A DNA stretch of 59,250 nucleotides, the filler included, from Basidiobolus ranarum (Eukaryota): assembly GCA_040143965.1 (NCBI GenBank). It is 11 parts of 11 records of this genome, joined end to end, with 100 filler letters (N's around TTAATTAATTAA, not from the genome) between each part and the next. Parts side by side here need not be neighbours in the genome. Positions count along the whole stretch, not along the records: positions 21,609 to 26,904 come from JASJQH010001641.1; 10 more parts are not named here. One strand, 5' to 3'. This document shows positions 1-59,250 of this stretch, one piece after another. The number at the start of each line of letters is the position of its first letter. Positions within the stretch are counted from its first letter, which is position 1. The notes below the pieces were generated by a model. That model did no database searches, was not told the origin of the DNA, and was given only the letters and a program-made list of their open reading frames with translations. A program made the translations under genes and the position numbers.

Positions 1-1727
1 CACACAGATTCAATTTTGTGCTATTTTCACTTTCTAAGCCTGAAACAAGCTGATTTCAGAACATTTAGGTCTGTTTTGGTAACTCAATGTGGCTTAATAT
101 TCTATGCCACAGTTGACAGAGTTTTTCACTGATTGTGGCCATGTTTGCATGCTCAGAATGCAATCTGTTGATTTATAACATTTATAAGTTTTGAGTTTTG
201 ATCTCAATAGTTAATTTCATATTATTCTGATCTGTGATAGTGCATCTAGCCTTAATGAACATGATATTTAGTCCTTGATTTATTGCTTCACTTACTGAGA
301 GTAAATGCTTAGCTGTATGTGGCACAGAGAAAACATCATCCAATTTTGCATATAGTGTAGCTGAATTTTGGTCTAAAATGAGCATAACTCTGCCATAACC
401 AACTGCAGCCAGTGCATAGTAGTTACCCAGGTTAACTTTTGTTGTTTGGATGAGCTTTAAGCAGGAAAACCAATCTTTCATATATGAAATATGTTGGGAT
501 GCTGCTGAATCAATATATCATCATTCTGGTTCTTCCTTAGTGGTCATTAGTACAGCAGCCACAAATAAATGATCCCTATCAGTATTTGATATGCTTGTTG
601 CAATTTGAGCTTTTTGGCAAGAAATATTCTCTGCAATCTTTGTTTAAATGGCCTGGTATTTAGCAATACATGGAGATGATTGATTTCTTATCAGGGGCAC
701 CAATATTGAAGCTTGTTGGATGTTTTCAGCTCCAACATATGCCTATTGTGCATTATTTTTCTGACAATTAGATCTCCTTGATATCTCATTCAAAAGCATA
801 GCACTAACATATTCCATTTTGAATAGCTCTGATCTGGAGTCAACAGCAATTATGAGGTTGCCAAATATGCCTGGCAGACTCCAAAGTAGTGTCTTGACAA
901 AGTCATCTCTATATAGAGAAGCTTCAAAGGGTGAGAGCTGATTTGCAGTATTTTTATCCTATTTATAAGATTAGCCATAAAACCATCAGAATTCATCTGA
1001 ATTGAGAGCAATTTTTGCCTAACATGCAGCCTATCAGGCAGACTTTTAGTCTTGGTGGTCCCTCATGTGCTGACCAAGCAGTATGGATGTTTTTGGCTCA
1101 GTGTATGTGCCTGAATTGAGGGTCTCTGTGATGTAGACAGAGTGTGGAGAGTGCTTTCCTCTGTTTCTTATGACAGGCAAGGATAGCTCCTGGTGGTACC
1201 TTTGGCTCTATTTTTTTCATGTAACAATTTCCCAAAGATCATTGTCTTCTATCACTATTTGCCTCTTGAACTTCTAAAGGCAAAACTCTTTGCAATCAAA
1301 CTTCTCTGTGGATGCAAAAATATTGGTTATAGTATTAGTAGACATTCTTTTATCAGCTAGCATGGGACTCATAACCTGATAAAAGTTTTTGGGGGATTTG
1401 GAAGTGTTTTGAATAGGATTTGTATTTGCAAATTAGAAACTTATGTCTTGTTGAATTAAAGATATCCTCTTTGAAGTTTACTATGAAATAGAACTATTGG
1501 ATGTGCTTAGTTCAATACAAACATGCCTGTCAAATATTGTGAAAATTTGAGTTGATTTGGAGAATTTTTGAGAGAATATTTTAAATTGGCAAAAGTGATC
1601 TAATTAAGATTTCTATTAATTAGAGCAATAAACACATGTCTTTGAATGGCAAAATTGATTGCTAAATACTCAGAATATAAACTAGATAACTACTGAACAA
1701 CAAGTTCCTTTTTATCTAGTTTCAATA
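1..1727 (-). mobile_element. Degenerate Ty1/copia retrotransposon, 5' part (family-A LTR, PBS, gag, protease, start of the GAG-pre-integrase region)
   Basis: LTR ~1377-1727. PBS GGTTATGAGTCCC at 1376-1364. gag ATG at 1345 (MSTNTITNIFASTEKFD...). Protease motif *YIDSAASQHISY at ~520-480, followed by DVFSVP..KHLLSVS in ORF 182-481. Many stops. Confidence 0.85.
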
Positions 1728-2298
1728 TATACATCACATCTGTGACCTTGAATAACTTCTGATATTTGGTGTCAAACAGACTGTGGGCCTTGGATCTGTC
1801 TTAGTAACCCAGAACTATGCATTTACTGGTTGCAAGCTTGCATTTGAAACATGTTTGTACTGGAATCAACTACTAAACTGAGTAAACCAAAGATCCTGAG
1901 ATGTTTCACACTTTGTTATAAACTTTACAGTGTTTCAAAGGAAGAAGAACTTTGTGGCAACTTTTTCAGGAATCTGTTTTCATCTACACCTCAATGTAGA
2001 TTAATTCAGCCCAGGATTGAAGAGCTAGCTGTTCATCATGTTAAATTGAACTTGCAACCTCTATCATAGTCCCACTCACAAGCTCTGGAACTTCATTTTG
2101 CTTAGGAGTATCAGGTACAATAGATTATTGCTTGATTCCAATTATAGCCCAGAACTAGCAAAGCGTTTGAAGCAGTTCTCTCCCCCCACCTTTGTAACTC
2201 CTGAGTATCCTTATTTATAGTGTTGATTCTATCTCTACCACCAAAATATATTATGCTTGATCATATCTTAGGCTTCAGGCTTTGGTTTGAGAACAAAC

Positions 2299-4275
2299 TG
2301 CTGATATTATGTAAATAGCAACTCAATATTTAGTAGTTAATGTATTGAAGCTTGAGTATTTAGCACTCTATTCTGCCATTCAAAAGTGTGTGCTTGTTGC
2401 TCTAATTGAATGTTTTATCAATTGGATCACTTTTAACAATTTTCACCTTTTTCTCAAAACATCTTCAAATCACCTCATATTTTTACCCATGCCTTACAGT
2501 CATATTTGTTAGAAACTAAGTATATCCAATAGTCCTGTTTCCGAACAAGCTATAAATGGGACATATTCAATTTAATTAAACTCTGGTGTTTATTTCACAA
2601 GTCCAAATATGGTCCAACACAGTTCCAAATACCCTAAACACTGTTATAAGGTTATAAGTCCCAAGCTAGCTGATAAAGGAATGTCTACCAGTACTATCTA
2701 CACCATCTTTGCATGCACAGAAAAGTTTGATGGTTAGAGTTTCACCATTGGAAGATCAAAATGGACATGATACTAGAAGACCATAAACTTTGGGGAGTTG
2801 TTAAACGTGAAGAAATAGAGCCAAAGGGACCACCAGAAGCTATCCTTGCCTTTCACAAGAAGCAGAGGAAATCACTCCCTACATTTTGTCTACATATAAA
2901 TAATCAGCACAAAAAATAATGGTATTAAGGAGTGAGAAAGGGGAAGAATACTGCTCCAAAGACTTTGCAAGTTTATGTTTCAAATATGAAGTTAAGAAAC
3001 AAACTACCAAACCATGTATACAACAGCAGAATGGAGTTGCAGAACATGCTAAAAGGACCAAGGTGGATATAGCAAGAGTAATATCACATGATCAAGAGTT
3101 CTATTATCAATATTGAGCTGAATGTGTCTCCTACACAGTCTGTAACAAGAACTGATACCCTTCAAGTCTGCTACAAAACTCTACTCCATTTGATGCCCTA
3201 TGTGAATCTAAACCAAGAGTGGATCATCCAGGATCTTTGGTTGCACAACATATTGTCTAGTTCCAGCTCAAAAATACCCTGAATTGAACTCAAAAGCAGT
3301 AAATGCACATTTCATGTTACTGTGATGAGTAAAAGGCCTACATACCGTTTGATACCAAAAAACTGTTTGAATTAGGTAAATAGCAACTCATTAATTAGCA
3401 GATAGTATATTCATATTTTGATTATTTAGCACTCAATTCTGTCATTTAAAAAGTGTGTTTATTGCTCTAATTGATAGAGTTATCACTTAGATCACTTTTA
3501 CCAATTTTCACTATTTTCTCAAATCTACTCCAAATCATCTCAAGTTTTCACTCACACTTAACAGGCATATTTATTATGACTTAAGTATGTCCAATAGTCC
3601 CATTTCATAGTAAGCTATATATTGGAAATTTTCAATTCAATAAAACTTGAGTGTCATTTTTATAAATCTAAATCTTGTCCAACAGACTTCCAAATCCCCA
3701 AATCACTTTTATCAAAAACAAAAGTCAATCAAGTACAGAGAGGTAAGTTTGGATGAAAAAGTAGATTTGACACCTTGAGTTACATTTCTTGAGCCAAAAA
3801 TAGAAGCTGCTCTATTCTGGAAGAGTCTGACAGAATCCAGTGGTATCTGAGACCAAATAAACCAGAATCTCATTCCTAATTACATCAGATGATGATTCAG
3901 GACCTAAGATTGTCCAGAAGGAGGAATAATCCAGGGCACTGCAGGAATATTTCCAAAGATATCTAAGCTTTTGCAGCAGTCTTTGATGAGCCACAACTGC
4001 TAGATCAAGTTCTGGTATATGCATAATCATAACAATCAGAAAAGCAATGCAAGATGAGTCTTCTTCACTTCAGGACAATGAAACATGGGTATAAGTCATG
4101 TACCATCAGGAAAAAAGCCAATAGGTTGAAAATGGGATGTTGAGTCAAGAACCAGGCTAAAGGAACTATAGATAGGTACAAAGCAAGATTAGAGGTAACA
4201 ATTTATTCCCTGACTCCATGAGTAGATTTTGATGAATCTTTTGCTCCACTAGCTCTGCTTAGCTCCATTAGCTCA
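2299..4275 (+). mobile_element. Degenerate, internally deleted Ty1/copia element (family A), head-to-head with the element at 1-1727
   Basis: LTR 2299-2649, PBS-like GGTTATAAGTCCC 2650-2662, gag ATG 2681. The sequence then jumps to integrase (RSEKGEEY, QQNGVAEHAKRT in ORF 2919-3116). The RT N-terminus follows at ~4040-4270. Confidence 0.85.
3364..3714 (+). mobile_element. Solo LTR (copia family A) with 5-bp TSD AAAAC, nested in the post-integrase region of the preceding element
   Basis: TGTTTGAATTAGG...TTTTATCA termini. AAAAC at 3359-3363 and 3715-3719. The flanks rejoin into sequence colinear with the uninterrupted copy at ~31530-31600. Confidence 0.88.
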
Positions 4276-5305
4276 ATCCAGCTTCCCATTAGGCACTATG
4301 CATTTAATATTCAACAACAATCCAATACTGCTTACTCAGCAATGTAGTGAAAAATCAACATGAATGAGCCATTCAAGATAGGATTAAAGTTTGAATTCAT
4401 TGGGAAAATGCCTGAAAATGTCAAGATACCTTGATATTTTACCAGGACTCCCATCAATATCCACTCATCTAGGCATTTATTCAAATGCAAAGACTGGAGG
4501 TATAGGACTTGTATATGTTCAAGTAGAATTTGGAAGAGATTTCTGCCTGATAAGTATTGGCAACACTGGGAGTTGTTTGTCAATATTGTTAATATATTCC
4601 TATGGCATCAACTCACATTGGCCAATCTTGGGTAGATACAGCAATTGTGCAAATATTTTTTAATTGGATATGAAAAACTTTATTACAGGTTTAAAGAAGA
4701 TAGACTGAATCTATGCCAGTATTCAATACATTCCCTGATGCATCTTTCACAATGCTTAGAGATTATAGGCACTTGCTGTACATTCTGGGAGTTCCCAATG
4801 GAGCACACCTATGGTGAAATAATACTCCATGTGAAATTGTAAGTATTACCATATACTATTCTGATGAACAACATATCAGCAAAATCAGTGACAAATGTAA
4901 TGCAATGGGTTAAGGAGACTCCAGAGTATATTACCCTTCCAACAAAGGGCTCTTTTCAATGTGCTCATGGGTATTTGCATTGTTTGAGCACAATAACAGC
5001 ATCAAAGCCCAATACATGGACACAGAGTAAGTACCTCTATAATTCAGACTAATTTGTTTTTGTAATTATCTGACAGTATTTTTGGGAAAGCATTAAGATA
5101 GACTTCTTGGTGAGATAGATTAAGATATGCAGTATAATTGTTTTAGCCATGGGGTAATCAATTCAAGCAATGATATATCTACTTGTGGCAGGATATTTGT
5201 TGACTGCAAGTTGGGGATATATTGGCTGAGTTCTCTATGGAAATTGCCAAAATCCAAGAGCTTATTCTCATTGTGAATGGTAACAAGAGTAAGCTATTTG
5301 CCAAG
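4275..5305 (+). mobile_element. CACTA/EnSpm-like transposase remnant (C-terminal half), cut by the contig end
   Basis: HSLMHL...G.....FWEFPMEHTYG resembles the H..H...GP....W.F.MER..G motif of EnSpm-type transposases. Colinear with 36577-37590. Confidence 0.7.
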
Positions 5306-5405
5306 NNNNNNNNNNNNNNNNNNNNNNNNNNNNNNNNNNNNNNNNNNNNTTAATTAATTAANNNNNNNNNNNNNNNNNNNNNNNNNNNNNNNNNNNNNNN
5401 NNNNN
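5306..5405. other. Artificial contig spacer (first of 10: 5306-5405, 10709-10808, 16110-16209, 21509-21608, 26905-27004, 32301-32400, 37694-37793, 43085-43184, 48475-48574, 53864-53963)
   Basis: Each spacer is 44 N + TTAATTAATTAA (stops in all six frames) + 44 N. Contig lengths fall from 5305 to 5287 bp without ever increasing. Confidence 0.98.
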
Positions 5406-7215
5406 GCATGTTATTGCAAGTATTCTACGTGGAGAACTCTCCTCATATTTGGCTCATATGCTTACTTATACTGGAAAATCATGCCTATAATGGATCTGTA
5501 CTTGAAATACTTGGAAATGTACAGCTACATTACGCTGAAAGGTGATTGATGTGCACTTATGCATTAATTATCTACTTAGAAATCAAGAAAAGACAATCTA
5601 ATCAATCTAATGTTTCCAACTGCCACTGATTACCTCTGAATTATCACGATTTTTAAATAGATTAGCTACTGTCTCATCCGGTCGGAATATTCTGTTGACA
5701 TTAGTGAACAATTGGTAAAATCCTGATAGTGCGATTCCTGTTACTTCAATATGCCTTTGTTAACTTCAAAACAAACGTAATGAGGTCAAAGTCATACTTG
5801 GTTGCCCATTGTGACTATATGGTTACACAAGACCGACCCAGTTTTTTTGTTTAGATGTTCGGAATTGCGTTACGCTGTTGTCATCTCAGATGATGTCTGA
5901 TAACAAACCAGGTATATCTTGGGAAGTAATCCCACTATGTTTATCTGTCGCTGACTGCAAAATGGACGAACAATTCACGAAGACACCTACGAGCGGTTTT
6001 TTCTATGCTTGAGGTGTCCTCACCATTGTTCAGGCTAGGCACATGTTCCAAATGCAAAAATATAGCGAGTAAATAGTTTATGCAAGCATAGTGGTCAGAC
6101 ACGGCATTTCTAAATCGAAAGCAGCCGAGAGATCACTGCACTCCACGTACGAAGCCATTTGGATTTTAAAGCCAGAAAAAGAGGTAAATGTGGTCAAGGT
6201 TGTTGAATCAAAATTAGTTCAAGTGATATTGCACGCTTTGCACATTGCTTGAATTCCCATATTCCAACACCAATTTCCGTGGCTTAGAGTACTTACTAAT
6301 CGAATTTCTTCTCCAACATGGTTGCGTATTTTCACTCTAGCTCCGCGGCTATTTTAGGACAAACATGATATAAATTCACATGAAAATGATTGAGTATTAT
6401 TAACCCGGCACTCGGCTTGCAATGGATTGAAACATACACATTTAGATGGAAGCCAATCGAGAGTTTGAGCTGGTGGCTCACATCTCAGATGAAATGTAAC
6501 TGGTTGCGAGGTACTAAGTCACACTCCTGGAGAGTGAAACATTGCCGCTTAGCCATCCAGAGGCTTCATATGGGTGTGTCTGTTTTAACATCTCCGAGCG
6601 GAACAACCCAAGGTCTTTTGTTGCGCTAAAGGACATACATGCAGGGGACTCTTGGTACTAATACTTACAACCCATGCTGCTTAACTGCATAATGATTGGC
6701 AGACTGTGTCAGAAAACACCAACAGCAGCTATGCGGGGAGGGTGTGATTTCCTGATTGTATATCCCTAGCCATGTATCAAATTTTGGTCGATAGATATGG
6801 AAGTTTTGATTTGTCAATTCTATCGATTCATCAAAATCCGTAAGTTGACTAGAACAAATCAAGCGATCAGCTAGTAGCATACACTTGATTCAAAGATTGA
6901 CTAAAGGATTTGGGGCCATATGAAAAAGAATTATTTCCATAATTGGTGCTGAGTTCTGAATTAGTACCACTTTGATAGTATATACTTGGCATTTATTATT
7001 GCTATCGAAATAGCCTGGCTGCAGAACTGGCATTCAGATTATTCTATGCTGATATCTTGATACTCGCATTGGTTATATAAATACTCTACCTCCAAGGTGT
7101 TACCGACACTTCTATTTGTATTGGGAGTGTTTGTGGTTTTTCGGAGGATCGCTCTTCTATCATTTCAACCGACCAAACTAGTTTTATTCTTGTATTTGCT
7201 TGGTGCTTTTCTTAA

Positions 7216-7950
7216 ATGGCTATCAAAATTTCTCGATCTTCTGCAACTCTCAATATGTCTTCCGAGAATAAGAAACAAGCCAAAAGTTCTGCCAAAAAAG
7301 ATTCTTTGAAGCGCAGGCTTTCTGGTATATTTTAACCTAACATCGATTCGCGGCCATCACCTGTTGAGACAACAAAACTCGAGAAATCGTCTGACAATTA
7401 CGCTTCCTCTCAAGTGATTCCAAAACCTACACGCCGTTTCTTTAGCTTTCCTTCCTATCGTAAGAAAGATACAGAGCTCACTGTTCCTATTACTATCACG
7501 ACTGAGAAAATCCCTCCTAAAGAGCCTGCTGCTACAAAGGAAGTAAAGATCCAAGAAAAATTACCTGTAAAGCCACCTGTAGCAAGAATTCAACATGATA
7601 CTCCAACCCTTCAACAAGCATACAATATTAGTCTTCGGAAATTACAGCAATCTTCTCAGCGACCATTAATTCAAATCCTTTTGGTACATCAGACTATTAC
7701 TAAAGCCACGCTAAAGTTAAGCGAAGGTATGCATTCGGTCAAGCTGATGCATGAGCATCCTGACGCCAGAGGTTCCAACCGTAAAATCACGTTTGTTCGC
7801 CGTCGTTCTGGTCCCAGCATTCAGCGGTTTTCGTCTCCCCCACCTTACTCTACGGTGGAAAACCAAGTAAACGATAGGGATGATGACGTACCTTTAGGAT
7901 TATTACAAAGAGAATTTGTGGGACCTGCAGCACCAATTTTTGTAGCTTAA
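7216..7950 (+). pseudogene. Hypothetical S/K/P-rich protein gene with one in-frame TAA at 7333-7335 (nonsense allele, pseudogene or sequence error)
   Basis: ATG 7216 is in the same frame as ORF 7414-7950 and reads MAIKISRSS...KRRLSGIF*PNIDSRPS...QVIPKPTRR. The downstream part has a SERTA-like helix, a PPPY motif and a DDDVPL motif. Confidence 0.55.
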
Positions 7951-10455
7951 CGATAATTTGGTCATATCAGAAGGCTACCTTATCCAATGTACATTTTTGA
8001 CCCATTATATTCACATCATGGTTGAGCCCTCACGAAGTCATTCATTAACGTTCTATCTCGTTGCTACCACTTCAAAGTGGTAACACAATTTCAATCCATT
8101 TTTGTGCTGTACATAGCATATCCTCAAATAGTGATCTACTGTCTTCGATATCAGTTAATCGGACAAATTGTAAAAATAAAGGCACGTTCGTAATCTGCCT
8201 AACTCTAGATTATTCATCGTTTCGCACTTTTTCATCATGACTGGGATTAATGTGTTATTGAACGCTATTTCGAACTGGGCTGTTGCCAACTATTTAGCGC
8301 TAACCTTTCAAATCTCTTTTAATTCATAATGACTCAGTCGAAGCCTAATCAGTGCTGGTCGTTATTTTACCAGCAGAAATGGTAAAAGTTCAATCAGGCA
8401 TGGGTGGGAGGGCTATACTGGTTCCATCTGGTCAGAGTTTATTAGATCCTAGCTAGTATTGGATATCCATTGAAATCCACCATATTTAGATATCAATATC
8501 AAATAGAAAGTATGGCAGCACTAGAATGAACTGCTGTATTCGTTCGATAGAATTAACAAGTGAGATCTAGGTCATTGACGGAGAATCAACGCTTGAGAGT
8601 ATTCAAAATATTCACATGAATACAAGCTGATCCCTATTCATAAGACAAAGAGTTTCAACTCTTACTGATTGATTCATATGCAATGGTGGATGGTGTTCTA
8701 GAAAGTTTTAGGCAAAAGCGAGGGCTAATTTTAAACGGTATCCTGGTTGAAGACTCATGAGGTTTCTTAATAAAGGAGGTAGCTAATTTCGATAGATGAA
8801 TGGCGGCTGACTAATATCGGAGTAGTAGCCTGAAATAGATGTGCACTTACAGAAATATGTCCTATATCTTCTGCGGAATTGAGAGTTCTGATGCTTCCTT
8901 AATAGAATAGATAGGCTATAAATGAGTGATTCGTGATACCGGTGGGAGTACAAGCTATGACCATATTCTTGATTAGCGACTAATTTGGGACCATAAAAAG
9001 GGTCATTCTAGTGTCACAGAACGTAAGCAGTCCTTGAAGTATAAACGAGATGTATACAGTCATGAGTCTTGAAACAGACCACTTGAGACTGTCTTAATTG
9101 CTGCTCTTTCATAATGAATCAAGTCTGTGATCATCACAAGAAAAACAGAAGTTGGTGTACAAATATCATTTCTAATCAAGAGAAACAATGTGTTGATTAT
9201 TCAATTAGGATAAACAAGGCATATTAACTACATACCTGCGTAACAACTCGAATCTTTGGATCCTTTCAGTATTCCTTGTTAACGTGCCTTTATTAGCCAC
9301 CCAAACCGTATACTTTTCAAGTTACCCTCCTCCTCAATGGTACAACACAATCAAGGTGCACCCCCCCCCCCCAGAAGTATATATATATGTCCAAACATTT
9401 AGCGAAGATTCTGAGAATGTTGATTTAAAATGGCCTCTGTAGCATCTGTGTATGAGAGGCTTCAAGTCAGTTATATTAAAAGAGCCCTTGGACATTATCT
9501 ATACTACCCATATCGTATGCAAACTCTCTGAAGGTAATGAGTGCTTAGAAGAGAATTTCAGAACTGTATTCACTTCATCGATCATGGCTTTAGTTCCATT
9601 TACTATTGCTTCCCAACTTGACAATTCTATGGATGGGAAGTCATATTCCAAACGGATAAAAATAGACGAACCCAGTGGTTTGCTTTTAACACTTATGCTT
9701 TTTACTGAATACCCGTGGTGAGGTTCTAGACTAGCCTAACCATGAAGCCACTTGAATTATTTTGATTATGTTTAGCATAGTCTATTCCTGCAACGTATCT
9801 ATGATTTCACCTCCATAGATTGCCCTCGGTATAGAATATATTTAAATGGCTATATACATCAGCTGGGTTTAAGCCCAAATTAGTTACTCTGGCACAATTT
9901 TCAAGCTAACACTTAGTTAACTACAAGGCTAGAGGCTAGTTAAAATTAAAATACCATGGCGGTTAGTGATATTGATCACTGATCCTGATCAAGAAAATAT
10001 CGTTTTCCAGTTACTTCACAGGCAAGTGGGCCTCAAGCCGTAAATTAAGTAATAGTCAAGTCCTATTATGCAAATCTGTGCTATTATTATAAAAATTGTT
10101 GCATAGAGTTCCTTGAGTCGGCATTTCTCCTTCTCATAATGTACTGATGGTTCATACTTACAGGGGGTTGTTGTGTTTGCTATAGAAGCTGTGTCCCGGC
10201 CCTATCAAGTTGTCTGGACGGCTCTAGTGACAAAAGAGTGCGGGGATGTGGGCCAATTTATTTTGTTGTTATTCGAAGATACAATAATATGAGTGCATCA
10301 GCCAAAGCAAAGAAGGAACTATCTTCTGTGGGATTAAGGATGTTCGGGCGGCGAAAAGTATAAAATAATGGGTACTATAGAGGTGACTAATCATACAAAA
10401 TAAATGAAATGCGAGTGTATGCACTCAGTATTGGGGGTCCGAGTCGGAATGGAGA

Positions 10456-10708
10456 TCATGGGAATTGTGAATTAAGGAAATTAGCGGCTTTATAGATATC
10501 GCGGTCCCTTTCAAGTACTTGCTTTACAATTTCTCGTTGGTAGCCACATTCGACTAGCCAATCTTCTATGCCACGATGGAGAATCTTTTCCATATAATTA
10601 GCCCAAGCTGCTTCTACATCATCCTGTACTCTTTGTAAATGGGTCATTCCAAGAACTGTTTTGATGGTGGCAGTTCAGTCTGCGCTAATCGGCCTGTGGT
10701 CTGAATTG
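10456..10708 (-). pseudogene. 3' end of a probable inositol polyphosphate 5-phosphatase gene; 5' cut by the contig end; contains an in-frame TGA
   Basis: The frame of ORF 10456-10647 extends upstream as NSDHRPISAD*TATIKTV. SDH[KR]P[VI] is the C-terminal catalytic motif of the 5-phosphatase family. Confidence 0.55.
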
Positions 10709-11169
10709 NNNNNNNNNNNNNNNNNNNNNNNNNNNNNNNNNNNNNNNNNNNNTTAATTAATTAANNNNNNNNNNNNNNNNNNNNNNNNNNNNNNNNNNNN
10801 NNNNNNNNAACAGCAATAACAACAATCGTGCTAATGGGTCAGACTCTAACAAGGCCATCTCTGCAGTGAGCGCTCTAGTAGTTATGTCATTAAGTGGATA
10901 CCTGTATCTACTTGTATGAAAGCCCAGAATAGAAGCAAAATATTGCAAATAGGTTCTGTAAGAGTTTGAAATAAAGTGTGATATACATCATGAATTCTTC
11001 GTTTCCGGTTGTAGCAGTATGATATCCATGTTGAAGCATTTTTATAAGCCAGAGTTTTTATGCCTTAATGATAAGAGTTTAAACCATGGATATTTATTGT
11101 GTTCGATATTTTCTAATAAAGAAAGGTTAGATTACATACAATCCATCTGATTACAAGCGAGTTTCTCTT

Positions 11170-11841
11170 TCACTTCTCTAAATTTTTATCTTTGGGAGTC
11201 TTTGAATGAGTTTCAAGGTCTTCTAAAATCAAATTCAACTTTTGGTTGAATAAAGTGGAAGATGGATCTGCTGGGAATTGGATTTTTTCTAGAATCTCTT
11301 GAAAACTATTTGGTTGAATCTTCCGCTGTTCATCTGGTTGTTGATTTTCGTTGTAAGCCTCTGCTATTTTTAGACCATGTTTCAAACCTGTAGAATATCC
11401 ATATTCTTCGCCTGTCTTCTCGCCTTGAGTATACCCAGCTTGCTTACCAAGCTTTAATCCCTCTGCTCGACTATCCCTGAATCCTTCCCAATATCCATCC
11501 CTCTGGCCATTTTTTTCTCCCTCACTCCTCCCATACTTTCGTCCCTCGATCTGACCTTTAGCTACGCCATGTGAATGTCCTCTTCTATACCCTTGACTTT
11601 TTCCTTCTTTATAACCTTCAAAATAAGCGGCTTTTCGGCCTTCTAAATATCCCTGCTCATAATCATTGGCCATCTCTTCGGTCACATCATTTGTTTCCAG
11701 CTCTTTGGGTTCATTTATGGCATCTGTCCCATTTGTCTTATTATTCCAATTGGTAGGCTTCGACTCCAAACAGACTATGTAGCCCAAGAATAACGTCAGG
11801 AAAATACAAGCAAATGAAAATAACTTCATCGAAGTAGCCAT
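11170..11841 (-). CDS. Predicted secreted protein with a long GX3 (glycine-zipper, FliH/Yae1-like) repeat
   Basis: Intact ORF (ATG 11841 or 11829). Hydrophobic N-terminus MKLFSFACIFLTLFLGYIVC. Sequons NKT and NGT. 24 consecutive tetrads start with G, A or S. Confidence 0.75.
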   Translation of the reverse strand: MATSMKLFSFACIFLTLFLGYIVCLESKPTNWNNKTNGTDAINEPKELETNDVTEEMANDYEQGYLEGRKAAYFEGYKEGKSQGYRRGHSHGVAKGQIEGRKYGRSEGEKNGQRDGYWEGFRDSRAEGLKLGKQAGYTQGEKTGEEYGYSTGLKHGLKIAEAYNENQQPDEQRKIQPNSFQEILEKIQFPADPSSTLFNQKLNLILEDLETHSKTPKDKNLEK

Positions 11842-12169
11842 GCTCCGCAAATCGAACCAGTAACACTTTATAGCTTAGTTTTGAAGCAAGGATATCTTCA
11901 CATGAAACCTTTGGGTGACGTTCAACAGGTTTACTAAACACCATAAATAAGATGTACAGAATTGTCAGAGGGCCCAGAATGATAGATTCGAAAGGAAATA
12001 TTCTAAATGATACATGAGTAATTTTATAATCCATGAATACATAACAAACGAATGGTTTCAGGGGTGAAACGATGTTGATGTGAAATTTTTGTTCAGTAGA
12101 ATATTACAATTGAGAAATTAATGAAGGGTATCAAAGGTATTGCTTGCTTAGGGAAAGACATGAGAATAT

Positions 12170-13246
12170 TTATAGTAGAGCGAGAGCTACAAAGATGATG
12201 GCACTATAAACCAGAGTCGGAGCAACAATGGAAGCTGTCGATTGGTCTTGGGCAGTGGTAAAGGCATCCTCGGAAGCATTATTGTCAGATAAAGAAGTAT
12301 ATTTTGGAACACATTTGGCATCAATAGAAGGAACCTGATGACCAGGGTGTTCACTTTCATCCTTGTACCATTGTTTATCACCGAGACACTCAGGAACAGT
12401 AACGATCTTGAAGCACGCGTCTTCCACCATTTTAATTAGATCTGGAGCTGCTATGATTGACGCGTTATGAATATCATGATGCAATGACAAGATCTGATGC
12501 TTCTTAGGATCCATATTGTTCAAACCCTCGGCGTACACTTCTTTGACCTTTTGTGCATCATTGTGGCGCCAGTCGTTAGTATCCATGTTCCAGAAAACCA
12601 CCTGATATCCTAACTTGGCCATTAGCTTCAGCTGTTCTGGACTACTGGAGCCGGTAGGGGGACGTAGGTAACGGGTGCGCTTTCCTATTATTTTATAGAT
12701 AGCCTCTTCATTCTTGGCCATATCTTCACGGACCATACTTTCAGGAAAAGCTCCAAGAGAAGTATCAATGTGACCATAAGTATGAGAAGCGATATGATGA
12801 CCTTCATCGTAGGCTCTCTTTAAAATGGGCTCCATATTAGGATTTTCCAAAGTGTTTCCAAGAATAAAGAATGTTACATGAAGCCCTTTGGCTTTGAGTA
12901 TATCTAGCAGCTGGGAAGTCAATGGATTTACCCCATCATCAAATGTCATCGCCACTGTACCGGGGATATTGCATTGATGAATGTAGGTGCCAACCGATGG
13001 AACAGGTTCATTACTTGCCTCGGGATGTCCATCACATTGAAAGCCGCAATTCACTTTACAAAACTCCTCTGATTGTCCACAAAATCCATGCTCTGAACAG
13101 CAGAAACCAACTGGACATTGGACCATAGGATTTCCTGGGCTGCATCCAAGTTTTGAAGGGTCAGCTGCGCCTATCACTCCACCAATGGCAGATAGAACGG
13201 CAATTACAGAAAGGGTATAAATAGAAAAGGAAGACTTGGGAAGCAT
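12170..13246 (-). CDS. Chitin/polysaccharide deacetylase (CE4, NodB domain) with an N-terminal CBM18 hevein module, signal peptide and probable GPI anchor
   Basis: CCSEHGFCG hevein motif. CE4 motifs TFDDG, HTYGH, RPPTG, DTNDW, LHHD. Hydrophobic N- and C-termini. Intronless, 358 aa. Confidence 0.93.
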   Translation of the reverse strand: MLPKSSFSIYTLSVIAVLSAIGGVIGAADPSKLGCSPGNPMVQCPVGFCCSEHGFCGQSEEFCKVNCGFQCDGHPEASNEPVPSVGTYIHQCNIPGTVAMTFDDGVNPLTSQLLDILKAKGLHVTFFILGNTLENPNMEPILKRAYDEGHHIASHTYGHIDTSLGAFPESMVREDMAKNEEAIYKIIGKRTRYLRPPTGSSSPEQLKLMAKLGYQVVFWNMDTNDWRHNDAQKVKEVYAEGLNNMDPKKHQILSLHHDIHNASIIAAPDLIKMVEDACFKIVTVPECLGDKQWYKDESEHPGHQVPSIDAKCVPKYTSLSDNNASEDAFTTAQDQSTASIVAPTLVYSAIIFVALALL

Positions 13247-14135
13247 TGAATAACTATGAAAGTTGAGGGAGGTCGGGTATTACACAGAAAAGATCAAGAT
13301 AGCAACCTTTATTTATTGAGAACCATTGAGAACCATTGAAATCTAAATTAGAACTTTTCGGGTCAAGTTAAAATAATTTGACTAAATTGGAGTGTTCCTA
13401 ACCCTAAGTACACTCTATCCCTAACCTAAATCTCCATCACCAGTCTAGATCATTAAATTGAGATCTTCCAAAAATAGCTTGGAGAGTGAGAGAGTTCCGA
13501 ATGAACTTGAAAGTCCTTACAAAACGAAAATGTGACACAAAATTAGTTTGATTATAAAATTAGTACTAACTTTCTCAAAATACTACGTCTAATTGGTGTA
13601 AACTCACACCAGATTATGTTTAGAGGCCTGGATACAATGTTTGGGAACATTTAACCAAAGAAGGAGTCAAGAAAATTAGCAAACCGAGTTGTTTTCTTTT
13701 TAGAAGGTTGAAAACGGGAATTGTTCGTAGAAGAAGATCCCTAATGACTCATGTAAGATATAATTATGCCTGTATTACCTCGATTGAACAGCACGAGGGA
13801 GGTTTTATTACTCATGTTGGCGTTTCTCTTCAATGAGAGTAATTATTACTGAAAGGAGCCCATATGTTTACGGAGCAGTTCGGAGTAATCGAGACGTTTA
13901 CTTATACACATTTGGAGTTTACAAGGGTTTAGGTGACATGGAATTAAAATACATCAAAAAAGAAACAAGAGAGCGCACTATTGGTTACTTCTCTTCCAAA
14001 TTCAGTGGAATTGATTCATGACCGTAGCTACTTTGTCCATAAACCGGTGATGCTCACTCGAGGCTGGAATAAGAGAAGACCGTTGGATATCCTACACATC
14101 AACAGTTAGACATAGCTTCATTGAAACAAAGTGTT

Positions 14136-16109
14136 TTATCTACCAACCAGATGATCCTCTATTAGTCTGTCTCCTTCTTGAATATCCAGTAAGTGCAAAT
14201 ATCTTGACCGTGCTTTGGCTCTTGTTCTCCCGCGAGGCGGCCCAGTTTGCTCTAGTTTTGAGATTACCTTCATGTATCCTCGTAAATATGGTACACCTTC
14301 ATTCTTTATGTTAGTGTATATGGTCGGCGCTAAAGCCAAATCCAATGGAACTATCAGATTTAGCGCACTGTAAATGAAAGGTCAATTAGTTATTTCTACA
14401 ACTAAGCACAGACTTCCAAAATTCCTACCGAGAAGTAGAGTATTCATTAGTGTCAGGTGTTTCAAACACCAAATGTCTTAAAATTCGATCAGTCGAAAAC
14501 TGATCCAGCTCTATCTTATCCTTCGTTTTGGCTAGAACTCTAAGTCGACTCAATACCTCATGGCACCTACGAATTTCATCGTCGGTGGTCAAGTGATCCC
14601 AAGCAGAAGGTGCTTTATATATTATAGGGTTCCCTTGATTATCGTCTTTCGAAGGAGTGTATACGTCTGGCTCTAGTACCTACACAGATTTCCGACATGT
14701 ACATTTAGCCTATAAATTTGCGAGTGAGAATGAGGGTTTGTTTACCTGTAAGCTTCTTGATTCGTTAAGTCCAAGATAAGTGGCTCCAAAAGAGAGGTTC
14801 TCCGAATATTCCCACATTGATTCTAATGCATGTAGCTGCGAGAGATTCTCTTCAAAATTAGCTAACCCACTCGATCTGGAGATACTCTCTGCAGAATTAA
14901 TTAATCCACTCGATTTATTCTCTTCCTGGTCAGTCAAGGGTTGGCTTTCTGTAGAAATGTCATCAGATCTGGCATGTTCAAGCAATGAATCAATTTCTAG
15001 TTTGATCACATTTTGAGACAGCCAATATTGACGCTTTCCGAATTTCGAGATCTTCTCACATTGACCGATCAACTCACTCCAACAGTTGTCGTCAAATGCT
15101 TCATAATTATTAGTCATTCCAAACATTTGATATAGAGATAGATCGCACTGTTGGAATTCAAATACATTGCTAGGAGTTGAAGTAGGAGTCGAAACAAAAT
15201 GACTGGTGTCAATTTTCTGACGTTTCAACGGAACATTTTCGTTTTCGAAATCCCGCTTCTTGGACTCTAGACTGGGCACCTCGCTCAAGGGTTCCGTATT
15301 TACGAGTGATTTGGACCAAAATTGCAAACATTGGAGGGTTTTTCTAACATCACCGTTATTTAGACAGCAAAGTTGATATATTTCCGAGGGATTAGCAAAG
15401 TAGCCTTCTAATAAACATACGAGATTTGAATACAACGCCAGCTCTTCAATGCTAGGCTTGCTGAAATGAAGTGCTGCCTGTAGATTCACTTCCCAGGTTG
15501 GGATTCTACTAAAATCATTACACGTAATTACTACTGGACGCTTTGATTTCTCTACTAGTGTTACAATAGAGCCCCAAAAATTTCGATCTTCCTCGAATAG
15601 TATGTCAGCTTCTTCAATTAATATCAACGATTGTTTCGTATTGGACTGCTTAGTGTTAGGTTCTGTTGGTACTAATATATCGGACTTGGAGTTCCAACCA
15701 CGGCTAGCGACTAAGTGACTCTGGCTCATTTCACCCACGAGATTCAACATGTCTCTTCCGGACCGTTTCATACCGGGGTTTATTTCAAAAACCTCATAAC
15801 CCGCACTCTCTGCGCAGGCATACACGGCACTAGTTTTGCAAGTTCCAATTTCACCACCTAATAAAATAACCTTGGAAGTGATTTTGAAATTGCCTGAACT
15901 CCGTGACTTTAGGGATTTCTTCTTTTTAAGTCTACCGAGGGTTTGGAACTCTTCTGAAGAAGAATATCCTTTTTCTGGGTCAAACTCTTCCTCGTCACTA
16001 GATAAAACACGTCTACCTCTATTTACGTTTTTCCGTGCTGGTTGCGGTTGTTCTTCCTCGAATTTACTTACTACAGGATTCACCTTTAACATATTCAACC
16101 ATTCTAACA
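14136..16109 (-). CDS. ELG1: ELG1/ATAD5-like alternative RFC large subunit, 5'-truncated; introns 14745-14680 and 14428-14368
   Basis: Walker A-like GEIGTCKTSAVYACA, GYEVFEIN..KRSG, Walker B LILIEEADILFEED..FW, SKRPVVITCN, GDVRK. Both introns are GT-AG. Confidence 0.88.
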
Positions 16110-16595
16110 NNNNNNNNNNNNNNNNNNNNNNNNNNNNNNNNNNNNNNNNNNNNTTAATTAATTAANNNNNNNNNNNNNNNNNNNNNNNNNNNNNNNNNNN
16201 NNNNNNNNNTCTTTATTGATAACTGGCATTGATCAGACCTCAGTCTGATCAAGGAATATAAGGGGCTTATATAGATATTGCAGGGTGAAACATAATCTAC
16301 TTAATAGGGAATATAATGTGGCAAGTTCAGGTGTCAGGGTGTTGGGTACTACAAGGACAAATACAATGAGGGATGATGTAAGGATGATGTAAGGATGATC
16401 ATATGACCTTCCATGGAAGGTCTTGGTGGAAATACAGTATGTGTGGGATGACATGATTGGTTAGGTTTTGTGGAATGTTCCAAAAAACATGACTTCCATA
16501 TAAGGTAACCTGGATGAACTAACACAAGATTCCTGAGAAGGGATGGCATAGCAGATATGATGTCATAATCTAATATTAGAAGAGTTCTATTTACA

Positions 16596-17162
16596 GTGGA
16601 TCAGTATGCCAAGATCAAAATCATGACAATTAGTTGTATTCAGATCACCAAAAATCCTGAGCATCACTCAAGAAGGAAACATAGTGACATAAAACATCAT
16701 TTTATACAAGAGAAAATTCACAACAAAGAAGTGAACTTGATTTATTGTAATACTAAAAAAATTCTTGCATATATACTTACAAAAACACTCAAAACTTGAA
16801 GTTTCAAAAAGTTAAGAGCAGGCATAGGCATTAGTAAATATAAGCAAAATGCTGAATAAGTATTAAGGGAAGGTGTTGGATAATTGACTTTTATTCAACA
16901 TCTTAGTTAACTTTAGTTATGATATATATTTCAGAAACAGAAAACAATGTATCAATATCACCTATATTCTAAATAGGAATATCTCTATATCTATATAACA
17001 AGTATGTCTTATTACACAAACTCCTGAATATTTCAAACAATTGATTTACTTCTCTACTATACAAGTCACCATATTCTCCTACAAATAAAGTAACTAAAAA
17101 TGCTATCAAAAGTTGCCTCTAATATACAAAGTCTACCCCCATTATGTCAAGATCCTCCAACA
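16596..17162 (+). mobile_element. 3' end of a copia element (family C): RNase H, PPT and 3' LTR 16874-17162
   Basis: KNPEHHSRRKHSDIKHHFIQE RNase H motif. Purine tract AAGGGAAGG. LTR with 7-bp inverted termini TGTTGGA...TCCAACA. Confidence 0.85.
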
Positions 17163-17811
17163 CTGAGAAAACTCTGAACAGATTTACACTATTCTCAAAA
17201 TTTGCCAACTCCAATATTTTAAGATAATCAAAGTTGTGTCAAATTAGCTAGTAATTCCACATTCCATACTAAAAGCAAATATGAAGATATTAGACATCTT
17301 TTTATTAAAGGGATTATAGAGGATAAGCATATTGCCTTAACTTATTATTCCACTGAACACATGATTGCTAATATATTAACCAAACTATTTGCTAGGAAGA
17401 AATTTGGGAAATTTAGACCTTCCTTAGGATTAGTTTATGTGACTATATAGTTGAGGGAGAGTGCTGAAATTAGCATTTTCTCAATACCTATACAGTGATA
17501 TATTGCTTAGTACTTAGTTATCCTATATTTCATTAAGATATCACCCATTAATCTCAATTGGGATTTGTTTAGAATATTTGTACCAACTTAGAAGTTCTCA
17601 GACATATAGATTATTTCAAACCTATTCTAGAAGCCCCATACTTTGCACACATATTCCTGGGACCTTCCTTAACACATTGTACACATTAGTTTGTTGACAT
17701 CTTGACAGAACTATAGATGTCAACTTTCTACTCAATAGATTAATAAGCTGAAACCACCAGTTTCTCTAATTATCCAAACCACCTCCAACAGGCTCCCAAA
17801 ATACTTTAACA
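17163..17811 (+). mobile_element. 3' end of a copia element (family B): RNase H, PPT and 3' LTR 17462-17811
   Basis: RNase H remnant (DNQSC...FHTKSKYEDIRH...HMIANILTK). PPT GAGGGAGAG. The LTR is homologous to the solo LTR at 44272-44598. Confidence 0.85.
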
Positions 17812-18437
17812 TTGAGCAGCATATAAATATCTATATTACAAGCTGCCCGATACTTCATTGTAGCAGTAGAAGAACTCTTTTTGGTTTAAATTGGAGCAAA
17901 ATAGCCTGGAGGTGAGGATCTAAGATTCAGTGATGCCAGGAATAAGATATCCCACATTTGTGCACGATGTTGTGACATTCTCTATTGATACTAACATTCC
18001 AAAGAAACACAACACAAAAGCTCGGAGCTTTATAGTAGAGTATGGCACGTTGAGCAGTTACAGATGCAGTAACGTAGCTCATTGCTAGAAAAACAGCTTA
18101 AATCATAATTGAATGCTCGTCGGCATAACCAGTTTTAGGGCCCCTCAACGGTGGGTTAATCAAAATTCCGATAATGGACTGATCACACGTATTGATAAAA
18201 CTATTGCCTCAATTGTACTTGACCTAGTTTAGAGTATTTGACTTTCTATGATGGAAAAGTTTCATTATTCCCCATGAGATCGTACAGTCATCAGGCTTAC
18301 TCGTGACGGGATTTTGCTTTATGGCCACATGATTGGTTATGGAGGAGAACACCCTCATTGTTAGCCTGAATATCTTGTTCGATCATACTTCAAATGATAA
18401 TGATATCTCAATCCATAATTAGTCGCCTTAAACCTTG

Positions 18438-19539
18438 ATGTCGAATTTTGCCAACACAGTTAATCCAAAAGATAACGGAGGTTCTGTAATCCAAAATCAC
18501 AAAAGTTCCTTCCGTTTCGTTCCTCTGAATTCTCCCAACCGACGTCAAACACGGAGGAACCACCTTATTTACCCTTCGCCAATAGTTGTTCCGCCACCTT
18601 CGGCACGTTACGCAATGGAGCTAGCTTTTCCGGACACTCCTGGCGAGAATCAACCTTCACCTCACAGACCAACTGGCTTGTCCTCTTTGGTTTCGCCCAA
18701 AACGCCTACTAGGGCAGCTGGCAGGCCTGTACGTCTATTTTCTCTACTGTATTTTGCTTAAGTAGCTACTAAACTCTTGAATCTAGAAGAAAAGCAAAGG
18801 AATTTTCCGTATCATATCAGCACTAGAGGTTTTTTTTCCTGAAGTTGTAGCATGTAGAAACCTTTTGAATCTTAACCCTGGAATTTTGTAGGAAGAGGCA
18901 CACCCTCTTGATAGAGAAATCACGCACGAAAATCAGCTAAACTCGATCACTCAAGAAACGAATGAGAGCGAGATGCAAACTGAAGATAAAGAAACGGTAT
19001 ATTCGATATTTTTCATTTTCTGCGCACTAATTAGCTAACCCTCATTATGATAGGACTTGTATACCAAATACTATAAAGTACCGGATAGCCCTACGTACGT
19101 TCCTTCTAAGCTGAACCCCGAAAACCAAGTATAGCGATATTTTACTTACACTAGGGGTTTCCTCTTTATAAAAATTCACATAATTTTGTAGGCATATTAT
19201 CGCGAAGATAATACACCATCTCCCACTTCCTCCTGCACGTCAAGCTCGGGACTAACTCCCTATAGCCCCGGGTTCTGGAACTCGACTACGTCTCAGCCGA
19301 AGCGAAAGAGTGAGTAGTATTAATTTATCATGGTTGACGTATTAGACATTAATCACTTTTTTCTACAAGTGGTTGAGGAGCGTTTTGAACCATACCCTGT
19401 ACATAAACGCCAGGCCATCTCCCCCGGCATAGGACCTAGCACTCCGCCGAATGCTGCAGCACGAAAACAAATCCGCGGCAACTCTTTGATAAACATCCAA
19501 AATGCAAGCCTCTCTTTTAGTCAAATGAGGCTTTCTTAG
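18438..19539 (+). CDS. Multi-exon S/P-rich hypothetical protein, resembling an uncharacterised fungal family with a KRxAxSP motif
   Basis: ATG 18438 and several GT..AG introns (donors 18729, ~18997, ~19094, 19310). Splicing 19310-19369 gives KRKMVEERFEPYPVHKRQAISPG...SFSQMRLS*. Internal exon boundaries are uncertain. Confidence 0.6.
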
Positions 19540-20766
19540 GATGCTCATGTAAAGATAGGGTACTCTTTGATTTTGTAATATATATATCTTCGTTTCATTG
19601 TAAAAATATTCAATAAAATATACAGTTACCAATCCTTACACCAATATCACAAATGAGCATATATAGCTTGGGAAACAAGTTTAATTTCATTCCTTTCCAT
19701 TGAGGATATCATGATTGCTCCGGTACTACCAAAAACTTATGTATTACATGAGGATCAAGTTTCTCAACCATTCCAAAAATCCAATGGGTTATGTACAATG
19801 ATGAAATGACGGGGGCCCATTACAAGTTTCTGAACTTGTTTTGGCTTCTGAAAGGCCACACTCTCTTTTCAAACCATCCACCATAGTGAGTTTTCATCCG
19901 AGAGCAGCGATCATCCTCCAGCCCAGTGGTTTCTAACAAGGCGATTCGATCATCTTGCCATGTGTCTCTACCACGATTCCCACCGAAGAAACCCGAGAAA
20001 TGGGAAATGGACTTCGCCAACGATTGCTTGCTATACATCTTAGAGAATGGAGGAATACAATTGCCAACAGCAAGATTCTCTTTATATATCTTTGGATGCA
20101 GTTGATTTTCAGCTCCCAGCATCAAGTCCAATCCAGCCCATCCCATCTCATCATCGATACATTTAGAAGAATCTAGTTTCAAAAAGTGGACTAACTTGGA
20201 ATCGAAAATCATTTAACAGAGATGTTTATCATGGATGATGCTTGTAGAACTGATGGCAATATTTGGTTATTGATTAAGAAACTGGTGAATATGCTTGTAG
20301 GCATCTGTTCACCCGAAAGCTGTAAAAGTGTTTCAAGGGTGAGCTTGATAGATGGTTGGCTCAAAGATTCCAAACTTCCGAAGCTAGAATCAGCACCGTA
20401 ACTGATGGTAATGAGATGTCATTTTAAGCGTCAATGAATCATTAACCAAATGACCCCTCATGTTGCAATATTTGTATGAAGCAAGGAAGTGTCAGTACGA
20501 ATTTACACATCAAGTGATTTGACGACAATATCAAATGCAACGGCATGATGTTTACAGGGTTACTGGCTTCACAATTTTCACTAACCAAAAAGAATACTGG
20601 TTGAGACATCATATGAGGCGTAAGAATCATCTTGAAGCTGAGAATGAAAGGTCAAACGTTTTGTTTCCGACAACTATTCTTCTATAACTTAGCCACATTT
20701 GAATTCTACCACTCTGCTCTTATAAGGGGCAAGGGCCCGTGTATGTTGAGAATCCCCCTTTTTAAC

Positions 20767-21345
20767 ATGGTTTTCGTTAAACCTGATCCCAATGGTCATA
20801 TCACTGATGATGCACGACAAGATAGATCCAAACAATCAAGGAAGTGCGCCATCATTGTGATATTCTTGATATTTATATTACTGCTGGCCGCTGTTTCCAG
20901 GGCATTGTGGTGGGCCACTACTAGACGCTATGTTATGAGAACCTCACATGAGCGAGTCAAAGGCTTCGTCCCTCCTACTAATTATCATAATAAAGGGAGG
21001 AAGCCCGAACAGACAAATACCATCATCCTTGTGCCGGTTGACTATAACTCAACCAACCCTACTCTGCCTTTTAAATTAGATGGAACTCTAAATGAGGCTT
21101 CATTTCGTCCACTAGCTACTATTAGCCCACACCAGAAAGTCACTACGATCTTACCTTCACCTAAAATCACAAATAAAAAGGGAGTCAGTGGTCAAGGGCA
21201 GGCGCCTATGGTACATACAAACTCTACTCAAAACATCTCAGTTGAAAAGGTCACTTCTGCAAACAGCACACTTCAACCTACACACACCTCAACTATTCAG
21301 AACAGTGCTAATTCAACACCAATTATCACATTACCAAAGCACTAA
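20767..21345 (+). CDS. Hypothetical type II membrane protein with an S/T-rich, probably glycosylated C-terminus
   Basis: ATG 20767, with a TATA-like TTATAA at ~20720. Basic residues precede a single TM segment (AIIVIFLIFILLLAAV). Multiple N-x-S/T sequons. Confidence 0.6.
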   Translation: MVFVKPDPNGHITDDARQDRSKQSRKCAIIVIFLIFILLLAAVSRALWWATTRRYVMRTSHERVKGFVPPTNYHNKGRKPEQTNTIILVPVDYNSTNPTLPFKLDGTLNEASFRPLATISPHQKVTTILPSPKITNKKGVSGQGQAPMVHTNSTQNISVEKVTSANSTLQPTHTSTIQNSANSTPIITLPKH

Positions 21346-21608
21346 TATCGAAGGTAAATTCATTCTGAATAGGTAGAATATTAGTTACGTTCTTTGAATC
21401 ACTTTCAATGGAGTAACCAAATAAACCATTTCAACTATCATCCTATATCAAAGATACTATCAAGAAGTATGGTAGTCAATTGAAAACTTATCACGAGAAG
21501 TTGTCCAGNNNNNNNNNNNNNNNNNNNNNNNNNNNNNNNNNNNNNNNNNNNNTTAATTAATTAANNNNNNNNNNNNNNNNNNNNNNNNNNNNNNNNNNNN
21601 NNNNNNNN

Positions 21609-22750
21609 ATAGGTGTTTAGGCAATGCTAATTTCAACACTTCCTACTCAATAAATCAATAAGTGAAAACCACCAATTCCTCTAATTCTCCAAACCACTTC
21701 CAACAGGCTCCCAAATACTTTAACTGTCAAAACTCAATCAATCATCAAATATTCCAAGAATCTTGTGGAAAGTTCCAGAAGATTGTAGAATTTTCCAGAA
21801 AATAATAGGGGTAATGTGGGTTAATACCGATAAATCAGAAATAATAGGGGGTAATACTAATGCTGTGATATGATTGGCTAGAAACATGGGTAAGTCAAAT
21901 ATGGATAATAAAATGGAAATTGTGCAATATTAATGATATGAGCTTTGAGTGGAAATAAGTCAACCTGCCAGTGGGTAGCAACGCTGCCCCACTATACTGT
22001 CACATCATCAAAATCCCTGGCAGAATGCAAGCCATTGATATTGTGATGGTTCTCTGATGGTTTTGCTATTTTGGAGGGTGGATCTAATCCAGATCAAATC
22101 AATTTTATTTTTGTTAGAGATTTGTTTAGATTAGTTTTTGAGCTAAATATAGTCTACACCATCTGGTGCTTTTCATCCCTCTATTACACCCTCCCACTCC
22201 ACTTAAAAGTGTCTTACACTCCACTGACTTAACTTTTCTGCTTTGCAATATTCATACCAATGCTCCAGAACTTCACACTTTGATTAAGAAACTACAAAAA
22301 CAGTTTTAGCTTCCTTGTTTTGTTTGAAATAGAGATTTCACCAGTTGGTGACTGTCTCCCCCTAACCTTAAGTTGTTGGATATATAGATTTTTCAAACTT
22401 GTGCTAGGGGCCCCAAACTTTGCACATGTGTTCCTGGGGCCTTCCTTAACACATTCTACATGTTAGTTTGTTTACATCTTGACAAAACTATAAATGTCCA
22501 TTTCTACTCAATAAATCTATAAGTCAAAACCACCAATTCCTCTAATTCTCCAAACCATTTCCAATAGGCTCCCAAATACTTTAACATTTACATCCTCAGA
22601 ACTTGATAACCATGGTCATCAAGTTAAGTATGGCCATGATCCAGTATTGTCACAATATCTTAAAAGATTAATGTCTTGATTGTCACTTTGTTTAGATTAG
22701 TATAGGAGCTAAATAAAGTCCACACAACTTGGTGCTTTTCATCCCCCAAA
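21609..22750. mobile_element. Cluster of TE fragments: family-B LTR pieces (21609-21638 minus; 21639-21724 plus; ~22370-22586 plus) and a putative CACTA-like terminal segment (~21990-22110)
   Basis: Direct matches to LTR 44272-44598. 21995-22105 is the reverse complement of ~29270-29375. A ~58-bp direct repeat lies at ~22122-22179 and ~22688-22746. CpG-poor. Confidence 0.7.
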
Positions 22751-24276
22751 GGACTATATTAGTTAAATGCTGCGCCCCAGACTCTTTGCAAAGGTAGATA
22801 TATTTTCCACCAGCGCCCTTATTCAAGTGTAAAGGAATACAATGCCAGGGTTCAGGGAGCTCGCAACTTGTGCGATCGCATGCCTTTAGACTAATATTGG
22901 TTATATATGCGCTACCATCATCTTGAATTGGCTTAGCGAAAAGAAAAATGTTGCCAAGAGCCAGAATACATAAAACTCAAGAAAGAAAATACGTGTTCTA
23001 ACCGATTTGCACATTCACTATTCAATTAATTTTTTTAAATATCAAAATCTTCGATTACTTACTAGCTAAGTTGTAGACATATATAACCAATACGATAACC
23101 AATGGACTGCACCTGTTTGATCACGAAAGGATTCTATCACTTGTACTACAGAAAGATCATGATACAGCCTGAAGAATATTTCCACGTGCCCTCATGCTGT
23201 TCATGCAAGATATTCTAACGCGATCTACTCGAAAGCAGGAACTCAGCTGTCTAATGATATAGTGATTGAAAAATGTACACTCTAAAATGAATTACACTTT
23301 TAATTAAGAAATAAAGGAAGCAACCAGTTGACAATTGAGATAAGGTCAATCTTAGGTTATCAATTACACAGATTTAATATGCAGATTCAAAACTAACATG
23401 ATGATTAATATTGTATATCATTGCTAGGCACTACTCTTATCTACTCACAAAATTTCCATTGCTCGGACGAAGTAAATTACAAAAGTAACTTCATGACCCA
23501 AGTTAAGTATTATGTGTTTTCGTGATGAAGTTATTGTAGAGATGCAATTGTTATTGTTTCCTAGAAATATATTCAACAACGAGACTGTCAGTGATGATAC
23601 ATTTCTACCGAAGATGAAGTCTTCTTGCTAACTATCTCCTTGATTTAACTTCTGTTATGTATATTTAGATTCATATCTAGATTCCAATCTTAAAGTACAC
23701 ACTGAGGTGCCCAGCTCAAGTCACATTCTTGATGATAATGACAACTTAAATCAAAGCCAATTATATGTGACGTTGTAGGAGATGCATTACACAACAGTCT
23801 TCCGTGTGGAGACAACAGTCGGATGGAGATCGGAATCGTTCAGCCAAGTACCAGCAAGATAATGGTAAAACTATATGTACCACGTCTCTTGGTAATATTG
23901 GTATGTTGCATTTAGGACTACTTTAAAATAGCACTAGCATGGTATCAAATATTTTCTGAACTTCCCGAAGCCAGGTAACATATTGTTCAAAATGTGCAGC
24001 TTTGACCGTGAAGTGAATATGCTTCACCGTAATGGACCAGTGTGTATTTGAATTAATCAAGGATATTTCGTAGTATGAGATAGAAATTAGGGAATTTACC
24101 TCAGAGGAAAAAGAACAATATCAGGTTCATCCCGAGTGGAGATATTTATCATTCTTGTTTCGCACGACGATTAACAAGTTTTTTGTGGCAAAAGAGTGGG
24201 ATATGTATATTCTATAGTTAGTAATTACTCACATTATCCCTTTTAATAGCCAACATTTATATGAGGAAGCTGAAGA

Positions 24277-24284
24277 TTATAAAT
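24277..24284 (+). promoter_or_regulatory. Candidate TATA box of the guanine deaminase gene
   Basis: TTATAAAT about 65 nt upstream of ATG 24344. Confidence 0.4.
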
Positions 24285-24343
24285 AGTGGTAGCCTCGCGG
24301 TGCATTAACATCATAACCCACTTTGCTTACTCTCAGTCCAGAT

Positions 24344-25711
24344 ATGCATCTCTACTCACTTGCTCTCATTTCCGCCGCTTTGGTCGGTAGCATCTCGGCT
24401 CAAAATGTGTTCTACGGAAGCTTTATTCATTCTGTGAATGTAACTAATCTGGAGCATGTTACTAAAGGCGTCATCGCCGTAGATAGGACTGGAAAGATAG
24501 TCCAAGTTGAGACTAATACAAGCGAAACGCAAGCTAGACAGATAGCCACTAAATATAGGGTGAGCCTCACTCTATTGGGTAATCAAAAATTTCTCATGCC
24601 TGGATTGATCGACACTCATATTCACGCTCCACAATATGTCTTTACTGGCTCTGGTATGGATCTGCAGTTACTTGATTGGCTTAATACGTATACATTTCCT
24701 CGTGAGGCTCGTTTCAACGACACTAGCTATGCCAGGGATGCCTACAACAAGGTGGTAGACCGTTTGGTGCGAGGTGGTACCACTGCTGCCAGCTACTATG
24801 CTACCATTCATTTGGAGTCTTCGAAGATACTGGCAGATATTGTGGAGAAAAAGGGTCAGCGTGCACTCGTCGGAAAAGTCAATATGGACCGTAATTCACC
24901 AGATTTCTATGTCGAATCTACTGCTCAGAGCCTGAAAGATACGGAGACTTTTATCCAATATGTCTTGAGTAAAAATAACTCCCGTGTCATCCCTATAGTT
25001 ACCCCCCGCTTTGTTCCATCTTGTACGACTGAGTTGATGAAGGGTCTTGGTAATCTCGCTGCCAAATATAACGTTCCGATTCAATCTCATCTTGATGAGA
25101 ACCTTGATGAAATTGCCTGGGTAAAGCAGCTGCACCCAGACCAACCTGACTACACCTCTGTATATGATGTCAATGGTTTATTGACAAATCGTACTATCAT
25201 GGCTCACGTGGTTCATCCAACAGATGCTGAGCGCCAACTGCTGAAACAGCGTGGTGCAGGAATTTCTCATTGCCCAAATTCTAACTTCAGTCTTCGTAGT
25301 GGTATAGCGAAAGTCCGTCAAATGCTGGCTGAAGGCCAAAAGATTGGCCTAGGCACGGATGTTGCAGGTGGTTATGGCACCTCTATTCTCAACACCATTC
25401 GTACTGGCTATTTTGCGGCCATCGCTCGTAGCTTCGACCATCCAGATGACAAATACCTAAAGTTAGCCGAAATTTTCTATCTTGCTACTCTTGGTGGGGC
25501 TGATGTGCTGGGAATGAAGAATACTCTTGGAAACTTTGTGGTCGGAAAACAATTCGACGCTTTAATTGTAGACCCTCTCGCCCGTGGTTCACCTATTGAC
25601 CTATTCTCACATGATGATGTAAAGACCATATTTGAGAAATTCATTAACAACGGGGATGACCGTAACATTATTCAAGTCTTTGTTGATGGAAAATCTATTC
25701 ATCGTGTTTAA
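24344..25711 (+). CDS. GUD1: Guanine deaminase (amidohydrolase family) with a predicted N-terminal signal peptide; 455 aa, intronless
   Basis: PGLIDTHIHAPQY, LLDWLNTYTFP, TPRFVPSC, QSHLDEN, MAHVVH, HCPNSN, LGTDVAGG and GDDRNI..V.V.G are all present. N-terminus MHLYSLALISAALVGSISA|Q. Confidence 0.93.
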   Translation: MHLYSLALISAALVGSISAQNVFYGSFIHSVNVTNLEHVTKGVIAVDRTGKIVQVETNTSETQARQIATKYRVSLTLLGNQKFLMPGLIDTHIHAPQYVFTGSGMDLQLLDWLNTYTFPREARFNDTSYARDAYNKVVDRLVRGGTTAASYYATIHLESSKILADIVEKKGQRALVGKVNMDRNSPDFYVESTAQSLKDTETFIQYVLSKNNSRVIPIVTPRFVPSCTTELMKGLGNLAAKYNVPIQSHLDENLDEIAWVKQLHPDQPDYTSVYDVNGLLTNRTIMAHVVHPTDAERQLLKQRGAGISHCPNSNFSLRSGIAKVRQMLAEGQKIGLGTDVAGGYGTSILNTIRTGYFAAIARSFDHPDDKYLKLAEIFYLATLGGADVLGMKNTLGNFVVGKQFDALIVDPLARGSPIDLFSHDDVKTIFEKFINNGDDRNIIQVFVDGKSIHRV

Positions 25712-26793
25712 CATTCTCAATTTAGTTCTTTGTTTGAAGTGTTCTTACAATCGCAAGGACATCATGCGTTAGTTTCCGTCAACAATAAAGGTTTATTTTA
25801 ACATCACATATAAGTAATAGATAAGCAACTCCAATTCTGTACATATCATTTCCCAGAATATAGAATGTAGCATGATTTCTGCTGAGTAGCCTGAAGCAGA
25901 CAACTCGCGATAAATCTATGTATAAGTGCTAATGTGGCTCATGTTGGGTGTAGTGTGAAACTACGGCTCCGTGTTCCATTTAAAGCGGTTAACACAGGTA
26001 ACAACTTGATGTAGGTATATATATATATATATATAAGTATAGAATAGATAAGTAAGCGTGTAATTCGGGAGTAGTATACTAACAGTAATAAGCTACGTAT
26101 ATTGGTTCTAAAATAGATTTATTTCCATCGACAACATAGGCATATTTATCACCTATAAGATTCATGGTATGGCTTCAACAGAATACGGGTGAAAGTAAAA
26201 TTAATTAGGAATAGAAAATCGATGACTTTTACTAGTACTTGAATCCCAAGTAATACGTTTCTAACGAGTATTTTATGGATGAATAAGTTTACACGCATAT
26301 GTGTATCAAGCACTAGCAATAATAGAGTCACCTCCGGCATACATCTAGTATAAGAATGTAAATTATGCCTAGCACTCCTACCCTAAGAAATTCACTCAAT
26401 TAGCGTTAATTAAACTATTAATCATGTAGTCGTATGTACATGACCTTCGTTCTAGCCTTGTCGGCATTCTGCTGGTCGATTTGAACACTTTGCATCTGAT
26501 AGAAATCAATGAAACTGGATATTAGACATTATTACGTGATATGAGTCTACTTACTATCATATTTCCCTGAATTTCATAAACGCTATGTTTGATATCCATT
26601 GGTAACTCATTCGAATATGGTTAGGTTCGGGGCTTGGGAATATAAATATTAAAAATTCACTATCAGTAGTTAAACACACCATTGCGTCAGATGAAGCAAT
26701 CCACTGAAAATTTTGAAACCTTCATCTACTCTATGGGCGTGGAATCGATTCAACTGGGGAAAATTGTTGGTTATAAATCAACTCTTTCTTAGC

Positions 26794-26869
26794 ACTACTC
26801 TTTGCAAAAAATCATATCAGAAGGTTTAATAACTACTCTTTGCAAAAAATCATATCAGAAGGTTTAATA
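26794..26869. repeat. Perfect 2 x 38-bp tandem duplication near the contig end
   Basis: ACTACTCTTTGCAAAAAATCATATCAGAAGGTTTAATA occurs twice in a row. Confidence 0.9.
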
Positions 26870-27159
26870 TCTTCTGTAAGTAGGGTTTTGTAACAGCAGC
26901 ACTTNNNNNNNNNNNNNNNNNNNNNNNNNNNNNNNNNNNNNNNNNNNNTTAATTAATTAANNNNNNNNNNNNNNNNNNNNNNNNNNNNNNNNNNNNNNNN
27001 NNNNTGGTCTACACCCAAGTACTCTCCTGCCTTCTAGCCTCTTATTGTTGTTTCCAGTCCTTGTCCAGTTCCTTATTGTGAAAGTATACTTTTAAGAATA
27101 TACTACATGTTCCAGATATTGCCAAGAATTAAATATCTGTATATAAGGGCATCTCATAA

Positions 27160-28250
27160 GGGCTAAAATTCAATTTTGATAAGTCAGGATGTATCATCAC
27201 TGATCAAAGTGGTAAATGTGTAGCTTTGGGAGAAAAGGATCAGATTTTATACAAACCTCCATATAATCAAACAGGTTTATGTGTAAATATAAGTTATTCC
27301 AATCAAGAAACTATTTAATTATGGCATAAGAGATTTAGCCACAATGGATCTGATTATTTGAGCAACATGATCAAAATTACATAATTTCTAGCATTCAAAT
27401 TAACCCCCCCCCAGCCAAAAAGGAATCTTGTGAGGGTTGTGTATATGTAAAACAAGCCAGTCAACTGTTCAAGAGATCTGGTTTAATCAAATCTGTCAAA
27501 AAATTGGATCTTATGTATTCAGATTTGTGTGGACCTGTGCTCAATGTCTCTTTAGGTCAAAAAGATATTAAATAATATTTGTTGTTTATACAAGATACAC
27601 TTGGGGCTGCTTTATGGAAAGAAACAAAGAAGTTGTGTCTATTCTTAGATATTTAAAACACTTGGGGAGCCCAAAACTAAACCCAAATGCAAGGAAATAG
27701 GTACTGATAATATACTTCAATACTTCTTTGTTATAATGAGGCTTTTTCTTGGAATTCAAAGAAACAACCTATTGTAGCACTTTCAACAGCAGAACCACAA
27801 TACATGGCTGCCTGCAAAGTAACAAAAGAGGCAATATGGTTAAGAATACTCCTAGCAGATTTAGGTTATTATTCATATTCACCAATAACAATATTTCAAG
27901 ATAAACAAAGTTTTATCAAATTAGCTACAATACCACATTTCATGGTAGAAGCAGGAATATAAGTATTAGACATCACTTTGTTAAAGATATTATTGAAAAA
28001 AAGCTTATTGACTTAAATTATTTTTCTACAGAAGACATGTTTGCTGATATATTTACCAAATCATTGGCTAAAAGGCAATTTGAGAAGTTTGGACCTTCCT
28101 TAGGATTAGCTCAAATGACTATTTAGTTCAGGGAGAGTATTGCAGGTAGCATTGCCTAAGACTTTATACCATTATGTATAGGTTAGTATTAGTTATTTTG
28201 TATTTCACTAAGATTTTATCCATTATCCTGCATTGGAATTTACTTTTCAT
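27160..28250 (+). mobile_element. Internally deleted copia (family B): GAG-pre-integrase and integrase start joined to RNase H, PPT and a partial LTR (from 28138)
   Basis: LWHKRFSH, CEGCVY and YSDLCGP, then KQPIVALSTAE..YMAA and DMFADIFTKSL. PPT AGGGAGAG. The LTR start matches 17462. Confidence 0.85.
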
Positions 28251-28329
28251 GACTTCTAGTTTCTCCAAGCACTGGTGAAAGCTAAAACACACTTTAACAT
28301 GAAGGTAGCTTGATTACCAAAGGATTAGA

Positions 28330-30430
28330 AGTCATACACTGGGCAGGTGTTTTCCACTTCTACCAAGTCTGTGACAAGCAACTATTGCCAATCTTATTTG
28401 GTAAAAGCATAAAAAGCCCAGCAAATACCTGGTTGCTAGGACAGGATTGAAACTCTCCACTCCTCAATGTTGTAAGCTGCTTCCTTGACTGTTATTATTA
28501 TGAGTGAACTAAGGCTTGCTGATCTTTTTTGACATATTGCCCCCAGCACTAGTATCACCAAGGTCAATACCTAGCAGCATGTCCTCAAAGTCTTTGGGAA
28601 TTACTGGCTTGACCAAACTTGCACTTTTGACTGCTTTGTTCCAGCCTTATAACTGTGGTAACTCCATGCTTTCTTCACTTTCAACAGTGTTACAAAAGAT
28701 ATGAGGTTAACCACAGCCAATGGACTCAGTGAGGAAAACTACAGTGATCCCTATGTTCAAATTAGTATGTGATGGCATGGGAAGGATATTGCTGCAGTGA
28801 AAAGTTGTTTCTAAGCTATTTTGCTATACAAAGTTAACCATGCAAATATTTCAATGCCATTAAAAATCATCCCCAATCTAATTCAAAATTGGCTTCCAAG
28901 CAAAAGCCTGCTAGCATGTGAGCAAATGCCTGCAGCACTGGCTTTGGAACATCCTTCTGGAGCCAATTTGGATAAAATCATTACCACAAGGGAGCTGCAG
29001 ACAGAATACAATAACAATTTGTGTGAGATAATTAGTAAAAACTATGATGTTGACATACCAGTCACAACAAGCAATAATGCAGCAATATTACTATCAATGC
29101 AGCATTATGAAATAGCCAGTCCTCAGTTAGAGAGTCATTTTGCTTGGATACAAGACTTTGAGAATGCTGTACTTGAGCAACAAGAACATGTTGCTCTCTT
29201 GATCCATTCCCATACAGGATTTCAATCAATCCTGCTCTACACATTTAAATCCCTGACAGAACTAAAATTGATTTGATCTGGATTGGATCCACCATTGTGG
29301 ATAGCAAAACATCAGAGAACAATCACAAGATTGGTGGCTTGCATTATACCAGGGATTTTAATGGTGAGACAGTGGCTTTGCAATGGAATTTTGCTAGTAT
29401 TCATATATGGTAAAGTTTTGCTCCTCACATTTGGCCTGTGCTACTAAAATTTCTGACAATTTTTGCAAAAATCTGATTTTTGAATGGCAATTTACTGGGT
29501 TTATTGCTGTAGCAATTCAAATTAACATGCATGCTTTTATTTAGACATTTTAGGCTTTGTATTCCAGCCATGCTGAGAATCAAAAATTACAAGAATTGTG
29601 TTATGTTTAGTCTCTACATATGCACATACTTAACTGATCAGACATAACTCAACAACATCAATATGCTTTACCAGCAAACTGATGGTGGAAAAATTACTTA
29701 ACATCTGAAATTTTGACCAGCACTAACACTAGGCAAATAGCTGACTCTGTTTACCATTGACACTGAGAATAAGCTCTTGAAATTTGGTATATTTTTGTCA
29801 AGAATTCAGCCAAAATTTCCACAACATGCAGTCAAAAAATGTTGCCTCACTAATAAATGTGTCATTGCTTGAATGATTGTTGCATGGCTAAACAATGATA
29901 CTGTATATCTCATTCTATCTGATCAAATGGCTGTCTTGCAGCTTTCCTAGAAAAATCATCAAATTACGACACCAACAAATTAGTTCAAATTATAGAGATA
30001 CTTACTCTGTGTCCATGGATTGAGTTTTATAGGTGTTTTGTGATCAAACAATGCAAAAGTACATGACCTTATTCTAAAGAGCTCAGTGTAGGAAGGATAT
30101 TACACTCAGGAGTTGGCTTAATTAATTGTATTAAATTTGTTAATGATTTTGCTGATACATTGCCAAGTAGATTAGCAAAAGGTAATACTAAAAATTTCTC
30201 ACAGAGTATCATTTCACTATAGGTACACTCCATTGGAAATTCCCAAAATGTAAAGCAAGGGCCTAAAATCTCTCAGAATACTGAGCAATGTGGCTGGGAA
30301 TGAATTGAATATGTATATATATTCAATCTAGCTTCTTTAAAACTGTATGAAAGTTTTTCATATCCAATTACCAAATCTTTGCACAGTACTATATCTGCCA
30401 ATGAGAGTTGATGCCACAAAACCAAAGTAA
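28330..30430 (-). mobile_element. CACTA/EnSpm-like element fragments (5' region ~28330-29375; transposase C-terminal region ~29720-30430)
   Basis: Reverse-complement similarity to 34900-35260, to 4600-5305 and to 36900-37590 (the FWEFPME motif at ~30225-30250 on the minus strand). Confidence 0.7.
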
Positions 30431-30542
30431 CAATATTCATGAACTAATTAAAGTGTTTAGGGTATTTGGAAGTGTATTGCATAAGATTTGGCTTTGTGAA
30501 TTACTTATGTTTTATTGAAATGAACATATCCTATTTATGGTA

Positions 30543-32300
30543 GGTTAAAATTTGCAAAATAGCAGCTTGTTATTTAGTAGTTGGTTTATTCATTTCTGAT
30601 TATTGAGCACTCAATTCTGTCATACAAAAATGTGTGCTTATTGCTCAAATTGCTATATATGTTTATTAGATCACTTTTTTCAATTTATACTATTTTCTCA
30701 AAACTTCTGCAAATCACCTCAAATTTTTACCCATGATTAACAGACATGTTTGTTATGATTTAGGTACATCCAATAGTCCTACTTCACAGTACTCTACACA
30801 TAGAAAATAATCAATTCAATAAAACTTAAGTGTTCAATTCACAAATCCAATTCTTGCCCAAAACACTTTTATCAGGTTATGAGCCCCAAGCTAGCCATTA
30901 GAGGAATGTCTACCAATACTATTGCTAATGTTTGAGCATCCTCAGAGAAGTTTGATGGAGAAGACTTTCACCTTTGAAAGTTCAAGATGAAAAGAGTGCT
31001 AGATGACAAAACAGATACACTTAGATATTCTTTTTCAAATCAAAATCTGAAGCCTTAGCAACTTTCAAGCACTACAAACAAGTGGTGGAGAAAGAATCAG
31101 TGCAAAAAATATGGGTACCAAGGAGTGATAAAGGTGGTGAATATTGCTCTAAAGACTTTGCCAATTTTGTCCTTATCATGGAGTTAAGTAACAAACTACT
31201 GTACCATATCCTCAGCAGCAAAATGGAGTTGCAGAAAATGCTTAAAGGACCATAGTGGAGATAGCAAAATCAATGCTGCATCATCAATAGTTAGATTACC
31301 AAAATTGGGTTGAATCTGTCTTCTCTTCAATCTATGGTGAATACAGATGACAAACAAGATTGCTACAAAATTCTACTCCATTGAAGCCCTATATGGATCA
31401 AAATCAAGTGTGGAACATTGTCAGATATTTGGTTGCGTAGCATATTGCCTAATTACAGCTCAAAAATGCTCTAAATTGGAACCCAAAAGCAGAGAATGCA
31501 TATTGGTTCATTACTGTGATGGATTCAAGGCCTATGGATTATTTTATACCAATAGTCCAAAGTTAATAGAGTGCAGATACGTCATTTTGGAAGAAAAAGC
31601 AAATTAACCCCTTATATCACATTTCTTGATCCAGAGGATACAATCAGCACTATTCAAGAGGTGTCTGAAAAAGTTCCGGTTGTATTTGAGCCCTATTTAA
31701 CAGAAATTCCAGCCCCAATTACATCAGAGGTTAATTCAGGACCTAGAAGATGAACTAGAGGGAGGAATTAGCCTGGGAATTTGGAGGAACACTGATGATG
31801 TCTTTTTCTATGCAACATTCTGTGATGAGCTGCAGACTCTAGATGAAGCTCTAAAGTGTTGAGAATCTAAATGCCAGAAAAAGCAACATCTGATGAACTT
31901 TCTTCACTTCAGGACAATAAAACATGGGCTTCGAGTGCTCTACCATCAGGGAGAAAGCCAATAGGTTACAAATAGGTCTACAAAGCTAAATACCAAGCTG
32001 AAAAACCATATAAAGGTACAAAGCAAGGTTAGTTCCAAATAGTTAATTTCAGATTCCAGGAGTATATTTAATACAATATTTGCTCCAGTAGCTAGGTTAG
32101 GCTTCATTAGATCAATATGGGCACTCTCAGCCTTCCATAGCCTTGGCTTATAACAAATTGATGCAAAAAACAGCCTCTCTAAATCAAAATCTCAAAATAG
32201 AGATCTATATTGAGCATGCAGATGGATTTGTTGACCCAAAACACCCTGATCCAGTCTGTAACCTGCAAAAGTTGCTATATGGACTCAAGCAAGCTCTTAG
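30543..32300 (+). mobile_element. Degenerate copia (family A): LTR, PBS, gag start fused by deletion to integrase, then RT; cut by the contig end
   Basis: LTR ends TTTTATCA at 30874. PBS GGTTATGAGCCC 30875-30886. gag ATG 30906. RSDKGGEY, QQNGVAE, IFGCVAY, KLEPKSREC and LQKLLYGLKQA follow. An inverted LTR fragment lies at ~30447-30540. Confidence 0.9.
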
Positions 32301-32400
32301 NNNNNNNNNNNNNNNNNNNNNNNNNNNNNNNNNNNNNNNNNNNNTTAATTAATTAANNNNNNNNNNNNNNNNNNNNNNNNNNNNNNNNNNNNNNNNNNNN

Positions 32401-32690
32401 AGTCTTGGAATTCTCGCTTTTCCAACCAACAATGAAGTTCAATAAATATTTTAAAGAAGGCTTTATCTCCCTACTGTCGATATTCTTATTGATATGTCTT
32501 TTTTACACAATCAATAAGGTTAAGAAAACTTTTAACAGATTTAGTTTATTTTCAAATTCACCAACTACAATATTTCAAGATAATCAAAGTTGCATCAAAT
32601 TATCTAAAAATCACTTGTTCATAATGTAAGCAAACATATAGATATTAAGCATCACTTCATAAGAGGGACTGTAGAGAAAAAGTTTTCACT
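32401..32690 (+). mobile_element. Copia RNase H fragment
   Basis: PTTIFQDNQSCIKLSKN...KHIDIKHHFIR. Confidence 0.75.
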
Positions 32691-34600
32691 CTTGTCACCA
32701 TTGACAATGAGAATAAACTCTTTGATTTAGGCAAATTTCTGCAATGAATTCAGCCGAAATAACCCCAAATTGTAGTCAACAAACTTACTGCCACAAGCAG
32801 CTATATCAAGTGGGGAATAGATTACCCCATGGTTGAAACAATAGTAATGCATGCCTCAATCTATCTCATCAAGTCTGCCTTGCAGCATTTCTAGATATGT
32901 CATCATAATATAACATGAACAAAATAGGCCAAATTATAGTGTCACTTACTCTGTGTTTTTGGATTGGGTTTTGTTTGTGATTTTGTGTTTGATCATTGCA
33001 AAATGCCATGAGCATATTGAAACAAGCTCTATGTTGGGTTAATGTAGTCTGGAGTCTCTTTAACAGCAGTATTACATCCATCACTGATTTGGCTGATGCA
33101 TTGTTAATCAGCTTGGCATACAGTATTAAACATGGTTTCACTCAGAACATCATATGACTACAGGTACCCTCCATCAAGAACTCCTAGCATGTATTACAAG
33201 GGCCCGTAATTTTTGAACATTGTGAAAAGCTGCAACAGGGAATGTATTGAATACTGACATAGATTGATTGTTTCTTCTTATAACCTGTAATAATGTTTCT
33301 CATATCCATTTACAAGATCTTTGCACAGCTACTGTATCTGGCTGAGATCTACTAATGTGAGGTGATACTGTAAGAATATATTAACCTAATCCACAAGCAA
33401 CTCCCATTGTTGCCAATACTCATAAGGCAGAAATCTTTTCAAGAAGCTCTGGCTCCAGCTAATCCCCTTTACCTATATAATCTTAGGCTTATGGCAAATC
33501 CCAAGTTTGTTGTTTGACTGACTATTTGGTGAATTGATATCAGTAAGCATGTTGAAATCTAACCAGGCTCTGGATAGTAAAATCATGGAGCTTAGTGCTG
33601 TATTTGGATAGTAGGATTGTCTATGCAAGTAAACTCCATTGATCAAAAAGAATCTTCTGCAAGATAGTGCATTGTGATCACAAAAACATCCATATATACT
33701 GATGGCAGGAGTGTTACCAATACACACAATGATATTAGGTTTCAAAAAATATATACCCATCTGAACCCAACAGACAGCCATTGAATTGCATTAGAGGCTT
33801 CAAGATGATATCTATAAGCACTGGTGATTTAGGTCTAGGTATGATGGATAGTATCTGAGTATCAAAAGTTTTATACCATTCAGAAAGTGGATGATTTAAG
33901 TAAATTAAAATGATTAGACAGTAATCATTTCTAACAGTATTTTTGTTTAGTGAAAAACCATCCAGAGCCATTGCTAATGCTTGAGCATACATGTTCTCAA
34001 AGAAACCTTGACTTTTCAGATTCTGGTAGTGATATCCTTCATGTATATTGGTAATACAAACTGCTTTACAGTGAGTGCTTTGGTATTGGATCAATGATCT
34101 ATAGTTGGGTGGTTTCATCAAAACTTTAAGATAGGGAATCAACAGTGTGTGCTTCCATTGCTATAACAATCCTATCCCAATCTTCTACAGATATGTGTTC
34201 AATAGTTGGCAAAGCAGCTGTTTTGGAAGTTGATGGGCTTGACTTTGTTTCTCTTGAACCTTTCCAACTATTAATTTACTATGTAATTAGGGGTTTATAA
34301 TCTCTTCAGTTGCATTACTGGTGGAAATGCATATATGATTAATGCTTTGTCATTGCTTGAGTTAGTTTCTGGTATGTTCATGCCTTGTGAAGTGGATAGT
34401 GGAGTGCTGAACTGCTCATCAATTACTTCTTCTGATTCTGCTGTCTTTTTCCTCTCATGCCAGCAGGTTTGTGCTTGGTAGTTGATTTAGATTTTGTTAT
34501 TGAACACTTTTTGAATGGCATTGAAATTTTGACATGGGAAGCTTGGTGTAATGTAATTGCTTAGAAACAGCTTATAATAAACCAATATTGCAATCTATTA
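32690..34600 (-). mobile_element. CACTA/EnSpm-like transposase pseudogene
   Basis: ALAMALDGFS, LIILIYLN, LKPL and VCIGNTPAIS...CRR in ORFs 33735-34142 and 33473-33781 are Transposase_21 (tnp2)-like motifs. Paralogous to 34800-37590. Confidence 0.75.
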
Positions 34601-34799
34601 CCAGAAATATCTTGTCAATCCCCTAATGACTCATTGTTGACATTATCTCAGAATTGGCTGATGTTATTCATGGTATGTACCTAAAATACCACCCTTACAT
34701 AGGAGGTGTTCTTTTTCCTCAATAACCTTCTCATGCTACAACACAAACATTGAAGAAAGCCCTGCTATTATTGTCACAAATTTGTGTACTATGAAAGCT

Positions 34800-37590
34800 A
34801 GAGACCTCATAAAAATATAATCATAAGCATGGTCACTGTCCAATGCCAGTAGCTGCACAAAGCATGGTGAGTATCTACAGTAATAAGTGCACAAAAATGA
34901 CATTAGTTCTGCCCACTGAGTCCACTAGCTGTGCTGTACCTCCAAGTTTAGCTATCACTGCTGAAAGACAAGATACTGTGGAGTTACCACAGTTATATGA
35001 CCAGAATGATTTAGATAAAATTAATGCCTTGGTTGAACCAGTAGTTCCAGCCAACCTCAAGGACATGTTGCCTGATGTTGACCTTGGTTATTTCAGTACT
35101 GATGGTAGTTTAACAGAAGAAGATGATGATAATGATGGTTTTGTTACAAAAGGTTTGTCCTTGGCAAGCATAAGTTCACTTATAGCACTTACAGTATAAG
35201 GCAGCAGCTTTGATTATTGAGAAGTGGAGAGCCCAATGCAATCTCAGCAACCAGGTTTTTGTGGGTTTTCTTACACTTGTATCACAGTTGATTGGCAGGT
35301 GTTGCTTGCTACAGACCTGTTACAAGTGCAAAACACTTGTCAGTGGTAGGACTGCAAATCCTTCAGGAATTAAACTACCTTCATGTCCAAATGGTAGTTT
35401 GACTTTCACCAATGATCTGAAAACTTGCATCTCTATACTGTTTGCATACAATAGGCGATCACTGAGTCAGGTAAATATTGTTCATATTGGCTTTCATACT
35501 GTTGATAACCTGTCTTAAAGCTTTGATGAAATCACCCAAATGTACATCATTGATCTATTACCATAGTACCCACCATGAGGCTGATGGTAATACCTATATA
35601 CTTAATAGATATCACTACCAGAATATGAACAGTCAAGGTTTTTGTGGGAATACCTATGATTATGCATTTGCATTTGCTCTGCATGGTTTCTCATTAAACA
35701 AATATATCAATAAAAAGGTTTTCTGGCCAATAATTTTAATTAACTTAAATATTTCTCTTTTTAAATGGTATCAGAGTGAGAGTGTATTGATATTTCCCAC
35801 CATATCTTGACCTATATCACCAGTGCTTATATATAGCTTCTTAGAGCCATTGATTGTGGAATTCACATGGTTATCTCTTGGGGCTCAGATGGGTGTATAT
35901 TTTTCAAAGCTAATATCAATGTATGTATTGGTGACACTCCTGCTGTCAGTAAGCTTGGAGGTTTTCATGGGTGCAAAGCACTCTCTTACAGTAGATCTTC
36001 CCAAATCATTGGAGTTTGCTCTACCAGACATGTGCAACAATACCATCCAAATTCAGCATTAAACCATTTGAATTTAATGGTAAGAGCCTGGTCAGATCAC
36101 AATGGGCTCACTGATATCACATCATCAAATGGTAAGTCTGACATCAAACTTGGGATTAGCTGTAAGCTTATGAATCAATTGCTAAAGGGGATCAGCAGGG
36201 GCCAGAGCTTTCTATGAGACTCTATGTTCAAATTAGGTGAATAGCAACTCATTATTTACTAGTTAGTTTATTCCTATTCTAATTATATAGCACTCAATTC
36301 TGCCATTCGAAAATGTGTGTTTATTGCTCTAATTGATTAAAATAGCAATAAGATCACTTTTACCAATTTTCACTATTTTCTCAAAACTTCTCCAAATCAC
36401 CTCAAATTTTCACCTGTGCTTGACAGGCATGTTTTTTATGTTCTCAGCATGTCCAATAGTCTTATCTCATAGTAAACTATTAATAGGACATATTTAATTC
36501 AATAAAACTTAAATGTGAAATTCACAAATCCAAATCTTGTTTAAAACACTTCCAAATCACCTAAACACTTTTATCACTCTATGCACCTACTATTCAACAA
36601 TATTCCAATACTACTTACTCAGCTATATGATGGAAAATTCAGTGTGAATGAGCCATGAAAGATAGGATTGAAGTCTGAGTTGATCGGGAAAATTCTTGAA
36701 AACATCAATATCCATTGAATTTTACCAGGACTCCTATTGATGTCAAACCCATATAGGCAAGTATTCAAATGCAAAGACAATAATTATAAGATTTGCATAT
36801 ACTACAGTTGACTCTTGAAAAAATTTCAGTCTGATTAGTATTGTCAACATTGGGAGTTGTTTATGAATATTGTTAACATATTCTTAAGGTATTAGGCAAC
36901 ATTGTCAGATCACAGGCCAATATGGTGCCTGTGCATGGATTTTGTAATTGGATATGCAAGACTTTGTTACAGGCTTGAAGATGATAGACTAAGTGTATGC
37001 TGGTATTCAATATATTCCCTGATTCAGCTTTCATAATGGTTAAAGATTATAGGCCCTTGATATGCATTCTGGGATTTCCCAATGGAGCATGCTGGTGGTG
37101 AAATGATGCTCCATGTGAAATTGTCAGTATTACTGTATGCCAATCTGGGTAACAATATATCATCAAAATCAGTGTTGGATGTAATGTGAGAGGTAAGAAG
37201 ACTACAAAGTGTATCAACCTTCCAACAAAGGGCTCTTTTCAGCATTCTTTTGGGTTTTTGCATTGTTTGAGCACAATAGCAGCAACCAAACCCAATCAAT
37301 GGACTCAGAGTAGTTCATCTATAATTTGGACTAATTTGTTCATGTGATAATCTGATAGTATTGGTAGGAAAGCTGCAAGACAGACTTTTTTGTGGAAAAA
37401 ATGAAGATATACAATTTTATTGCATTAGCAATGCCATGTGGTAACATATTGAAGCACCAACAGATCTACTTTTGACAGGACATTTTCTGACTGCAAGTCA
37501 CAAATAATTTGGTAGGTTTCTTTACAAAAATTTGCCAAAATCCAGAGCTTTCTCTCATTGGGAACAGTAACAAGCAACAGCTATCTTAGC
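34800..37590 (+). mobile_element. CACTA/EnSpm-like transposase pseudogene (longest copy here), interrupted by a solo LTR
   Basis: Fragmented ORFs with AFALHGF, WPIILINLN, FLEPLIVE, VCIGDTPAVSKLGGFHG and, after the LTR, FWDFPMEHAGG. Confidence 0.78.
36225..36576 (+). mobile_element. Solo LTR (copia family A) with 5-bp TSD CTCTA
   Basis: TGTTCAAATTAGG...TTTTATCA termini. CTCTA at 36220-36224 and 36577-36581. The homologous transposase copy at ~4280-4310 shows the empty site. Confidence 0.92.
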
Positions 37591-37793
37591 GCCAGTTCTT
37601 CTTTGAGAGAAAACTGTGAAGCAGAGTTACCAAAGTCTGATACGTCCATGATAATTTGATTTCCACAAATAATAATTTATTTATTACCAATTTNNNNNNN
37701 NNNNNNNNNNNNNNNNNNNNNNNNNNNNNNNNNNNNNTTAATTAATTAANNNNNNNNNNNNNNNNNNNNNNNNNNNNNNNNNNNNNNNNNNNN

Positions 37794-37953
37794 GGGCTCT
37801 AACACCACAGTCAATGGTCTCATCATTTCAGCAGAAATGATTGTGAACTCTGGTTTCACCATTGCTTCAATCATAGCAATTATTTTGAACTTGGTGATGC
37901 CCAAAGAAGCTGAGGATCTTGAAGAGGAAGAGAATAATGGACATCCAGTCTAA
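37794..37953 (+). CDS. 3' end of a second NAT/NCS2 (UapA-like) permease copy, cut by the contig start
   Basis: Encodes GSNTTVNGLIISAEMIVNSG...EEENNGHPV*, the same as the C-terminus of 40171-41910, with two synonymous nucleotide differences. Confidence 0.85.
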
Positions 37954-38471
37954 ATTGCTAACATTTTGAATTTGTAATTAAGCCATTTCACCACATAATC
38001 CCAGTTTTTATCAGATTAAGCCTGAATGTTTCGCATGTGAATGTCAATAAGTTTTGTGGAGATGCATTTGCTTTATCACATCGTACTTTCTGATATAATC
38101 ATCGATATTGACCAATATCTAAACCATTCAAAGGTTACCAAATAAATTTCCTGCAATAATATATAATTCTCATCTTTACGATAATTTAAATATTTGATAC
38201 CAATAAGAATGAATCAGTTAAATTTGAAGAATTCATCGATTATGGATACTGATGAATCTCAGGTTGGATATTTTTAGTCACATGACGAGTTCATCTCGCC
38301 TACACTATACGTGTTTTGAATATGAATAAATAGAAGAAAAATTGAAAAGTAAATTGACTGAATCTGTATTGAATTTTCCAACCAAATCATTTTATCTTTT
38401 TGTGAATATTCAAATGAAATTCCATCTGTTTAACTTTATCAATTTTGTTATCATATTCATCGTTTAAAGTT

Positions 38472-39685
38472 ATGGCGAACCGCACTTCTGTGGATGCGTT
38501 ATCAGTACACGGGACCAATCCACAATTCCTAGTAGAAAAGATCATACGTACGCGTATTTATGAATCACTATATTGGAAAGAACAATGCTTCGCTCTTACT
38601 GGTGAGTGTTTAATAATATGCTTGGACCGAGCTCACATACTAACCATCAAGGAAATGGGCTTCTGTTTTATTTTGTCGCGGTTTTTTTTGTGTAGCGGAA
38701 ACCTTGATCGATAAAGCCGTTGCCTTAGATAGTATTGGTGGTGTATATGCCAACCAAAAACCTACCGAATTTTTATGTTTAACTTTAAAGTTACTCCAAT
38801 TACAACCAGAAACCGAGATAGTAGTAGAACTTCTAAAGCACGAAGATTACAAGTACTGTGAACTATTTCCCGAACAAATCTACGAAGCTATTTTTTGAAA
38901 TGGAAACTAACCAAAATGCTGATATCTTTTTTTCTTACTTCAACCAGATATTTGCGTAGTTTAGCGGCCTTTTATTTTCGTTTGGTTGGTAGTTCCAAGG
39001 AGATTTATGAATATTTGGAACCATTACTCTTGGATTATCGAAAATTACGCTATCGAACCACCAGTAAGTTGAAATTAGACTCAATCCTAACTTATACCTA
39101 TGATTCAAACGTTGATTCATTTATTTTTGAAAAATTTCTTTAGGTGGAAGTGGTGAACTGATACATATGGATGAATTCATAGACCAATTGTTACATGAAG
39201 ACAGAGTTTGTGACATAATTTTACCCCGATTATTGAAAAGAGAGGTACTGGAGACTAATGGAGATTTAAAACCAAGAATAAGCCCGTTAGAATACTTGCT
39301 GAAGGAAGAAGAAGAGAAGGAAAGCTTAAATGAAAAGAATGCCGAGAAAACAATGCGTGATAAAGATACAAAGTTAGCTGATTCAAGTGAGAAAGAAAAG
39401 GATCATGAAAAATCTCGTAACGATGATAGAGACAGAAGTAATAGCCGTGACCGACGTAGGGATAGAAGCAGAGACCGGGATAGACGCAGCCATCGCCAAA
39501 GAAGCTCTGATCGGGACGGAAGTCGACACAGGGATAGAAGTAGAGATCGAGACAGACGCAGACATAGAGATAGAAGCTCTGATCGGGACAGGCGTAGGCA
39601 CCGAGATAGAAGTAGGGATCGGGATAGTCACAGAAGTAAAGATCGTAGCAGAAGCCGAGATAGAAGAAAGTCACCAAAGAGTTAA
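38472..39685 (+). CDS. PRP38: Pre-mRNA splicing factor Prp38 with an RS/RD-rich tail; exons 38472-38601, 38696-38852, 38948-39063, 39144-39685
   Basis: MANRT...HGTNPQFLVEKIIRTRIYESLYWKEQCFALT, KPTEFLCL.LKLLQLQP, KYLR.L.AFY.RL, YRKLR and MDEFIDQLL. Three GT-AG introns give a continuous reading frame. Confidence 0.96.
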
Positions 39686-40170
39686 TGATGATTTTACTTC
39701 ACTTATGTCCCAAAGAACCAATATAAAAGCTATATATTGAAATCCACAAGCACTTTAGATACCCAATTTAACTTTTTTCACTTGATTTACTTGAAACTAT
39801 CGCTTTTTGGAGTAACCCTCTCTCGAATGTTCCACTTGATTTATGATTAGGAAGTCACGCCAATAAATCTAACACCGCGCAGTCATAAATAACGTATTTT
39901 TCATCTGTTCGAATACGATGCCCCTTTACTTTGAAATATCCAATCAGTCTAGTATAAATAATCTGATGTTCATTCTTCAAATTAAGTTCCAGTTAAAATT
40001 CAATGTATTTATTCAGTTAGATTGGGTGATATGAACACACTCAATACGCCAGGGATTGATTTTGACCATCAGTACTCATAATTAGAGTCGCCATTTCTGC
40101 AGTATAAATCTGATTCAAACTGAGATTATGTGGTGAAATGGCTTAATAGCAAATTCAAAATGTTAACAAT

Positions 40171-41910
40171 TTAGACTGGATGTCCATTATTCTCTTCTTC
40201 TTCAAGATCCTCAGCTTCCTTGGGCATCACCAAGTTCAAAATAATTGCTATGATTGAAGCAATGGTGAAACCAGAGTTCACAATCATTTCTGCTGAAATG
40301 ATGAGACCATTGACTGTGGTGTTAGAGCCCTTATAGGAAGAAAGTGCATAGGAGAACCAGTCGTCCTTGATGGTAGTGCCCATACCAAGGGTCATGGCTG
40401 CAGCTGCGATGAAACGATCACGACGTGTCCATTTGAGATAAGAGAGAATACGAATGCCGGATACAAGTACATTCGCAAATAAGAAGGTGGTCATTCCACC
40501 CAACACCGACTCGGGAATGGCAAGGAACACTGAGGCCAGCTTGGAGAACACTCCCATGATAATCAGGAAGAAGCAACAGGCATAGCCAGTGGTTAGATTC
40601 GCACATCTGGTCAGTGCTACAATTCCGTTGTTCTGTGCGAATGTTGACATCGGTGGGTTGGTGAGAAGTCCCGCAAAGAGACTGTTGAGTCCATCAGCCA
40701 GCACTCCACCTTGAATACGAGTCTCGAATACTGGTCCCGACACCTCCACTCCAGACACATCGCAACAGGCAGTGATGGTACCAATGGACTCGACTGCGAT
40801 CAGCATGTAGATCACCAGCATCGGAATGATTGCTGGTGTGTAGATCCCTAATGGGAATGTCTTGACCCACACAAAGGTGACAACTGGTGCTTCGTTGATA
40901 ACCTGAGTGTTCACATATCCAGTAGACCATGAAACAATCAAACCAACAATCAGTCCTAGTACTACCTCAGCAGAGCGCATGAAGTGCGAGCCAAAGATGT
41001 CGAAGAGAATGATGGAAATGAACACCAGGAAACCAAGTCCCATGTACTTGATATGACCCCAAGGAAGGGCATTTGGAGAATTGATGTTGGGGCAAAGGAC
41101 GAAGTTTCCTTCCTTAGGATGACTGATGCAAGGTCCACTGCCTCCACCCCAGTTCTTCAATCCAGATCCAACCAAGTGAGCTCCGATTAAGGTGACAGTG
41201 ATTCCGGTGACGAGTGGTGGGAAGAGTTTGTGAAGAACCTTGGCTGGAACAAAGGAGATCAGAATCATCAGTACTGAGCACATCATGGTTGTCCCTAGTA
41301 ATGCACCATATGCTTCTGGACAAGGTAGATATTGAGTGATTACACCGAGATCATTCTTCACTGTCGGACAGAAGCCCGACTCATACATATACGCAAATGA
41401 AGACTCAGCCACTGGCATGATGGTGAACGAGGTACCCACAACAGTGATGAGGCCAGTGCCCATATAGTAGCGAGTGCCAGGGATTCTCCACCGGGTCATC
41501 TGAATGAACGAAAGCAAGCCGCAGGTGATGAGTGAAGCAGAGATGAGGTATGAGCGATATTCAGTGTTAAGATTCATGTGTTGAGGTCCAGGCCCGGAGA
41601 GAATAAGAGGTGGTGTGACTACACCGGCAAGCATAGCTAAGCAATGTTGGAATCCCATGATGATGGCTACAGCCAAAGGCAAGCGGTCTTTGAGGCCAAT
41701 GAACTTTGCGGGTGGTTGTTTGGCAAGTCCTGGTAAGTTGGGCAGACATAAGAAACTGAAGTCGTATTCACCGATCCAACCCTGCCTGGTACACAAGTTG
41801 CGCATATACCACTTTAGGTTGCTCTCTTCATCTGGGGCGTAAGGAGTGGGTTCAGTGGAAATGAAGTCTTTGTCGTCGATACCTGATATAGCACCCTCTT
41901 CTTTCTTCAT
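40171..41910 (-). CDS. uapA: Uric acid/xanthine permease (NAT/NCS2 family, UapA/UapC-like); 579 aa, intronless
   Basis: GFQHCLAM (TMS1), VVGTSF (TMS3), LADG, the NAT signature FAQNNGIVALTRCAN, and VLGGMTTFLF. Confidence 0.93.
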   Translation of the reverse strand: MKKEEGAISGIDDKDFISTEPTPYAPDEESNLKWYMRNLCTRQGWIGEYDFSFLCLPNLPGLAKQPPAKFIGLKDRLPLAVAIIMGFQHCLAMLAGVVTPPLILSGPGPQHMNLNTEYRSYLISASLITCGLLSFIQMTRWRIPGTRYYMGTGLITVVGTSFTIMPVAESSFAYMYESGFCPTVKNDLGVITQYLPCPEAYGALLGTTMMCSVLMILISFVPAKVLHKLFPPLVTGITVTLIGAHLVGSGLKNWGGGSGPCISHPKEGNFVLCPNINSPNALPWGHIKYMGLGFLVFISIILFDIFGSHFMRSAEVVLGLIVGLIVSWSTGYVNTQVINEAPVVTFVWVKTFPLGIYTPAIIPMLVIYMLIAVESIGTITACCDVSGVEVSGPVFETRIQGGVLADGLNSLFAGLLTNPPMSTFAQNNGIVALTRCANLTTGYACCFFLIIMGVFSKLASVFLAIPESVLGGMTTFLFANVLVSGIRILSYLKWTRRDRFIAAAAMTLGMGTTIKDDWFSYALSSYKGSNTTVNGLIISAEMIVNSGFTIASIIAIILNLVMPKEAEDLEEEENNGHPV

Positions 41911-42866
41911 TTTTGTGTTCGACTTGAGAGCAAATGTGATTATTCAGGTAGGTCGACTTGGTCTATTTATTGGAATGGGTCAACTCCTATGCTTGTTCAC
42001 AAGGTCATCCGAGTTTCTCCTCATTAACCTAAAATTTATAAACCTGGATTAATTGGTGTGTGACTTTCTCACTGGTTTAACTTCCGTTTAGGTTGATTTA
42101 GATTAAGAAACAACTTTTGTTTAGGTCGATTTAGATGGAGATGTTGTTTGGTGTCAAAGATAATCTTGGTTTGAGATGAACCGGTTAAGCGTATCTGAGT
42201 TTAACATGACTAACTCCACAATGTTTCTGTAAACGTACTTTCCGTAATTTCGCCCAATGTCAAAACTAAGTATTAACCAGTAAATAGTCACACCAGTTTC
42301 ACCACCTAAGACTTGGTCAACTTTTTGGACTAATCACATGCATAACAGTAGTACATGAACTAACATAGAACTCAATTGACAGAATTCCCGTTTCTTATGA
42401 TCTTCTTTATTCCGATGAGAATCTATGGGATATGTAGTTACCTAACCCTAACCTAATACCAATACTAGAATAGCTTTTAATTTCGTATTTCAATACCACC
42501 ACTAGTTTACTCACTTACCTGCTCATCCCACTGAAGACGATTTAAAATAATAGTACTTTTAATCAGATCTAGTTTTCAAACTCTTAGATTAGGATTCGCG
42601 ACTCGAGATAATATGATTGTATTTCCTCATAGTGACAGGATGATAGGTAGAAATATACGACTTACAGTTATGTTTTTTGCTGTGTTGAAATAAAGGTGCT
42701 TTGAAAATATATAGAATTGTAATAGGGATTGTAAGAGTTTTAAACCGGCCAGGAAAGCTGTTTAGAAACATCTCCCTATTTCTAGTATGTTGAGGATACC
42801 TCCAAAGATTCCCAATTTTATCTTTGAGATATTTAAATCATAAAGAATTTATGTTGATGAAGATGT

Positions 42867-43084
42867 TGTAGAAATTAGCATTGCCTAAACACCTATATAG
42901 TCATATATAGCTTAGTACTTAGTTATCATATATTGCACTAAGATATTATCCATTATTCTCATAAGGAATTTACTTAGAAGTTCTCAGATATATATATTTT
43001 GATAACTTGTGCTAGAAGCCCCAAACTTTGCACACATGATCCTGGGACCTTCCTTAACACATTCTACACGTTAGTTTGTCTACA
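42867..43084 (+). mobile_element. Copia family-B LTR, cut by the contig end
   Basis: Closely matches 44272-44490. Confidence 0.88.
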
Positions 43085-43184
43085 NNNNNNNNNNNNNNNN
43101 NNNNNNNNNNNNNNNNNNNNNNNNNNNNTTAATTAATTAANNNNNNNNNNNNNNNNNNNNNNNNNNNNNNNNNNNNNNNNNNNN

Positions 43185-43349
43185 AGGTTTGTATCTGCAC
43201 TCTTTTCTTTTGGCTAATTCCAGTATACCGTGATCATTGAATCTCGACTTTGGAATAAGGTAGCCTTCACGACGTAGATCCTCATCAAAGAACTGGCCTA
43301 ACACTAAGGACAGACACACGGTAGCAAAGGTAATGGACAAAAGCTTCAT
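43185..43349 (-). CDS. 5' end of a secreted pre-pro-protein, cut by the contig start
   Basis: Signal-like MKLLSITFATVCLSLVLG, a dibasic KR site before ECRYKP, and TATAAA ~45 nt upstream on the minus strand. Confidence 0.6.
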
Positions 43350-44271
43350 AATGCTTGAATATGAAGTGTACGTTGATTTCGGTGCTGGCTTTATATGAAA
43401 CTCTAAGGAAGAAATGCCATCACGATCTCTATATTTGGTTCCCTGTAATCAAATTTTTGTTTACCAAATAGTATTTTGTCCAATCAATTCGATGAAAATT
43501 GAGATCTTTTCGAGGTACATAAAGTGATCTAAATTGGTTGGAATTTGCAAGATTACACAATGATTGTTTACTCTTGGAGTTCTTTATTGTTTAATTTGTA
43601 TGTATAGTATATCATATAAGCTTATTTATCATTAACTTGTCTTATACCTTTCGCTATATTAAGAAATAAACCAAAGCAAATTTAGTCCAATTAAAACGGA
43701 TATGATGTTAGCACTTTCAATTAGGCGCTAGAACTCTGCATCAAGTACGCAACGATATTGCACTCTACCAAGTCAATTTTCTACTACCTACTTTAATGAG
43801 GCCAAGGCTCGCCACCAATATTTATACGAGATTCACATATTCAATACGACATTATTGGAATGGTTCTTGCAGAAACGCAGAGTCGGCTATATACTAAATG
43901 TACAAAGATCCATGGTATATCAGTAATTTTTTTTGAAAGACTTGAAATAAGAAATGGCTTCCACTCTGTTAAAAAGCCCCTCCTGTACCCAATGATTTCA
44001 GTTTTGTTATTATTTTAACATATAAATATAGGTTATCTTTGAATTTAAATTCGAAGAGTGTATTTATTAAGTACTGCCTAGTCGGGGAGTGAGGATTAGA
44101 GGAAATTGTTTTTCGCAGTTTATCACACCTTCCATACCACAACCATATCCTCTCCATTGACTTGAATACATACGCTATCGTGGTAAGCTGCAAGTGATGC
44201 AAAATATGCGATTCCTTCGATAATGCGTAGATATACATTCCAACGAATCGTCAGAGGGAAACTGCAATATC

Positions 44272-44598
44272 TGTTGAAATTAGCATTGCCTAAACACCTA
44301 TAAAGTTATATAGCTTAGTGTTTAGTTATCCAATATTGAACTAAGATATCACCCATTATTCTCGTGAGGAATATACTTAGAAGTTCTCAGATATATAGAC
44401 TTTGATACCTTGTGCTAGAAGCCCCAAACTGTGCACACATATTGCTGGGACCTTCCTTAACACATTCTACATGTTAGTTTGCTTACATCTTGACAAAACT
44501 ATAAATGTCAACTGAATACTCAATAAATCAACAAGTGAAAACCTCCAATTTCTCTATTTCTCCAAACCACTTCCAACAGGCTCCAAAATACTTTAACA
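44272..44598 (+). mobile_element. Solo LTR (copia family B) with 5-bp TSD ATATC
   Basis: TGTTGAA...TTTAACA termini. ATATC at 44267-44271 and 44599-44603. Confidence 0.93.
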
Positions 44599-46070
44599 AT
44601 ATCAACCTCATTGTCCGCTATGGCTTTATTACTGAATACTCAGACCTTGACTCTCGATGTTGGCTGAATTTTATAACTTCTATTGCTCTTTTTGTATATT
44701 TGGATTACTTTACTGTTGGATCACGTGGAGTTTAGATATTCATGTTTCTGAACGATAAATTGACCAGACGATTAAATGAGCCTATCTACTGCTCGTATGG
44801 TGTACGACTAAGTAGGCACAAGTACGAAGTAATCGAAAAGTGTTGTACTACTACCTGGTATGTAATTAACTAGGTGAGAGTGAGTTACGTATTTCGATTT
44901 TCACTCAAATGAGCCACTTATTCGGTAAAATACTGAACTTTTATTACCTCATTTTTACGCATACCACAGGAGCTAATGTTAGGCCTCAAGTCTCGATGGC
45001 GCTATATAATGGAGAATTGGGTAAAAAAACTGGATCTACATGCTTCCAAGAGTTTATATTGTTTATGATAGAATCCAGTTCAGTGTCCGTTTATCCGCTT
45101 TTCAAGTGCCATCAAAAATTTGATAGTGCTTACAATTAGCCAAATTTTGATTTTGGCTCATAATATGCTGCCACTTGAATCCCACCAATTTCAGTACTCT
45201 ACTATTAATTTTGAATGATTTAATTATACTGCTTCCAAGTCCTTGGATACCATTAGATATTTCAACCCGACAAACAAACAGGCCTACTATGATCACTTAC
45301 AGGGCCAACAGAATTGTAATAGCCACTTCGTTAGTGTCCAACTATTGACCAACCTTTACCCCAACCAGCACACTCAGATTCCAATACCCAAGCGCTCAGT
45401 CCGATTCAAATCATTTAACAGTACAGGAGATTGATCAAAATGAAGATCCTAACTCTGACAGTTGTACTCCAAAATATCGCTTAAACCGCAGCTACTTGAA
45501 TGAGTTGGGGCATATGTATATATTTCTCTGGTGCTGGTATATAAGTACTGGTATGACACTAGATAAGAAATACAGTTCGAACTAACTTCAAATAACAACC
45601 CCATGCACATTAGCTACTAATAACGAGTTTATCGTGTACCAATAGATACAATCCAAGGAAATTAGACTTTTACATTAAACTTTGAATATTGCTGCGGATC
45701 TTAGATTGCGGTTTTTGCTAATACACTTTAAGGTTGCGGATTTCCTTTTTTGTTAACAGATTAATTCTTGTCTACCACGCCACGCCTACTTATCACTCTC
45801 CGGCTCAGATCTTACAGCAGCTTGCGACAACTACTATAAAATCAAGCAGCCCTTCTGTAACTTTCTGTCAATCATAAATATTAGTTGAATTGCATTTCCT
45901 CTTTCTGTCTCACTATTTCCCCTCCTCTTCTGCAGCTTATTTCACTCACTACTACTTACACTTATCTTAACATAAACGTTAAATACGCTTTCTCCTCACC
46001 AATATTTGCGCTTCACTCAATTATTGCATTTCATTTTTGAAACTATTCTTGACTTATCCTCATTCTCGAT

Positions 46071-48474
46071 ATGTCTAAGGCAGAAGCTCTCGATTCGGTC
46101 GAAAGCAACAACAACATGAACCCTATTGCTGTTGACATAAATAACGAAAAAGACCAGCGCGTCGTTAGTATTGATAGTATCGATGTGGCTGACGACAAGA
46201 AAAAGAGCAAGAAAAAGAAAGACAAGGAAGAACTTGGCCCCAAGGTCAGCTACTTCAAGCTCTATCGTTTTGCCAACTCCTGGGACATCATATGTATCAT
46301 GTTAGTATTCTTTCCTGTGTCAATGTCACTACTCGAACAAAATCTACCGAAAGACATTCTAATTGTATTATGACTATTTTCTCCCTTAGCCTGGGAACCA
46401 TTTGTGCCATTGGATGTGGTGTAGGTCAACCCTTGGTTGCGAGATTGATGGGTGATGTTATACAAGGCCTTGTTGGGCCCGCTGATCCTGAAACACTCAA
46501 AACCCAAATCGCTACTTTGCGTGAGATCGTCATCAAGTTCACGGTCATTGGCGCCATTATGTTCGTCGCTGCCTATGGCCAAATGTGCTTCTTTACATTG
46601 TCTGCTGAGAATCAGACTAAGCGCATCCGAGAAAAATATCTACATGCGATCATGCGTCAAGATATATCATGGCACGATATAGGCAAAAAGTCAGAGTCTC
46701 TCAACTCTCGTCTCAATGCTGACACTCAATTGATCTTTGATGGCATGTCTGATAAAGTTGGCATGTGTATCATGTCACTTTCGACTTTTGTTACTGGTTT
46801 CGTGATTGCTTTCTTGGCTGGTTGGAAAATGACCTTAGTTCTCTTGACGGCTGTTCCTGTCATGGGATGTAAGTATATTTGTATGTCTGATGACGCATCT
46901 TTGAAAGCTATGATTTTCTAACTCATTTTTATGGCAATTTCTTTAATGAAGTCTGCGGTGCTCTGATGGCCAAGTACACAATGGAGTCATCCTCAGAAGG
47001 CCAAGACTCCTATGCAAAGGCTGGTGGTCTTGCTGAACAAGCAATTAGCTCTATTCGTACTGTAGTAGCCTTCAACGGTCAGAGTCGGGAAGTTAAGCGT
47101 TTCGAAGAAGTATTAGCTAATGCCTACAAATCTGGTGTCAAGAAAGCCTTTATCACTGGCGCTGGTATGGGTTCATTCATGTTTGTCATGTTCTGTGCCT
47201 ACTCACTTGCCTTCTGGTATGGCGGTAAGCTAGTCAAAGAAGGTGAAATGCAACCTGGTAACGTCTTGACTGTTCTTTTTGGTACTATCATTGGTGCTTT
47301 CTCTATTGGTAATGTCGGCCCTAACGTCGGAGTCTTGGCCAAGGCTCAAGCAGCTGCTTACACTATCTTCGAGACCATTAATCGGGTGCCTACCATTGAT
47401 TCATCCGATCCTGGAGGTGAGAAACCCGAAAACATTCAAGGTCATGTTGTCCTCAAGGATCTTGATTTCTCATACCCTTCTCGTCCTGATGTCCCAATCT
47501 TGAAAAAGATGTCGATCGAAGTCAAACCTGGTCAGACTGTTGCATTAGTGGGTCATTCCGGATCTGGCAAGTCAACAATAGTCGGTCTACTGGAGCGTTT
47601 CTACGATCCTACCTCTGGCTCCATCACTTTGGATGGCATCGAAATCAAAGACTACAACGTTGCTCATCTTCGTAATACGATTGGTCTTGTTTCTCAAGAA
47701 CCTGTTCTCTTCAATGCCACTGTCAAACAAAACATTCTTTATGGTGCTCGCAAAGGCCAGGCTATTCCTACCGAGAAAGAGATTGAAGCTGCTTGTCGAT
47801 TGGCTAATGCTCATGATTTCATCTCTGGTCTTCCTCAAAAGTACAACACCATGGTCGGAGAGAAGGGTGCGCTGTTGTCAGGTGGCCAGAAGCAACGCAT
47901 TGCTATTGCTCGTGCATTAATTAAAAACCCTCGTATTTTACTTTTGGATGAAGCCACCTCTGCACTTGACACTGAATCTGAACGAGTTGTGCAAGCGGCA
48001 TTAGACAATGCAGCCACCGGTCGTTCGACAATTGTGATTGCTCATCGTCTCTCGACAATCATCAATGCTGATCTAATCTATGTAATGGACAAGGGAGTGG
48101 TTCTGGAGTCTGGTACTCATCAATCACTGTTGGCTCTCAATGGAACATATGCAGAGTTTGTAATGAAGCAACAATTGAAGACTGGTGGTCAAGATGTTGA
48201 CAATGAGAATGGTGAAGAGTCCGAAGAGCAACCGACTGTGACTATTGCCGATAACCTACCATTTGGTGTTGGTCGCAGGAATACCAAAACTTCATTCATT
48301 GATCGTAAATTTTCTCATCACTCTGTCACAAAATCTACAAAATCTTTGGACTTGAAAGGTCCCACTGTTTTGAACATTGATGAAGGTGAAGAAATGACCG
48401 AAGCTCGTCGCAAGAAGGAAGCAGCTCGAAAGCTCAAGATGCAAAAAGCACCAATTGGTCGCACACTCGTCTAC
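46071..48474 (+). CDS. ABCB (MDR/P-glycoprotein-like) transporter, N-terminal half (TMD1-NBD1-linker); introns 46301-46389 and 46869-46951; 3'-truncated
   Basis: Walker A GHSGSGKST, LVSQEP, signature LSGGQKQRIAIARA, Walker B LLLDEATSALD and IAHRLST. Splicing joins the three ORFs in frame. Confidence 0.95.
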
Positions 48475-48574
48475 NNNNNNNNNNNNNNNNNNNNNNNNNN
48501 NNNNNNNNNNNNNNNNNNTTAATTAATTAANNNNNNNNNNNNNNNNNNNNNNNNNNNNNNNNNNNNNNNNNNNN

Positions 48575-48778
48575 AGTACGACCAAGATCTTTGAACTCCT
48601 GTTCGGCTGACTCGACGTTAACCATACTGCGGCCACCCCACTGTCCTCCAGTAGCTCTCTCCCCGCTTTCAACCATTGTCAATTCATCGACACCACTATG
48701 ATCTTCATTTGAAGAGAGGCCACGTAGTTGCTTTTTGTCCTTTTCGGAAGGGTTTTGACTATCAAGGTCGCTTTCCAT
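48575..48778 (-). CDS. 5' end of a second PDR-type ABCG transporter, cut by the contig start
   Basis: DELTMVESGERATGGQWGGRSMVNVESAEQEFKDLGRT is identical to the protein at 51894. Confidence 0.85.
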
Positions 48779-51663
48779 GATGTTGAATTATTATTAGGTT
48801 CTTGGATTAAAGTCTATTTTGCGTTCAATTAAAAAGTACGGATCAACACTCTCGATGTTCGAGATGTGCTATTATTCAGGTGTAGATATCTAGAGAATGT
48901 ATGTTCAGTCTGTACTCCACTGCTTCGTTTTATAGTATCAATCACTCACCATATTGGTGCTATCAATGCAAATATTGACTTTGTTGAAGAGCTGTGCCGA
49001 TTTGTTGATGCAATGCCGGCATATAGCTAGGTTTCCCAATTTGCCCACCGAATGTTAAACTCAGTCACATCGCAATCCCGATCTCACGAGGACCTATTCC
49101 CCAATAGTCAGTATTCTTTCTTAAATAGTTAGTACTAATATAGAATCTCAAGTATAGTAATTTTATCATTCTTTTGTCATCATAACAAATGATTGAGCAG
49201 GCTTGCTGGAACAAATGAGTGATGAATATCTCCTAAAAATAGAAATCTAACTTCATACCGTTCCTAATTTAGCATTATTCTTGACCCCATTGAAAGCGAA
49301 GCTAATTCCGAGATGCGGATAATAATATGCTTACCGAAAAAAGGAACGCTGGTTCGATTTATCGATTTGACCAAAGTATCGCTTTTAAACACTACCAAAT
49401 CCATCTGGATATTTCTAGTCTCTTTTGGTATTCTTTCTTCTATATTTCGCGCATTGCTTACTGCCGATATTATTTTGGAGGGTCATTGAGAGATATTCGT
49501 AACTGGAGCTAGAGATTTACCATTTATTTGGCTTCACACTTTCAGGTTACTCAGCTTCCGCAGAGCTGGGGTTCGATCCTTGTCCGTGCTATCGGATTCT
49601 ATTGTGCTCTTATCGATAATGCTTCCAACTCTCGGATTTCTCAATTTGTTTTAAAAATTTCGTGTCTAAAAATAAATTTACCCGACATGATTGAACTAGT
49701 GTACAATGGAACACTGTATATTTGTTGGATATATCTATCTACTTGCCAATTTCGGAACGGTACTGACATTTTAACCTTACTGTTGAATTGGCTAATTGAC
49801 CGCCATTCAGCAATAGGGGTAATGGTATACTAAATTCGTACTTACAAGAAAGCACTCCGATATGTGATGTTAGTTACAGCAATGCACAGTATTGTTCTGA
49901 TAATACATCGAGTTAACTTTTGAATGCTTAGAGTCGGAGTTGTCTTGAGACTTGGATGCAACTAACCCGTATCTAAGCTTTAGCTTTCCATTAATAGTAT
50001 TTCTCCAACTACATGTGTAGCTTTCTAGGTCAACTTTTTTTTAATTCTAGAATCGTTTCAAGTATTCATTTTAACCGCAGATCAAAACCTAAAAATCTGA
50101 CCATGCCCTCTTGATATATATTGGGAACTGGATCGCTGCTTATGATGACTCTATTTTCCATATTAAGCTCATCCGATGTACACACGTGTTGGATTATCCG
50201 AAACAATTAATTGATTTCTGTGGATATAGAGTTACGTTACAGAATAATATATTCCAGTGAACACGCGGCTCCAAGTAATCAAATATACCAATACGCCAAT
50301 GGATAAGAGTACGATTACTCTTGATATAGCTCAATATCATATTCGAGTTCTGTCTCCCGAAGTCCAAATCCCGGATAATAACGGCGTTGAAAAGCAGATC
50401 GGCCTCGCCAGATATATTTGTTACGGAACCCTCATGCATCTAAATAGATTGATATGAGGAATTGGTGCCTATCCAGAGCGTAATGACTTATTTCATGCTA
50501 TAAAGCCAATATAAACGGATTGAGCGACCACAATAAAATAAGCTAGATGTTTATTGATAATAGATATATCTAAAAAGGTATTTGTATGCTCCTATTGACG
50601 AAAACAGCCGATATTCCTATTCTAATTAGGGTAGTTTACGCTTGCTTACGCATGAATGGGACATCCTCGAGGAATTGCGAGGAATAGCTATAATAGTCAG
50701 AAAGATAGATATACTCCATAACAGACTTTTCTACCACTACAGTCATTCTCTTCGTCTGTGTATTTTTCATGCTAGTATTCGTATACTGAATACACTACTT
50801 AAGTTATTAAACAAAGCGGGAAACCAACTTCGTTACTTACAGCAATCATACGCAATCATATTCAATCAACAAATAAAGTATTTCGTTTAATAACCAAGGT
50901 GAACTTTAATTGTGCTTTGTGAGTTTATTTTGAAATCAATCCAAATAAGATTTGATTTAGCTAGAAGTTAAAACTCTAGTTAAGGTACTCACCATATCGC
51001 TGACTTAAGAACATAGGAGTAATGTTGGGCAAATGACCCAAGTGTAACCGTAATCACCGTACTAATGGATTCAATCCCGATTGTGAGCATTATAACATAA
51101 ACCAGAAATAATTGATACATGTAACACATTCCAGTTTTCAGAGTTCCGTTATATTCCAGGATATAATACACGAGCTAAACCTCGGGATAAATTGAACCTG
51201 CCGCTTTAGCAATTAATTGAATGTCCCATCTTGGCATCCCGAGGATTGATCAAATGCCAATAAGATACATGCATAGGTTCAACCGCTTGTAATGTAGACA
51301 TTAATTCAAATAAATGCACCAATTTGAGGAACCTGATGGGCGAAGATTTGGGGGATATATTAGTCGAACTGTAGATGGTGAATCCAAATGATTGCAATTG
51401 ATAAAACTGATAATAAAGTACTACATTATGGTAAATACATGAATTAAAATCATGAATAAATATTTACCTAATCGGAGGAAATCATTATTGCTACATTTAA
51501 CCGAACTCCAGCACATCTTTAATAGATCGTATGAATGAATTTACTTGACGGCTAACCCTGTATGAGGATAGCTACAGGTTACACCCGAACAAAGGAGATG
51601 TATGCACCTTTCGATAACGACTACGACATAATTTTTTTATTTGGTAAACCGATAGCGTTGGCC

Positions 51664-51713
51664 TGAGTGGTGGGTGGTATAGTGATCTTGAGTGGTGCGT
51701 GGTCTAGTGATCT
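51664..51713. repeat. 2 x 25-bp tandem repeat just upstream of a TATA-like box (TATAAAA 51741) of the ABCG gene
   Basis: TGAGTGGTGGGTGGTATAGTGATCT / TGAGTGGTGCGTGGTCTAGTGATCT. Confidence 0.8.
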
Positions 51714-51893
51714 AATGACATAACAGCATACCAGTAAAAATATAAAAGCTAGGGACAGCCGCAACTATCAAGATTCAAAGTATCAACCATAGTTCCCTTA
51801 TTACATCCACTAATCTTCCGGTGAGCAAAGAGCATCGCTCAATAATACCTACATAGACGCTGATATTTTCCCATCGGTACACCTAATACTATA

Positions 51894-53863
51894 ATGATGA
51901 TGAACAACAATTCCGAGGACTCAGAACCAAATGAAAGAAATAGTCAACCTGAGGACCAGACTACCAGCGGGATTGACGAATTGACCATGGTCGAAAGCGG
52001 GGAGAGAGCTACTGGAGGACAGTGGGGTGGCCGCAGTATGGTTAACGTCGAGTCAGCCGAACAGGAGTTCAAAGATCTTGGTCGTACTCTTACCCGTGAA
52101 ACTGCACTACAACGTATTGCTACCAAGCACAGTAAACTTGGTGCCTCTGAGCTTGAGAAAGGAGGGGCTGAAGCACCGGATTTCGATCTATCCGATTTCT
52201 TGACCGAAACATCTAATGCTAGTGACAGAGAAGGTATCAAGCACAAGCGTATGGGTGTGACATTTAAGAACCTTACGGTTGTTGGTGAAGGAGCTGATGC
52301 TTCTCACATCTCGGATCTGTTCACACCCTTAGAGATCTTTGGCCAATGGCTTAACCCCAAGAACTGGTTCGGCAAAAGCCAACGTGGTACTGACTTTGAT
52401 ATTCTTCATGAAATCACTGGATTCTGTAGAGACGGGGAAATGTTGTTGGTGCTAGGCCGTCCAGGATCTGGCTGTTCCACGTTCTTGCGCGTGATCGCAA
52501 ACAACACTGAAGACTACAAAGCAGTAACCGGAGAAGTGGCCTATGGCGGAGTTTGTGCCAAGGAATTCAAGAAGTACCGTGGTGATAGTGTGTACGTTAT
52601 GGAAGAAGATGTGCACTATCCCACATTGACAGTTTCCCAGACCTTGCAGTTTGCCCTGAAGACTAAAACACCCGGTAAACGTCTGCCTAACCAGACAAGA
52701 AAGATGTTTGTAAAAAGTATTCTTCATATGCTGGGAAGTATGTTCGGCTTGAACAAGGCTATGAATACCCTTGTTGGTAATGAGTTTGTCAGAGGTCTTT
52801 CCGGTGGTGAAAGAAAGCGTCTTAGGTAAGTTAAATATCATGAAAGTCAATAGGACTTTATTTCATGCTACAATACGATCTTGATCACTAATATATTTCT
52901 TCACAGTATCGCTGAAGCTATGGCCTCCAGAAGTGCCATCAATTGTTGGGATTGCAGTACCAGAGGTTTGGACGCAGCAAGTGCTCTTGATTATGCCAAG
53001 TCTCTAAGAGTCATGAGCAACACTCTCCACAAGACCACTATTGCTTCATTCTACCAAGCATCAGAGAGTATCTACTATCAGTTTGACAAGGTGATCATTC
53101 TTGATAAAGGAAGATGTATCTTCCTTGGGCCAGTACATAGAGCGAAATCATACTTTGAAGAACTTGGATTTGTATGTCCCTCGCGAAAGAGTACACCCGA
53201 TTTCTTGACTGGTATTACCAATCCTCATGAAAGAGTGGTTGCTCCTGGGTGGGAAGGAAAAACTCCAAGAACCGCTGTCGATTTTGAGCAAGCATTCCGA
53301 GCATCTTCAGACTACAAGGTTCTCCTAGAGGAAATGAAGCATTATGATCGCTGGATCGAGGAACAACACCCAGCTGACGAATTCAAAGACCATTTGCGCG
53401 AAGCTAAAGCAAAGACACTTCCTAAGAAATCGCCTTACACTACATCCTACTTCTCCGAGATCAAAGCGTTGATTGTGCGTCAATCTCAATTGATTTGGGG
53501 TGACAAAGCCTCACTTGTGTCCAGAGCATTCTCTGTGACATCCAAGGGTTTGATTTACGCCTCTGTTTTCTATCTCATGCCCCTTACAGGCCTTGGAACA
53601 TTCTCTCGCGGTGGTGCTCTGTTCTCAGTTGTACTTTTCATGTCATTAGTATCTCAGTCTGAGCTACCGAACGCTCTGCAAGGGCGTGGAATTCTTCAGA
53701 AGCATAAAGCCTATGCCATGTATCATCCATCGTCATTCCATATTGCTCAGGTTATCTGTGATATTCCGGTCAACATTTTACAATCAATCGTCTTCTCATT
53801 CTGCAGTTATTTCATGTTTGGTCTCGATCTTCGTGCGGGTAAATTCTTCTTCTACTGGTTCAC
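51894..53863 (+). CDS. PDR-type ABCG transporter, N-terminal half (NBD1-TMD1); intron 52826-52906; 3'-truncated
   Basis: PDR-type Walker A GRPGSGCS, LSGGERKRLSIAE after splicing, CWDCSTRGLD, and STPDFLT. Confidence 0.95.
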
Positions 53864-54049
53864 NNNNNNNNNNNNNNNNNNNNNNNNNNNNNNNNNNNNN
53901 NNNNNNNTTAATTAATTAANNNNNNNNNNNNNNNNNNNNNNNNNNNNNNNNNNNNNNNNNNNNTATAGCGTATTTGATAGGATATAATTGTATATCTCAA
54001 TTGATTTGAAAATTGTTTTTTGATATTAAGAGAATTACTAGCTGTCAGA

Positions 54050-55270
54050 ATGTGCAAACCGTCCTCGCCTGGTTGTTGGAATAATCAACCGGCAAGATCA
54101 TCTAGTGGAAATACTCAGAGGTTCCTAAGAACTATGAAACTCTATATTATTATTAAAAAATGTGGTTTAGGTGTGCAAGTCCAAAGGGAAATCATGAGAA
54201 TGCTCTATGCTGGACATTAGGTATGAACTGAGTAAAGCAGATATCATGGTTGGGGAAGGAGAAACTGTTTGCCTCTAAATTTATTAACCTCTATATTGAA
54301 CTTCAATCAGAAAAGATGATTCAACAGATTAAAATCACCAAGTACACAAACAATATTAAAGCAAGGTATTGTAGTTTGGTGGTCAAAAACCACCAATTAC
54401 TGTGAGTATTCTTCAGAACTGTAATGCTACATTGTCAGGTGTTTTTTGGCCAAAAACCTACCTGAGTGGTTCCAGCTCCTGGTTGAGTATATGTGGTTAT
54501 TGATCAAAATGTTATACAGGTCATGAGATATAGAATACTTGTAGATATGATCCCAGTTCTGAGACTTCAGTCCCTGCAGAGAAATTGTTGCACACTATTG
54601 ACTTCCACATATTCAATCCACCAGACTGCAAAAAAGACCTCATCCTTGTGAGCAAGGAATTGATCAATATTTCTTTGGGAAAATATGCATACATCCTTCT
54701 AGCCAACAGAATCATGATTCAAGAATTCTTCAAGGGCACCACTGGGTGCATTTAGCAACAAATAGTGACATGCAACCTTGATAAGAGTGCAGAATTGGAT
54801 GGCACCAATCTTTTTGCCAAGACCATGCAGCACTCTTCTGACAAAACCTATGTTCAGGAATATATCAATAGCCCTAGTGGATATAAATCAACTACAACCA
54901 CCATGTGCAGATACAATATTTCTAAGAGAGACTGGAATTGCTCAAGCAGTGTGAGACTTTATGATCAGATCAAGGAAGTAGCTGGACTCATGAAAACTCC
55001 CAGATCTAGGGGACATTTTGCATTGCAGAAACTTAAAACCCCTTTAATGGTGCTAGAAGGATTTATTCCCAAGCTTTTAAGCTGCCCTCTTCTGGGAAGT
55101 AGAAGCACTGTAAATATATATATATATTGATTTTAAATTCAGCAATCATCTATCAAATTTGAAGAGATTCCTGGTACTCTGAGGGAATTGGGGAGCAGAG
55201 CTGTAAGCTTCCAAGGATGTCATTTGATTAGCAACCTTAAGCTATCACTTCACCAGTTATTCAGTTAGGT
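54050..55270 (+). mobile_element. Highly decayed, probably Ty3/gypsy-like integrase region
   Basis: REIMRMLYAGH and ILQNCN resemble the HHCC domain, and LDGTNLF resembles the second catalytic-Asp motif. Very CpG-poor. The similarity is weak. Confidence 0.4.
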
Positions 55271-55519
55271 GCTTGATCTGTTTAGTTGAAATATATTAGT
55301 TAATTTTAGAGTATTCTAGTTTGAACTAGGGCATGAAGTAAGGTACTTCACAACTTTTACTTGTCAAGGGGTGACTTGTCTTATTTTCAGGATATTCTTG
55401 TAAGAAATGCAAGCTGTGTGACTGCTATTAGTTTCACTAGTATCTTGGTGAGTTCAGAGTTGAACATATGCAAATAGCTTGGGTAAACTCAGCTTCAAAT
55501 GCTTCCCATCTCCAATGTT

Positions 55520-58500
55520 TCTAGGTACTGTAACTATTATCATTGGTTAGTAATCAGTGGCAATCTAATAACTCTGCCATAAATGCTCTGCCCACCCATT
55601 CTTTCTTGGCACCATACTCTTTGTCACTTAACGGTGATTTTTCACACTATATAAACTCTTTTTTAAGTGTTTTCATATTCATTGTTTGTACCAACAAACT
55701 CTTCATCATCATTCAGTTTTCTTTAAAACTTAGTAAACTTCACTATAAGTTTTTCTTAGCCACTTGTTTACTAGCACCACACCCTTTGTCATTTGTCAGT
55801 GGTCTTTTGTTCCTCATAGACTGTTCTTTAATTATTTCCTATACCTTGTTGAAGTTTATTGTCTTTATCATATTTGTTATCTCTGTCTTTATACATCTAA
55901 GTATTTCATATATTATGTATAAGTCAAGTTTACTTAGTGAAATATCACTTAACTGCAAATCAGAGCATATATCATATATATATGTGAATATTGTGAGAAT
56001 TAGCAATTCCATATTGGAAATTTCAAACTCATCCAAATTGCCCCAAAGATAGCTCATTTTACTCCCACACATGTTCTGAACACAACCCCAGGGTTGGTTT
56101 TCTGTATTTTTAACAAATGTATCAATGCTTTGTTTCTGGATAATAAATAATTATCTTACAAAGCTATTCACAACTCCACTTTTCTAAAGTTCCCCAAACA
56201 GCCTATATTTTCCCAATGTACCTCTTGTTGTGCAGCACCACACTGTTCATAAATTCTCAGTATATAATACTATTATATAAGTGTTGGTTCAGATGTTTTT
56301 CATACTAGTGGTTTTTTGGCACTATATGCTTTATCATTTGTGTGTAGTATCTGGCTCTTTGTAGGCTCTCCTTTTAGTCTTAAACATATGTGCTGTTTCT
56401 TGGCACTACCATTATTTAATCACAAGTATAATATCCCAATAAGGATCATGATGCTAATAAAAATATTAATTTCAGACAATTGCTTTAAATCATATTGTGA
56501 GTAAATATTTTGTCAACAAAGAACCTTTTATGCATCCCCATTTTTGTTTGGCATTTCATATAGATTTTGAAAAAGATCTGTTGTTATATAATATAGTTTA
56601 TTAATTCAACTATATTTATTTTTACACCAGAAAATATATACAAGTTCCACTTTTTGTACCATTTGTTATTATTTTATATTATATTTTGGTGTAATAATTG
56701 TAATCAAGGTTGTTAAAATAGAAGATGATGTCATTGTTCTATATGCAGATGTTGCTTCATGAGTGGGTTCAGGTTCTTTTACATCACTTTTAAGAATCAA
56801 ATTTCCAACTGTATCATCTTGGCTATCATCTTGTTTACATTATGTTAGTATAACAAACTGTTCTGAAAGTTTGCAAAAATAGAGATTCTTTCATTAATTA
56901 GTCAGCAGGTTTTAGCACTATATAGCCTTTCTTTAAATGTTTCCTATACTTGTCATTTCATTGCACCATTCCATTTGCTATTTGTCAATAAGCTTTTGCA
57001 CTTTATAAAATCAACATTATATGTCTTCCATACTCATTGATTCCTGGCACCATATGCTTTCTTGGTAGACTATCCCTTTTGTGTTTCCCATAACCATATT
57101 CTTCATCATTTATTAGTAGTCCTTGCAACTTAATAAACTAACTCTAGTTTAAGTATTTTCTAATTACTATATCTTGATACTATACCCTCCATCACTTGTC
57201 AGTTGTATTTAGCACTAGATAAAATATACTCTAAGAGTTTTCCATGCCAGTCACAACTTGGCACCCTATCCTTTGTGGCTTTCAGTAGTCTTTAGCACTT
57301 CTTTGCCACTTTATAGGCTTTCCTCAAAGTGTTTCCCACACCTATTGTTCTTGGCACCATACTTTTCATTGTTTGTCAATGGTCTTTAACTCTTTATACA
57401 CTCTCCTTTTAGTGTTTCCCATACTGCTTGTTTCTTGGCTCATGCCCTTTGTCATTTGCCAGTAGTCGTTAGCACTTTATAGACCCTCTTTTAACATCTT
57501 TCATACCTGAATTTTCTTGACACCATATGCTTTGTGTTTTGTCATTAATCTTTAGAGCTGCTTGGACTCTGCTTTAAGTGATTTCCATACCTGCTATTTT
57601 TTATAACCATACTCTTTATCATTTGTCAGCAGTCTTTAGCATTTTGTATACTCTCTGGAAAGCGATTTCAAAACCATTCTTTTCTTGACACCTTACCCTT
57701 TGTCCTTGATGAGTTTTTCATAGTCTTTGAATACTTCTTGGATTTTCATGCAACTGTTTCCCATACCCAGCATTTCTTGGCATCATATCCTTCATAATTT
57801 TTCAGTAGTCTCTTGCACTTTGTAGGCTTTCTTTAAAATGTCTCCCATATTGCTCATTTCTTGGACTCATACCATATGATATTCTTCAGTAGTCTCAAGC
57901 TCTGTGCAAACTCTCTGTTAACTGTTTCCCATAATGTTCATTTGTTATTACCACAACCTTTGTCACTTGTCAGTAATCTTTAGCACTTTGTTGACTCTCT
58001 TGTGAGTTTTTTGCCCACCTGCTATTTTTTGGCACCATAAGTCAATAATATCTGGATCAAGTCTTGGCTATACCTAAAAGTATCACTAGTCTTATTGCAT
58101 GTTGCTGGAAAGCTAAAGAATTCTTGTTTGGTATCTTCTGCATCAAGAGTATAGCAGTTGTGGCAACTGCACTACAAATTAAACCCTGTTGGTCATCTAA
58201 CCCTTGAACTCAATTATGTATTTGGGTTGTGGCATTTTGATATCTGAATTCTTTGATGGCACCTTGACAAATTTTTGGTCATCATACTTATCCTTCCCAC
58301 CATGTTTGCTCAGGGCTAATGCAAACATATCAGTCAATAGGACTGCCATTGCTATATTCTGGAGTTAAGACATGTTGACTACAGAGGTTAGAATATGGTA
58401 TATTTGAGTGTGGTGAGAATGGCATGATCAAGTATAGAAAATGTAGTACTACTAAAGTTTTGTAATTATTATTTACTTTAAAGCCCAAGTTGATAAGAAA

Positions 58501-59250
58501 GATTTGTGGTTAAAGAATTAAATTTACAATAACAACCATGTCATAAAGGCAAGAAACAGACCTAAGTAGATGCAGGCTTTGTTGAATCCATTGTTTCTTG
58601 GCACCATACTCTTAGTCATTTCATAGTGGTTTTTGGCACTGCATAATCCTTTTTTTTAAAGTGATTTTCATACTCATTGCTTGTTGTTAATAAGCGCTTC
58701 ATCATTTGTCAGTAGCATTTGGCTCTTCATAGTCTCTCCTTTAAGTCATTAACATATATGCCATTTCTTGGCACCATTCCCTTTGGCATTGATCAGTGGT
58801 CTTTAGCTACTTGTAGACCCTACTTCAAGTGTTATCTATACTTTTCATTTCTTGGCACCATACCCTTCATTGCTTGTCAGTAGCCAGTAGCCTTCAGCAC
58901 TGCGTAGACTCTCAAGTGTTTTCTGTATCAGTTATCTGTTATAACCACACCCTTCTTCGTTTTCACTAATCTTTAGCACTTCTTGACCACTTTATAGGCT
59001 TTCCTTTAAGTGTTCCCCATGCCCGTCGTTCTTGGCACCATACTCTTCATCATTTGTCCTAGGTCTTTAGCTCTCCTTATACTCTCCATTAGGTGTGTCC
59101 CATACCTGTCATTTGAGGCACCATACTCTTCATCATTTGTCAGTGGTCTTTAGCTCCCCGTATACTCTCCTTCAAGTATTTCCCATACCGCTCATTTCTT
59201 GGCACCATACCCTTACCATACCTTTTGTCGTTTACAAGCAGTCCTTACCA
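55520..59250. repeat. Degenerate ~84-bp tandem repeat array in four blocks (~55520-55870, 56290-56420, 56890-58040, 58575-59250)
   Basis: The anchor TTCTTGGCACCATAC and its variants recur. Successive spacings from 57260 are 93, 84, 82, 84, 84, 92, 84, 84, 84; from 58770 they are 84, 87, 93, 83, 84. Confidence 0.9.

What the first reader, a model, noticed from the sequence alone, without database searches (positions are those of the whole stretch)
24344..25711. Guanine deaminase that appears to be secreted
Seen: a complete amidohydrolase-type guanase with its metal and catalytic motifs (HIH, SHLDEN, AH, GTD). It is preceded by a classical signal peptide (MHLYSLALISAALVGSISA, then Gln at +1) and has six N-x-S/T sequons (NVT, NTS, NDT, NNS, NRT, NFS). 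Known: characterised members (yeast Gud1, human cypin/GDA, E. coli GuaD) are cytosolic and have no signal peptide. Inference: an extracellular guanase would release ammonium and xanthine from poorly soluble guanine, the nitrogenous waste of mites and spiders and a component of animal skin crystals. That would be an unusual nitrogen-scavenging or host-interaction function for a fungus. The gene is intronless, so it may be a retro-copy or neofunctionalised paralog.
Basis: partly seen in the sequence, partly recalled or inferred. Interest (0 to 1): 0.82.

Follow-up and report, generated by a model that had tools for sequence, protein, structure and literature searches.

The report
Signal-peptide guanine deaminase of Basidiobolus
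A fungus of frog and lizard guts has extra copies of the purine-recycling enzyme guanine deaminase that carry an export tag and other marks of secreted proteins, so it probably breaks down guanine outside the cell, which I found described nowhere for this enzyme.

Summary
Window 24344..25711 (+) is one uninterrupted 455-aa ORF. It is an intact guanine deaminase: TIGR02967 scores 444 bits against a cutoff of 375, and the model matches human GDA at TM 0.92-0.95.

Residues 1-19 lie outside the fold and have the layout of a eukaryotic signal peptide. SignalP was not available, so this rests on a crude rule of my own.

The window comes from Basidiobolus. The gene belongs to a genus-specific paralog clade, with at least 5 models in B. 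ranarum and 7 in B. meristosporus. This clade is sister to ordinary cytosolic-type Basidiobolus guanases.

Three signatures, independent of the leader, mark the clade:
- Every dispensable cysteine is gone: 2 Cys, against 7-8 in the cytosolic paralogs and a median of 8 in 110 other homologs.
- Sequons at N32, N58, N125 and N282 are conserved in the clade and rare elsewhere.
- pI is about 7, against about 5.5.

81 of 84 family-conserved columns are kept, so the enzyme is still a guanase.

Best reading (0.55): a guanase routed into the secretory pathway and most likely released, turning guanine into xanthine and ammonium. Secretion itself is not shown. A vacuolar or wall-bound location is the main rival. 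The retro-copy idea could not be tested. My literature searches found no described signal-peptide guanase.

The parts
24278..24286 (+). TATA box (TATAAATAG), 66 nt upstream of the start codon
   Evidence: Sequence read and position computed. No ATG lies between it and 24344.
24344..24400 (+). Codons 1-19, putative cleavable signal peptide MHLYSLALISAALVGSISA. The uncharged h-region is L3-V14 and the c-region is GSISA, with I at -3 and A at -1. Gln20 would be the first mature residue.
   Evidence: Crude n/h/c plus (-3,-1) rule is positive, with controls. Residues 1-15 have pLDDT below 50 and the fold starts at about residue 19. Human GDA aligns only from residue 20. The same layout is present in 6 of 9 near-full-length clade models.
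24401..25708 (+). Mature guanine deaminase domain (residues 20-455). It has HxH at H92/H94, Q97, R222-F223, H249, E252, H288, H309-C310 and D339.
   Evidence: TIGR02967 444 bits, above the cutoff of 375. 81 of 84 family-conserved columns are kept in all five clade members tested. AF2 mean pLDDT 93.2. Foldseek gives human GDA 4aql/2uz9 at TM 0.92/0.95, rmsd 1.6 A.
25709..25711 (+). Stop codon TAA. The C-terminus ...DGKSIHRV has no HDEL/KDEL and no hydrophobic GPI-type tail.
   Evidence: read directly.
25784..25789 (+). AATAAA, a possible polyadenylation signal 73 nt after the stop
   Evidence: Sequence read. Its function is inferred only.

Best explanation
The gene encodes a catalytically intact zinc guanine deaminase (guanine + H2O -> xanthine + NH3). 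It belongs to a Basidiobolus-specific paralog family.

Sequence of events proposed: a eukaryotic cytosolic-type guanase was duplicated. One copy then acquired a cleavable N-terminal signal peptide and was remodelled for the oxidising, glycosylating secretory pathway. It lost all five dispensable cysteines, fixed new N-glycosylation sequons in surface loops, and shifted to a higher pI. It then multiplied, partly in tandem.

The folded domain starts directly after the predicted cleavage site. There is no pro-region, retention signal, transmembrane segment or GPI signal. The default fate is therefore release to the medium or cell wall.

Outside the cell it would deaminate poorly soluble guanine to xanthine plus ammonium, both of which the hypha can take up. 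Likely guanine sources are arthropod excreta, nucleic-acid breakdown in gut contents and faeces, and iridophore crystals of shed herptile skin.

Shown: enzyme identity, the clade, the leader and the three sequence signatures. Inferred: leader cleavage, glycosylation, extracellular location, substrate source and physiological role.
For: 1. Enzyme identity and integrity.
- TIGR02967 above cutoff.
- 81 of 84 columns that are at least 95% conserved in 113 other homologs are unchanged in all five clade members tested. The 3 exceptions are T->S, G->S and S->A/G.
- The model matches human and yeast guanases at TM 0.92-0.95.

2. The leader.
- Residues 1-19 are outside the fold.
- My crude signal-peptide rule is positive for the query, P0001, P0123, P0002, P0125 and P0003, which is 6 of 11 clade models. 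It is positive for 0 of 3 Basidiobolus cytosolic-type paralogs and for 0 of 1 sister sequence (P0127).
- The rule is positive for the in-window chitin deacetylase (positive control) and negative for the permease (negative control).
- Two separately annotated species start at the same Met.

3. Cysteine purge.
- 2 Cys in all 9 near-full-length clade models, against 7-8 in the cytosolic paralogs.
- 110 other homologs have a median of 8 and a minimum of 3. 93 representatives of 400-520 aa have a minimum of 4.
- Of 7 alignment columns that are at least 30% Cys elsewhere, the cytosolic paralogs keep all 7. The clade keeps only the two near-universal ones (C227, C310) and has S, S, D, V and A at the other five.

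4. Clade-specific conserved sequons.
- N32: 7 of 9 clade models, 1 of 113 others.
- N58: 8 of 9, against 9 of 113.
- N125: 9 of 9, against 1 of 113.
- N282: 9 of 9, against 14 of 113.
- In the DSSP string these sit at or next to breaks between secondary-structure elements.

5. pI is 6.7-7.8, against 5.3-5.6 in the cytosolic paralogs and a median of 5.62 in 110 others.

6. Phylogeny (careful tree, leader columns dropped).
- Basidiobolus cytosolic-type + (P0127 + clade): 99/97.
- P0127 + clade: 100/99.
- Subclades SP1 98/95 and SP2 100/98, each containing both species. The leader-bearing form therefore predates the split of the two species.

7. Rarity.
- Among the 110 other nearest homologs, none named as fungal has a hydrophobic extension before the first strand.
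- None of 106 evaluable 50%-identity representatives shows a leader abutting the fold.
Against:
- The n-region has no Lys or Arg (MH-).
- My rule also flags 6 of 110 other homologs. Five of these are flagged only because their hydrophobic first beta-strand starts at residues 3-7, so the rule is weak on its own.
- Five of 11 clade models do not pass. P0004 starts mid-leader. P0005 and P0006 are truncated models. P0126 and P0128 are full-length models with non-hydrophobic N-termini, yet they keep 2 Cys and the sequons. These two are either mis-modelled starts or genuine leaderless copies.
- The nine clade sequences are at least about 80% identical, so 'conserved in 9 of 9' is largely shared descent.
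- Total sequon number overlaps the cytosolic range. The cytosolic paralog P0009 has 6.
- Nothing here separates release from a vacuolar or wall-bound fate.
Confidence: 0.55

Rival explanations
1. The leader works, but the enzyme stays inside the endomembrane system. It would be a vacuolar (lysosome-like) guanase that degrades guanine released by RNA turnover and autophagy, or an enzyme retained in the cell wall or periplasmic space and not free in the medium.
For: Every signature found (leader, Cys purge, sequons) is equally expected of a vacuolar glycoprotein. Established knowledge: fungal vacuolar hydrolases enter through the ER with signal peptides.
Against: The fold begins immediately after the predicted cleavage site. 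There is therefore no pro-peptide of the kind that carries the sorting signal in classical yeast vacuolar hydrolases (recalled). A vacuolar housekeeping role does not obviously call for 5-7 copies per genome.
Confidence: 0.2
2. The hydrophobic N-terminus is not a working export signal, because of a wrong start, an upstream exon or a tolerated tail. The enzyme would then be one more cytosolic guanase copy.
For: No predictor or expression data were available. The n-region lacks a basic residue. Two sister models (P0126, P0128) are annotated without a leader. A pyrimidine-rich stretch ending in CAG at 24334-24336 could in principle be a 3' splice site.
Against: An in-frame stop lies 11 codons upstream, a TATA box at -66, and no other usable ATG exists; the next Met is M85, inside the fold. 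Two annotation projects give the same start. A cytosolic enzyme gives no reason for the clade-wide loss of exactly the five dispensable cysteines, or for four new conserved sequons.
Confidence: 0.1
3. The paralogs have changed substrate. They would deaminate another aminopurine, pterin or triazine met in the gut or on skin, and 'guanase' would be a misnomer.
For: Paralog expansion often accompanies new specificities. Amidohydrolase deaminases switch substrates with few changes; solved relatives include a designed ammelide deaminase (3e0l) and an isocytosine deaminase (7ww2).
Against: 81 of 84 family-conserved columns are retained, including HxH, Q97, R222-F223, H249, E252, H288 and D339. The score is above the guanine-deaminase equivalog cutoff. 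The stem branch is no longer than that of the cytosolic paralogs (0.30 against 0.32).
Confidence: 0.1
4. The segment is an uncleaved signal anchor, and the enzyme is tethered to a membrane as a type II protein.
For: Other eukaryotic guanases have N-terminal hydrophobic segments that look like anchors, followed by basic residues and a 50-80 aa linker: P0054, P0080, P0091, P0104, P0105, P0109.
Against: The uncharged core here is only 12-15 residues. It is followed by a small-residue c-region (SISA) and then the fold, with no linker. The anchor-like homologs keep 9-14 Cys, unlike this clade.
Confidence: 0.05

Closest known systems
Human guanine deaminase GDA/cypin (PDB 2UZ9, 4AQL)
   Same: Same family and fold: 47% identity, TM 0.92/0.95, rmsd 1.6 A, E 3e-125. 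The HxH, His, Glu and Asp catalytic and metal columns are identical.
   Different: The human enzyme aligns only from query residue 20 and has no hydrophobic leader. It is a cytosolic protein (recalled). The query clade has 2 Cys, a pI near 7 and clade-specific sequons.
Yeast Gud1 (PDB 6OH9/6OHA) and E. coli GuaD (6OHB/6OHC)
   Same: Guanine deaminases of the amidohydrolase superfamily: E 3e-102 and 2e-71, TM 0.93 and 0.86.
   Different: More distant than the human enzyme. Neither alignment covers query residues 1-19. Known as intracellular enzymes (recalled).
Basidiobolus cytosolic-type guanases (P0007, P0008 of B. meristosporus; P0009 of B. ranarum)
   Same: Sister group in the tree (99/97), 54-57% identical. 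These are the conventional copies in the same genus.
   Different: No leader: N-termini of 9-20 polar residues before the first strand. They have 7-8 Cys and pI 5.3-5.6, and lack sequons at N32, N125 and N282.
Metagenome protein P0127 (a longer model of P0010)
   Same: Nearest relative outside the genus, grouped with the clade at 100/99. Shares HLDEN and the N32 sequon.
   Different: No leader and 5 Cys, on a long branch of 0.95. It looks like the state before, or without, the secretory remodelling.
ADA2/ADGF/CECR1 secreted adenosine deaminases of animals (recalled, not tested here)
   Same: Functional analogy only: a purine deaminase whose signal-peptide-bearing paralogs act outside the cell.
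   Different: A different family. No adenosine-deaminase Pfam family was hit; only Amidohydro_1 and Amidohydro_3 were. Different substrate and different kingdom.

Membership tests
Guanine deaminase (EC 3.5.4.3), amidohydrolase superfamily, TIGR02967 | Whole-protein score above the curated equivalog cutoff | tested here: met
   444.4 bits against a cutoff of 375.4, covering model positions 2-401 of 401.
Guanine deaminase (EC 3.5.4.3), amidohydrolase superfamily, TIGR02967 | HxH, His, His and Asp metal-binding set plus the catalytic Glu and substrate-contact Gln and Arg-Phe columns | tested here: met
   H92, H94, Q97, R222, F223, H249, H288, D339 are invariant and E252 nearly invariant (90% or more) in a 48-sequence alignment, and all are present in the query. 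81 of 84 conserved columns are kept. The assignment of roles to these residues is recalled from the human structure.
Guanine deaminase (EC 3.5.4.3), amidohydrolase superfamily, TIGR02967 | TIM-barrel plus beta-sandwich fold of solved guanases | tested here: met
   AF2 pLDDT 93.2, pTM 0.91. The top 10 Foldseek hits are nine guanase chains plus 3e0l, an ammelide deaminase designed from human guanase, TM 0.84-0.95.
Guanine deaminase (EC 3.5.4.3), amidohydrolase superfamily, TIGR02967 | Deamination of guanine to xanthine | not testable with these tools
   Needs an enzyme assay.
Eukaryotic proteins with a cleavable ER signal peptide | N-terminal n/h/c layout with small residues at -3 and -1 | tested here: met
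   Crude rule of my own. The best 8-residue window averages Kyte-Doolittle 2.61, and ISA|QN is among the candidate sites. The positive control passes and the negative control fails. SignalP was not available, so this is weaker than a trained predictor.
Eukaryotic proteins with a cleavable ER signal peptide | The segment is an extension outside the folded domain | tested here: met
   pLDDT is below 50 for residues 1-15 and the first strand starts at 19. Human GDA aligns from residue 20. The median extension in 106 evaluable representatives is about 5 residues.
Eukaryotic proteins with a cleavable ER signal peptide | Conserved in orthologs and paralogs | tested here: inconclusive
   Present in 6 of 9 near-full-length clade models from two species. 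P0004 starts mid-leader. P0126 and P0128 are modelled without it.
Eukaryotic proteins with a cleavable ER signal peptide | No retention, GPI or transmembrane signal, so that the default fate is secretion | tested here: met
   The C-terminus ...DGKSIHRV is read directly. No hydrophobic tail is present, in contrast to the chitin deacetylase in the same window.
Eukaryotic proteins with a cleavable ER signal peptide | Translocation, cleavage and release shown experimentally | not testable with these tools
ADA2/ADGF secreted adenosine deaminases | Adenosine/AMP deaminase domain | tested here: not met
   Pfam hits are Amidohydro_1 and Amidohydro_3 only. This is an analogy of logic, not membership.

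The most novel reading that the evidence does not exclude
Basidiobolus has built an extracellular purine-mineralising front end that no other fungus is known to have. It would consist of a multiplied family of secreted guanases (at least 5-7 copies per genome) working together with a multiplied set of UapA-type xanthine/urate permeases. Eleven near-identical permease copies were found in B. meristosporus here. 16 NAT/NCS2 members are reported in print for that species, against a fungal mean of 2. One permease lies two genes from this guanase. The system would be an adaptation to the guanine- and urate-rich wastes and shed skin of the arthropods, amphibians and reptiles through which the fungus cycles. 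It would be the first extracellular guanine deaminase described in a eukaryote.
Probability: 0.35. Interest if true: 0.7.

Novelty: new variant of a known kind. Interest (0 to 1): 0.6.

Why it matters
Guanine deaminase is a textbook intracellular salvage and catabolic enzyme. A version moved into the secretory pathway, with a clear evolutionary record of the move, is a clean natural example of how a cytosolic enzyme is refitted for export. The record runs from duplication to leader gain, loss of free cysteines, gain of glycosylation sites and then copy-number expansion.

If the enzyme is released, it adds a new activity to fungal secretomes: purine base mineralisation outside the cell. It would also give a testable link between the odd ecology of Basidiobolus and its gene content. 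That ecology runs from insect and mite carriage to herptile gut and faeces, and includes occasional human infection.

A glycosylated guanase that is stable outside the cell and poor in cysteine could also be a practical reagent for guanine or xanthine assays.

Tried and rejected
- Whole genome: none is held for this window. I could not count paralogs in the window's own assembly, compare intron structure with the cytosolic paralog or test the retro-copy idea.
- Metagenome scan for the contig of P0010, the nearest non-Basidiobolus relative. It returned 80 loci at 49% identity or less and not the contig sought, so the loci were not used. The longer model P0127 came from the cluster look-up instead.
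- Conserved linkage of guanase and permease. In B. meristosporus, 7 clade guanase models sit on scaffolds of 5 lengths and 11 permease copies on scaffolds of 8 lengths. No length is shared. The proximity in this window is therefore not a conserved cluster.
- Shared promoter motif between the 1 kb upstream of the guanase and the 1 kb upstream of the permease. Shared 9- to 12-mers do not exceed shuffles (21 against a mean of 16 and a maximum of 32 for 9-mers). There is no CGG-N6-CCG site, and HGATAR sites number 7 and 4. Nothing usable came of this.
- Second guanase copy or pseudogene in the window: tblastn finds only the gene itself.
- Horizontal transfer from bacteria: rejected. The clade nests inside eukaryotic guanases, next to the Basidiobolus cytosolic-type copies.
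- Total sequon count as evidence: set aside. It overlaps the cytosolic range, so per-column conservation was used instead.
- Earlier notes of this scan: three look-ups gave nothing on this genome or this protein.
Full report
**What is there**

It is a guanine deaminase on four counts:
- The NCBIfam equivalog TIGR02967 scores 444.4 bits against a cutoff of 375.4, over the whole model.
- Pfam gives Amidohydro_1 at E 2.7e-62.
- The best solved relatives are human GDA (2uz9, E 3e-125), yeast Gud1 (6oh9, E 3e-102) and E. coli GuaD (6ohb, E 2e-71).
- An AlphaFold2 model built on a 48-sequence alignment has mean pLDDT 93.2. It superposes on human GDA at TM 0.92/0.95 and rmsd 1.6 A.

The start is well defined. 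An in-frame stop lies 11 codons upstream. The only upstream in-frame ATG (24203) terminates after four codons. A TATAAATAG box lies 66 nt before the ATG, with no ATG in between. The next Met (M85) is inside the fold.

**Where it comes from**

All close relatives are from Basidiobolus. The query's exact sequence sits in a 90% cluster with B. ranarum proteins.

The genus holds two kinds of guanase:
- One kind (P0007, P0008, P0009) is 54-57% identical to the query and has short polar N-termini, like guanases of other fungi and animals.
- The other kind includes the query. In B. ranarum it comprises the query, P0001, P0123, the fragment P0124 and P0003. In B. meristosporus it comprises P0002 and P0125 (consecutive accessions on one scaffold, so tandem), P0126, P0128, P0004 and the truncated models P0005 and P0006.

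A careful maximum-likelihood tree was built from 35 of the sequences, chosen by me, with the leader columns dropped by the fill filter. Its main groupings:
- Basidiobolus cytosolic-type copies with the second kind: 99/97.
- The second kind with one metagenome protein, P0127: 100/99.
- Two subclades within the second kind, SP1 (98/95) and SP2 (100/98), each containing both species.

The family therefore arose by duplication of a eukaryotic guanase in this lineage, not by transfer from bacteria. It had already split in two before the two species diverged.

**The leader**

Residues 1-19 are M-H, then an uncharged core L3-V14, then G-S-I-S-A, followed by Gln20. The first beta-strand follows at once.
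- The model gives pLDDT below 50 for residues 1-15 and starts the fold at residue 19.
- The human enzyme aligns only from residue 20.
- No trained predictor was available, so I wrote a crude n/h/c plus (-3,-1) rule.

Results of the rule:

| Set | Positive |
|---|---|
| Clade models | 6 of 11 (query, P0001, P0123, P0002, P0125, P0003) |
| Cytosolic-type paralogs | 0 of 3 |
| P0127 | 0 of 1 |
| Chitin deacetylase in the same window (positive control) | yes |
| Permease (negative control) | no |
| Other homologs | 6 of 110 |

Five of the six other positives are flagged only because their own hydrophobic first strand begins at residues 3-7. The rule alone is therefore weak evidence.

The five clade models that fail are:
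- P0004, which starts in the middle of the leader of its ortholog P0003.
- P0005 and P0006, which are truncated models.
- P0126 and P0128, which are full-length models with non-hydrophobic N-termini. Without DNA I cannot say whether these are mis-modelled starts or leaderless copies.

**Signatures independent of the leader**

*Cysteines.*
- All nine near-full-length clade models have exactly 2 Cys. The three cytosolic-type paralogs have 7-8.
- 110 other close homologs have a median of 8 and a minimum of 3.
- 93 more distant representatives of 400-520 aa have a minimum of 4.
- Seven alignment columns are Cys in at least 30% of other homologs, and the cytosolic-type paralogs have Cys at all seven. 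The clade keeps only the two near-universal ones (C227 and C310) and has S, S, D, V and A at the rest, identically in all five members tested.
- Removal of free thiols is what one expects of a protein that must fold in the ER and work in an oxidising medium. That link is an inference from general knowledge.

*Sequons.*

| Position | Clade models (of 9) | Other homologs (of 113) |
|---|---|---|
| N32 | 7 | 1 |
| N58 | 8 | 9 |
| N125 | 9 | 1 |
| N282 | 9 | 14 |
| N314 | 8 | 61 |

- N314 is common everywhere and says nothing.
- N211 is a sequon in only 3 of 9 clade models.
- The four informative sites fall at or next to breaks between secondary-structure elements in the model.

*Charge.* pI is 6.7-7.8 in the clade, against 5.3-5.6 in the cytosolic paralogs and a median of 5.62 in 110 others.

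*Caveat.* The clade members are at least about 80% identical, so these counts are not independent events. Each signature is best read as one or a few events on the clade's stem.

*The nearest outsider.* P0127 has no leader and 5 Cys. This fits remodelling after that lineage split off. However, the branch separating P0127 from the clade has only 88/78 support.

**Still a guanase**

Of 84 columns at least 95% conserved in 113 other homologs, 81 are unchanged in all five clade members tested. The three exceptions are conservative: T200S in one member, G335S in SP2, and S359 to A or G. The stem branch of the clade (0.30) is no longer than that of the cytosolic-type copies (0.32). A change of substrate is therefore not indicated, though only an assay can exclude it.

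**How rare is this**

Among the 110 other nearest homologs, most have 5-12 polar residues before the first strand. Eight have longer N-terminal extensions with a hydrophobic stretch:
- P0070 of the amoebozoan Planoprotostelium.
- P0021.
- Six unnamed proteins of 514-523 aa (P0054, P0080, P0091, P0104, P0105, P0109). Their hydrophobic segment is followed by basic residues and a 50-80 aa linker.

All eight keep 9-14 Cys. They look like membrane anchors or targeting peptides, not like this clade. None of the eight carries a fungal name.

In the 150 best representatives of a 1.84-billion-protein library, 106 could be evaluated.
- 23 have extensions of 15 residues or more.
- 10 of those have a hydrophobic 10-mer.
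- By inspection, none is a leader abutting the fold. P0274 and P0278 cannot be fully excluded.
- That library represents the query's own cluster by the leaderless P0009, so it hides variation within clusters.

**Literature**

Full-text searches and results:
- 'extracellular guanine deaminase': 0 papers.
- 'guanine deaminase' + 'signal peptide' + 'secreted': 15 papers.
- 'guanine deaminase' + 'secretome': 23 papers.
- 'guanase' + 'extracellular' + 'fungi': 2 papers.
- 'Basidiobolus' + 'guanine': 17 papers.
- 'Basidiobolus' + 'secretome': 31 papers.
- 'Basidiobolus' + 'uric acid': 6 papers.

From the listings, and from the passages I read, none describes a signal-peptide or secreted guanase. What I read in individual papers:
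- Zygomycete secretome study (PMC9391592): the main text has no occurrence of amidohydrolase, deaminase, guanine or purine (passages). Its supplementary tables, which I could not open, may list these proteins.
- 19-genome Basidiobolus preprint: no occurrence of deaminase, purine or guanine (passages).
- PMC8778642: lists guanine deaminase only as a subfamily of MEROPS M38 expanded in early-diverging fungi (passages).
- PMC9224576 and PMC10978972: mention guanine deaminase only in passing, as a differentially expressed gene and as a transfer candidate in other fungi (passages).

**Surroundings**

The guanase is flanked downstream by the following features:
- Retroelement debris, including a retroviral-polymerase SH3-like domain at 31341-31604.
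- A four-exon PRP38 splicing-factor gene at 38418-39685.
- On the minus strand at 41910..40174, a single-ORF 579-aa NAT/NCS2 permease. TIGR00801 scores 410 bits. It carries the motif QNNGIVALTR, which I recall as the xanthine/urate (UapA-type) form of the NAT signature.

This permease family is also multiplied in the genus. I found 11 copies about 89-92% identical to it in B. meristosporus. A published survey counted 16 NAT/NCS2 members in that species against a fungal average of 2 (PMC6308229, one passage).

The product of a guanase is exactly the substrate of such a permease, so the pairing is suggestive. The linkage is not conserved, however. None of the 7 B. meristosporus clade guanases shares a scaffold length with any of the 11 permeases. 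The two promoters in this window share no motif above chance. I therefore treat the permease as a lead, not as part of the feature.

**Most likely mechanism**

The proposed path is:
1. Co-translational entry into the ER through the leader.
2. Cleavage after A19.
3. N-glycosylation at some of N32, N58, N125 and N282.
4. Release by default, because there is no pro-peptide, HDEL, transmembrane segment or GPI tail. The GPI-like tail of the chitin deacetylase shows the contrast.
5. Outside the hypha, hydrolysis of guanine to xanthine and ammonium.

Guanine is the excretory product of mites (PMC5602048, abstract and passages). It is also a skin pigment of amphibians: frog skin, unlike liver, contained guanine in PMC5974026 (passages). 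The life cycle of Basidiobolus through arthropods and herptile guts is described in PMC9391592 (passage).

Converting a very poorly soluble base into a more soluble one plus ammonium would make that nitrogen accessible. The relative solubilities are recalled. The substrate source and the physiological role are inference.

**Verdict**

Export is well argued from sequence and comparative evidence but not demonstrated. The vacuole or wall cannot be excluded. The retro-copy suggestion has no support and could not be tested.
- I rate it a new variant of a known kind, with interest 0.6.

Noticed in passing
window 40174-41910 (-): A single-ORF 579-aa NAT/NCS2 permease with the motif QNNGIVALTR (UapA-type xanthine/urate form, recalled). 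It is the second gene downstream of the guanase. The family is multiplied in the genus: 11 copies about 89-92% identical in B. meristosporus, and 16 NAT members reported in print against a fungal mean of 2 (PMC6308229). Linkage to the guanases is not conserved in B. meristosporus.
   Followed up: partly
window 5306-5405, 10709-10808 and so on, roughly every 5.4 kb up to 53864-53963: Paired 44-base runs of N recur at a regular spacing of about 5.4 kb. This looks like masking or scaffolding of the record, not biology. None touches the guanase gene.
   Followed up: no
window 12173-13279 (-): A chitin deacetylase (Polysacc_deac_1) with a clear signal peptide, a chitin-binding CBM18-type domain and a hydrophobic GPI-like C-terminal tail. 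Used here as an in-genome positive control for a signal peptide.
   Followed up: partly
window about 16500-17450 and 27300-37000: Degenerate retrotransposon remnants. There are short ORFs resembling the C-terminal end of copia-type polymerases (by eye) and a retroviral-polymerase SH3-like domain at 31341-31604. They fill most of the gap between the guanase and the next host gene.
   Followed up: partly
window 38418-39685 (+): A PRP38 splicing-factor gene split over four reading frames, so it has several introns, with an Arg/Ser/Asp-rich tail. It shows that introns are present locally, while the guanase, permease and deacetylase are single ORFs.
   Followed up: partly
window 46193-48519 (+) and 51864-53912 (+): Two ABC transporter genes: one of the ABC_membrane + ABC_tran type, and one PDR-like with ABC_trans_N, ABC_tran and ABC2_membrane.
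   Followed up: no
proteins P0054, P0080, P0091, P0104, P0105, P0109 (unnamed sources), P0070 (Planoprotostelium) and P0021: A group of eukaryotic guanases of 514-523 aa has a 50-80 aa N-terminal extension. It starts with a hydrophobic segment followed by basic residues, like a membrane anchor or targeting peptide, and the proteins have a normal Cys content of 9-14. P0070 and P0021 have shorter hydrophobic extensions. Their localisation is unknown.
   Followed up: partly
window 20617-21345 (+): A 242-aa stop-to-stop ORF with one hydrophobic stretch and a Ser/Thr/Asn-rich tail carrying several sequons. It has no Pfam match.
   Followed up: no
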